From assembly GCA_020137815.1 (NCBI GenBank), contig CM035360.1:1054001-1118000 (forward strand): DNA of 64,000 bases, in the 5' to 3' direction. Shown here piece after piece: positions 1 to 64,000 of this stretch; the stretch's first letter is position 1; each line of letters starts with the position of its first letter. The translations under genes were made by a program, and so were the position numbers. This DNA comes from Hormiphora californensis. Lineage: Eukaryota; Animalia; Ctenophora. The notes under the pieces are model-generated. The model searched no databases, was not told the origin of the DNA, and was given only the letters and a program-made list of their open reading frames with translations.

Positions 1-659
1 CCTTTGCAGTCGAGTACCATCGACCCCGAAGTAAAGATTACCACGTCCCGTGGGAAGGAAATATCAAGAAGTCGGTTGAAGGGGTTAACGTTGAAGTGAC
101 GGAAATCAGCCCAAGGAGTGGAAGAATTCTTACATCTTCCACGTTTGTGGAATTCCATCATGTCACGATTAGACCACTTGAAATCCTTTTTACATCGGGT
201 ACACTTGACAAGCCTCTCTTTGCAGAATTTGTAGAGATGATCGTCCATGAAGGAATATCTCACCATCTTGTAGCACATGGGGCATCGTTCTTTCAGATGC
301 TGGTTAGAAATAAATCGGCCCAAATTCCGATACTGCTTTCTCTCGTTGTAAAGTTTGGAGAACCTATATCTCATAACACTCCTAGGGGTAAACTTCCTCC
401 TCTTCTTCTTCCATCCAGGACATGTTCTGCCTTTGTGTTTTAGAATCAGTTTGTGACACCTCTTACAAGTTTCCGGATCATCCGATTTAGCAGAATCCCC
501 ACCGGTCGTCCCAATAACTGCTGATGTTTTATCATCAACAAATTCTGCGTACTCAGGCGGATATTTCTTGGAGTGAAAGAATCTTCCCAAGGTCGGAAGT
601 TGATCTTGACGATCACTATTCTCGAGGTCAACCTCAATGACCCACTCAAAATTTACCAT
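1..659 (-). CDS. Partial (runs off left edge) zinc-finger / inactive RNase H-like protein, paralog of 3426..7433
   Basis: Manual translation from ATG at 659 is open to base 3: MVNFEWVIEV...CPGWKKKRRKFTPRSVMRYRFSKLYNERKQYRNLGR...ERCPMCYKMVRYSFMDDHLYKFCKERLVKC...FNVNPFNRLLDISFPRDVVIFTSGSMVLDCK. It aligns colinearly with CPRRKGTRKTSPRTIRNYRFSRL...ERCPDCKQWVRYSFMDTHLYEIC...DIVVYTAGSMVMDCK in the 1335-aa ORF. Missing from the ORF track because there is no stop codon in the window. Confidence 0.85.
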   Translation of the reverse strand, partial: MVNFEWVIEVDLENSDRQDQLPTLGRFFHSKKYPPEYAEFVDDKTSAVIGTTGGDSAKSDDPETCKRCHKLILKHKGRTCPGWKKKRRKFTPRSVMRYRFSKLYNERKQYRNLGRFISNQHLKERCPMCYKMVRYSFMDDHLYKFCKERLVKCTRCKKDFKWSNRDMMEFHKRGRCKNSSTPWADFRHFNVNPFNRLLDISFPRDVVIFTSGSMVLDCK

Positions 660-1149
660 GGTGAAGAAAAGTTGTAGTTGCTGGTGATAAGAGCGTATCT
701 ATGGCATGTCCTAAAGTGGAGATAGGAGGTTGAGTTAGAAGTTGATATTGGGTTAAAATTGCAGGTTTTAGTCGACCAAAAAACAACTTTTAGAAAACCT
801 TTCATGTAAGAAACAGTTACAGAAGTTAAAAGATAATCACATTTAGCTCAAATGTTTAGCTTCAAAAATCAAGAGATTTTTCGGATAAAAAATTGAAAAT
901 TAAATGAATCAAATCCAAATCAAGGGTCCGCATCACTCACGTTGATAGGTATCACAGCGATCGCAGTTCAATGAACACCAAAGAAATCGATTACAAATGC
1001 AACCCGTGCTTTTCAGTCATTTTCATTTTCGCCACTCTCCTAAAAACTCAAAAGCAAGCATGATGACAAAACGCAGAAAAGATAAAGCATCTGGAATCTA
1101 ATTAAACATTGAAAGTCGAAAGATCGGATCCTTGTTCATCCCACATTAA

Positions 1150-1599
1150 AGGTTGACAAGATACCTAAAACTTTTCGTATATCGTCTTATTTTGATTTAT
1201 CATTAATTTTCAGCATTTTTTCAGAATTTTTTGTCGGCTAGAAATATGTGCAAAATAGGGGGTCTACTGACAAATGAGTGTGCCTTTTTTAAAATTGATA
1301 CCGTAATATCTCCGGTTCCTGATGAGATACAGAAACCGTTTTGGTAGCGTTGGAAAGGTCTTATTGAGATCAATCCAACGCAACCAAGATCAAGTCTTTA
1401 TCTTTTGAGGAACCGGAAACGTGAATTTCAATTTGCGAGACGCAGTGAGTGTGCCCAGTAAAACCAGTGCTGACAATATCGGTAGACCCCCTATTTCGAA
1501 TTTTTTTCTAGCCGACAAAAAATTCTGAAAAAATGCTGAAAATTAATGATAAATCAAAATAAGACGATATACGAAAAGTTTTAGGTATCTTGTCAACCT
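1150..1599. mobile_element. Non-autonomous DNA transposon (MITE), TTAA target, AGG...CCT ends (Kolobok-like)
   Basis: ~115-bp terminal inverted repeats AGGTTGACAAGATACCTAAAAC.../...GTTTTAGGTATCTTGTCAACCT, flanked by TTAA (1146-1149, 1600-1603). Near-identical copy at 63352-63797. Confidence 0.85.
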
Positions 1600-1668
1600 T
1601 TAACAGATTACTTTTTAAACTTTTTAATTATAAAATAAAGCTACGTAGTTTTTTGCCGAAACTACTAA

Positions 1669-3258
1669 TTAGGAGCCATAAGCCATGGCACGGGAGCAAG
1701 CTGGCCAGTATAACCTCAAACTAAAAAGTTTTTGATAGAATGGGATATTGGCAAAAGATTCGTACGTGCAAGACAACGGATATTCATGTCCTGATTTATT
1801 TAATAGGACTGCGCTGACATAACTAACAAGGGATGGGCTATTTTCATGCGAAACGCAGAATGGTATATCTCTTTGACTAACGGCGTCAAAGGAAATATTA
1901 ACTTTTGGCAGTTGTTCCCAAGCTTCTACCGTAAAGGTCACTTTAACTGCGACACCACAAAATTCTGGAGGATTATATCCACAGTTTTTACATTCTGGAT
2001 TAGGATGTTTATTTACATTTTTACCCAGGACCAGACAGGTTTCTTTAGTGAACGGCAACGTATGTGCAGCGTTGTATGATAGTTCTTTAACGAACAAATT
2101 CTGAGTGTACCATACCACTTCATTCCGATACCATTGTTGGGAATGGCTATACGATATTGCCTGAGGAGTTAGGAAGGTGGGAAAGTAGTCTGCCCCTTCC
2201 AAAACTGCCTCCTCCATTATATTCTTTGCAAAGTATGCACGGATTTTCTGTTGTTGGACGCTTTGGTACTGAAGAATAATACTGTTGAAGATGTTAACAG
2301 CTTGTCGTGAGGTTTTTATTTGAGGATTTTTCTTGATCGAATCGATATCTTCTTTCCAATGTCCACTCATGGATATCGGGAAGGTGGCATCTACCACTGG
2401 CAGTAACCGCCCCACATCTTCACCATCACTCAAACAATCCTCCTCCTCAGACACCTTACTCATATCAGCCAGCACCTGGAATAAAAAACCATAATCATCA
2501 GGAGACACATATGCTTTCAGGATTTCCATTAGTTTTTTGTAGGCCTCTTTATCCAGATTTTGGCAAGTCACTAGAGCTGGCGAGTTTAACAACTGCTTCT
2601 CATCGTTGGTTAGCCTGTGTGGCCGAGGTTTACTTTCAATACCCTCTGCCAGACTCGTGTACAGAGTAGGAATCGAAGTACCGGCTAAATAACTGCAAAG
2701 TTTAACATCCACTTCTCCCATCGGATCACGAGCCATAACGTCACGAATAAGAGCAGATCTCAGCTCCGGAGATTTTCTCTGTAACCCGATATTGAGAGCT
2801 TTAACCAACTTTTTATCAGACCTTTCTTTCACCAAAAAGGCAGCTTCATCAAACATGTACCGGATATCATCAAGAGAGTCCTCAGTCAGGTCGGTACAGA
2901 TATCACAGAAAAACCGGAGGCACTCTTTAGCTATCCATTCCACTTTAAAAGCAATGCTTATTTTGTTGAGATCACGAAAAGTTTCCCTGTTTAGCTGTCC
3001 CTCAACAGAACCGGAGTAGCAACATTCAATAAAACAGTTGACCCCCTCAACCGTGAAATCAACCATGTCCAAGTCTACCAAGAAGTCCTTCTCAGAGATC
3101 TCGGAGATTACTGGGCTGTTCAGGGTCAGGATAAGGGAGTTGGCCTTCACCTCCTCCCCGTTACTAGTCGTAATTGTGACGTCATTGAGACCTTTGTAAC
3201 CGCGGAGCAGACTGCCGAAATTGGTGGGAACACTGATTTGAGGTAATGCAGTAGCCAT
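1669..3258 (-). CDS. BTB/POZ-domain protein (intronless, 529 aa)
   Basis: N-terminal DVTITTSNGEEVKANSLILTLNSPVI...DFTVEGVNCFIECCYSG...LNKISIAFKVEWI fits the BTB pattern. C-terminus not recognised. Confidence 0.8.
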   Translation of the reverse strand: MATALPQISVPTNFGSLLRGYKGLNDVTITTSNGEEVKANSLILTLNSPVISEISEKDFLVDLDMVDFTVEGVNCFIECCYSGSVEGQLNRETFRDLNKISIAFKVEWIAKECLRFFCDICTDLTEDSLDDIRYMFDEAAFLVKERSDKKLVKALNIGLQRKSPELRSALIRDVMARDPMGEVDVKLCSYLAGTSIPTLYTSLAEGIESKPRPHRLTNDEKQLLNSPALVTCQNLDKEAYKKLMEILKAYVSPDDYGFLFQVLADMSKVSEEEDCLSDGEDVGRLLPVVDATFPISMSGHWKEDIDSIKKNPQIKTSRQAVNIFNSIILQYQSVQQQKIRAYFAKNIMEEAVLEGADYFPTFLTPQAISYSHSQQWYRNEVVWYTQNLFVKELSYNAAHTLPFTKETCLVLGKNVNKHPNPECKNCGYNPPEFCGVAVKVTFTVEAWEQLPKVNISFDAVSQRDIPFCVSHENSPSLVSYVSAVLLNKSGHEYPLSCTYESFANIPFYQKLFSLRLYWPACSRAMAYGS

Positions 3259-3425
3259 CTATTGTGCACTAAAAGGGATAGGGGTATGGAGTTAGTAACT
3301 GGAGAGATTTTAAAATGCCGAAAAAAACGAACAAGTTTTAGAAAAAAATTTAAGCCCGTGTCATGCTAAACAATTTTTTTAATAAATCATAAGAAACAAT
3401 TATCACAGATAATCATAGTAATCAA

Positions 3426-6400
3426 TCAGTCACAAATGCACTTCCCTATGCCATGCTTTTTAATCTTTTTAAATTTCCCGACTCTTCCACAAAACCAACA
3501 CCGAACAGGGCGTGATTCACAGTGTTCCTTTTCATGCGTATCCAACGAGATGTGCGACGGCAGAAATTTGTGACAAAAGCGGCAGGAGATAGGAGTTTTA
3601 TCTGCAGAGAACTTTCCTTTGATTTTAAACTTGGACCTTTTGGACCTACGAGCTTTGTTGGACCTACCAGCTTTGCTAGACCCAGCAGCTTTGTTGGGCC
3701 CACCAGCTTTTTGAGATTTAGCTGCTTTCTGAGCCTTGGCTCCTTTCTGAGACGCAACAACTTTTTGAAGCCCACCAGTTTTCGGAGACCCAACAGCTTT
3801 TTGAGACCCAACAGCTTTTCCAGCCCGTCCAGCTTTGCTTCCGATAAACCAGAGCTTTTCTTCTAACCTATCTTTTGGAGGTTTTTTCAAAACTTCCGCA
3901 TATGAAGCAATGCTATTGTTGTCGGGTTCTGGGAGCGTTGAGGGCATTGGGTGAGTGATACACGGCACAGACCGGACCGGCTGACGACGATTCACATTCT
4001 TGACACAAGATCGAACGTGATCCCTCAGCTCATTTTCTGGAAAAAACCGGGAACAAAATCTGCAGGCTTCCTCACTCCACCATGATTCACTGCGGCGACG
4101 CATCAAGGCCGAATACCTCAGGACTGGGTCCAAGAATTCTCCTAAGGCAATCGGGAGAGCCTGGAAATATCGAGTCGGTCGATACTCGGAGTGAATTGTC
4201 CTCAGATATTCAGGTATATTCAAATCTCTATCATTTTCATTGTCTTCCCGTTCAGTATGGCGTCTTTTCTTTTTTACCCTACGTGGAATCTTCGGAAACA
4301 GCCCAGTCCTGCCAACGCACGCAGACTTTTGGTGGGACTCAAGGTTTTCAGCGGCCACTCTAAAACTACAAACGTTACAAATCACCAATCGCATCACACA
4401 GCTTTTCTTCATGTGGTGACCAAGTTGTTTGCAATAAAATGCTTCTCCACAAAATCGACACTCTTCAAAACGATCCAGATCCTCCCACGATTCAGGGACT
4501 CCATCCGAATCAGAACTAGCTCCCGGGGTGTTTTCTGAAGGGTCAGTTGATTCGTTTGCAACCTCATAATGTCTATTGCACGTTCTACGGTGTTCAGGAC
4601 GTTTGTCGAAAGGAATCCAGCGACAACAGATCTGACAAAAGAAATCCCTTTTTCTCGTTGGTCTATCACGTTTTAGAAGGTCGATTTTTCTGGTAAAACC
4701 AATGTGTTTGAAGTTGTAGCCGTTACGCTTTGAAGTAGCAGCTGAACGGGCCAGATTCCTTGCCATCTTAGCCCCTGGAGCTCCTTTTATCATTATTCCG
4801 TTCAAAGTGACATCAACATACTCAGATAGTTTATTCAGTGACCTTACCGTGTTTAGGAGATTGATCGACGTTACTGGTCCTAGCCTTAGGGCTTCTAGAA
4901 CCTGCTTATTTGGAGTCACCATGTGAACTGTAGGACCCACGAGAGAGGGCTGTGAAAGAAGACTTCTTACTGCGAGAAGTACAGCGCACAAGTCTGAACC
5001 AAACCTCCCTGCACCTTTTGGATAAAGTCGTGTGCATGAATATTCTGGTTCTTCACCAGGCCTTACAACCACCCATGCACAGCCACATTTGCAGTCCATC
5101 ACCATACTGCCCGCTGTGTAAACAACTATATCTTGGGAACATGAGGATTCTGGAAGTTGATTAAAGGGACTGACCGTGAAAAGACGAGTGATAAGTTGCT
5201 TCTTGAAAGAACTGGAATGCTTTTTGTGGGGCCGAAGACCATTGTGCCTACGAAGCCATTTAACAGGCATCGTTATTTCACAACAATTTATTTTTCGATT
5301 CGGACAAATCTCATAAAGATGAGTATCCATGAAGGAGTACCTAACCCACTGTTTGCAATCGGGGCACCGCTCATTTAGATTCTCGTTGGTCATCCCGGGT
5401 CTACCGATATTTTGATATTGAGACATCTCGTAACTCAAGCGAGAGAACCTGTAGTTCCGGATAGTTCGAGGGGAGGTCTTCCTCGTTCCTTTCCTCCGTG
5501 GACACCTCTTCGTCCCCCGGTTGTAGCGTGAGGGATGGTGGAGTGACATTGGGAGGTTGCAGTTAGAGCAGATATTAAGCTGTTTTAGAGTGGACGAAGG
5601 TGGCCAGCAAGCCTGAGGAAGGGCTTTCTTCGATTTTATTAATCCACCTCCTTTCAGTTTCGGAGACCCACTCTTTTCACATATGTGATAGGGCATTAAA
5701 GGCCAAGGAACAAACAATAAACATCGTGGACATACAGGATTCCAGATGTGTCCAGGCCAAAAATTGTCACTTTGACTTTGGCGAGAAGATTCACCAGTGA
5801 GCTGAGAAGTTTCATTCTCGGCCACTTTTTCTAAACTTGTAACGAAAGAAAAGAACTGATCTGTAGAATGTGAAGAATGCGAAGGTTTCTGAGACTCAAG
5901 AGCTTTCTGAGGCCCACCAGCCTTTTGAACCTCACCAGCTTTCTGAGATCCAGTAGCTTTCTGCAGAGACCCATTCGTTTTCTGAGACCCACCAGCTTTT
6001 TTAGATTTATCAGCTTTTTGAAGCCCACTACATTTCTGATACTTAGTCTTAGCTGCTTTCTGAAGCCCACCAGTTTTCGGAGACGTAACAGCTTTCTGAG
6101 ATGCAACAGCTTTTTGAGATTTAGCTAGTTTCTGAGACTTGGCTCCTTTCTCAGACTTGGCTCCTTTCTGAGCCTTGGCTGCTTTCTGAGACGGCACAAC
6201 TTTGTTAGAGCTATCAGGTTTCTGAAAGTCATCAGCTTGTTGAGACCCAACAGCTTTTTGAAACCCAACAGCTTTCTGGGATCCACTAGCTTTCTGAAAC
6301 CCAACAGCTTTTTGAAACCCAACAGCTTTCTGGGATCCACTAGCTTTCTGAAACTCATCAGCTTTCTGAGACCCAACAGCTTTCTGAGACGCAACAACTT

Positions 6401-7433
6401 TCTGAGACCCAACAGCTTTTTGAGACCCAACAGCTTCCTGGGACGCAACAACTTTCTGAGACCCAACAGCTTTCTGAGACCCAACAGCTTTCTGAGACGC
6501 AACAACTTTTTGAAACCCAACAGCTTTCTGGGATCCACTAGCTTTCTGAAACTCATCAGCTTTCTGAAGCCCAACCACTTTCTGAGACCCAACAGATTTC
6601 TGAAGCCCAACAACTTTCTGAGACCCAACAGCTTTTTGAGACCCAACAGCTTTCTGGGACCCAACAGCTTTCTGAGGCCGAACAGCTTTCTGAGACCCAC
6701 CAATACCAATACCGTCTTCATCATCATCACGTTCACTACTAGGATTCCTATCCTTTTCACATTTGTGATAGTGCATCATAGGCCAAGGAACAAACAAAAA
6801 ACATCGAGGGCATACAGGATTATAGTTATTTCTAGGCTGAGATTTGTCAACGAGTTGAGGTTTTTGTTGAGACCCACCAGCTTCCTGAGACTTGGCAACT
6901 TTTTGAGACCCTTGAGTTGCATTTTGAGACCAACTCGATTCACCAGTCTTTTGAGAAGATTCACCAGTCTGTTGAGAAGATTCACCAGTCTGTTGAGAAG
7001 ATTCACCAGTCTTTTGAGAAGATTCGCCAGTCTTTTGAGAAGACTCACTTGTCTGTTGAGAAGATTCACTTGTCTTTACGTTGCAAGATGTTTTACTTTT
7101 GTTATCCGGAGGAACGAGGTGGTTCTTCTGGACAATTTGGTTCATTTTTTCATCATCATTGCCCTCCTCAGGATCACCAATTTTACATCGATGGGGCTGT
7201 TGTGACGAAACCAAAGTTGAGCAGTATGGGCATTTTGGAAGGATAATTTCCGGACACCTTTTAATGTGGAGCTCCTGGAGATTCTTGTGCGAAGGTAGCA
7301 GTTTACTGCAATGGGGACAGAAAACTGCATTGGTCGGCTGCTCATTTTTACACTTGTGTTTACGCAGTTTTTTCAGTGTCCTGAATTCCACAGGACAACT
7401 GGGACATTTGTGTTTCATTTCCAAATGAGGCAA
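3426..7433 (-). CDS. Multi-zinc-finger (C2HC/TRAF-type) protein with GSQKAV repeats and a catalytically substituted RNase H-like domain
   Basis: 1335-aa uninterrupted ORF with about ten CxxC...H...C clusters, hexapeptide and heptapeptide repeats, and an RNase HI-like segment at ~4735-5132. The true start may be the ATG at 7506 (MATTTYLEPRQ...) if one extra A near 7437 is an assembly error; otherwise MKHK. Confidence 0.85.
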   Translation of the reverse strand: MPHLEMKHKCPSCPVEFRTLKKLRKHKCKNEQPTNAVFCPHCSKLLPSHKNLQELHIKRCPEIILPKCPYCSTLVSSQQPHRCKIGDPEEGNDDEKMNQIVQKNHLVPPDNKSKTSCNVKTSESSQQTSESSQKTGESSQKTGESSQQTGESSQQTGESSQKTGESSWSQNATQGSQKVAKSQEAGGSQQKPQLVDKSQPRNNYNPVCPRCFLFVPWPMMHYHKCEKDRNPSSERDDDEDGIGIGGSQKAVRPQKAVGSQKAVGSQKAVGSQKVVGLQKSVGSQKVVGLQKADEFQKASGSQKAVGFQKVVASQKAVGSQKAVGSQKVVASQEAVGSQKAVGSQKVVASQKAVGSQKADEFQKASGSQKAVGFQKAVGFQKASGSQKAVGFQKAVGSQQADDFQKPDSSNKVVPSQKAAKAQKGAKSEKGAKSQKLAKSQKAVASQKAVTSPKTGGLQKAAKTKYQKCSGLQKADKSKKAGGSQKTNGSLQKATGSQKAGEVQKAGGPQKALESQKPSHSSHSTDQFFSFVTSLEKVAENETSQLTGESSRQSQSDNFWPGHIWNPVCPRCLLFVPWPLMPYHICEKSGSPKLKGGGLIKSKKALPQACWPPSSTLKQLNICSNCNLPMSLHHPSRYNRGTKRCPRRKGTRKTSPRTIRNYRFSRLSYEMSQYQNIGRPGMTNENLNERCPDCKQWVRYSFMDTHLYEICPNRKINCCEITMPVKWLRRHNGLRPHKKHSSSFKKQLITRLFTVSPFNQLPESSCSQDIVVYTAGSMVMDCKCGCAWVVVRPGEEPEYSCTRLYPKGAGRFGSDLCAVLLAVRSLLSQPSLVGPTVHMVTPNKQVLEALRLGPVTSINLLNTVRSLNKLSEYVDVTLNGIMIKGAPGAKMARNLARSAATSKRNGYNFKHIGFTRKIDLLKRDRPTRKRDFFCQICCRWIPFDKRPEHRRTCNRHYEVANESTDPSENTPGASSDSDGVPESWEDLDRFEECRFCGEAFYCKQLGHHMKKSCVMRLVICNVCSFRVAAENLESHQKSACVGRTGLFPKIPRRVKKKRRHTEREDNENDRDLNIPEYLRTIHSEYRPTRYFQALPIALGEFLDPVLRYSALMRRRSESWWSEEACRFCSRFFPENELRDHVRSCVKNVNRRQPVRSVPCITHPMPSTLPEPDNNSIASYAEVLKKPPKDRLEEKLWFIGSKAGRAGKAVGSQKAVGSPKTGGLQKVVASQKGAKAQKAAKSQKAGGPNKAAGSSKAGRSNKARRSKRSKFKIKGKFSADKTPISCRFCHKFLPSHISLDTHEKEHCESRPVRCWFCGRVGKFKKIKKHGIGKCICD
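5900..6700 (-). repeat. Coding minisatellite, 18-bp unit encoding GSQKAV/GFQKAS variants
   Basis: Repeats of agacccaacagctttctg on the + strand. A second block lies at ~3640-3820, and a 21-bp TGESSQQ/K repeat at ~6935-7070. Confidence 0.9.
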
Positions 7434-8264
7434 TTTAGTTTATCATAGAGTTAAGTTGGGGGATGGTGAAGGACTGCCTTGGCTCCAGATAAGTAGTGGT
7501 CGCCATTTGTAGCTAGAGAGGGTTATATGTTGGGCTGTTAAATAATTGGGCATTTGAAAAAATAGACAATTAGTACATCGAATTTTCACCCGAATGCATA
7601 GATGTCTTTTTGGAAAAAGTATCTGAGCGAATGCCGTTAGAATGTGTTTAGAATTCACCCCCGGGGATAATTAGTGGAGAATAATATTATTCAGTAGGTT
7701 AAGGAGCAATATAAAATGAACCCACACAAACTCTACAAGTAAACAAAACTCCAAAACTCTAATCTGATAAAGAATTATCTTCCTAAGGTAAAGAAGAATA
7801 TTATTTATAACTCAGAGAGGCAAGGGTCGAAGCTACACACACATGAGAAAGCTCTGGAAACACAATGTGTGCGTGGTAGAAATTGAGAGAGAGATAGCAG
7901 TAAGGGCGACATTCTGAGTGAATATATATCTGGAATCGAGCCAACGTATCGACATTTGAAGCAGAGAATAACAGACTATACTCTATCACATCAAACTGTA
8001 TGTAAAATGTTTCCATCTTGGGCAAAGGTGTGGTTTGAGACTTGAATATAATGGGCACTACATCAAGTATGGGATGAATAACAACATGATCGATATAGTT
8101 AAGAAGCGACGAAAGCTACAGAACAAAGAGTAGTGTACTAGTGTCTGTCAACTGCAGCAGTACAACAAAATTTACACATCAAATACATTCTGAATCGAAA
8201 ATTGGGTCTGTTTTTTCAGTAGACCGAATACAAGTAGAAGTTTCAAATTAATCGATTGCAGATT

Positions 8265-11200
8265 TCAGGTATAGTAAGACCATCGTTGAGATGGTAAGCT
8301 GCACGCTGAAAATCTAAATCAAAATTTGTGTAAAAACATATCTACACGAACAAACAAACAATCTATCTCACAAACCTGTTGAGTTGATTTCCTCCATCTT
8401 TGCGAGTTGAGCCTCCAACTCCTCGATCCTCTTGGCCTTGCCAGCCCACAACTCCCTTTCCCGATCCAATACCTGCTGAATCTCCTCACACTCCTTCTCT
8501 TTGTTCGTCATCAGGGAGTCAAACTGAAACAGCAAACAGTGTCAGATAAATGATCTTCAAATCACACTTGAATTGTACAATTCGTGCCGGTACATCACAC
8601 AAATACCACTCAAGTCACGATTCATAATTTCTATCCAATATCATTTGCATTCACAATATTCTAATTATGTACAGTCGGACCCCGATTTACCGGGATGCTC
8701 GGGGGAAAGGGTTTTGCCCGGTAAATCGGGGTGCCCGGTATATCGGGGTCAAATACCGTTAATTTCCTATATCGGGGGAATTTTATCCTCCCGGTAAATC
8801 GGGGTTCCGGTAAATCGGGGCCCGGTAAATCGGGGTCCGACTGTACCTGTAACGATTTGTTCCGTACAATGTCAGACAACTCCTCCTGTAACTCATCAAC
8901 CTGGGAATTGTAATTAAATTAATTAATTAAATTGGGTAGAGTTATCAGGGTTTCACAAGAGTTATCATTTTCAGAGTGATATATTGTCAAATTACTATTA
9001 TTACTACTAATTACTACTAATATTATTGACCTGTTTATTCTTCTCCAACAACTGAGCCTGGACTTTAGTTAACCGCTCCCTCAGGTCAGCAGCTGATTCG
9101 TTCTCTTTGTTGGAGTCACCAGTAGTAGGTGTGTTCTGGGAGGTAGAGAGTACCTGGTAGAGAGGAAGAGAGGGCATGCAGGGAGGGATAAAGATATTTG
9201 TCATGCGAATTGAGATCAATGAAGCCATGCAAAGCCGTAGTATAACTTAGCTGTCCCCAAATTTAACGCAAGATGAAATATTTCCAGTAGATAATAAAAA
9301 TGGGACTAAAATCATGAGAAATTCCAAGTTTTGGTTGTTCCACATACCTTCTGAAGGGCCTGTAACTCAGATTTTAACTGGGAAATAATGCCTGCCATTT
9401 CTCCCACGTGACCCTTCAGTTCTGCTATCTCCACATCCTTTTCCTTTACACACTTCTCCGCAGTGACCAGCTTCCGAATTGCTACTGATTTCTCATTTTG
9501 TAGCTTTTCTAACTCTTCCGAATGCCTTGAACCTGGGATATATAATAGGATATATAATAGGGGATAATATAGGATATATAATAGGGGATAATATAGGATA
9601 TATAATAGGGGATAATATAGGATATATAATAGGGGATATATAATAGGGGAGGTGTGTGTGTGTCAGGAGTGGTGACAGTTGAGGTGTAAACTGTAAACCC
9701 ATAATTAGGAGCAGCCACAAATGAGGTGCTGAGTATGCACATAGTTGATAGTAGAGTCGATAACTATATCGACCCCTCCCAATTGTTCCAGTTTTTGTCG
9801 AGGCTCCAAACAGATGTAACAAAAAATGGAACAATTGAGAGGGGTCGATGTAGTTATCGACTCTACTAACAGGAATGTAGTGTATCAAACATTGTTACAG
9901 CAACCATTATCCCCAAATTAAAACTTACCAATGTCATTCTGTTCCAGTTTGTCTTTGGTCATCTGCTCAATGATAGCTATCTTCTGAGTCAGTTCTGCAC
10001 TTCCCTGTTGACACCTAACTTCTAGCTGGTCTACCACCGTCTGTAGTTTCTCAATCTGTGCCGGGAGAATTGTTTGATATATCGAATTGTTAGACTACAA
10101 ATTGAAACACTCGTGTTCCTTGAGCATCCCAATAAATCGGGGTCCGACTGAACTAACATCCACTGCCAACCGGTGAAATTTTACCTGTCGTGCCTTGTCC
10201 AACTTTGCATCATTACATTCTTTCTCCCAGAATGTTGTGAGTCGTGTAGCCTCCTCTACATCCTTGAACAGGGTGTTAACCTCCCCCTCCTTCTCTATCA
10301 GCTGTTTAGCATACCTGCAGGTGAAGAGGAGTACATTGGTTACAAGCACAGTGATTCACCGGACTCCGCGGAGAAAGGGTTTCAGCCCGTTAGATCGAGG
10401 TCCAGTTAACAATTTGGGAACGATTGGGTCACAGATAACCTGATGACTGAGTACTTTGAACCCGTTTAAACAAGTAATTTTAGAACAAATTTAAAAGTTT
10501 TAGACCCCATTTCTTCTAAAATTACCTATCTTTCTCCTCATTGCTATCATTATACAGCTGCTGAGTTGTTTTCAGCTCCAGCTTGGCATGGAACAGTTTC
10601 TGATCAGTTTCCTCCCTGAACCCAGAGTATTCCTCCCGGCATTTCTTGTATTCTTCCTTGGACCGTTGGATTTCTGCTTTCAAGTTCGCCACCGTCTCTT
10701 CAAGTTCACGCTCCGCGGTTCCTGGTGTGAAATATGTATTGGGGTAGTATGGACTAACGAGTGGCAACTAAAAATTGTCACTAATTTCAAACGACTGTAT
10801 AATTTTTCCCTTCTGAGATAAAGCTTCGAGCCAGTGATAGAAAGATTTTTCAGACATTTTTAAATCAGAAGAATGAGAAAGTTCATTTTCAATGCGATAT
10901 CGCATCATTTCCTCTTGACCCACCAAAGCATGTTATAGTACGTGAAATCTACACACTTTTCTAGTTTTCAGTTTAACACCTACGACCTAGTATTATTCTC
11001 ATGTAGCACAAGTCATGTATGCCATATATATTTCGATCTTCAACATTTAAATATTCCAACTTCCTGAGAATAGCAAGCAGGCACGTGTACCTGGTTTTTC
11101 ACACTCCTTCTTTAGGTGTAGCAAGCAGGGGAAAACTCGGTTTACTATCAACTGTGTTAGAGCTATCATTCAACGTTGCCATGGCGACAGTGTAGCAAGC

Positions 11201-13345
11201 AGGGGAGACGGACGCTAGGTCGCAACCCAGCAAGCAAGTATGTGTTTTTATTCCAACAGTCCTCACTTGATATGTCGTGATTTTCACTTAAATACATATT
11301 TTCACTCTCCTTCTTCATTGATAGCTTGGGCAGATCTTGATTCAGTTGTTAATCTTGTTAATGTGAGAGACAGTGCCGAACATGATGGATCTCTCTATCT
11401 ATCTACGGAGTTTTATGTTCAACATATAGTGACCTGGTTGTTGTCATATCCATTATCCAGTTTATTGTCTTTGTGTTTATCCCTTTGTTTATTAGGCCCC
11501 AACATGATGGATGAGCGAAGACTACTAGCAGGGTGCGCTATGAACTAAACAGAACACACGCCCTACAGATTAACATGTCTCTTTCCTCAGCTCGGAGTGT
11601 TATCTTCTTCCTCGCAGGGTGCGGGATGATCATATCTCAGAACATCCTCCTAACGCTGCCAATGCCATTCCTAACCAGTGAAATATCTCTTCGATACAAC
11701 TTCTCCACGACTGTATCAGGCATTGCCACCGGTCTCTACCCCCTCTCTGGTTGTATATTCTCAGTTCTAGCCCACTATTTTACCCGGTTTGACACTCCCT
11801 CCTTCCTTCTTGTCACTGCTCCTGTTCCACTCCTTGCCAGCGTGGTGTTCTACCTTCCTCTCAGCAGAGGAATGTTTATCACCGTTGTCATGGCAACTCG
11901 TGTGATTCTCGGTATGTATGAAGCCGTGACTGAGCCCAAAGTCGTCGCCAAGATGGCAGAAATGTTTCCTGATAAACTCGGTTTACTATCAACTGTGTTA
12001 GAGCTAGCATTCAACGTTGCTATGGCGATAGGACCGTTTCTAGGGGAATGGCTGTATACACGGGGTGGGTTTAAACTCGCTATCGCAGCTGCTGGAGCTC
12101 TGGTGTTCAGCATGGCTGTTACCTGTTCAATCATCTTCCGTTCAAGTACTACACAGCAGAGAATAATTTCATCTGAGAGGAAGGGGCTGCTGGGGGAGTC
12201 TTCCGAGGACGAAGAGGAGACTTCAGAAGACGAGGATGACGAGGAAGTATCATCAACCCTTGGAATATCACCCCTCTACTCTGTACCAGTGGGAAGCGGG
12301 GATGCACCACTCGACTACTCCGTACCAGTTGAGGGGACACCAGAAGATGCACCACTCTACTCCGTTCCAGTCGTTCTACTCGGTATAATCGTGCTAGGAG
12401 TGGTTGTAAGTAGTGAGGTGTTTATTTCCTCATTCCTTACTGTCTACTTCGCGGATGTATACGGTAAAAGTGAGGCGGTTACAGGGACTGTAATGATGAT
12501 AACTGGTGTAATTGATATTGCGGTAACCGTGACAATCGGATTCCTGACTGATCATGGTCTCTCCAGATCTGTTACCCTGGTTACAGGACTCATCCTGACA
12601 TCACTCTCCTGTACATTCCTTGATACCAGAGTCATCCTTCCTACCGATATCACAGCTTCCTTCATCCTATCCTGTGTACTGTTTACCCTATTTGAGATAT
12701 CAGCAGGTGTTGTCCAGGTCAGCATCCTGCCACTCCTGATCCAACACCATGGTGGTGACGATGTTGCCATGGCCACGGAACGCATGTCAAGTGTCTTCAA
12801 TATCAGTTACTTCGCTGGATCGTTTCTGGGTCCAGTTGTTTATGGTACTATTCTAAACTATTGTTCCTACTCGTGGAGTTTCGGAATGGCAGGAGTTGCT
12901 GTGGGGATTGTGCTCGTGGGGGTGGTACAGCAACAGTGGTTTGGAGGATCGGGAATATTGTTAAACCCAAAGATATTATCTGATACACAATCAGAGATTA
13001 ATCAAACGGACCAAAAATTATAATCCATTTGAAACAATTTTTACAGATTTGAAATGTTACTTGTCACCCAATTTACAAAATTAAGTATCTAATGATAATT
13101 AATCAGCTCCAGAATCTTGATCCTGTCGAGCGCTTTACCAGAAATCCCTTTACAAGCAAAGATAATGATAATTATGCATCTTCTTACCGGAATTAGCGGT
13201 GTTTTGGTTGCGAGCCTGTCTGACCTTGTCCTTCAGTTCATCGATAACAAAACTGTAATACTCCTGCAGATCATTCTCCATTCCTTCCTGGTACTCTCTC
13301 TCCCTGTCTTTCACCTGGTGATATATTTGTTTAGTTAAAACCCGT

Positions 13346-13388
<43 letters not shown>

Positions 13389-16300
13389 TGAGCACTGGAA
13401 TTAAAAAAATTAAAAAAATGGATGCTTACCCTTTCAATTTCCTCTCGGTGATTCTTCCTCATTTCCCTAAACCTCTCCTGGACCTCCTCAGTCACTTCTT
13501 CCCTTATTCTACACCTGCAAAATACAAGGTAGTTCAGTTAGTTAGATCAGCTGTGTGGGATTAGTTGTACGTTGTGGGATATAACTCATCTCACTAGTCA
13601 CTGTACTATGGTGCAAAACTGCAAAGGTGTACTCACTCAAAGTCGAGTAGATCAACTTGGGCCTGTCCGTCATCATGAGTACCCGCGGATTGTGGGCGTG
13701 GTATTAGGAGTGCCTGGGGGAAAGGACACATTTGAAATCAAGGCAAAAAACAATAGCTATCAATTGAAAAACAAACAGTACGAAAAAGTTCAAAAATAGT
13801 ACCGATGACGTTGTTTAGATCCTCCAGACGCAGCAATCACAAACAAACAGAGTCTGAACGAAAGAACTACATGATTCACACAACCTACCTCACTAGCCAG
13901 GGCAGAGAACTTCAAAGCGTGGATAGATTCATCATAACACTCGGTGGAGGGGTTCACGCATACAATCATACTTAACCGACCATCACCCGACAGGAAGTTC
14001 TTGAACAACTTGGTCAACTTGCTTTCCCGGTAAGGTACAATCTGACCGGATCCCCTGTGTAAATAACGTCACGTGAGGCCCATATATGGATTTACAAGTC
14101 ACGTTATGCCCAAATATGGATTTTAAAAGTCACGTAATGCCCATATATGGTGTTCTGATGAGAAACTTACCCTGTTCGTCCCCTAAATCTGGAGTTATGT
14201 CGGAGGGATGCAATACACTTCCCCAAGGTTAGCAGTGATGTGTTGATGTTACCCGCTTCCTTAAGTCTCTGCCCCACTGCGTGGGTCTTGCCATGTCTCT
14301 CACTACCAGCCAGGTCAACAAATGTTATCCTGGAGAAATGTTAATTAATTAATTAATTAACTAGATAATTAAGAACAAGTTAGTATTGAATCGAGTGGAA
14401 GACTAAGTGGAGTAAACTGTGTAGTGTGTTGTCCCTTTTTACAGTTTTGTCCTACTTCACCTATCATTCTTCACCGAGGAGGACTATGTATGTACAACAA
14501 TCGGTAAATTGGGGTGCCCGATATTACGATTATGAGGGAGGACCGGTAAATTGAGGGGGTCGGTAAACATTGTTTAAACAACTAATGTATCCTTATTAAA
14601 CCACTTACTGTGTGCATCGTGATTGTTGGGACGCAGTATTTGTCCCAATGATGCTTATCTTGAAAATAGCATGGGATCTACTGGAGTTCTGGTTCATACT
14701 TGTCGCTGCTTTCTGTAATTAATTAAAGAGTTAAGTAGGCATTTCTGTAATCATCGAGTAATTTAATAACCACTGATTCAGAAAAACTCTGTTCATTAGG
14801 GGGTTTCCAGAACACAGTCAGACACGTACAGTCGGACCCCGGTAAATCGGGGTCCGACTGTATAATCAGATCAGAATTTGAAACCCGGGACCCAGTGCCA
14901 AAAACCCAAAAGAAACCCACCCCCCCCCAGTGGAACCATCTCCTACCTTTCGGTTCCGTTGCCCGTACAGTAGGGCTCTGCTGGCCTCTGCAAACGACGT
15001 CACCTCCAGGTGTGTGGCGCCCTTTACGTAACTACTCATGTTGTAATCTTCACCCAGCCGCAGGGTCGGTCTGTCTTTCGGTTTTATCTCACCTGATGAG
15101 GGAGAGGGGACATAAAGGTTCTTGGGATTATAAAATTAATTCCTGGAATTAGGTTATTGCTTCCTAGGATTAGGGTATTGGACATAGGAGCCCTTGCAAC
15201 TATCCCTTGGCTTCAGGATCCAAGAACATGGGGATATCCTGGGACCCCCTGAAAGCTCCTGGTTATTCCCAGGATACAAGATTTTTCCCAGGATATGAAT
15301 TTGTTCTAAAGGGAGATTGGTAATGAAATTACCCCTCCGCGCCAGCGCCCCAGTGGGCGCGAAATATTAGGGGTGACTTCGTAACCAAAAAGGGAGAGAG
15401 GGTCGAGCAAAGCAAGGAAGACTCTAAAAATTTAATTGGCCCGGCGTACTGAACCAATTAGTTTGATAAACAGCCCCCACAGGGCTACTATGTCGGGGGC
15501 ATGTTTGGGGGGGATGTTTGGGCATGTCAGATGTTGGGGGCAAGTTTGGACAAGTTCACACCTGCTTCAGGGGGCGGTTGGAGTAGATCGTAGATGTTCT
15601 CATTGTACAGCTCCAGATAACTGACCCACACACTGTACTCTACATCCTGTTCGTTGCTTAGTTGAACCAGGACATTGTCCGTTATCTGGTAACTCTGGTT
15701 GTCACCCACTGGGAGAGAGAGGGGAATTAGGGGCTACAAAAAAAATGAAGAGAGCTGTCCCCGTTGTTACCATAGCAACCAAAGGGGATAAGGAAGGGAT
15801 GGAATTGACAACATTTTGGGAACATTGTGTGTTTTAGGGAACAGGGGGACATGATTGGGAACTGATTAGTAACTGACTTACAAGCAGCAGTAGAGTCAGC
15901 GGTACTACCGAGATTACATTGGATTGAGTTGCTGTCAGTCATCCCGGATATCTCCAAATCCTGCACCAGGGGGGCTTTATTATTTGAAAGAAATGACAAA
16001 CATAAAATAAATATTGTATATAAACTCGTTCGTTACGTTGCAGTTCGTTTCAGGATTGCTTGTCCCAGACACCGATATAAGGGCTCTTCCCCTCGCTAAA
16101 ATGCCTCATATACCAATATTCGAGCAGTGGCTTGTTGTAATACCTTGCCTGGCTAGACTGTGTTTCGGGCGCCCCGCACAAATGTAAAGGGAGGGTTAGA
16201 ACATAACAAGTAATACCCATATAAAATATAAAGGAGGTCTTTTCCGGACTACATGGTGAAATTTACCCATATCATATCATACTATTATTAAAGCAAATAG

Positions 16301-19300
16301 GGAAATCCCATGTCCCGTTTTTTTGACCAAATATGGCATTTTGCACGTGCAGGTTTAGAGGTGGAGTACTATAGCTGGAGTTGGGCCAGGGGTGGGAGCC
16401 GTTGCCAAGGATTGTTACCAATGTACTGCAGCTGCACGTGCAGCTGTTCTTGCGTTGTTTATGTGTCACTGTTCCAGCTATTATGCTCTCTTCAACAACC
16501 GTTGATATACGATTACGAAAGCGACAATTGGAGATCTCACCGCCATTCTCTACTTTTCCATACACTGAGGGGTTTAAATACAGCAACACCAAGAGAACTG
16601 AGGTCTGAGAAGTGCAGAGACAACGAAAAAGACGTTGGAGGTTAGACAGAACCGGTGATCAATCCCAGATGAATACTGCAAACAGATGAAACGCGAGGAG
16701 TTCTAAAACTCGCAGCGATCCCGCCTGAGCTCCTTTTACGGTACGGTGCATGTCAACAGTTCGACTGGTGATGTCAGTGTTCCCTAATCCAGCAACCATT
16801 TCCCAGAAATTCGCCCGTAGGGCGAACGGGTTTACTAGTAGTATCATATAGTATGAATGAATATATTATTTTAGCAGCAATTAAATGGGAGGATACTTCG
16901 TTGATCATATGGACCCCATGAGGGCATAGGCCAGTCATATGACGTCGATATATCGCTGAAAAAGGAAGTAATTGATCTAAAAGCGATTCCACTTCCAGGG
17001 CCCTCCAATGGGTCTCTACAACCACCAAAAAAATTTACCGCGGGTACCGCGATGGAGAAATCGGTCATTTCCGGGTTTATTTTGCACCTGCATAAATATA
17101 GTACAGGACGAATGCGATATACGGTAAAAACCGTCTTTGGAAACAAGTAGAAAAAGAAATCAGGGCACTAAAGTGTGTAGCGTCCTCGCATTAGTGGGGG
17201 TAGGTGCTGGAATTAAGTCTCTATCTTATCAGGTTAATTAGATAATTGGATAATTAGATGCGCACATAGCCGTTTTATGGTTATACGGTAAAAACCAACT
17301 TTGGAATGGAGTAGAGAAAAAAACCGAGGGTACTAGAGTGATCAGCGTCCTCGAATTAGTGGGGGTATGTACCAAAATTAAGTTCCTATCTCATCGCGTT
17401 AATTAGATAATTGGATAATTAGGTATGCGCATAACCGTTTTTAGGTTACATGGCTATAGCCACTTAGGAATGGTTTAGAGACTTTTCATTGGTGCCATTT
17501 TGTAGGCAATAGCCAAGTTATTGGGGGTCGACGTCGGACTTTTAAGCTCTATATTCAACCGTTTAGCCGTTATTTGGCTTTAAAGGTGCTCAAAGTGAGC
17601 AAAAAAGCGGTAAAAAGACCGATAACTTGGCTATTGCCTACAAAATGGCACCAATGAAAAGTCTCTAAACCATTCCTAAGTGGCTATAGCCATGTAACCT
17701 AAAAACGGTTATGCGCATACCTAATTATCCAATTATCTAATGAACGCGATGAGATAGGAACTTAATTTTGGTACTTACCCCCACTAATTCGAGGACGCTG
17801 ATCACTCTAGTACCCTCGGTTTTTTCTCTACTCCATTCCAAAGTTGGTTTTTACCGTATAACCATAAAACGGCTATGTGCGCATCTAATTATCCAATTAT
17901 CTAATTAACCTGATAAGATAGAGACTTAATTCCAGCACCTACCCCCACTAATGCGAGGACGCTACACACTTTAGTGCCCTTGATTTCTTTTCTACTTGTT
18001 TCCAAAGACGGTTTTTACCGTATATCGCATTCGTCCTAGCCTATATTTATGCAGGTGCAAAATAAACCCGGAAATGACCGATTTCTCCATCGCGGTACCC
18101 GCGGTAAATTTTTTTGGTGGTTGTAGAGACCCATTGGAGTGCCCTGGAAGTGGAATCGCTTTTAGATCAATTAGTTCCATTTCACAACGTCATATGACTG
18201 GCCTAGCATGGTAATTTGTAAATTCATAATACTCATCAGCGCATCCCTGTGATGGTTTTCGCAACTGTTGAGAGAGAAAGAAAGAAATGGGGAAATAAAT
18301 AGAGAAATGGAGAGAGAAGCATAGTGTCCTCTTGCGTCTTGTTGAATCATGTGACTATAATATATGAGATCCTCTATTCCGTGTCGATGCTCTATTCCGC
18401 GTATTATTCTGTTAGACTCTATGAGGGGACTCGTTCGTTACGTTGCAGTTCGTTTCAGTTTTGCTTGTCTCAGACACCGATAAGGGCTCTTCCCCTCACT
18501 AAAATGCAATTTAATCCTGCATTAATACCAATATTCGAGCACACTTCACATTTTGATTAAGGCTAGGAGTAGTGTGATTAGTGATACCCCTGTCGACGCC
18601 GTGTGGCACTCGCCGCTCAGTGTCGCCAGTGGTTGACCACGACCTTCCTGGAGCGTATGAAGTAACATGCTCTGCATAAACTGATTGGTGGGTGGCCTTG
18701 CTACGGCAGAGTGGTGGACGTGCTGGGGCGCCTAATAAGCGTGTTCGGTGCGGCCTCTACTACTTTCGGGCAGGTCATCCTCCAGACGCAGTAATCAAAA
18801 ACAAACAAATACATAATAATTAAAATCAGGACCTAAGTAAACAATTTGGTTGAATTGCTGCCTTGAGCGGCCTACTTTCTCCTAAAAACACATAAAAACG
18901 TATACAGTACTTTGTACTAATTCCTAACCTGCGAAAGGTTATCAGGGTAGATGATACGTTGTTTCAGGGTTTCACGTGCTGTTTGAAGCTTTTCCGTCAT
19001 CTTACACACGTCATTGTGAAGGTGGGGGCAGAACACCGATCTGGGTTTAATACACGACCCTGGAGAAAGAGAGAAGAAAACAGTTAACCTGGTCTTGAGA
19101 TGACCAGGTACCCAAAAACATGGCTAACACTGCTGAGTGTTCGCCAGGTTTTGGGTACTCGACACCATTTCCCTCCCAAACACCCGCGTCCGGTTTTCAA
19201 AAAACGTGGAATATGGATGACAATGACAACTTTATGCGCGCTATAGATTTCGCGCGCTCCCTACATGTCGTTCTCAGCATGTACCGATTTCGGTGGGAAT

Positions 19301-21290
19301 CGCACTACCAAGAAACAGAGAATCAAACGAAGACCTGCTGAACATGGTAAAGAGAGTAAAGTAACAGTAAGGAGGGAGAGAAGATGAGAAAAAGAGGAAT
19401 GTAAATCGTTTATGACACGGCCCTGTGAAACATTCAGATCGCAGCTATCTGGCGGGCAGAAAATATCTTTTAATCACTCTCTCGAGTTAGTTAAATACTG
19501 GGAACTCTCTTCAAGAGTATGTATGTGAGCAGGAGAGAAAAACCATTAAATTGTTACTAGGATAGATGTCACTTGTCAACAACCAGACACCTAAATCATA
19601 ATTTGGATAGGAGCGAGCGCCGAGACGGTGCGTGAAAGCTGCCACACACATGACACACCTGTGTTGCTATTTTCTAATAATCTCTCTTACCAAGTGTATT
19701 AAAGATGAGATCCAGGGATCGGGGAAGAAGTCCGGCATCGTTCCTGGGCCCTTGGACTGTATGTGTCTTCCCAGAGTTGGTAACTCCATACGTAAAGAGC
19801 AAGGCATTGTTTTCAAAGTTCAGACACTCCTCTAAAAAAGAGAGAGAGAGAGGTTAGAAAAGAAGAGACAAAACAAAATCATATTATCACGCCCAACAAC
19901 TATAAATCGTGCCAATTTTAGACACTGTTAGGACCGTATGGCCTTTGTTTTTAACAACGGAATTTCAAAAAACCTGGAAAAATCTTCTACTTATCCATGG
20001 ATTTGTGATGTTCTAACCCTCTGCGTTCGGAGAGAGAGGGTCAAACTTGCCGTGTTTAACCCTCTCTCTCTCTCGCCCCGGGTTAGAACATAACAATGTC
20101 GAACAAGGTCCAAGGATAAGGTGAAATATCGCTGAGCAAGAGAGGAGGGCACTCTCCCTTGACTAATCAATTACCCTCCCCCCTTTCCATCCCGTATGTC
20201 ACCTAGAAGTGGCAGAGCAGTACTCTCAAACAAATCACTCTGTGTTGTCTCCGGAATGAAGATGCGGGTAAATTTGAACTTTTGGACACTCAGAGTGTGG
20301 TTTCTCCGGGAGTTCTTGTGGGTTTCCGTTTGTTCTGGGGCTGTGGCGATGAGACACATGGGGTCCTCTTGACAGATTGTGTAGGCATCGCTGGCTGCTG
20401 TGGTCTTACGGAGACGAAGGTAGACCTGGGGGAGTTGGATGGGTTAGACCTGGGTGAGGGGAGGAGGGTTGAAGGGTCAAGGGGTTAGACCTGGGTGAGG
20501 GGAGGAGGGTTGAAGGAGTTAGACCTGGGTGAGGGGAGGAGGGTTGAAGGGTCAAGGGGTTAGACCTGGGTGAGGGGAGGAGGGTTGAAGGAGTTAGATC
20601 TGGGTGAGGGGAGGAGGGTTGAAGGAGTTAGACCTGGGTGAGGGGAGGAGGGTTGAAGGGGTTAGACCTGGGTGAGGGGAGGAGGGTTGGAGGAGTTAGA
20701 CCTGGGTGAGGGGAGGAGGGTTGAGGGGGGTTAGACCTGGGTGAGGGGAGGAGGGTTGAAGGAGTTAGACCTGGGTGAGGGGAGGAGGGTTGAAGGGGGT
20801 TAGACCTGGGTGAGGGGAGGAGGGTTGAAGGGGTTAGACCTGGGTGAGGGGAGGAGGGTTGAAGGGGTTAGACCTGGGTGAGGGGAGGAGGGTTGAAGGG
20901 GGTTAGACCTGGGTGAGGGGAGGAGGGTTGAAGGGGTTAGACCTGGGTGAGGGGAGGAGGGTTGAAGGGGTTAGACCTGGGTGAAGGGAGGAGGGTTGAA
21001 GGAGTTAGACCTGGCCGGGTGAGGGGGGGGGGGGTTGAAGGAGTTAGACTTGGATGGGAGAGGGTTGAAGGAGTTAGCCTTCAGATGGGTTTATAGTTGT
21101 GGGGAGTTGGTCGTTGGAAGTAGAATGGTTGAAGTAATAGCTGCGAGAGGAGTTGTGAGATAGAGACGAAAGATGTAATGCCGGACTAATCTGGACGGGG
21201 ATAATTAAAGTATAATAAGTATGAACTCTCCACACAAACCTTTAGAAGGGAATCATTACTCTCCAGGGATGTCGTTTCATTAGCACTCAT
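8265..21290 (-). CDS. KIF20: Kinesin-6 family motor (KIF20A/B / MKLP2-like), multi-exon, long coiled-coil tail
   Basis: Phase-compatible GT-AG exons: 21240-21290 (MSANE...LLK), 20203-20425 (VYLRLR), 19691-19831 (P-loop [18 protein letters not shown]), 18929-19059, 15882-15960, 15562-15708 ([17 protein letters not shown]), 14947-15092, 14609-14712 ([11 protein letters not shown]), 14171-14329 (FVDLAGSER), 13889-14054 (VPYRESKLT). Coiled-coil exons follow at ~13637-13713, ~13430-13514, ~13187-13341, ~10525-10721, ~10185-10315, ~9929-10056, ~9347-9532, ~9030-9153, ~8847-8901 and ~8375-8523. The last exon and stop (~8265) are uncertain. Confidence 0.9.
8672..8843. mobile_element. Tc1/mariner-pogo-type MITE (TA target)
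   Basis: TA-flanked TIRs CAGTCGGACCCCGATTTACCGGG / CCCGGTAAATCGGGGTCCGACTG. Fragments at ~10133-10150 and ~14500-14570. Confidence 0.85.
9536..9648. repeat. Intronic minisatellite (~24-bp unit ggatatataatagggggataatata) abutting a kinesin 3' splice site
   Basis: About four tandem units seen directly. Confidence 0.85.
11575..13023 (+). CDS. MFS transporter (SLC18B1-like), intronless, nested antisense in a kinesin intron
   Basis: About 12 hydrophobic segments in two bundles with an acidic central loop; motifs [10 protein letters not shown] and [20 protein letters not shown]. The ORF track starts at GTG 11533; the first ATG, preceded by an acceptor, is at 11575. Confidence 0.85.
   Translation: MSLSSARSVIFFLAGCGMIISQNILLTLPMPFLTSEISLRYNFSTTVSGIATGLYPLSGCIFSVLAHYFTRFDTPSFLLVTAPVPLLASVVFYLPLSRGMFITVVMATRVILGMYEAVTEPKVVAKMAEMFPDKLGLLSTVLELAFNVAMAIGPFLGEWLYTRGGFKLAIAAAGALVFSMAVTCSIIFRSSTTQQRIISSERKGLLGESSEDEEETSEDEDDEEVSSTLGISPLYSVPVGSGDAPLDYSVPVEGTPEDAPLYSVPVVLLGIIVLGVVVSSEVFISSFLTVYFADVYGKSEAVTGTVMMITGVIDIAVTVTIGFLTDHGLSRSVTLVTGLILTSLSCTFLDTRVILPTDITASFILSCVLFTLFEISAGVVQVSILPLLIQHHGGDDVAMATERMSSVFNISYFAGSFLGPVVYGTILNYCSYSWSFGMAGVAVGIVLVGVVQQQWFGGSGILLNPKILSDTQSEINQTDQKL
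14829..14860. mobile_element. 32-bp minimal derivative of the 8672 MITE (fused TIRs)
   Basis: TA-CAGTCGGACCCCGGTAAATCGGGGTCCGACTG-TA. Confidence 0.8.
15317..15388. mobile_element. 72-bp mini DNA transposon with 9-bp TSD
   Basis: TTGGTAATG...CGTAACCAA flanked by AAAGGGAGA on both sides (15308-15316, 15389-15397). Same termini, reversed, as 46530-47106. Confidence 0.8.
16277..16838 (+). mobile_element. Non-autonomous Helitron
   Basis: A|TC 5' end (TCATACTATTATTAAAGCAAAT), 3' hairpin TTCGCCC-GTA-GGGCGAA, then CTAG|T. No TSD. Ends shared with 25093-25690. Confidence 0.8.
16927..18205. mobile_element. Foldback non-autonomous DNA transposon, TAG...CTA ends, 3-bp TSD (Academ-like)
   Basis: ~595-bp inverted arms (16927-~17523 / ~17620-18205) and a ~95-bp spacer, with GCA duplicated on both sides. 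Confidence 0.8.
20441..21080. repeat. G-rich minisatellite (~34-bp unit, ~17 copies) in kinesin intron 1
   Basis: Unit gttagacctgggtgaggggaggagggttgaagg(a/g). Confidence 0.95.
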
Positions 21291-21515
21291 GGTGACTCAT
21301 TCGTAACTACTAAATCACACACGTAGAGATTCAAAGTGGGTATTTAAAACAACTAATTTACGAAACTCAGACACAAAATTTTGATGTAAAGGAAAACCCA
21401 GTTTATCTGCACAAAATCAAAAAAACAAATAAATATTTCACCAATTTTATAGTCCCCCACTCTTTCTCTCTACAAAACATGCGTGTGATGACATCATCAG
21501 CTTATGACGTCATAA

Positions 21516-22234
21516 TCACTTCTTATCCTCGACCATGATAATATGATACCCGAACTTTGTCTTCACTTGCACATAGTTAGGGTTAGCTGTGGTACTATTG
21601 GATAGTGCGAAGGCTGCATCTTGGAAGGCCCCGACCATGCTGCCCCGTACCATCCAACCCAGATCTCCCCCGTTACGGGCCTTATCCTCACTAAACTTGG
21701 TGGCTACTTCGTTAAACTTTAGTCCTTTTTGGAGTTCCGCCAAGGCTTCCAGGGATTTGGATTGTTTTTCACAGAGAATGTGCCGCACCTTGACGTGGTT
21801 GTAACCTGGAGGGGGGACCCCGTTAATAGTAGGGATGATGTCTTGTTAGACTCTCTAACAGTGGTGCTCCGCCATATTGGCCGCCCGCACAGCGCTGACC
21901 GCCGCACATGAAGCAGTCCACGACGTCCAAGTCACATGACTAACCAATGTTAGTGGACTGCTACAGTCCACTAACATTGGTTACTTTTTTTCGCGTCTTA
22001 GACAATGCAGCCAATATGACGGAGCACCACTCTCTAGTCTTTAAATACAAACTACATGGAAGGTGTTCATTTTGAATCCTTTGCCGCAAACTAACCTTTC
22101 TTCTCCTTTGTCTCCTTCCCAGCATCGGCAGCACCACCTTTCCCTCCTTTTCCACCTTTACCCCCTCCTGCTCCTCCTTTAGCATCCCCTTTCTTTCCAC
22201 CGGCAGCTGCTGCTCCACCCCCTTTCTTTCCCAT
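21516..22234 (-). CDS. PIN4: Parvulin-type peptidyl-prolyl isomerase PIN4 (2 exons: 22096-22234, 21516-21805; 142 aa)
   Basis: Basic Gly/Lys-rich N-terminus MGKKGGG..., then [17 protein letters not shown]...[28 protein letters not shown]...[13 protein letters not shown]. Phase-1 GT-AG intron. Confidence 0.95.
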
Positions 22235-22644
22235 TTTTATATCAGCTACCATGTAGGGAGGATGGGGTGATTCGGGGGAGGATAGGGGAGAGGATGTAGG
22301 GAGGATTTACCAAAGGGTGAAGGGGGAGGGAATGGGTTGTCTGTTGATTCCTGGAGCTCTTTTCACGTATTTTTTTATTTAAACGAATTGTATTGGGAAG
22401 TAATAAACTTTTCAAACAAATCTTTCACAAACAAATCTCTAATAAAATGTGTTGACACGGGTCTAAAAATTAATGAAAAAGTGAGCGAGGTGCAGTGGTA
22501 CATTACATCTTGAATGAGATGACATACACATGTCTTAGCTAAAAACACACAAACTAATTAAATAATTGAGTCCTAATCAACGGGTAGCTCATATTAAATT
22601 AATTGTGATCCTCTCCAGGAGGCAGTACGGATCATGTTGTTGTT

Positions 22645-25600
22645 CTAAGATTCCAACATAGCCTTGATCTGAGTTTCCAATTTAACCTGGTTAGGGGATG
22701 GTGGTGAGAGTTAGAAACCAGGTTAGGGGGTGGTGGGAGGTTAGTTGATTATATACAATATATATGTTCTTACAAGGGGTGGTGGAGGTTAGTTTTTACC
22801 CTCCTTTACAATATATCGTGGTCAGAGAGAGGGTTAGGTTGAGTAAGAAAAGGGGGGGGGTGAGAGTTACAATTCACAAATCATTTAATGCTAGTAAACG
22901 ATCTGCCGATCTATTTTTTTTCTCTGTGCTGATGTTGTTTATCAACAATCATACGTTACCTGATCTACGGCAAACTTCCTGATTCCCTCGGCCAACTTCT
23001 CGACAGCCATGGCGTCCTCATTGTGGGCGTATCTGGTGGAAATTGAGGGAGTCAGTTTTATTATTTTAGGGGGATGGAAGGAGGGGTCAGAGTTATCATG
23101 TTAGGGGGTTAGGAGAGATCTCAAGTGGTAACTGTGCACACAGCTGTGGGCGTTTCTGGTGGCAGGGGTTATCATGCTAGGTTAGAGGTAACTGGGGGGG
23201 GGGGGGGGCAGTTGTGGGCATATCTGTCAATTAATAGACTCAAATCTAAACTGAGCAATAAATAAACTCTGAAGATCTAAGAATCACGTCCTACCGGTAG
23301 TCCTTCTCGTTGAGAGAGATGAAGTCATCACCGAGCTGTGGGGCACTTTCCTTGTTTAGTTTTACCTCCAGGGACCTCGTGTCATTCTTGAGCTCGTTCA
23401 ACAGCTTCGGGCTGATAGGAGTTTGGTTGTGGTGAGATAAAAATGTATTAATCATGAAAGTTTCAGTTTTAGTACTGCTGTCAGATCCCGTTCAAAAGCT
23501 TTAAATTATAAAAGAGAGAGATACAAACTAAATTTGAAAGTTCCAGTGATGAGTGTGAGATTGTAAAAACCATCTCATGGATATATAATATAGATAACCC
23601 CGGCTAGTAGAGGGATGAAATCTGATATACCACCCTGTCAGGGTTGTATATCAATACGATATCCACGAGGAGCGAAGCGACGAGGGGAATATCGTGTGAT
23701 AATCCCCGGCAGGGGATTATCAAATTTCATCACTTTACTAGCCGTGGTTATTTCTTATAAAACGACCCCGGGAATTATGAAAGGTGTGAAAACAGAGGGA
23801 GGGAATTATTTGATATACCACAGTAGACTGCGGGAAATATCAGCAGGGGGGGTGGTTTATATCTCTATAATACCTAATGGTTAGGTAGTCACATCCTAGC
23901 AGGCCGCTGATCTGTTTAGTATTCCTAAAACTGGCCCCCATCACAATTGTCTTGTAACCGTGTCGCTTGTAGTAGTTGTAGATCCTTCGAACTGAGATTA
24001 CACCTAGCAGCGGGAATGGAAGGTGTTAGAACTAAGAAATGCCAAATTACATATTCGACGCCAATTATGCCCTTTTGGAAAATTCACCCATGAAACTACA
24101 TACTCAATAAACCACGTATCTCGATATATAATAAGTCACGTACCAGGGTCATCATCTTCAGTGAATGTTTTCTTGTCTCCATGGGCAACGAACCAGTCGA
24201 AGATTCGTCCAACGAAGGGAGAAATAAGGGTAACACCCGCCTCCCCGCATGCAACAGCCTATTAGAAAAACAGCGGTAAATTTATAATACCGGGCCCTAT
24301 ATAAATAATAAAAGGCCAATATAAGGGACAAGCAAAGATGATTAAATGAGACAAGATAATCAAGAAAGAAAAAATGAAGAAAAAACGAGAATGAAGATGT
24401 TTCAACCTGAGCGAACGAGAAAAGAAGAGTCATGTTGCAATGAATTCCCTCTGCTTCCAATATTTTAGCAGCTTGAACACCCTCCCAGGTAGTAGACAGC
24501 TTGATTAGCACTCTCTCCCTGCTGATCCCTGCCTCCTCGTACAGCTTGATGAGCTTGTGGGCCTTTGTTACCATCCCTTCCACATCAAATGATAGCCTGG
24601 GAAGGAGAATGTAGGATCATTACCTTGTTAGGAGTCTGAGATGTCCATATAAGGTATGTGGTTATATGCTATATATCCATATTTGGACATAATATAATGT
24701 ACCTGGCATCAACCTCAGTAGACACTCGGCCAGGGACAATGCCCAGGATTTTAGTTCCAAAAGCAACGAACAGCTTGTCCGTAACGTTCACAACTTGCTC
24801 ATCCATCGAACTGGAATGGGAGAAAAGTAAATAATAAGAGCGAAAGTAGTCCTGTAATTAGGTCAGTTCTTTGATTTACATTCATATTCAACACAACTTA
24901 CCCTCCCAGGGATTTTCCATATTCCACGCACTCTTGTACAATGGATGAGTATTGTGGCATCTGTACGACAGAGAGAATCAGGGAGGGGTTAGTCGTGGCA
25001 TCTTGGGGCGTATACTGGGCGATAGCTGAGGGGAAACGAGAGGAAGGGTTAGTTTATTTTGATAAGACACTCTAAACAAGCTAATTTGTATATCATACTA
25101 CTTACTAAGCAAATTGTGTAACGGAGGTCACCTAGCAACTACACTTGCACGTGCAATTATTAGAGGGACCTGGAGAGTGGAGACCTCTCTCCCAGTTGCA
25201 GTTGGGTACCAAGGGGAAATTCAATTCTGCACGTGCATTCTTTTACTTCTGTCCTGGTGTCTAGCTCTTCCACCCAAAGTGCTATTCGGCAACGTTTATC
25301 TAGGTCCAGGAGAACTGCTGCTGTCAGGGAGCAGGCTGGAGAATATGACAGATTACGCCAACGTGTTCAAGCGAGCCAATCAACGACTACGGATAGCTTT
25401 ACCCAAAGTCGCCCAAGGGTGATTACTCCAGTCGAATATAGAAATCTCCAAATCGGCTACATAGCGGCCAAGTTTTCACGTGATGAGTTTCTGGAACAGC
25501 ACTGCACCTCCATGACATTGATCTCTTAAATTCGCACCTCGACATTGTCAGGAAGCCCAGAGCGTACACCAACATGAGTAGGGAGAAAGTGAGAGATAGG

Positions 25601-25834
25601 CTAGGAACGGATGGTGCAGGTGATGTCAACGTTCCCTAATCCAGCTATCATTTCCCCGAAATTCGCCCGTAGGGCGAACGGGCCTACTAGTATATAATAT
25701 GAGAAAATAGAGTGGACGAATAAGTTAAACTAAAATCAGCTTGCGTTCACTACAAAAGGGTAAAACCTACCGTCGAAATCTCCAGTGTCAGCCACTACAA
25801 CAGTGTGCTTCTTGAGTTGTTCTAGACAAGACAT
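22645..25834 (-). CDS. TALDO1: Transaldolase (9 exons)
   Basis: Exons encode [54 protein letters not shown]...[37 protein letters not shown]...[26 protein letters not shown] and [12 protein letters not shown]. Confidence 0.96.
23586..23871. mobile_element. Probable small palindromic non-autonomous element in transaldolase intron
   Basis: Imperfect inverted repeat (ATAACCCCGGCTAGTAGAGGGATGAAAT...ATTTCATCACTTTACTAGCCGTGGTTAT) around a GAGCGAAGCGAC core. Confidence 0.45.
25093..25690 (+). mobile_element. Non-autonomous Helitron in transaldolase intron 1
   Basis: A|TCATACTACTTACTAAGCAAAT 5' end; 3' GTTCCCTAATCCAGC...TTCGCCCGTAGGGCGAACGGGCCTACTAG|T. Confidence 0.8.
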
Positions 25835-26196
25835 GACCCCCTAGAGAGATGAAGAGAGAGGAATATTAGCTTAAATGTACCAAGGGGATGGGTCGTGACT
25901 CGTAGGGCGCCACTGAGCAAGGAATGGGGGAAATCAGAACAAATGTCCGAGAGAGTAATCGTAACTGAATAGAGCCACCAAGAAAATGAGAAAAACTTTG
26001 GAAATAGTATACCATGGTCGTGACTGTTTCGTTAATGAATCTAATCAGAGAGGGGGGGGGGAATAAAGATGCAGAATTCCGTGAGAGAGGGTGCAGGTAA
26101 AATGGGATAATGCTCTGGAAATCCTTAATTCGGGAAAACTTCATTTAGAGGCCTTGAAAAAAAGGGGCAAGGTGTGATAGAGATGGTGCTGTAGGG

Positions 26197-26305
26197 CAGG
26201 AACCGACCGAATAAGGAAATACTGATCCCTGATTGGCTGATAATCGGTCACGTGACCTAAATAACGATTTTTGATTGGTTGTTTACTTGTTTCGGTCGGT
26301 TCCTG
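26197..26305. mobile_element. 109-bp MITE (CAGGAACCGACCGAA TIR)
   Basis: TIR pair visible. Other copies at 34901-35086 and a half copy at ~28229-28280. Confidence 0.8.
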
Positions 26306-26601
26306 CCGGAGGGGGAATGGAGATTTGAGGGGGAATGGCAGGGGGAATGGCGGATTAATAATAACCATTGAAAATACAGTTTTGGGGAAAAAAGTTAACA
26401 CTACAGCTATACATACTACAATAGTATTTATATTCAACTTTAATAATGATATTTCATAATGATAAATGTTAACCCTTAGAAAAACTGTTCATAATAACTT
26501 AAACGGAAGTGATGAATTATACAACTCAGATTCAATAATGATGACTCTCAAAACTTGATTTCTAATAATATAGAACTACCCAATCACCGGTTTAATAATA
26601 A

Positions 26602-27438
26602 TAGGGTCAGAATTTTGGCCTCGATAGGAAAAAGTTTTGCAACAAGCTAATTTGGGGCTAATTTTTCTTGTTATGTTCTAAAGTCGAGTTTTCTGCCCTT
26701 TGGATTGCCGATGGAGGATTCGAATTTTTTTCTTATTCTCTCTTTCTCCCCCTTCCTCTCTCCCTTCCTCTCCCCTACAACAAAGTCCGATTAATCAACC
26801 TCCTCACCGGTCCATCCTCACCGGCTGCTGTGCCGCATTTAAACAGCCCTCTCACTTTCTCTCATTGCAAAAAAGTTGTATTAGAGACTAATGAAAAGTG
26901 TTCCTCATATAAAATTACGTATGAAATTGTGTTGGTGGGGCCTTTAAATGTGAGTATATCAGCAGAGAGATTATTGTTACAAAGTGGTGAGATCTCTCTC
27001 AGCTCCCTCTCTCTCCTTCTCACTTCTCTCTCCTTCTCACTTCTCCATGCGGCCCGTTACAACCCTTGCAGCTGTTTGCAAAGTTGAATAAGTTAACTCT
27101 TACCGTTTTGGCGTTATTTGCAGTCAAAGTAGGCCAATTTACTCATTTTTGGCATTTTCGGCTACACCGTACCTGCACCCCCCCCCACTAATACGAGGAC
27201 GCTACACACTTTGGTGCCACATTTTGTCTCTAATCCTTTCCTAAGAGAAGTTATAAACATACATGTTTTTGGCCTCAGACTGAAAATACAGATACCATGC
27301 CCTCCTGAATTTTGGTATGTTGCAATGGGAGTCAGACGTCAAAAAACTCAGGGGTGTTAGAGGATCCTATTAGGGACACATTGGTGAAAAAATTAGCTTG
27401 TTGCAAAATTATTCCCTACCAGGCCATTCCCGCCCCTA
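26602..27438. mobile_element. Degenerate TIR element
   Basis: Imperfect inverted ends (TTTTGCAACAAGCTAATTTT vs AAAATTAGCTTGTTGCAAAA). Internal motifs are shared with the 16927 element (CCCCCACTAATRCGAGGACGCTACACACTTT) and the 55261 element. Confidence 0.5.
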
Positions 27439-28315
27439 TATCATGGAATAAAACTAAAACAACAACGAACAAATTTGTTCAAAAAGGGACTACCCGCAAG
27501 GCCAAATTTATTGAACAAAGGACCTTTGCAGAAGTGGTATCACACAGGCAACAACACACCCATTCATAGTGCGCTCTGCACAAAAAAAAGAATAAACAAA
27601 CAACTAATAAACGACTTGCTGACACTCACGCACGGGGAAAACACACAATACGCTATTCAAGAGGATCCCTTTCTCTTGACGACTGCTCTATAGCGAGCGA
27701 GATTGTTACTTTAACTAGAGAGAGCAAAAGAGAAATTCTTACACTAACTAAAGTGAGAGGCAAGGGTTTTTGTCTATGAATGAGAGCACCTCATTAGTGC
27801 ACTAAGTTACCCCTCTTCATGACACGTAAACACCTAAACTAAACAGCGGTATAATACCCTGGAGTTATAAAGCTACAATGTTTATCTAAGGCACACAGCT
27901 CTGTCCTTCCTCTATCAAACATTTTCACACGGAAATATAACCAGCACAGCACGTTGTTAAATTATGATAATAAAATGTACTCCCCGAACACGGTAAAATA
28001 TTATTAAGTGCAGTGTGCACACTGCACTTATATAAGTGGATGACTAACGCTATTCAATTAAACCCTTCAAATCTAAATCAAAAAATTATAGCAATAGTAA
28101 ATGGCAATCGGTTCTAATATTAGCAGTTAAAATAATGGTTCAAAATCTTCAAAAGTGGTTTAAACGGTGTAAATAATGTCTAAAAGAGAGTTCTAAGCGG
28201 GCTGGTTCACATTGTTTATAGGTTCACAATCGGTTATCAGCCAATCAGGGACCAGTATTTCCTGATTCGGTTGGTTCCTGGTTTATAGGTTGACAATCGG
28301 GGGTGGGTTACTGGT

Positions 28316-30296
28316 TTATAGGTTGACAATCGGGGGTGGGTTACTGGTATCATCAGCGGGCTGGAATCCAAGAACTTTGCCATAAAAGTAGATTTCATTG
28401 CTTAGACATCTCTGGATATTAATAGCCTTCCTAAACCCGTGACCCTCACCCTCATACTCCACATAGAAAGTAGGGATCCCGTTCTTTACCGCCGCATTGT
28501 AGAGGGGTGTTGTGAACTGTGGAGGACAGATTTTATCGACTGATCCTTGGAAGAATCCAATGGCACCGGACAGTTTGTCAGCGTGGAATATCGGTGATCT
28601 CTCCTTGTACAGGTCCTCCTGTTCAGATAGCTTCCCAACCAGGTTCTCGCAGTAGTGAGACTCAAACTTGTGGCCTATTTCGCATTCGGGGGAACTCAGG
28701 GCCCGCAGATCGCACAACCCGAAATAGCTGACTCCGGCCTGGAAATAATTCCTGAATGTCATCATGGCCATGGTTGTGTACCCTCCAGCACTTCCACCGC
28801 TAATCGTCAGTCGTTTTTTATCCACTCGATCTGATTTAACGAGGAACTCCGCACCGGCAATCGCATCATCAATGTCATAAACACCCCAGTTCCCGTAGAG
28901 TGCTCGTCGGAAATCCCTGCCCAGACCGTTGCTACCACGGTAGTCCACGAGGAGAACACCGAAACCCCGGCTGGTGAAGTACTGAGTATTGTAATCGAGA
29001 TTATTAGTTACCATCCCTGATGGGCCTCCAGTGGATTTTTACTAACAGGGGAGGTTTTTCATCGGTCTCGACTTTGTCAAAATCAGGATTTCGAGGAGGA
29101 AAGTAGAATCCGTAACACACCATGCCGTTTGTAGTGGGGATTGTGAGCGTTTCTGGGATGGAAATGTACGGACGGAGGTGTTCTGGAGCTTGACTCTCGT
29201 TGGTAACGACGAACGGCCCCGGGTGTACCGCCCGTGCCTACCCACGGACATCTCGTAATAGATAACGAAACTGTAAGACTCGAGTAACATCCGCCAAACC
29301 AATAACGAATACCGTGTCTTTGAAGCATTGGACGCAGCCGAAGGTACCAAATTCGTAGCCAGCCTCTCGGACAATATTCGAGAGATCGGTCTTGGTGGTA
29401 CCGTCAGGGTTTAGCAGGAGGAGACTATCCTTGGCCGCAATTACAATCCCTTGGTCAGTAACACCAAAACCGGGATGACCAGCAATCCACCCATACGGGA
29501 AACCCATGTCCTTGTCAATCTTGTGGACTGGACCAGAATCATCTTGAGATGACCATAGTTCCAGAAACCAGTTTTATCCGATATGAAGAGACAATTATCA
29601 TGAGTCGCAAGGTATGGCTGAAGATTAGACCCTTCCTCTCGGACCACGGTAATGTCTCTAACCGAGGGGGTGCCATCCTCCCCCACAACCAGCGTTCCCT
29701 TGGAAATGGTGGTGGTGTCCCATGGCATGTTGGGGTGTTCCAGGACACAAAGACGATCTGATCTCCACAGGTGCGGGCACCTCGGTAAAAATCTGCCCCT
29801 TCCACTAGGATAGTCTGGGAACCAGTTTCAACATCAATCGCCACGATAGAAACGGTGTTCGGAACTTCAGCGTCCCGTCGGTGGTCTTCACGAATCATGA
29901 TGATTTTATTTATGAAGGAGCAGTAGTCGCGTCATTGTACCGAAGCACTTTGGGACCATACTCCCCAGTTGTAACGGGCTCGGGAGTATTTTCAGGGGTG
30001 GTCTGCTTGTATAACCGTTGATCTGTGATATTCACAAAGTAAAGAGTATTGTTGAGGGGAAAGAAGTCTCCAAATCCGTACTCATAGACGCTGGAACAAC
30101 TGCTAAACCCCTCAGGGACCCACTCTACAACTTTGGTCTCAGGATCACCCGAACGAATTACATACTGCCCAGATGGCTTCTTGACTCGCCAAAACAGATC
30201 ACCTCCAACGGGATCAACAACAGTGGCTGATATCTCCTCCGCGGCAGATGTTACAATATCAAGTGTAATAGGAGATTTCCACTCACCGTAACCCAT
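28316..30296 (-). pseudogene. S9 (prolyl oligopeptidase / acylaminoacyl-peptidase-like) gene, intronless, with ~5-6 frameshifts (pseudogene or assembly errors)
   Basis: YGEWKSPIT N-terminus, WN.P.MPWD, GFWN, PPLLVKIH(GGP), VDYRGSNGLG, catalytic GGSAGG, QGSVDKIC and EGEGHGFR are spread over successive frames. Confidence 0.85.
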
Positions 30297-31346
30297 AATA
30301 ATGATAAATCGGCTAGATAGGGGAAGTGGTATGTTAGTTACATCTCACAAGTCACACTATTTTACTTCTATCATTTCAAATCATCATGTAAGTATCAGTC
30401 CTTTTGTTTCTAATGTAGTTAATACTAATGGGTTGCAGCCTCCTGGGTGTTTATAATTCGATTGTTGGGGAGCGGGCTGTATTCTCTACGTTACCACATA
30501 GAAAACCTGTTGATCTGAAAGCCCAATTACACATGGGAATATATGAAGATTGAAGTTTTCTCTACACTGTTCGCCACTAGAGGCGCCCCCATTCCTCCTC
30601 TTCCATTTCTTTGCGGGGCGCTTTTCTAAACAGGATCATTGGAACTAATGTATACATTGGCGATATATAGACCCTTCTTTTATTCACGCTAAATAGTGCA
30701 AGGCAATGGAGATTTGTAATCCTTGGCCTTAATTCCATAATATTTATATATCCATCATGGGTAGTGTACTGTTTAGTAAGCAAACTCGTTTCCGGCCTAA
30801 CGGCCCGATTCTCGAGTTGCTGAACTCAATTTGGGTGGAAATAGGTTATTTCCACCGAAACAATTGATTTTCAAAAAGAGACTATGTGGTACTATGTGGT
30901 AAAGGATTGAGAATAGAGTGAAACTCGGGGAAACTCTGTTTCAACCTGCTTTTAAATACCAACCTGCTTTAAAATCAACGGTACACTATCCTATGATGTC
31001 GGGGGAGTCACTTTCTTAAAGTGGCCCGGGCTGACGTGAAGACCTTATCATTGACCACATCCTTAGCCTCCTGCTCTAGTTAATTAGTGGTGTCAACTAT
31101 CTTACAGCATCTCAGCCTTGACACATCTAAACTGACGTTGATACCTTGACCATCTCTATTATAATTTGGAGATGAACGTCGAAGTCGTTCGTTCAGCGGT
31201 ATCTAAGCGACAGACTGCTCCTTCATAAAACACTTTAAGTGCCCAAAGCTGTAAAGCTGTTATTCACACTTTTGGAACTTCCAGTAGAAGTTTGTTAATA
31301 TTTTCGAATGAATTTTAACAGGTCAGTCCCCATAGTCACCAATTCA

Positions 31347-31360
31347 GTTGCCATGGCAAC
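31347..31360. promoter_or_regulatory. Perfect RFX X-box palindrome GTTGCCATGGCAAC upstream of the GALNT gene
   Basis: Exact match to the X-box consensus. Function is inferred only. Confidence 0.45.
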
Positions 31361-31542
31361 CGTGTTATTGACGTTGAAAGGGGGCGAAAACTGAAAAGAA
31401 CCACCCGGCGAAGCCGGGTGGGTTATCAAAATGCCCTTACTTGAGGCGCACCCAATGGGTGCGCTAGTACTTTTAAATATCTGCACTGTCGTCGTTTCTA
31501 TAAAACTATTTTTAATTTATTGCAGGAAAAAAAAGCTAGAAT

Positions 31543-34500
31543 ATGTCACCTGTTCTTCGTTACACGATTATGACAATTTATGGACTTTGTTTGATAATAA
31601 TTTTTGTTCGAGATTGGCATTTTCCAATGGTCACGTCTCAAAGTTACAACCTCAAATTTTGAGATCGCCCAGAAGCCAGACCTTTACTTGTAAGTCTTAC
31701 CACTTGTTTTGTTTGACAATATGAAGTGCTGAAGTGATACTATTTTTGCACTCTGTCTCTACGACATATCTGGAACTATGATAGTCTAGGGGGGGGGGGG
31801 GGGTAGTCTAGGGGGGGGGGGCTTTTTATTGCCACACACGGTAGGACAGGATTAAAGTTTACAAGTTTACAAGTTTACAAGTTTACAATTAAAGTTTTAT
31901 TTATAAAGAAACAGGCCTTCCCTGAATGGGTCCACCTAAATAAAATCAAGTTGAAAAAACTATCCCTTCACACTCACACTCATCAGCACAGCACAGCACA
32001 TTGAGGCGAAAGGTCATTTGGAAGTGGCGGGTACCCTCTGACTGGAGGACGATCGTGAAATCCTGTCAAGTAATTGCCCAATGATGATTTGAACTGATTC
32101 AAGCTCACACAAGAATTGACAGCAGCAGGTAGAGTGTTCCATAAATGAGCTGCTCTTGGGCCAAATGAGCAGTGAAATTGATTAGCTCGTTTCGTTTCTG
32201 CTCTATAGGGGTAAGGTGGTGGGACTATCCGCATACCCAGTCTAGCGTGCTGTTGAAATACTAGGTTGGCAGAGTTAGGTACAAAACCATGAATCGTCTT
32301 CCACACATGTATCAGAATGTAGCGCTGTCTCCGACGCTGAAGGGACATAAGATTGAGCAATTTCAGTCTATCCCAATAGTCATGACCCTGCATACCATCA
32401 AGACGTCTGGTGAAACAACGTTGGACATTCTCAATAGCCTTGATATCACAGGATTATAAAGATAACTTTTCAGCGAGTCTCCCAGGGCAACCAAGTTACG
32501 GTTCCTGTTGGAGGAAAATCTAAAATTTGGATCCCACCTTAAGAAGCTGAACACAGAGCTGTTTGATAAGAGAGAGGGGTACCATGAGGAGTTCATAGAT
32601 ACCTTACCGATAATTAGGGATGATATTCGGGATTCTGCCCCTGAACAGTGAGTTACAATGTTTCTTGGGGGGGGGGGCTTCTAACACGATGCAGAGTGCT
32701 GACCCACTGACATCCCGATCAGGTGTGCGAACAAGACATACAAGAAGAGTACGACACGAGTTTCAGTGATTATCAACTATCACAATGAACTCTTGTCCCT
32801 TATGCTCCGATCGATTTACACTGTCCTCCTGTCAATACCGGAGGAGAATCTTGAGGAACTGATTTTAATTGACGATGCTTCGAATCTTACAAGCCATTGT
32901 AAGTCTAGAACTCTAGGGATTCTTCATTATACCATCAGCTGTTCTTTCTTTCAGATGATTTGACTTTTGTGGAAGACCTAGTTAAGTTATTTGTTGTTCC
33001 CGTGAGACACTTCCGATTTGAGGAGAATTTGGGGCTGATCTACAGTCGACGATTCGGATGTATCAAAGCTACTGGTGATGTAAGAATATCAAATTGAAAA
33101 CTCGTCTAATATCATGTATTTATATGTTCTAACCCTCCTTTACAAAATGTGTCGTGGGGCACAGAGAGAGAGGGGGTCATGCCTAATGAATATTTTTCAG
33201 GCGGTGTTAGTCCTTGACAGTCACATTGAGGTAAAGCCAGGGTTTCTGGAACCACTGTTAGAGATAGTTGACAAGAACTACAAAGTAATCGCTGCACCCG
33301 TCTTCGATTTTTGGGACACTTTTAATGACAATGTAGGTTTCATGAGAACATACCACTTTTTCTCATTTTTCGATGTCATTGCCAGCCGTTCGAAATGAAT
33401 TTTTACTTTTCAGTATTGGTCGTATGACTGGATGGCCCTGGGTTATGACCGCTACCTAACATGGATCTTCCACGGTGTTCCAAAGACACCGGAGCCCTTC
33501 GAAACCCCCGCCATAATGGGAGGGGCGTTCCTGGCTTCGAAGCGGTTCCTCGAGGAGATTGACTACTTCGGGGCGGCCATGGAGGGTTGGGGCTTTGAGA
33601 ATATCGAGCTGACTCTGAAAACATGGAACTGCGGTGGGAGTGTGTATTATGTTCCCTGTTCAAGAGTGCTACACTATGCTGCGAGGAGGTCACCCATGAA
33701 ACATGGAGACAGGAAAACTCCAAAAAATATTTTTCTTAATGCTCTCATTGTAGCCAAGGTCAGTACAGACTAAAATAGGAATCCCTACTTACATACCAAC
33801 AACCTCCATACCAACATCCCCCATACCACATAGGTATGGAGGGTGTTGGTATGGAAGCGTTTTGTGAGGTTCAGTGACCTCCATACCAACTCATAGATTA
33901 TATTTAGAGAGTTGGTATGGAGGGTATTAAAGTCTCTATAACGCTTCCATACCAACTCGATGCGGCCATACCAACTTGTGAAAATCCTTGATATCTGGGT
34001 GTATGGCACTGTCAATTAGAGCTGTCCCGATGTACGATTCAATTACACGATTCATATCACGATACGGTATTCAAGTGGCTTCGCTTTGGGTGGGGTGTGC
34101 CTTTCACGTACTGAGTGTGTTTAGTTTAATGCAATACAAACATAAGATATTACAGGAACTACTACAACGGACGACGCGATAATCCTCCATACATCCACCC
34201 ATACATCCACCCACTGGCCACTATAGCCATTCTGATCTCCCCGACTGTCCTCGAGTCATCAGAAATGTGCTCCTCAACCTCTCTCTTCTAATCTTCCCGA
34301 TTCCCACTTCTTCCAAAATCCCTCCACGTCGGAGACACTTCAAGATCCGGCACGATACCCAGGACAGCGATACCTCTCGCATCTGACTCTGTGTTCGGTA
34401 CCAATAAGGATTAAGGGTACCTGCACTGGGTATCGTGGATGTCGGTTGGAGTAAGACTGAGTTACTGGGGTCTCCCCTATATTTTCCATCAAGGCTAGCA

Positions 34501-36195
34501 TGAAAATACTATCAGAATTATAGACCAAGATGATGGGGAGAACTCAGTATCCCAGGTTCCTAAGACGTCTTTAACAAACACACAAACGTAAGATATTACT
34601 GTGGTCAAGGATTTTCACAAGTTGGTATGGCCGCATCGAGTTGGTATGGAAGCGTTATAGAGACTTTAATACCCTCCATACCAACTCTCTAAATATAATC
34701 TATGAGTTGGTATGGAGGTCACTGAACCTCACAAAACGCTTCCATACCAACACCCTCCATACCTATGTGGTATGGGGGATGTTGGTATGGAGGTTGTTGG
34801 TATGTAAGTGTGGAACCCTAAAATAGTATCAGTGCCATAGCTTAGCGAATGATATATATGTTGCAAAAAAATAGATTTGTTGATCAAATGATATAATATC
34901 CAGGAACCGACCGAATCAGGAGATACTGGTCCCTGATTGGCTGATAAAAAGTCACGTGACCTAAATAACGAGTTCTGATTGGTTGTTTACTTGTGTCGGC
35001 CGGTTCAACCAGAACTGGTTATTTAGGTCATGTGACTGGTTATCATCCAATCAGGGGCCAGTATTTCCTGATTCGGTCGGTTCCTGGACTTATACCCTTT
35101 CAGAGTCTGTTTGGAGAGGGTATTTCAGAGGACGTAGTGAAGGCACATGGAGGCACACAGCAGTTGACGATGGAAAAATGGGCGGCAATCAACCAAACTA
35201 AACAGATAATGAAGTCTTGTCCCCGAGATTTCGAGTAAGATCTATGATACATATTGTTACAACATGTTATGTTAACATGTTATGTTTTTATGTTTATCTA
35301 GTATTCATTTTTCCGGATTTTTCTAACATTTAGTTTTCAGATGGGTTAGAAGTCGAGTGACCCCTGAAATTGAATCATATGGGCCGGAGACAAGCAAGGC
35401 ATATGGGGTAAGCACTTTCAGTGAATGCTTGGGATTAACTGCTATCGATAGTCGATACCAGCGATAACGTCGGGACTGGGATGGGTGGTCGTAGAAAGTA
35501 GAAACCTAGCATGTATCAAGATCATTTCGCTTCTTTCATTTCGCTTCTTTCATTTCGCTTCTTTCATTTTAACCTCTAATTTTCTAGGTATCTGACCTCG
35601 AAATGGGCTACTGTTTGTCAAGAAAACAAGATCACGAAACGAAACATATTTTACCAATAATAGAGGCTTGTATTGCCCTTGATGGCCGACCGAAGAGGGA
35701 CTCAGCTCGGTTGACAATCTGGGACGAACTCCGAATATATGACAGGCTTTGTCTCGACTGGGGATGGGGTGAAAATTGGCTTTTGTTTGACAGCTGCCAT
35801 AAACTGGGTGGAGCCCAGACAACGAAATACAATTCAAATCTAAAGGTTTGTGGTACATTAAAATCCACTACGAGATTCCCATCTCACGAATTATAGGACA
35901 GTCATTTCATTCACTTTCATTTAGCCCCCAAGCGGCGACAAACCCACTCGGTAAACGGGCTACTAAAAAATAGAAGGGCCAATATTTGAAACTGTATATT
36001 AATTCATCTTTAACAATGACAACACAAATTCTTTTGCAGACATTAACAAGTGGTAACGGAGAATGGTGCATGGTCCACAACATCACCTCAAACGTATTTG
36101 TGAGGGAATTGTGCGAAAAGAAAGACTCACTGACAAGTGATTTGAGATTCATATCCTTGCAATTTATAACTGTTTATGATTCTTCGATATTTTGA
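31543..36195 (+). CDS. GALNT: Polypeptide N-acetylgalactosaminyltransferase (GT27), multi-exon
   Basis: Exons encode VSVIINYHNE..LMLRSIYTV...ELILIDDAS, GLIYSRRFG, DxH motif VLDSHIEVKPGFLEPLL, TPAIMGGAF, WGFENIELTLKTWNCGGS...VPCSRVLH and a C-terminal ricin-B-like region. The candidate signal-anchor exon starts at ATG 31543 and needs one homopolymer correction near 31603. Confidence 0.88.
31855..32447 (-). mobile_element. 5'-truncated CR1/L2-type non-LTR retrotransposon in GALNT intron
   Basis: IENVQRCFTRRL...YWDRLKLLNLMSLQRRRQRY...LWNTLP...FKSSL (post-RT region). 3' tail of (TTGTAAAC)n. 9-bp TSD ACAGGATTA at 31846-31854 and 32448-32456. Confidence 0.9.
33787..34809. mobile_element. Non-autonomous TIR element with ~205-bp near-perfect arms containing CCATACCAAC repeats
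   Basis: 33787-33991 is the reverse complement of 34605-34809. Lies in a GALNT intron. Confidence 0.8.
34901..35086. mobile_element. Two fused, oppositely oriented copies of the CAGGAACCGACC MITE
   Basis: Forward copy 34901-~35005 joined to a reverse partial copy ending TTCGGTCGGTTCCTG. Confidence 0.75.
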
Positions 36196-36729
36196 TGATA
36201 TTTTAAATTGATGTTTATTGTTTAACCCGGCCAAACTGAACTATCTAATTGTTCAAGCTCTTTGAAATCTTGAGCTTGCAATGAATATCAACTTAATATC
36301 ATCCAGTCACTGTACTGGACACTGGACAGTGATAGTCTGGCGTGTTGACGATCAATCCCCGGCCTCGCAACTCGCAAGCGGTGCCCGGCAGACGGCAGTG
36401 GGCACCTGTTTAAAAAAAAGAGCCTAGAATCGCCAGTACAAAGTCTTAGATTGCGTCAAAGTAGGCTTCTGTACTTAAATAGAGGAGACTGCAGTCAAGC
36501 GGACAGTCCTTCCGATAGTAAAGTGTAGCGTAAAGCAAGATTTTTGAATTTGTAAAAGGACCACAAAAAAATGTTCACCGCGAGCAGATAAAAAGTTTTC
36601 TGAAATCGCAAATAGGCCGCGCGGCGCGGGGGCGAATTTTGGTTGAAATGCGCTGCATACCAAAATCGAAGCGCGCGCGTTTTGCCGCAGTTTTCCAGAA
36701 ACGAAAAAAACAGAATCGAAAAAGTGCCA

Positions 36730-38160
36730 AGTCTACACTGGTGGTAAAACGTGAACATCTGGCTAGAGCTAAGGAGCTATTCAATGACACAGATTTGAAT
36801 CTGACGGTGGAAGGTGCGAAGCATCTTGGAGCGGCGATTGGGACCATGGAATACAGCTGGGAGTACACTGAGGATCGAGTAGCGGAGTGGACTGACATGG
36901 TTGAAAATTTAACTGAAATTGCCAGTAGCCATCCACACCTCGCCTACTCGAACTTCATCTCATCACTGAAATTCAAATGGGTGTATCTCCAACGTACCAT
37001 CCCTGACTCGGCAGACTCTTTTCAGAGGTTGGAAGATGCGATCAGGAACAGACTGATACCCAAGCTGATAGGAAGACCATGTAGCGATATGGAGAGGAAG
37101 ATCTTCGCCCTTCCTATCAGAGAGGGAGGACTAGGTTTAGATAACCCAGTTGAGACGGCCCCGATCTTCTACAAAATTCAGAGCATGTCACTGAGCCACT
37201 GGTGTTAAACATACTTGAATTGGATGAAAACAAGAAGACAATCCATGAAGTTGAGAAAGAAATCGCAGAGAGGAGGCTTGAATGCAGTGTCGAGGAGATG
37301 AAGAGACAGAAGGCGCTAAGAGAGGCAGTGTGTAAAGATGAAGAAAAATGGACCAGGACATTTCTTCTAAACATGGAGACGGGAGCTTCGTCTTGGCTCT
37401 CTGCCCGGCCCTTGGAGATTTTCAACAGAGAACTATCCAAATCAGAGTTCACAGATGCGATGTGCCTCAGGTATGGCTTTGAAATCAACGGCCAGTTCTC
37501 TGAATGTGTATGTGGAAAACAGAATGGGGCAGACCATGCCCTGAGCTGTAGCACTGGCGGGTTTACTATCCTGCGACACAACGAGATTAGAGATACCCTT
37601 GCAGATATTATTACCCATGCAGGATACAAGGGTGTTGAAATTGAGAAAGTGTTGCAGCCAGTTAACCCAGATGACTACCCCCGAAGTGTCAATACAGCAC
37701 CTGATGCTCGCAGTGACGTGTATGCCATTGGGTTGTGGAGAGGACTACAGGGGGCCCACGTGGACGTTGCAGTGTTTCATCCTACTGCACCCAGTTACAG
37801 AGGAAAAGACCCAAAATCTCTGTACAAAATGAATGAAAGTCGGAAGAAACGTGATTACCAACAAAGAATCAGAGAATCGGAGAGAGGGGCTTTCACCCCG
37901 TTTGTTATGGCTACTTCCGGAGGTTCCGGACTAGAGGCAGAACGACTAATCAAAAAGCTCGCTTCACGCATCTCTACCAAACACAAGGATAAATATGCTG
38001 AAGTGATTAATTTCCTGAGAACGCGGATACGATTCTGTCTCCTCAGAAGTACTCTGGTCTCACTCAGGGGCACGAGGAAAAAGTTCACGACTCCACCACC
38101 CATTGCAATGTGTGATTTTACTGACTGACTTTTTATTTATAATATTTATTGTTTATTTGA
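36730..38160 (+). mobile_element. 5'-truncated RLE-type non-LTR retrotransposon (CRE-like)
   Basis: End of RT (KHLGAAIGT, LPIREGGLGL), CCHC finger CVCGKQNGADHALSC, RHNEIRD, and restriction-like endonuclease (RSDV...VDVAV...KKRDY...FTPFVMATSGG). One frameshift near 37190; T/A-rich tail. Confidence 0.88.
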
Positions 38161-38427
38161 GTGAGTGATTTTAAGATTTATTTATTACTAACCCCAACAC
38201 CGGGGGCAAATGATCGAACCCAATGTGAATGAGACTCATCGCGATTAACTCTTCATACGGTTACCCCCTTTCTCTCTTCGGCAGCTTCTCTTCGGCTGTT
38301 GGAAAGTGATGCCAATCGGTTTTGGGGTTAGTGAATTTTCGAAAAAAAATTTTTGGCACTTTTTGGACGTTTTTGGGCATATGACCAATCTCTGCAAACT
38401 TCTTAACTCATGCACATGGCCGTAGGA

Positions 38428-38723
38428 TAGGGATCCCTAAAAAAGTTCAGTATTTACACAGCGTTTACACAGTCTTTACACAGTCGTTACACCCAGAGCG
38501 GCGCGTGCTGCGTTTGGCGGCTTTTTCTAAGAAAATATTGGATTGTGTGCTGCACAATTGAGTAAATTGAGCGCTGCGGCGAAAAAAGTTTCCGAAAACG
38601 CTGCAAATCGAGTGCGAAAGACGCAGCCTTTACACCCAGAGCGGCGCGGGCGCTCTGGGTGTAACGACTGTGTAAAGACTGTGTAAACGCTGTGTAAATA
38701 CTGAACTTTTTTAGGGATCCCTA
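38428..38723. mobile_element. MITE with ~73-bp TIRs
   Basis: TAGGGATCCCTAAAAAAGTTCAGTATTTACACAG... and its exact reverse complement at the right end. Confidence 0.8.
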
Positions 38724-39483
38724 TTGGTTTTTCGCAGATTTTAAAGAAAAGACCATTTTCCCGTCCGTTAAAACTGTGATTCCAACTTCCAAAATTCTAA
38801 CTTCCAACGGCCTGTGAGTTGATGTATGTTAGAGTTGGGGTTTGCCATAAAAGGAACTAAGGCCAAACAGCCTAAAAAACAACTGAGGAGATATATTTGG
38901 TTTTTAGTAAGAATTACAAAAAACTGTGATCACTTGCTTTTTAACTGTTTTTTTATTAATTCCCAATTACCATCGCCATCAGTTATCACCGTCGGACACT
39001 GAGATAACATGGATCGTGAGTTATTGAATGGTATAACTTATAATATCACTGATCGGCTATTGGCGTCATATTCAACTCTTGTCTCATTTTATGGATCTAT
39101 TTAGATCTTTTCCAGGAAAAGTTTTCCTGATCTTAGTTCTTACTTTACACCTGGACCTAATTCTTATTCAATTAGGTCTGGTTTGATTCACTGCACAGTG
39201 AGCACCGACATTAGATATATTAGTGATCAGAGAGATGATGAGAGGAGAAGCGGACCTAGTGAGAACAGAGTGAGACCATTTTAGTACTTTGCGGTCATGA
39301 AAATTATTACACGCTCTCCTATCGCTGCAAATCACAATCTTACTAAAATTATATTAGGCTCAAAGTGGCGACGATTTGTAATGACCAGAAATAATAAATT
39401 GAGAATTATCCGTCTCCATGACTTTGCTGTTCCGGTTAGCTGCAACAGGGACAACGTGTGATTCTCTCACTCGCATACCTCCC

Positions 39484-39484
39484 C

Positions 39485-39570
<86 letters not shown>
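39484..39570. repeat. (CT)n microsatellite; similar tracts at ~13348-13383, ~40300-40406, ~44810-45030, ~53985-54135 and ~61950-62235
   Basis: Direct observation. Confidence 0.95.
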
Positions 39571-40323
39571 GTCCCTCGCCCTCTCTCTCCCTTCCTGCAG
39601 TCTAGCACCCCACCCACTTCCGGAGTGTTGCCCCAGGGTTCCCAATTAACACGTGCCTCTAAATTGCACCCTTCTCTCTATCAAGGACTATTACACCTAC
39701 TAGCTCCCTTCTTAATAACCCCTCTTTCTACCCATCCCTTTCGTTAACCCCCTCTGTGTATTCTCCACACTCTACTCCGTGTTAAATCCTTGTTTTTTGC
39801 CTTAGATCTCAGTCGAACCTGGGTACTGCAAGCATCACTGGCCACTGCCCCTCCTATAATATCGTATTCAGTACAGCTCAGTACTCCCTCACTGAGCTAC
39901 CTCTATATTTTGCCTTTTTTGTAGTCTATTATCCCTGTACTAGAAGAATCCCGTACTTCTCCCTAATTTACATTTGTATCATTGCATTTTATTCATCCCA
40001 GCGCTGCATCTTGATAAGTTATCCCCTTGCTGGGCTCAGCACTACCTGTGTTTACAAACAAAGACTCTTCGTTATAGTGGCTGACCTTTTTACTTGGGGA
40101 CTCTTCAACACTATGCTTCTTTGCACTTTTATATCAGCCTTATTTTAGTAACTAAGATTTAGCTATGAATAATGAAATGCAGTTGTTATGATTCTAAACA
40201 AAGTAGGACGTTGGGGATGTGATGGTTAGAGATGAGAAAGAGAGTGCACTGACTAGAGAAATAGACACCTTAAATTTATCTTTTTGTCTCTAACTAACAG
40301 AGAGAGAAGAGTGAGAAGAGAGG

Positions 40324-40386
<63 letters not shown>

Positions 40387-42056
40387 AATAGAGAGATAGA
40401 GAGAGAGTGTTCAAGAATCATTGTGTCTCTTATTTGACAAGCATGCAATGCCACACCGAGTGTATTCACCGATTAAGCGATCAACTGCTGGTTATTCTCT
40501 AACTCTCTCGCTAGTCTCTAAAGCTCTCTCTGTCTCCCTCTCTCTCTCTCCTATATTTCGTTGCCCCTCTCGTTTGTTTTCTCTTTGCTGATTGGTCCCT
40601 ATTTATCAGTCTATCATTAAAATTGCTCTCCATGGCTCCCTTTCTCTCACGAGAAGTCTAGTTTTCTTTGAGTTTGATGTCTGATGTTTAGTAATAAACA
40701 CGTCTTTTGCAAGCAAATTCCCAGGCCTAATTGCTCTTGCTTTGTTGTAACTTCTGTTTTCACTTTTTTTTATGGCCTTTCCTAATTTTCTTTCTTTTTT
40801 TAAACATGACTAAATAATAAACAGTTTCGTTGTTATGTTCTAACCCTCCCTTTACATTTGTAAAGGTGTGTTTCGGGTGTGGGGCGCCCGAAACACAGTC
40901 TAGCCAGGCAACAGTTTTGCTGTTCCAGACTCGAGGCAACAAAGCCTGAATCCACTGCAAGCAGTTCTCGACAACACGTGAATTGCCACTCACAACAAGT
41001 TTTTATTGCAGTCCATTAGTCGAGTAAAGAATTTCTGGATTCTCTTAAATTCTACATGCTCTTTATCTCTCCAATAAAATTCCTTCTTTTTTCGTCTTGA
41101 TCTTCCTGCTTTCTCTCTTTCTGTCTCTGTAATTTCTTTATCGATTTTTTGTCTCTCATTTACTTTTCTTTCATTTTCAGACTCAAGTTCTCAAAATCGT
41201 TCTAGTTTGATGGTTTGATAGTCCTATATTTTCTTTATATTCTATTCTTAGTCTTCAGCAGAAATTTCACCTATTCATTCTGATGCACTGTTTAACTCAT
41301 TATCCATAATATATTTAATCGTAACGATTTAACACAGCTATCTCTCTCTCTGTATATTGCTGCTTTATAAACACCCATGCTATGATGGTGTCTCTGAGAC
41401 ACTGTCTCATAACCACGCAGACAGCTGTAATGGTCCAACCGGTGAGGGGCGAACCGCGGGAACCACCGTCACGGTGCCACTGAACCGGCCCTCAACTTGA
41501 CGTAGGGCGCGCGGTCTCCGCTCTGGGCTAATTCGCGCGCGTCGTTGGTGATTTAACTGCATGTCTCGCCGTTGAAGCATGGTGATTCTCTCTGAGTCGA
41601 ACCTGGGCCACTGGTCGAGCCCTGAGGTGTCGCCCTGCATGTCCTACTCCACCCTGTTTACTCATATCATGTTGACATTATTGACATTAATGTGTTGGCG
41701 TTTACCCAACATTCGTTTAGGAAGCCTATCCAATACGTAATGAAGAGGCCTGTCAACTGTTCTTTCTCTCGCCTTTTCAGTCGCTTCCCCTCTGTCTTTC
41801 CTCTCAATCTAGTGACTAGTTTCTAGACCATATATGGGTTGCATTTCTTTTAACTAACTGACATCATACCAAGTCAGTATGAATTATAAAACTCTGTTTA
41901 CTGAATTGAGAAACCCAGGGTTGCGACCGGTTGTCTTAACTCTTGTTGATTGTTCAGACTGTCTCGAGTGAGGTGAAGAACGGGGAACAGCAGTTCTTGC
42001 TTCCTTACCGTTTGTAGTTACTAGTTTTTACCATCAAAATGATTTAAACAGTAGTA

Positions 42057-44522
42057 GGGGAGACTTGGCCATAACGGTATACCATCCTTTTTCCCCATAT
42101 ATCTCCATTTCTACTGGCTCTTCCCCCTTCATTTTTATTTGGTTGTATTTTTCATTGTTAGATTTATCATTTCCCTGAAATATATCTTCCTACCTACACC
42201 CAAAGATGAGCAACGGTACTATCCCATTTGGTATAAAATTTATGCAGTGGCTAAAAATTTTGGCGAAACGGGACATACATTTTTGGGTCAAACGGGATAT
42301 CCCATTTAACCGAAGTTGCGTGTCCCATTTTGCCAAAACCACTTTAGTTTGGTAAGAACTTTAATTATATGCCAAGCACGGGGTTATTAATTGGAAGTAA
42401 GCATAGAAATATTGTTTAAACATAAATTATTTGTGTTATGCACAAATGACGTTTTGTTTCCCGGCCGAAAATGGATGTATTATTGATGTCTATGCTTTAA
42501 AACTTGGTTTTTTGATGAATTTTGTGCTATCAAACATTTTTCGGCTGATGCAATGTAACTTGCCATGGTTTCCTAGGTGGTTGCTATGGTAACAAAACGA
42601 TCCCAAGCAGTTGCTATGGTAATCAATAAAGATACTTAGATCTTAGGTCAAACGGGATAGCAAACTTTGGTAAAATAGGATATCCCATTTTAGCAAATTT
42701 GGCCCAAATTTGGTAAAATGGGATATCCCATTTTGGACAAGGTGTAAATGTCCCATATAACCCAAACTGAACAACTTAAGGGTACGCTAACCAAAATTTT
42801 TTTTCGAGTGCAGGGAAATCTCTCACCGTAGGGTTGTAGGCCATACCAAGGAGACCTCAAATATGCAATTTTAGCCCTTAAGTCGAATTCATATTTTTGC
42901 TACAGCTGTTTAAAAAATGTCCTGTAAATACGTTTTTGGCATCTCAAAAAAATTTTTTTAAAGATAGGAGCATGAAAATTTGGGGATTTGAAAAGGACAT
43001 GAAGGGGAATAACCACAAAAAAATTTTTTGCAATCCGAGCTGATTTCCGGTCCTGAGATGGATTTCTTTTTTTCCACTTTAACGCCCTATTTGGCAAAGT
43101 TCCGAAAACATGTGAAAGCTGTAAATTGGTGAAAAGTTGCGTCTAACGATTATCTAAGTGGCCATAAATTTTGGGCGTGTCCTTATTTGAGATAAGCTGT
43201 ACAGAGTTTTTTTTGTGAAAGCCGTCATTTCAGAAATAAATAAATAACCTGTATCTCAAAAACGGCTGATCGTAGAGACCTGAGACTATGCTTAAACGAT
43301 TCAGAAGGTCCGATTTTGGGGGGGTCTTCTGAGAGACATTTTGCTCCTACTTCAACCGCTTTTGCTGTAATTGCGAAAAACAAAAACCCATCTTCGCCAT
43401 CGTGGATTTTTTGTGATTTTGTTTTTGGTGATTATAGGGACCCATATGGACCAAATAGTGAATGAATTAGCTTGTTACACATTTTTCCATAGTTTCGGTC
43501 CTTTCTTAGCCAAAATTCCCTAATTACAGGATATTGGAGTTTAGCTTTTGCCCTTTTCATAGAATTTGTTTTTCGCAGTTACAGCAAAAACGGTTGAAGT
43601 AGGAGCAAAATGTCTCTCAGAAGACCCCCCCAAAATCGGACCTTCTGAATCGTTTAAGCATAGTCTCAGGTCTCTACGATCAGCCGTTTTTGAGATACAG
43701 GTTATTTATTTATTTCTGAAATGACGGCTTTCACAAAAAAAACTCTGTACAGCTTATCTCAAATAAGGACACGCCCAAAATTTATGGCCACTTAGATAAT
43801 CGTTAGACGCAACTTTCCACCAATTTACAGCTTTCACATGTTTTCGGAACTTTGCCAAATAGGGCGTTAAAGTGGAAAAAAAGAAATCCATCTCAGGACC
43901 GGAAATCAGCTCGGATTGCAAAAAATTTTTTTGTGGTTATTCCCCTTCATGTCCTTTTCAAATCCCCAAATTTTCATGCTCCTATCTTTAAAAAAATTTT
44001 TTTGAGATGCCAAAAACGTATTTACAGGACATTTTTTAAACAGCTGTAGCAAAAATATGAATTCGACTTAAGGGCTAAAATTGCATATTTGAGGTCTCCT
44101 TGGTATGGCCTACAACCCTACGGTGAGAGATTTCCCTGCACTCGAAAAAAAATTTTGGTTAGCGTACCCTTAACTATATCAACTATTTAACAAACACTGT
44201 AATTTGAGAAAGGTTAAAAATATTTAAGGGTGCAAGAAAATTATACAGGCTAATATTTCCGCCCAAAAACTGGTAACAATCTACCAAGAGAGCTGTGTAA
44301 TCGAGCTTAACACAAGATCAAATTTTCGACTTAGATAATTCTGTGGGAAACCACTTACACACGACACCATCTAATTGTCAGAAAATGATAATAATCAATG
44401 GAAAATGATCCTTGAACAAAGAGGATCGTATTGTAGTGTTCAGTTTGTGTCTGAACCTTATTATCTTACGTACAGCCCAAGATCCCATTTGGGCACACGT
44501 CCCATATTGGCCAAGTCTCCCC
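42057..44522. mobile_element. TA-flanked non-autonomous DNA transposon (GGGGAGACTTGGCCA TIR) interrupted by a foldback insertion
   Basis: TIRs at 42057 and 44508-44522; internal repeated GGGATATCCCATTT motifs. Confidence 0.7.
42780..44169. mobile_element. Foldback element, ~605-bp near-perfect arms, GGG...CCC ends, TTAA TSD (Kolobok/Sola3-like)
   Basis: Identical ORFs on opposite strands (42900-43097 and 43852-44049); TTAA at 42776-42779 and 44170-44173. Confidence 0.88.
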
Positions 44523-44825
44523 TATTTTAAGAGTCAGACAGACTCCACAAGACCTTTTACCAAATGCATTAGCTTTCTCTTGGCACTGTAGTTTCAATTT
44601 CTACTCCGTGGGTCCGTTAGAGGTAGTCAGCGGCACAAGTACACCCATAGCATGACACGTGTGAATATTCATTTTGTCACGTGACCTAGGTGACCGGCCA
44701 ATGGAGAAACCGCAAACTAGCCACATGTCTTTCGAGCTGTTAACAGGTTTTTCTGGGCCTTGATTAGTAACCCCCCGGAAACATACTACCCAAACTGTTG
44801 TACATTCATGCTCTTTCTTTCTCTT

Positions 44826-44883
<58 letters not shown>

Positions 44884-44893
44884 TCTCTCTCCC

Positions 44894-44959
<66 letters not shown>

Positions 44960-44967
44960 CATCTCTC

Positions 44968-45031
<64 letters not shown>

Positions 45032-46369
45032 ATCTCACTCTCCTTGCCCGCGGGTGTCTCTAATATGTTCTGCCCAACAGACCCATTATCTCCCTTTTTA
45101 CACAACAACTTTCCTCCCATTCCTTCCAACCAATAACATTCTTCTTCTTCTTCTTCATGTGTTGTTCATGTGTTGCCGTCAGTAAAGTTTACTGACAGTA
45201 AACTCTACTACTTTTTTACTGTGCAGCTGTTAGTGTAATACTTGTTGGATGTGTTGACAGGTGTTAAGTCACCCTTCCATTCCTGCAAGTCTAGGGATAG
45301 ATGTTGTTTGGCTAGGTCATTATTGTTTTATGACTTTCCAAGCCTGTCTTCATTAAGTGCCTGTCCCTATCCTTATTTGGTCTTAAATCTTTTCTGATCT
45401 TTGCCTTATCTTATAACTTTTCTGTGTTTTCATTTTCTTGATCAAGTAAGTTTTATCTCTCTCTTCCTCTCTCTCTTCCTCTCTCTCTCTCTCGATCACA
45501 TAACATTTCCTAATTGCTCTGCTAAACATGCAAGGAACAGAACAGAGCTTTATATTACTACTATTCGATTTATTGAACGATGAGTTGTAAAGATGACTGA
45601 GGGAGAGAGAGAGAGAGATAGGAGAGGGAGAGAGAGAGAGAGCAAGATAGGGGAGAGAGAAAATGATAAAGACTCTAAGACAGACATGCTCAATAAAGCG
45701 ATCCAGGGAGTTTATTATAGTAGAGTTGACTGTTCTTTCTCCCTCTCGGCCGCTGATGCACACGCAATATATATAACAGAGTGGCGTGATAGTGATTGCA
45801 TGTATGAATAGTTCCTACTAGACTCGACTTTCTCTTTCTCTATCTCTCTCCATCTCTCTCCATCTCTCCCTCTCTCTCTCTCCGACTGCCCTCCAGTCAC
45901 TCTCACTCATTGCTTTGATTACCCCACTAACACACTGCCCACCACCATTTTGTGCATATAACGCTTACCCCCCCCCCCACTCCACTCCAGTACTCCACTC
46001 CATCCCTTTATAGACGTGTTTTTGAAAGCCCCCCCCCGGCCCAATTCCCATTGATGACATCTCTGAATTCTGAGTAACATTGTTGAGCTTCAACGATATA
46101 CATTTGTTTTTCACTACCTCTGTTTTCACTTTATTTTGTGATCCAATCTCCATTGTTAGTAAATAGTATCTTCTGTCTAGTGTCTGGTGGCACTCAGATT
46201 GAGTCCGCGGCGCCAGACAGGCTATCTTAGTCCTCTCCTTTTCTGGCGGCGCTAGACCCCAGTTTTATTCTCAAAAAGTGCACCCAGATCTGGTCGGAGC
46301 TCCGCCAGACAATCCCTTCTCGAACTATTGTCTCTCATAGTTTGGGCGGGAGTGTTTGGTGTCGTGTCA

Positions 46370-47127
46370 TAGCACTGGCAAGTGCCCCGGGCCCAAAAGG
46401 GGGGTGTGGGGGCGCAGCCCCCACCTTAAACGGGGGTGTGGGGGCAGAGCCCCCACCTTAGAAATACCCTCTAACTCAAAAAATAAAAGAGAGAGCACAC
46501 GGAACACTTCTACACACAAGCGCGTTAACTTGGTTACGAAGTCACCCCTATTATTGCATATAGGGGTGACAATACCGCCTACCTAAAAATGAAAATTTAC
46601 GGGACCTTCTCATAAAAAGTTATCGAAAACTTGTCTAAAACCTATCTAAAACGTATGGTACTAGTTTGTATAGTAACCAGGACCTGAATTCTACAGAAAG
46701 TAACGACCGGTAGCGATTACACCACATGTTTAACAACAGAGGTGTGTCGCATAACTCCTTATATGGGCATAAAATTCCAATCTTGTGGAATTTTTTCTGA
46801 CTCGACTATAGCTTAGTTATCAATGAATCCACCTCTAATACCTTTGGAATGGCATTTTGCACATTTCTGAAGGTTTTTGTAGCCAAATTCCAGCATCTTC
46901 ATAGTTTTCAAAAAACAAAAACAGTGTTAATGGCCAAAATATCGAAAAATTCCGGTATGTAATGGTAGCTCAGACAATTTCCTCGGTATGTTCAAAAAAT
47001 TAGAACTTTCTGTTTTGTAGTTTGGACACAGGAATTTTTTTCCCGCCGTACAAGCGATATTATTACCCCTCCGTGAGCTAGCGCAGAGGGGGAATTTCAT
47101 TACCAACGCGTTAACCTGCCAGTGCTA
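46370..47127. mobile_element. Small TIR element (TAGCACTGGCA...TGCCAGTGCTA) hosting a nested insertion
   Basis: 11-bp TIR. No clear TSD. Confidence 0.55.
46530..47106. mobile_element. 577-bp DNA transposon with 9-bp TSD
   Basis: CGCGTTAAC duplicated at 46521-46529 and 47107-47115. Termini match the 72-bp element at 15317. Confidence 0.8.
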
Positions 47128-47599
47128 CTATATACCATTGCAAATTTCGGGGTTTTTGATGCTTTAAAAATGCATGTTCCAGATGAAGTAGAGGGATGAA
47201 ATTTTGTACTCTAAGGGCCCTCATATAGGAGAAGAGGCATACAAAATTTCAGAATGATCGGATGTAAGGTAAAATTTTGCCAGAGGGGTCCCAAAATGCA
47301 AAAATGTAAGGGAGGGGACGGGAGGGGAGGGGAGGAGATTGAGTTTGCCCGCGAAGCGGGCAAGCCCCGTATGTGAGGGGATCGCCCTACGGGCGCGCGA
47401 ACATGGGGGGCGCGACGTGCCCAAAGATTGAGTGTTCTCCTAAACCAGAAATAGTAGAGACTTGCCGTTTGGAACATTGGTTCCTTGCATTATTTGGCGT
47501 GGTATAGGCTATGTGAAAACTTCGAAATCGCCATAGTTCATTAATTATTCATTAATTATTCATTAATTATTCATTTTAATAACTTAATTGCGTTATATC

Positions 47600-48145
47600 T
47601 CCACTTCGGCTCGTCCTAAAACGTTTTCATGGGTATATTCCGACTCAAAATAGTCGATTTATGGGGGGTCGTCCCCCGGACAAAAATTCGTATCTCGCAC
47701 CGTTTAGCCGTTATTTGCATATTTATGCTCAAATTCATGATTTTATGCATAACCATTAAAATGTCCACTTCGGCTGACCCTAGAACGTTTTCTTGGGTAT
47801 ATTCCGACTCAAAATAGTCGATTTATGGGGGGTCGTCCCCCGGACAAAAATTCGCATCTCGCACCGTTTAGCCGTTATTTGCATATTTATGCTCAAATTT
47901 ATGCATATTCTTTAAAATTTCCACTTTGGCTGACCCTAGAACGTTTTCTTGGGTGTATTCCGACTCAAAATAGTCGATTTGTGGGGGGTCGTCCCCCAGA
48001 CAAAAATTCGTATCTCGCACTGTTTAGCCGTTATTTGCATATTTATGCTCAAATTCATGATTTTATGCATACCCTTTAAAATTTCCACTTCGGCTGACCC
48101 TAAAACGTTTTCTTAGGTATATTCCGACTCAAAATAGTCGATTTA
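47600..48145. repeat. Tandem repeat, ~160-bp unit, ~3.4 copies
   Basis: CCACTT(C/T)GGCT...CCGACTCAAAATAGTCGATTT recurs at ~47601, 47765, 47921 and 48085. Confidence 0.85.
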
Positions 48146-48433
48146 TTACACCAAAAAAGAACAGAAATTTAGTCCAAAAACCAATTAAATAAATTAGTTT
48201 GGATGCCCGGGCCCATTTGGTGTCACGGGGGTAAAACCTTTAGGCTACTGTCATAAATGATGAATATCGAGAGAGATAAAGAAAAACAAATTGTGATATA
48301 AAGAGTGAGATATATCGAGAAAGACGGAGAGATAGTAAGAGAAATATAAATAAAAGAGAGAAAAAAAAGAGAAAGAGGGAAATATGGAGGTGGAGAGTGG
48401 GAGAAAGAGGAAAAGAGGGAGAAAGAGATAGAG

Positions 48434-51400
48434 CACCCCGTGCCTGAACAAAGTTTAACCTCGGATGAAAAATGTACACTAAGCGGACTTCACTAGGGTC
48501 TTCAGATAGGTATTTGGAGTGGAAAAATGTAAAAAAACACCCCAATTTTATGAAAAGTTTTTTCTCTACATGGATTTTAAAATGGGTCGTTTTGACTGTC
48601 AAAACGGCTTGAAAACCATGCTGTCTGCAGATTTATAGTCCTTTTCCGGTAAAAAGGTTGTACCTGACCGTTTTTTGCACGTAGAATCGATTGCCGGTGA
48701 AGAGAAATCTCTAAAACGACTGGAAAATGGTCAAAATTTGATTTTTTGACGTTTTTTGAGGGTTTTTCGCCCCTAACCCCATCATGAAATCAAGATAGAA
48801 AATTTTCATTAGTGTCAAACGTTAAAATGGACATTTTTCTACCGGATCCCAAAGTTTCAGATAAATCCAATAACAGGGTAAAATTTGGCTAGTTATTGAA
48901 AGTGGCTAGATGAGAGAAAGTGAACTTGAACTTAATTTTTTCACAATTTTGGCCATTTTGACCAACTTCTGATTGAAATGGCCAATCAGGACCATGCTCA
49001 CGCTAAAGAATAGTCCTTCGAAATCGTGCATGACGTATTGAAAAATAGATGGGAAAGCTAATTCCTTCACCAAAGTGTCCCAATAGGTCCCCTGAACCAC
49101 CAAAAAAGAGTTTACCACTCTACTCCATGGGGGGAGGTGTCATAATTGGGCTTAATTGATCCTAACAGGGTATATCGGTAAAACAGCTTGGACACATGCT
49201 AGAAACCTAAAAGTGGTCTCAAAATGCTCGTGATAAGTCAAGGAGTTCATTCAATTTTTTCAATTTCCAGTTCCATCCTAATTGGTAATTGGGCTTATTG
49301 GTCCCTAACAGGGCAATCGTGTAACGACTTAGCGACGTGATAGAACTTCGGATGGTTTAGCGGGGCAAAATGTTCAGTAAGTTATTGAGATTTTCTGAGT
49401 GTTTTCTAATGTACTCAAATGCCATGAAAGTAACGTAATTAGTCTTAATTGGTTGGCTCTAATTGTTTCAAAATCATTTCCAAGCATATACAAGTGAGGG
49501 CTCAATCCTGGTAAAAACAGCTCTGTTATGACGTTCTAACATGTTTTTAAAAGGTGTTTAGATGAACAGTTGACTATATAGCTACACGTAACTAGTTAAT
49601 AAACTTATATTAAAACAACTCAACAGCCCTGCCAGATGCCCCTAAACCCTACTATAAACCCCCCCTCAGAGCAACTATCTACCCCTCAAACCCCCATAGA
49701 TGCCCATCGGAACCTTACAAAGAGGCCCTCAGACTTTACTATGTTCCCTCAGACCCTGAAAAAATGTCCCTCAGGCCATCGCTAGACACCTTTTGATCCC
49801 TCAGGGCATACTAGAGATAGCTCTTAGACCCCCTTAGTGCATCCTTAACCGTTTAGAGTACCTCAGGCCCTATATTAGATGGCAGATGCCTCAGACCGTA
49901 CTAGATGCAGTATCTAGTACAAAGGGACATTTTGCAGTATCAACGAGCTGCGAGCATCCTAGTAGGTTCCGAGGGGATCTAATGGGGTTTGAGGGTGGCT
50001 AGTATGCCTGAGGGGTATCTAGTAGGGTCTTAGGGGTATTTTGCAGTGTTTTGAAGGATATTAAATAGGTCTGAGGGGCATCTAGTAGGGTCTTGGGGGT
50101 ATCTAGCTAGATCTCTACTAGATCTAGTAGGGCTGAGGGGTGTCTAGTAGGGTCTGGGGGGCATCTCAGGGCATCTAGATAGCCCTTAGACCCCCTTAAT
50201 GCCCCTTAATCCTACAAGATGCTACTCAGACCCCGCTTGATATGCCCTAAGAGGCCCCTCCTAAATACCTCTCAAGCCTACTAGATCTACCCCCTCAGTT
50301 CTCCATTATATGTCATTTCAAGAACCTGATCAGACCTATAAAATACCACCTCAGGCCTCCATTATAATTATGCCCCTTCGACCCTAAAAGATAGCCCCTC
50401 AGACCTTTTTAGATCATCCGTCAAACACTGGAATGATGCCCCTAATACCCTACTAACACCCTCAGAACCCTACGTTGATCTAGTAGTAGATCTAGGCTTA
50501 CATGCCCCATACACCCTACTAGATGCCCCTCAGACCCTACTAGCATCTAGTATAGTCTAGCTAGTATGCCCCAGACCCTACTAGATGCCCCTCTGCCCTA
50601 ACCTAGTATCTAGTAGTTAGATCTAGCTGATACCCTAACCCTACTAGACCCCCTCAGACCCTACTAGCAAATCAAAGTAGTAGATCTAGCTAGATGCCCC
50701 CAGACCCTACTAGATGGCCGCCACCCAGACCCTACTAGAACACCCCTCAGATCCCTACTTGATCTAGTAGATAGATCTAGCTAGATACCCCCAGACCCTA
50801 CTAGACACCCCGCAACCCTACACATCTAGTAGTAGATCTAGCTAGATGCACCCCAAACCCTACTATACAACCCTCTCAGACCCTCTTGATCTAGTAGTAT
50901 CAGTAGATCTCGCTAGATAACCCCCCAGACCCTACGAACCCCCTCATACCCTACTAGATCTAGTAGTACGATCTGCTAGATCCACCCCAGACCCTACTAG
51001 AATCCCCTCAGAACCTACTAACTATGCTCGTTAGATACTGCAAAATGTCTCTTAGATACTGCTCTAGTACTGGTCTGAGGGCATCTGGCCATCTAATATA
51101 GGCCTGAGGGTATCTAACACGGTCAAGGAGGCATCTAAAGGGGTGTCTAATGAGCTATCTAGATATGTCCCTGAGGGCATAAAAAAGGTGTCTAGCAGGG
51201 CCTGAAGGGACCATTTTTCAGTTTTCTGAGGGATACATATACAGGTCTGAGGGCCCTCTTGTAAGGTCCGGGGAATCTATGGGTTCTGAGGGGTAGCTAG
51301 TTATCTCTGAGGGGGTTTCTCAGTGAGGTCTTGTGGGCAGGTCTGGCAGGGCTGTGGTTGTTTATACTAATTTAATTAATATTACGTACTATATAGTCAA

Positions 51401-53223
51401 CTGTTCACTAAACCCTTTAAAAACATTTTAGAACGTCTAACAGAGCTGTTTTTTACCAGGATTTGAGCCCTCACTTGTATATGCGTGGAAATGATTTTGA
51501 ACAATTAGAGCCAACCAATTAAGACTAAGTACGTTACTTTCATGGCATTTGAGTACAATTAAAACCACTCAGAAATATCTTAAATCAATACTTACTGAAC
51601 ATTTGCAACCATCCCGAAGTTCTATCCCGTCGCAATCAGTTACACATGCCCTGTTAGGGACCATTAACGTCCCATTACCGGGAATTGGGTAACTGGAAAA
51701 CATTTGAAATTGAATGAATCCTTGACTTATCACGACATTTTGAGACCTTTTAGGTTTCTACATGTGTCCCAGATCTTTTTTACCGATATACACCAGGCCC
51801 TGGGGGGTTAGGATCACTTAAGCCCAATTATGACACCATCCCCCCATGAGTAGAGTTTGGTAACTTCTTTTTTGGTGTGTCAGGGGACCATTGGGACACT
51901 TTGTTGAAGGAATATCCTTTCCCATCTATTTTTCAATTTTTGTCCTTTTCTGCACGCTTTTGAAGGGTTAGAAGGGACCTTTTCCTACTAAAATACAATT
52001 TTTCATGCCGATACGACGACCAGGTCATGATCTGTAGCAAAATTGTAAAAAGCGAGCTAACTAGGCTATATTTCTAACTGCAAAAAATGTCAATTTTTCT
52101 TATTTTTCGGGTCGATTGGTAGTCAAAAAGGGTACCCCGACCTATTTTGCCCGAGAATTGATTCCGATTGGAGTTTGGACCTCTAGAATCGTCAGGAAGA
52201 TTGAAGAAACGAATATTTCAGTTTTTTTCGGGTAAACTAGCCAGAACATGAGTAAAAAACCAAAAAATGAAATTGACCCATTTTCCTCCTCGTAGATTAA
52301 GAGCTCCAATTCTCATTTATACCGATGTTTACGTGAAAAATTGGCTGGGAACCCTTTTGGATTGCCGATTGACCGAAATTACCATTTTCGGCCTCTTTAC
52401 CCGAAAACTGACATATTCGTTTCTTCAATTTTCCGACGATCTGAGAGGTCCAACTCCCATCGGAACTCAATTCCTACGGGCAAAAATAGGTCTGGTACCC
52501 TTTTTTTACTACCAATCGACCCGAAAATAAAAAAATTGACCTTTTTTTACAGTAGAAATAGCCTAGTTAGCTCGCTTAATTTGCCTACAGATCCATGACC
52601 TTTCGTCGTATCGGCCATGAAAAATTTGATGTTTTAGTAGGAAATTGGTCCCTTCTTTAGCGTGAGCATGGTCCTGATTGGCCATTTCACTCGAAGTTGG
52701 TCAAAATGCCAAATGTGAAAAAATAAGTTCAAGTTCACTTTCTCTCATCTAGCCACTTGCATAAACTAGCCAATTTTACCCTGTATTGGATTTATCTGAA
52801 ACTTTGGGATCCGTAGAAAATGTCTCATTTTAACGTTGACACTATGAAAATTTTTCTTCTGATGTCCTGATGGGTTTAGGGGGCGAAAAACCTCAAAAAC
52901 GTCAAAAATCAAATTTTGACCATGATTTCAGTCGTTAAACTTAAAGAGATTTCTCTTCACCGGCAATCGATTCTACGTGCAAAAAACGGTCAGGTACAAC
53001 CTTTTTACCGGAAAAGGACTATAAATCTGCAGACAGCATGGTTTTCAAGCCGTTTTGACAGTCAAAACGACCCATTTTAAAATCCATGTAGAGAAAAAAC
53101 TTTTCATAAAATTGGGGTGTTTTTTTACATTTTTCCACTCCAAATACCTATCTGAAGACCCTAGTGAAGTCCGCTTAGTGTACATTTTTCATCCGAGGTT
53201 AAACTTTGTTCAGGCACGGGGTG
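48434..53223. mobile_element. Foldback element with CAC...GTG ends and AGAG flanks (Chapaev/CMC-like), ~850-bp arms
   Basis: CACCCCGTGCCTGAACAAAG / CTTTGTTCAGGCACGGGGTG. The left arm is split at 49010/51971 by an insertion. Confidence 0.75.
49011..51970. mobile_element. Academ-like foldback element, copy 1 (3-bp TSD GAA)
   Basis: Same element as 55261-58194. The empty site GCTAAAGAAGGGACC is readable in the host's opposite arm. Confidence 0.8.
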
Positions 53224-54049
53224 AGAGGGATGGAGAGAAAGAGAAAAGAAAAACGAGAGATGTGTATTGAAAAATAAACGAGATATGCCATTATTTATGA
53301 CAGTAGCCTAAAGGTTTTACCCCCGTGACACCAAATGGGCCCGGGCATCCAAACTAATTTATTTAATTGGTTTTTGGACTAAATTGAGTAACACACTTTT
53401 TCACAATCCAGACCCCTACGGATCAGTGTTTGGTGTCGTGTTGAGTGACAACTATCTCTGAGATAGTTTTGTGTGTCCTAAATCCTCGAATTATGTCAGG
53501 GGGCAACACACAGGGGGCAACACACAGGGGACCCGGTATTACATGTCCGGGTATTGAAATGATAGCAGCAGGAGACTCGCTGATAAATCAGGTTACACAA
53601 TCACTATATACACATTAAATTGGTCATTAGGACTATAAAAGTAATAAGTTAGATTATAAGGTTAAAATCATTGTCATAAGAATTAAATCGGGTAAAACAG
53701 TTTCCTCTGTACCCCCTTATTGATATTAGTATAGTCTTCAGCAGACAAAATGAAAGGCGGAGCCGAATATAGCGGATGGAGACTCGCTGATTGAATTTAG
53801 ACTATTATCTAACCCCTCCTCTCTCTCTATCGCACACACACACGACCCCCCCCCCCTCTCTAGCTCTCACACTCACCCGACCATGCTCTCTCATGTCCCT
53901 TGTGTTACTTTTCTCTGCCCCGCCGAGGGCCCTCCCCTCCCAAAATGACCGTTGCATAATGCGTGTGTTTATCACGCGAGAATATGAGAGAGAAAGATAG
54001 AGAAAGAGATAGAGATAGAGAGAGGGAGAAAGAGAGAGATAGAGAGAGG

Positions 54050-54125
<76 letters not shown>

Positions 54126-55260
54126 TAGAGAGAAGACGACTGCTGCCGAGAGTGTGTCATGTTTACTTAACCTAGATTTAGTGTGCAACTCTATAGCCCG
54201 CAGCTTATGGCCACGGCTCGAGTTGTTTGCAAAGTTTTGCCCCCTCTTTTTTATCCAACCATTTGATTGTGACTGGTACCAGTACATCTCGGCCCCTTGT
54301 TCGTTGGCGAAAAGTAGGAAAGAATCATCTCTGTTCTATTCCCTTGATTGATGATTATATTTTGTTGGGACCATATCTCTAATTCTCGTTTAATATATAA
54401 GGGGATAAATCTGTGCATTATGATTATGCAATGAATTGCGCAATGGTTATTTTAGGATGTGAGAAATGACTGAATCAGGATACTATAATATTATTTATAT
54501 TATGTAGAATAGGGCTTGTTATGCTCATCCTTTTGCTGCAGTAGTTTATTGCGTGATCTAACTCTTTGCTTTGACATACCCGTTTATTATTGTTTGCAGC
54601 AGACCTCTATATTTTGCATACCCAGGATACAGGTATCATATAATAGGTGGACATGGTCAGATAGAGACGGCCGGGAAACCTTGTTGACACTGCACACAGC
54701 CTCTACTTTCTTTCACCAAACTCTCTTGTTTACTGTTTTGCAAATGTAATCCAGCTCGGCCATATATTTCCTAATGCGATTTAATGTGGTAGACTCTGAC
54801 TAGTCTGACTACTATAGCACTTCTCTCTCACTCTCTCTCTCTCTCTCTCTTAGTCTTTCTCTACTTGGATTTTATTTTTCTTCCCGTTTATGCAGCTGTA
54901 TTTTAGACTGGTTAAAAAGTTTTTGACTCTAGAGTCTAGACATCAGTCGTTGGTTTTTAGCTTCCTTATAGTCGTTGTACGACGAAAATCTCTGCTGGTA
55001 ACTGCTTCCATTTTATGCTAGTTCGATTCTTGACCTTGTTCCACTTTATAATGCGACGATGCTAGTTTAATCCATTCATTTTATGCGACGATGCTCTCTC
55101 TCTCTCTCTCTCTCTCCATCTCGAGTCTCGAACGAATGACGTTGCTGGTGATGACGTCACATGGAGAATGTCACATTGTCATTCAATTGCCCATTTGATT
55201 GGGTGAGATCGAAACATACTGCAATAAATGAGTGCAATAACCAAGAAGTATGTGCAGAGG

Positions 55261-58194
55261 TAGTCCTTCGAAATCGTGCATGACGTATTGAAAAATAGAT
55301 GGGAAAGCTAATTCCTTCACCAAAGTGTCCCAATAGGTCCCCTGAACCACCAAAAAAGAGTTTACCACTCTACTCCATGGGGGGAGGTGTCATAATTGGG
55401 CTTAATTGATCCTAACAGGGTATATCGGTAAAACAGCTTGGACACATGCTAGAAACCTAAAAGTGGTCTCAAAATGCTCGTGATAAGTCAAGGAGTTCAT
55501 TCAATTTTTTTCAAATTTTTCCAGTTACCCAATTCCCGGTAATTGGGCTTAATTGGTCCCTAACAGGGCATCGTGTAACTTGACTTAGCGACGTGATAGA
55601 AACTTCGGGATGGTTGCAAAATGTTCAGTAAGTTATTGAGATATTTTCTGAGTGTTTTCTAATGTACTCAAATGCCATGAAAGTAACGTAATTAGTCTTA
55701 ATTGGTTGGCTCTAATTGTTCAAATCATTTTCCAGCATATACAAGTGAGGGCTCAAATCCTGGTAAAAACAGCTCTGTTATGACGTTCTAACATGTTTTA
55801 AAGGTGTTTAGATGAACAGTTGACTATATAGCTACCGTAACTATTTAATAAACTTAGTATAAACAACTCAACAGCCCTGCCAGATGCCCCTAAGACCCTA
55901 CTAGAAACCCCCTCAGAGCATACTAGCTACCCCTCAGACCCCATTAGATGCCCATCGGACCTTACAAGAAGGCCCTCAGACTTTACTATGTATCCCTCAG
56001 ACACTGAAAAATGTCCCTCAGGCCATGCTAGACACCTTTTTGATGCCCTCAGGGCATACTAGATAGCTCTTAGACCCCCTTAGATGCTCCTTAGACCGTG
56101 TTAGATACCCTCAGGCCCTATATTAGATGGCAGATGCCCTCAGACCGTACTAGATGCAGTATCTAGTACAAGGGACATTTTGCAGTATCCAACGAGCTGC
56201 GAGCATCTAGTAGGTTCCGAGGGGTATCTAATGGGGTTTGAGGGGTGGCTAGTATGCTCTGAGGGGTATCTAGTAGGGTCTTAGGGGTATTTTGCAGTGT
56301 TTGAAGGATATTAAAATAGGTCTGAGGGGCATCTAGTAGGGTCTGGGGGTATCTAGCTAGATCTACTACTAGATCTAGTAGGGTCTGAGGGGTGTCTAGT
56401 AGGGTCTGGGGGCATCTCAGGGCATACTAGATAGCCCTTAGACCCCCTTAGATGCCCCTTAGATCCTACAAGATGCTACTCAGACCCCGCTTGATGCGCC
56501 TAAGACCCCTCTAAATACCTCTCAGAGCCTACTAGATATACCCCTCAGGCTCCATTATATGTTCAACTGTTCATCAGAGCCTACTAGATATACCCCTCAG
56601 GCTCCATTATAATATATGCCCTTCAGACCCTAAAAGATGCCCCTCAGACCTTTTTAGATATCCTTCAAACACTGGAAGATGCCCCTAATACCCTACTAGA
56701 CACCCCTCAGACCCTACTTGATCTAGTAGTAGATCTAGCTAAATGCCCCCAGACCCTACTAGATGCCCCTCAGACCCTACTAGATCTAGTAGTAGATCTA
56801 GCTAGATGCCCCCAGACCCTACTAGATGCCCCTCAGACCCTACTAGATCTAGTAGTAGATCTAGCTAGATACCCCTAGACCCTACTAGACACCCCTCAGA
56901 CCCTACTAGATCAAGTAGTAGATCTAGCTAGATGCCCCCAGACCCTACTAGATGCCCCCAGACCCTACTAGACACCCCTCAGACCCTACTTGATCTAGTA
57001 GTAGATCTAGCTAGATACCCCCAGACCCTACTAGACACCCCTCAGACCCTACTAGATCTAGTAGTAGATCTAGCTAGATGCCCCCAAACCCTACTAGACA
57101 CCCCTCAGACCCTACTTGATCTAGTAGTAGTCAGTAGATCTAGCTAGATACCCCCAGACCCTACTAGACACCCCTCAGACCCTACTAGATCTAGTAGTAG
57201 ATCTAGCTAGATACCCCCAGACCCTACTAGATGCCCCTCAGAACCTACTAGATGCTCGTTAGATACTGCAAAATGTCTCTTAGATACTGCATCTAGTACG
57301 GTCTGAGGGCATCTGCCATCTAATATAGGGCCTGAGGGTATCTAACACGGTCTAAGGAGCATCTAAGGGGGTCTAAGAGCTATCTAGTATGCCCTGAGGG
57401 CATAAAAAAGGTGTCTAGCAGGGCCTGAGGGACATTTTTCAGTTTCTGAGGGATACATAGTAAAGTCTGAGGGCCTTCTTGTAAGGTCCGATGGGAATCT
57501 AATGGGGTCTGAGGGGTAGCTAGTATGCTCTGAGGGGGTTTCTAGTAGGGTCTTAGGGGCATCTGGCAGGGCTGTTGAGTTGTTTATACTAAGTTTATTA
57601 AATAGTTACGGTAGCTATATAGTCAACTGTTCATCTAAACGCCTTTAAAACATGTTAGAACGTCATAACAGAGCTGTTTTTACCAGGATTTGAGCCCTCA
57701 CTTGTATATGCTGGAAAATGATTTGAACAATTAGAGCCAACCAATTAAGACTAATTACGTTACTTTCATGGCATTTGAGTACATTAGAAAACACTCAGAA
57801 AATATCTCAATAACTTACTGAACATTTTGCAACCATCCCGAAGTTTCTATCACGTCGCTAAGTCAAGTTACACGATGCCCTGTTAGGGACCAATTAAGCC
57901 CAATTACCGGGAATTGGGTAACTGGAAAAATTTGAAAAAAATTGAATGAACTCCTTGACTTATCACGAGCATTTTGAGACCACTTTTAGGTTTCTAGCAT
58001 GTGTCCAAGCTGTTTTACCGATATACCCTGTTAGGATCAATTAAGCCCAATTATGACACCTCCCCCCATGGAGTAGAGTGGTAAACTCTTTTTTGGTGGT
58101 TCAGGGGACCTATTGGGACACTTTGGTGAAGGAATTAGCTTTCCCATCTATTTTTCAATATTTTGTCTATTTCGTGCACGATTTTGAAGGGTTA
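55261..58194. mobile_element. Academ-like foldback element, copy 2 (~2.9 kb, ~960-bp arms, central CTAG-rich minisatellite, 3-bp TSD AGG)
   Basis: TAGTCCTTCGAAATCGTGCA...TGCACGATTTTGAAGGGTTA with AGG on both sides. Central repeats CCCCTCAGACCCTACTAGATCTAGTAGTAGATCTAGCTAGA. Confidence 0.85.
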
Positions 58195-60719
58195 AGGGTG
58201 ATGGGTGAAGGTGGTTACTGTGAAAGAATGGCAAGTTATTGCTACTTCTGCATTCTTCTTCTTCTTCTTGGAGGCCCGAGGCCGTCTCTGGTCTCTTCTT
58301 GCGTCAAGATGAAGGGTTGGATCCAACTTCTGCAGTACCCCATCATCTCTCACAGCTTCCCCCTTTTTATTTCAGTTTTGGCGCTCGACATCCTTCGTGC
58401 CAATGTCCGTGGACCATGGATCGTGGTGCTATTATTATGCTACTTTTTGTGCACAATTGTGTCTCACAAGCTGACTCTCTCTCAACCATGACTTTCTCTC
58501 CGCCTCTCACCTTCTTTTCCTCTCCCTCCATGATCGATAACAATTTGATTGTACCATCACACCTTTAATATAATGTCGCGATCACTACTCTCCCATCGTG
58601 CGGCGTGGTCAACTCTATTATAACATATTGTGTGCGATAGTGTGCTATATTCGTACGTCTCGTGACAATGAGAGTGAGATAGTGAGACTGAGACTTGAGA
58701 GAGTGAGAGAGTGATAGTGAGAAAGAGAGATAAGGGCAATTAGATTGAGATACAGTGCCAATTTAAGAAAGCTCAATTGTGGTTTTTGCGGTCAATTTTA
58801 ATAGAAGATTAATGAACTAGCCAGTTTTGATTAACGTTATTAAAGCTACTGACCTTCAATTGTATTCTAATTATCTAGGTATCTACTTTAGAACTTATAA
58901 ACTCACTTAATGCGATTGTGTTTGAGATATGCAACTTGATTCATAATATCGGTTTGTGCAAATCAAATAGTATATTTTTAGCACAATCTAAGGGGAGTGG
59001 CTTTTATCGATCGCTGTATTTCACTAATAGCTAAATTATTGAAAAAGTGTTTCGTCATTCGATTCGAGAGAAACTTTACCACTCAAAGTGCTTTACTATC
59101 GACTCAAATATCCGATATATCACATACTCCTTGACTGTATCTTCTCGTAAGTTGTACAGCCCTCGGTACGAAGTAGGGTATCAGTCTTTAGTGAGTCAAA
59201 TCCGATATAATAGTGTAGGCCGGGAGTGGGCTGGGGCAGCAGCAGAGAAAAGAAAGAAGCCAGCGACAGCAGAAAGTTGGGTAAGGGTTGTTATGTCTGT
59301 GTCTCAGCAGAAAGTGTACAACTAACGATTCCGTTCCAACGCAAACACCCCCACACATAAAAGGGAAAAGCGAGAGAGGGAGAGAGTAGAGCGAGCGAGA
59401 GCGTAGAGAGAGAGAGAGAGAGAGCGAGAGAGAAGAGAGGAGCAGAGAGAGAAGATAACGGGGCGAGAGGAAGAGAGAATCTCTAGCCTAGCTAAGCTCT
59501 CCTCGATAGTCTATCTAGCGGCTATCTCTCTCTCTATCTCTCTCTCAGTTCAGATCTTCAGGTAAGATCACATTAGGGAGGGCGGGGCTTTGGGGCGGTA
59601 GAGGGATGTCAGAGAACAGGGGAGAGAAGTAGAAGAGGGCTGAGGTGGAGAGGGGGGCGGGGAGAAGGGAAAAAAGGGGGTAACGGAATCATAAAACAAG
59701 GCTTATGTAACCCCCTGAGAGGTGTTCGAGCAGTGATCAATTCGCCTCCTGCGTTCCCGAATGAGCGTCCACTCGTAGTCTTCCCTTTAGCGCGCTCTTC
59801 TTACATTTTTCTGTCCTAGTGCCGTGGACCGTGGGCGCTAATGTCTACGGTTCCGTCTCGTGTATGTTGAGGCCCAGCGTTTTTGTTTTAGCTTATGAGT
59901 TTTATTGGAGCCCCGCCCCCGAGGATAAGCGTTCAAAAGGCGCACGCGCCGTCTCTTCAGTCTAAAGCGGCAGTAATGCGTCGTTGGCGAATCGCTGATT
60001 ACTCGCGCTGGCCTTGGATGCTTGCTAGTTGTGGCACGGTGTGTCCCTGCTCGTCCTTTTCCTGTACGGGTCCCTCCATGGGGGTTCTTTTTTGGCGCTA
60101 GTCGGTCACCCGTGTTTCAGAGTCATACGGCGAATTTGGCTTAAAGCAACTTGGGTTTCCCGCCGTGGGTCTTGGCCTAGCGTCTTCGTCGGCGGACGGT
60201 GTCTTTTGCAGATCGGCAGGGTTTGTCGTTAGCTAGTGCTGTGCTAAAAAAGGGTCCGGGGGGAGTATTGGTGATTGGGGCGCTTCGATCGAAAGGACAA
60301 TAGTCCGAAGGTAAACCAGGGGGAGGACGAAAAGGAGTGGAGAACTTCTCTACCCTTCTGTTATTCACATTCTTCTTCCTCCTTTACTTTTCTCCTTTCC
60401 TCTCTTTTCTCACTGCCCCCCGATTCTCGGAGGCTTGCCCCCCCGAGCTGGCCAGCACACGGTGAGAATGAGAGACACTAGGAAGAATTAGGTGTGGTCT
60501 TTCTCTTTTTTTGGTCCCAAGTTACCCGTTTATAACCGTTTCTCACTACCTGAGAGGAGTGGCTGGCTATTGCATTTGCACCGTTATGAGTAGGTAAGTG
60601 GAAGGCATGATTTGCGATATTAACTCCGAGATTTAGGCGGTAGACAGTGGTAGACAGTGTATACGAAGAAAGAGGAGGGGGGAGGAGGATTGAAAAACGT
60701 GGACTAGTTGCATATGTGA

Positions 60720-61480
60720 ACTACCACCAAAGGAGCAATACTCCGTTTTAGCTCCCTGTCCTGCAGAGAAGCATCAAAGTTACATGAGGAGGAACTAGCT
60801 GAGGCCCACCGAAGGTGATTGATTCTTCAGGATCAAGTCATCAAGTTGAAGGACGGATTAAGAAATGTTGAGACCGCAAGTACAAAACTGTTCAAGTGTG
60901 ACTTGAAGAGACTACTCAGCTATGTGACTCAGAACTGTGCAGCGGCGCTTGCTCCTAATAGAATCCAGCAGGCTGTCACCAAAGCATCTGTTGTGAAGTC
61001 TGATGAAGAGGACCGTTCCAGAAACCTGATTGTATTTGGCCTGCGGACGGAGGGAACCTGGCTGGAGTTACAGTTGACACTTCTGTCGCGACTCTGTTGG
61101 AGGAGGAAATGGACGAGAAGCCAATGTGACCGGTTGTTGTGTGAGAGGTGGTTGGTACGGCAGCTTGAGGGGTACGGTTGAGACCTGTGAAGGTGGATTT
61201 GGAGAAAGTCTTTCTAGAGAGACAGTGTTCCATGTTTGTTGAATGACCTAAGGAAGAGGGTGCCGGCGGTTGGATGCAGCTCCCCGTGGAGACACAGGTG
61301 GCGGGAAATAGAAGAGAATGATAGGAGAGACGTGGAGAAGGACGTAGTAGGAGGGGGGGGGAACGAGTGCGGAAGTAGAGACCCGAGAAAAGTGAGAGAG
61401 ATCTCGAGGAGGGGGAGAAGGAAAAGAGCGGCCGTGAAAAGACTCTCTTAGTGAGTTGTGAGACTGGCGCATCCGAGAGA
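60720..61480 (+). mobile_element. Degenerate CR1/L2-type ORF1 remnant
   Basis: Coiled-coil region, then EEDRSRNLIVFGL and, in another frame, RPVKV, typical of LINE ORF1. Multiple frameshifts. Confidence 0.5.
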
Positions 61481-61977
61481 AAGTTTGTTTTAAGGAAAGG
61501 ATGTGATTTTGAAAGCATCTGAACTCATTTTTAAATTTTGCCCCACAAGCTTGTGGAGATCTTTTCACCTGTTTTAAACTGTTTTTACGATCATGATTTT
61601 GACTCTCTTTCGGCACGGGGCGGGGGACCAAGTTTGTTTACTTTATTTGATTGCAAGGGAGGTTAGGTCCAACATCAGGTTGCAAAACAACAACCAAAAC
61701 AAAAAAACAAAGAGAGCGAGAGCAGAGAAATAGAAGGAAGAAAGAGATGAAGAAGAACTGACTATGATTACACAGAATTTCTACCTCGTACATTGACGTA
61801 AAAGGAGAATAGAATAAAAAGAGCACATCAGAGAGAGCAAGAGATTAGAGCATGGCAAAGGCAAGCAGAAACGATAACCGAAGTATGACCCTAGAAGCAA
61901 GAAGAGGAAAGAGGAGGTAAGGATGAACTGAGAAAAGAGGAGAGACGCAGAGAAGAGAGAGAGAGAAGAGAGAGAGA

Positions 61978-62054
<77 letters not shown>

Positions 62055-62084
62055 GAGAGAGATGAGAGAGAGAGAGAGGAGAGA

Positions 62085-62238
<154 letters not shown>

Positions 62239-62765
62239 TCTAACTTCATCACTATCTCTCCCTCCCTTGCACCCAATTTGCAGCTGGCTTGCTGTACGGC
62301 AGTACGCCATATACCAGTATTATAATACTGTATGTTTGTTTGCGTGACCCAACCCTTTCTGATGGCCTACTGCTAACTGCACTGCTAACTGCTGCTGCCT
62401 GCTGTTGATTGCAATCGATTGTCGATCTAGCTTTGGCCTACTATGGCGATCATATATCTAAAACAGCTGTTGTAGACAGTCCATATGTTTAGTTTGTCAT
62501 GTACCAAAGCAAATTTAATCCTCAATATCTGAATTTTTTTAAGATACCCTTTAGCCTCCCAGCCAAGCCACCATGTCCCTGCAACCTCGCTAAAGAAGAC
62601 CGCCCCTGATTAATTAGAATTAGATGTACTTATTTTCTGTGTAAAATTAGCTCAAAAGTAGATCATAGCCTTGCAGTTTGAACCATCTTGATAACTAAGT
62701 CGCCGAATATGTTCCCAATTCTAGATCCAATACAATTGACCACTAACATTAACCCTCCCTCATAG

Positions 62766-63178
62766 CTCACAATGTTCTAACTCTGATGTAGATCTCATCC
62801 TGCAACAACATGGTTTTTACTCGGCCATATGTCACTCCATCAACCCCCACGGGGGGAGGAGGGGCCACTGGCGGCACCCAGATTGTCCGAAGAATCATCC
62901 CCAAAAACGACAACATGTCCCTATTCGGTGAAGACGAGGAATACTCCCTCTCCGACTCGGGGGGAGCCGATCCACCACCGCCTTCCTCTGTCTTTGACAC
63001 GCCCATCCCCGCGAAACGACCGATAAAACAGACCAGTTATGTTTTTGAGAAAGAGTTAAGGGAGGATTTCGCTAACCCGTACTGTAACGACAGTAGTAGT
63101 GAGGAGGATGATGAGGAGAGGGGCATCATGTTGGGAGAGATGGGCGTGTCCGAGGAGAGTCTAACCAGTCATCGCACG
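62766..63178 (+). CDS. Probable exon of an unidentified gene (low-complexity, acidic), possibly continuing at ~63931-63982
   Basis: Acceptor CCCTCCCTCATAG before 62766, a 125-codon open frame, and a GTTAGT donor near 63179. No recognisable domain. Confidence 0.4.
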
Positions 63179-63351
63179 GTTAGTTAATAGTTTCACCCGC
63201 TCAAATGTTCCCTTTTTTGTTTATCTAAACTCGGATATTTTCCACGAAAGATGTTGTTTTGGGATTTCATAACCATCGCATTATATGTCAACTCTACACT
63301 GTACCAACATTGTAGAGTCTATGCAGATGAGTAATTTACCCCCGCCCCCAA

Positions 63352-63797
63352 TTGACAAGATACCTAAAACTTTTCGTATATCGTCTTATCTTGATTTATC
63401 ATTAATTTTCAGCATTTTTTCAGAATTTTTTGTCGGCTAGAAAAAAATTCGAAATAGGGGGTCTACTGATAAACGAGAGGCGCAATTTAAAAATTGATAC
63501 CGTAATATCTCCGGTTCCTGATGAGATACAGAAACCGTTTTGGTAGCGTTGGAAAGGTCTTATTGAGACCAATCCAACGCAACCAAGATCATGTCATTAT
63601 CTTTTGAGGAACCGGAAACGTGAATTTCAATTTGCGAGACGCAGTGAGTGTGCCCAGTAAAACCAGTGCTGACAATATCGGTAGACCCCCTATTTCGAAT
63701 TTTTTCTAGCCGACAAAAAATGCTGAAAAAATGCTGAAAATTAATGATAAATCAAAATAAGACGATATACGAAAAGTTTTAGGTATCTTGTCAACCT
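63352..63797. mobile_element. Second copy of the 1150 Kolobok-like MITE (left 3 nt missing)
   Basis: Near-identical to 1153-1599, with TTAA at the right end. Confidence 0.85.
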
Positions 63798-64000
63798 TTA
63801 ATCTTCCCGTGACGTCATTTTACCTGATTTCTCCTCCCACTTGTTGTAACTCAACAACCTCCCCATATATAGGTTGGTGATAGTGGCTACGAGGATGAAA
63901 CAGGGAAGTGTGACGGGAGGATTTACCCAGAAGCAAGTCAATCTATAACAAACCCGCCCTCGTTCAGATGTGCTTCGTCAAGGTAGGTATTGAGTTATTA

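Follow-up and report, generated by a model that had tools for sequence, protein, structure and literature searches.

The window, a 64,000-nucleotide stretch of the Hormiphora californensis contig CM035360.1, contains MITE-like palindromes and microsatellites along with an MFS gene and with transaldolase and S9 peptidase genes that are split by introns. On its minus strand, at 7433..3426, lies an intronless open reading frame of 1335 codons, P0001, that is composed of C2HC zinc fingers, basic S/Q/K repeats, and a LINE-type RNase H. The initial annotation had described this frame as intact, and it is, though it starts with TTG; the first ATG is codon 6 (at 7418), and the start of the ORF is ambiguous. 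Just upstream ends an ATG-led frame of 23 codons in another reading frame (7435-7506, minus strand), which directly follows a pyrimidine-rich stretch ending in AG and could represent an upstream ORF, the real beginning of the gene, or an error of assembly. A tandem paralog, P0004 (3..659, minus strand), runs off the start of the window just past the first RNase H strand. Between the paralogs, on the same strand and 167 bp 3′ of P0001, is an intronless BTB/POZ gene (1669-3258; PF00651, E 6.9e-6). Two X7 RNA contigs match this BTB/POZ gene without differences, its higher contig depth suggests several copies, and 5′ of its ATG is a candidate pyrimidine-AG motif like that of trans-spliced operon genes. 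Elsewhere in the window, the MITE-like palindromes (1146-1603, 63352-63801, and 8669-8846) have very high read depth, and large inverted repeats with internal tandem arrays (16927-18205, 33776-34820, 42776-44173, and 49011-58194) are likely foldback-type elements. Two frames, at 36534-38125 (plus strand) and 31986-32453 (minus strand), resemble fragments of non-LTR elements and have no Pfam match at E 0.01; the first reads like the end of an RT followed by a restriction-like endonuclease, and we take it to be CRE-like.

All features of P0001 are on the minus strand. The protein has 13 CxxC motifs, nine of which fit the pattern CxxC-x(9-16)-H-x(2-6)-C, in keeping with the "about ten" zinc fingers first claimed, and its computed net charge is +117. 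It carries a 21-nt repeat array (6937-7077), an 18-nt coding tandem repeat of about 45 SQKAVG-like copies (5886..6696), and a finger duplicated at 5662-5769 and 6742-6849; these repeats have no counterpart in the relative P0003. Directly N-terminal to the RNase H domain is a conserved basic segment with a TRAF-like C2HC finger (aa 647-720, 5274..5495), which is present in every family member covering that region and whose parts are identical to P0003 at 21/31 and 25/34 positions. The linker that follows (aa 750-763, 5145..5186) starts with R-x-F-x-V, which aligns with the pre-RNase H linker of the nearest LINEs. The RNase H-fold domain itself, assigned from homology and a predicted model, spans aa 764-900 (4734..5144), and the RNase H motifs quoted in the initial annotation for 4735-5132 (codons ~768-900) are present in the order given there. 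C-terminal to the domain are four C2HC fingers, including a TRAF-like pair (aa 933-1143, 4005..4637), with weak likeness to XAF1/TRAFD1/CEP104, and a terminal pair with the C2HC pattern (aa 1284-1334, 3432..3584); the part of P0006 that matches this last pair scores E 0.0013 against zf-TRAF, below the Pfam cut-off. Matches of the P0001 fingers to zf-TRAF, CEP104_ZnF, and Znf_XAF1_N are every one under the Pfam cut-offs, and the ESM Atlas gave the finger region 0.92 (164/256 features) with a recognition of 2030, where its mark is 2300.

Sequence comparison confirms homology between aa ~764-900 of P0001 and the RNase H found in LINEs of the endonuclease-RT-RNase H type, and the non-LTR assignment made at the outset is borne out by HMMER, by a LINE-only profile, and by hhalign. 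We searched 1.84e9 representatives exhaustively with an HMMER profile built only from host sequences, and seven proteins had E<=1e-3: P0006, four RNases H, one TRAF-finger protein, and one repeat protein. The four RNase H domains were the best matches outside the family (E 3.7e-6 to 1.6e-4, profile positions 94-261); three of them come with RT and/or a C-terminal CCHC knuckle, as in LINEs, and the fourth groups with these three. A second profile search had at least 119 further or repeated PF00075 proteins among the matches listed, many of them endonuclease-RT-RNase H ORF2s. We then scored the host protein with a profile of 120 of 121 LINE RNase H domains and no host sequence (P0010 was left out as too short), a set that favours near relatives because its rows were collected with a profile containing host rows. 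With this profile, aa 760-907 of P0001 scored 42 bits and E. coli RNase HI 39.6 bits; the excised domain scored 47.4 bits, whereas the highest of 2000 shuffled versions scored 7.2 and the reversed sequence –0.2. Removing the original matches from the profile barely moved the domain score (41.4), and hhalign gave the domain a probability of 97.9 (E 3.4e-13). Neither P0001 nor P0003 nor the excised domain gave a PF00075 match at E<=10, and a sequence search of the PDB with the domain returned no RNase H. By contrast with these Pfam and PDB searches, LINE sequences do reach the domain, and in our sequence comparisons it is reachable only through them.

The RNase H fold was also seen in an AlphaFold2 model built on a LINE-containing alignment. 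With a 58-row alignment the model had a pLDDT of 87.8 and RNase H topology, although it leans on the LINE RNase H rows and is not independent of them; from the two host sequences alone the pLDDT was 34.5, and Foldseek returned no match. When the 58-row model was used, RNases HI and HIV RNase H ranked at the top in Foldseek, and VIA-align superposed it on human RNase H1 with a Z of 16.0 and an rmsd of 2.4 over 128 residues. More generally, Z was 15-16 for RNases H1, about 8 for Argonaute and NurA, and 6-6.7 for Prp8. Sequence homology and this model, which rests on the LINE rows, together give the domain the five-strand, four-helix order of RNase H. Between the first two strands is a D-C-K-C-G-C hairpin (aa 780-785, 5079-5096, minus strand) that is the same in P0001, P0003, and P0005 and could be a putative new metal site; D780, C781, C783, C785, and C816 are common to P0001 and P0003.

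A LINE-type origin of the domain is well supported by its sequence relationships. When eight ORF2s of the nearest clade, full-length or partial, were made into a profile, it matched aa 764-900 of P0001 only (38.4 bits, with the next match at –2.6), and the absence of RT and endonuclease claimed earlier thus holds against an ORF2 profile. The neighbors of P0001 are the BTB and MFS genes, and neither P0001 nor an adjacent ORF has an APE endonuclease, an RT, or a CCHC knuckle. The linker at aa 750-763 was likely captured along with the domain, judging from its alignment; 13 of 16 residues at aa 750-765 are identical to P0003. The domain aligns without gaps to the LINE rows where E. coli RNase HI has a 12-residue insert, that is, the basic protrusion is missing, and P0007, P0008, P0014, P0015, P0017-P0019, and P0023 rank 1-8 of the 120 LINE rows against the host-only profile. 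RNase H is a feature of the I-group clades of non-LTR elements (in the available part of PMC4640811). A quick tree of 123 rows placed the host pair within a clade of 10 LINE rows (SH-aLRT 98) on a host branch 2.46 long, while a more careful tree of 34 rows, with 24 other LINE rows picked by hand and E. coli left out, gave the placement of the host pair support of 88/71 only. Both trees lack cellular eukaryotic RNase H1 and draw on a LINE set biased toward near relatives, and AU tests did not reject pairing the host sequences with a Bolinopsis LINE pair or with insect LINEs (p 0.24 each). The donor placement suggested by the quick tree is therefore tentative.

To read the catalytic positions, we aligned the domain to the 120 LINE RNase H rows and to E. 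coli RNase HI. The D-E-D-H-D set, complete in 117 of the 120 LINE rows, reads A-D-P-(K/gap)-R in P0001: D10 is A774 (5112-5114), E48 is D814 (4992-4994), D70 is P841 (4911-4913), the His position is lost near K883, and D134 is R892 (4758-4760). The alignment thereby upholds all four of the DEDD changes first proposed (D>A, E>D, D>P, and D>R). The His loop had been described as gone; the His is indeed lost, but the loop is merely one residue shorter and keeps glycines G884 and G887. P0003 reads A-D-E-(K/gap)-R, the first catalytic Asp is Ala in P0005 and Ser in P0004, and P0006 has Glu and Arg at the last two Asp places, so the change of D70 to Pro is particular to P0001, its relatives P0003 and P0006 carrying Glu there. 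Of note, in DNA runs X1 and X5 a haplotype at 4911-4923, near P841, differs at five consecutive third codon positions, four of the five changes being synonymous. The equivalents of W120, S71, Q72, N130, and E131 are likewise changed in P0001 (P0003 has Asp at the E131 place), and T9, G11, G21, A51, G129, A137, and core leucines remain. Overall, P0001 keeps 24 of 52 LINE consensus columns and, among columns with at least 90% conservation in LINEs, 9 of 24 (T, G, S, G, A, L, G, A, and A). Arg or Lys is found at or beside the old active site at R810, K843, K883, R892, and R896, and both P0001 and P0003 have Arg or Lys at the old metal site or next to it. Where a formerly invariant position carries a new residue, P0001 and P0003 have the same one in 11 of 15 cases, no more than the domain-wide identity of 68%, and this does not support special constraint on the face of the old active site. 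The first Asp of RNase H bridges both metals. Because the first and last Asp are gone, a two-metal site should not form, and from the sequence we predict with near certainty that the domain does not cleave.

P0001 does not stand alone: by sequence, it is a member of a small family, with a tandem paralog in the window and relatives in a second organism. P0004 is 44% identical to aa 647-782 of P0001 (E 9e-28) and has the basic segment, the finger, and the first RNase H strand. Word-index searches with aa 620-960 and aa 640-930 as queries returned P0003 (877 aa) as the one relative among 1637 candidates and P0005 (365 aa) as the one relative among 1936. The EukProt labels of these two proteins have an sb/number form, and we presume that both come from the gene models of the ctenophore Pleurobrachia bachei. 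P0003, whose frame is intact, is colinear with P0001, with 50% identity over aa 618-1333 and an N-terminal finger also in common. It may be a paralog rather than an ortholog of P0001, because contigs of organism B encode both P0003-like and P0001-like versions of the same stretch (two loose ends, read by hand). P0005 ends and P0006 begins within the RNase H domain, each is about 87-88% identical to P0003, and they are possibly broken copies or incomplete records. Bolinopsis microptera, whose proteins are in the database (e.g., P0067), gave no family member in the word-index and HMMER searches or among the best 120 of 307 matches, and a scan of metagenome contigs gave 233 pattern matches and no confirmed relative. 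As far as the searched collections show, the family appears to have a narrow range.

Conservation across the family is uneven. Between P0001 and P0003, the RNase H domain is identical at 92 of 135 positions (68%), the fingers at 49-74% (25/34 and 37/60 beside the domain), and the linkers at 17-22% (5/29 and 25/115). In addition, four DNA runs yielded 71 differences at 4690-5160, 40 of them listed; the listed differences comprise 23 synonymous and 17 nonsynonymous changes on 116 and 352 sites, respectively, and no indels, giving a pN/pS of 0.25 (p 1e-5) that is rough in that it pools alleles, orthologs, and paralogs, scores two-change codons twice, and ignores transition bias. Split by organism, the same rough ratio was 0.31 for the B rows (18 synonymous, 17 nonsynonymous) and 0.18 for the A rows (9 and 5). 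The contrast between domain and linkers and the low ratio point to purifying selection. The LINE-derived RNase H lies in frame within an ORF that is not that of an element, and we consider it highly probable that the captured domain has been domesticated and belongs to a host gene.

What the captured domain does is less firmly indicated. Our best explanation, to which we assign a probability of about 0.45, is that a dead LINE RNase H is predicted to act as a non-cutting binder of nucleic acid coupled to XAF1/TRAFD1-like fingers. An I-group LINE would have contributed its RNase H region, in frame, to a C2HC-finger gene, in what we infer to be a single capture event. Catalysis would have been lost before the gene duplicated, with the fold retained, as none of the four copies that cover the first Asp retains it and the last Asp is Arg in three of three. 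Arg and Lys at the old active site, together with the conserved upstream basic segment, would then hold an RNA:DNA hybrid or another duplex, and the zinc fingers around the domain would recruit protein partners. Fingers of the XAF1/TRAFD1/CEP104 type have a role in ubiquitin-linked signaling, and those of P0001 would link the domain to ubiquitin-type signaling or turnover. Binding is the best reading of the Arg/Lys at the old metal site and of the conserved basic segment, by analogy with dead RNases H that can stay binders: engineered D10R/E48R RNase HI is a dead hybrid binder used to map R-loops (in part of PMC6870988), and the inactive RNase H domain of Prp8 retains RNA binding (in part of PMC5603734).

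Several observations stand against a binder. The P0001 domain is without the basic protrusion, which RNases H in isolation seem to require in order to bind; protrusion-less domains such as that of HIV-1 are inactive when isolated, the rest of RT providing the substrate contact (both in the available text of PMC3443672). The net charge of the domain (+6) is unexceptional among LINE RNases H (mean –0.4, sd 4.3, with 12 of 120 as high or higher), and the aligned equivalents of W120, S71, Q72, and N130 are changed as well. The roles put forward in the initial annotation (hybrid binding, R-loop sensing, and retroelement surveillance) are conjectural. Coupling to XAF1/TRAFD1-like signaling is further weakened by the finger assignment, which in sequence comparisons falls below both the Pfam cut-offs and the Atlas mark. 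A more specific version of the binding reading seems to us improbable: that the protein is a natural, cleavage-dead sensor of the RNA:DNA hybrids formed as LINE reverse-transcription intermediates, with XAF1/TRAFD1-like fingers marking these for shut-down, and so a comb-jelly restriction factor built from a retrotransposon and expanded to a small family.

A close rival, though a less probable one, agrees that the domain is domesticated and dead and sees the fold as a scaffold between the fingers, either structural or for protein interactions, with no specific binding of nucleic acid, as in the connection or tether RNase H of retroviruses. It stays close because the protrusion is missing, the charge is ordinary, and conservation of the new residues does not exceed that of the domain overall. 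The positions that were kept are mostly glycines and core residues (9 of the 24 highly conserved LINE columns), and the fingers resemble the protein-binding fingers of XAF1, TRAFD1, and CEP104. However, the very basic character of the whole protein, the replacement of acidic or polar active-site residues by Arg/Lys in both P0001 and P0003, and the conservation of the adjoining basic segment in all copies argue against a scaffold and in favor of a binder.

It is considerably less likely that a low-copy mobile element carries the gene as cargo, or that the gene derives from a non-autonomous LINE now decayed, with selection acting for the element rather than the host. The paralog, the BTB gene, and P0001 are intronless and form a tight same-strand cluster, the read sets contain several related copies, P0005 and P0006 break inside the domain (as broken copies would, or incomplete records), and ESM Atlas leads under 0.9 include clusters with RNase H and C2H2 in diatoms and Euglenozoa. 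Yet no RT, endonuclease, integrase, or transposase is near the ORF, and we found no LTR and no long terminal or inverted repeats flanking it in the window. In run X5, contig depth summed to 149-844 across the ORF, to 78-349 in the region upstream, and to 3.7e5-8e5 for two MITEs; the depth over the ORF is thus similar to that of its flanks and about 1000-fold below that of the nearby MITEs, by a crude measure in which depth is not copy number. This makes P0001 unlikely as a high-copy element. Contigs of organism B cover all 30 bins of positions 1-9000 of the window in short pieces, none of which spans two genes. A dead RNase H without RT would bring no benefit to an element, and the paralogs are 44-66% diverged with their frames open.

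We regard it as very unlikely that the domain kept a weak or altered nuclease activity or binds metal through leftover acidic residues or the D-C-x-C-x-C hairpin. D814 is left in P0001, P0003 is acidic at two catalytic places (with Glu at the D70 place) and has Asp at the E131 place, and the Asp and four Cys at 780, 781, 783, 785, and 816 are in both proteins; against this, the first Asp is Ala or Ser in four of four copies, the last is Arg, and D70 is Pro in P0001. Equally hard to credit is a relic, unexpressed or in decay, formed when part of a LINE landed in frame by chance: the ORF start is ambiguous and the two RNA-labelled contig sets have no contig over P0001 or P0004 (X7 has parts of the BTB gene and X10 repeats only, and such absence of cover is no evidence), but the frame is open for 4 kb, synonymous differences are in excess, the domain is far better conserved than the linkers, and the catalytic columns were lost selectively.

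We found no literature on such a fusion or on a domesticated LINE RNase H, although the supplements of transposon-domestication surveys could list such genes. The term "RNase H" has no occurrence in the main text of PMC12129022, which in the part available describes LINE protein co-option as rare and non-LTR co-option as unelucidated, nor in the available part of PMC10027918, on transposon-derived factors in ctenophores. Domestication and dead RNases H are thus known as kinds, and what appear to be new are RNase H as the donor part and the architecture. The locus offers a sequence-supported case in which only the RNase H of a LINE, catalytically disabled and conserved by selection, sits within a zinc-finger protein, likely in an animal lineage among the earliest to branch; the narrow database range limits its general importance. 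If hybrid binding is true, the domain would be a naturally occurring equivalent of the engineered dead RNase H probes, and a small construct (about 280 aa) would be available for studying retrotransposition or R-loop sensing in non-bilaterians. If the domain is only a scaffold, it still shows a route by which a LINE enzyme fold enters a host protein.

Among known systems, the ORF2 of I-group non-LTR elements (APE endonuclease-RT-RNase H-CCHC) matches the P0001 domain in fold, spacing, missing protrusion, and upstream linker motif; unlike that ORF2, P0001 is without D-E-D-H-D, endonuclease, RT, and CCHC knuckle, and C2HC fingers flank its domain. Named LINE co-options include L1TD1 and Lyosin-type proteins, which derive from L1 ORF1p, and the ruminant fusion BCNT p97, which derives from RTE-1 ORF2 (in the available part of PMC12129022). 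As in these genes, a LINE coding piece lies within, or has become, a lineage-restricted host gene (same part of PMC12129022), but their donors are ORF1p or another part of ORF2, whereas here it is RNase H alone, dead, and in an invertebrate. The Prp8 RNase H, the retroviral tether, and engineered D10R/E48R RNase HI share with P0001 a fold that was kept and a catalysis that was lost, and in Prp8 and the engineered enzyme the dead fold is used for binding or structure (in parts of PMC5603734 and PMC6870988). Each differs from P0001 in turn: Prp8 is far more distant by structure (Z 6-6.7 compared with 15-16 for RNases H1), the retroviral connection or tether stays inside RT whereas the P0001 domain sits among zinc fingers, and the engineered enzyme keeps the basic protrusion that P0001 is without. 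Finally, proteins of the XAF1/TRAFD1/CEP104 type have tandem C-x2-C-x11-H-x3/4-C fingers with TRAF-like C-P-x-R links that are also found in P0001. The P0001 matches to them are below the curated cut-offs and include none to the XAF1 C-terminal domain, and in contrast to the listed clusters of this type, which are without an RNase H domain, P0001 has one.
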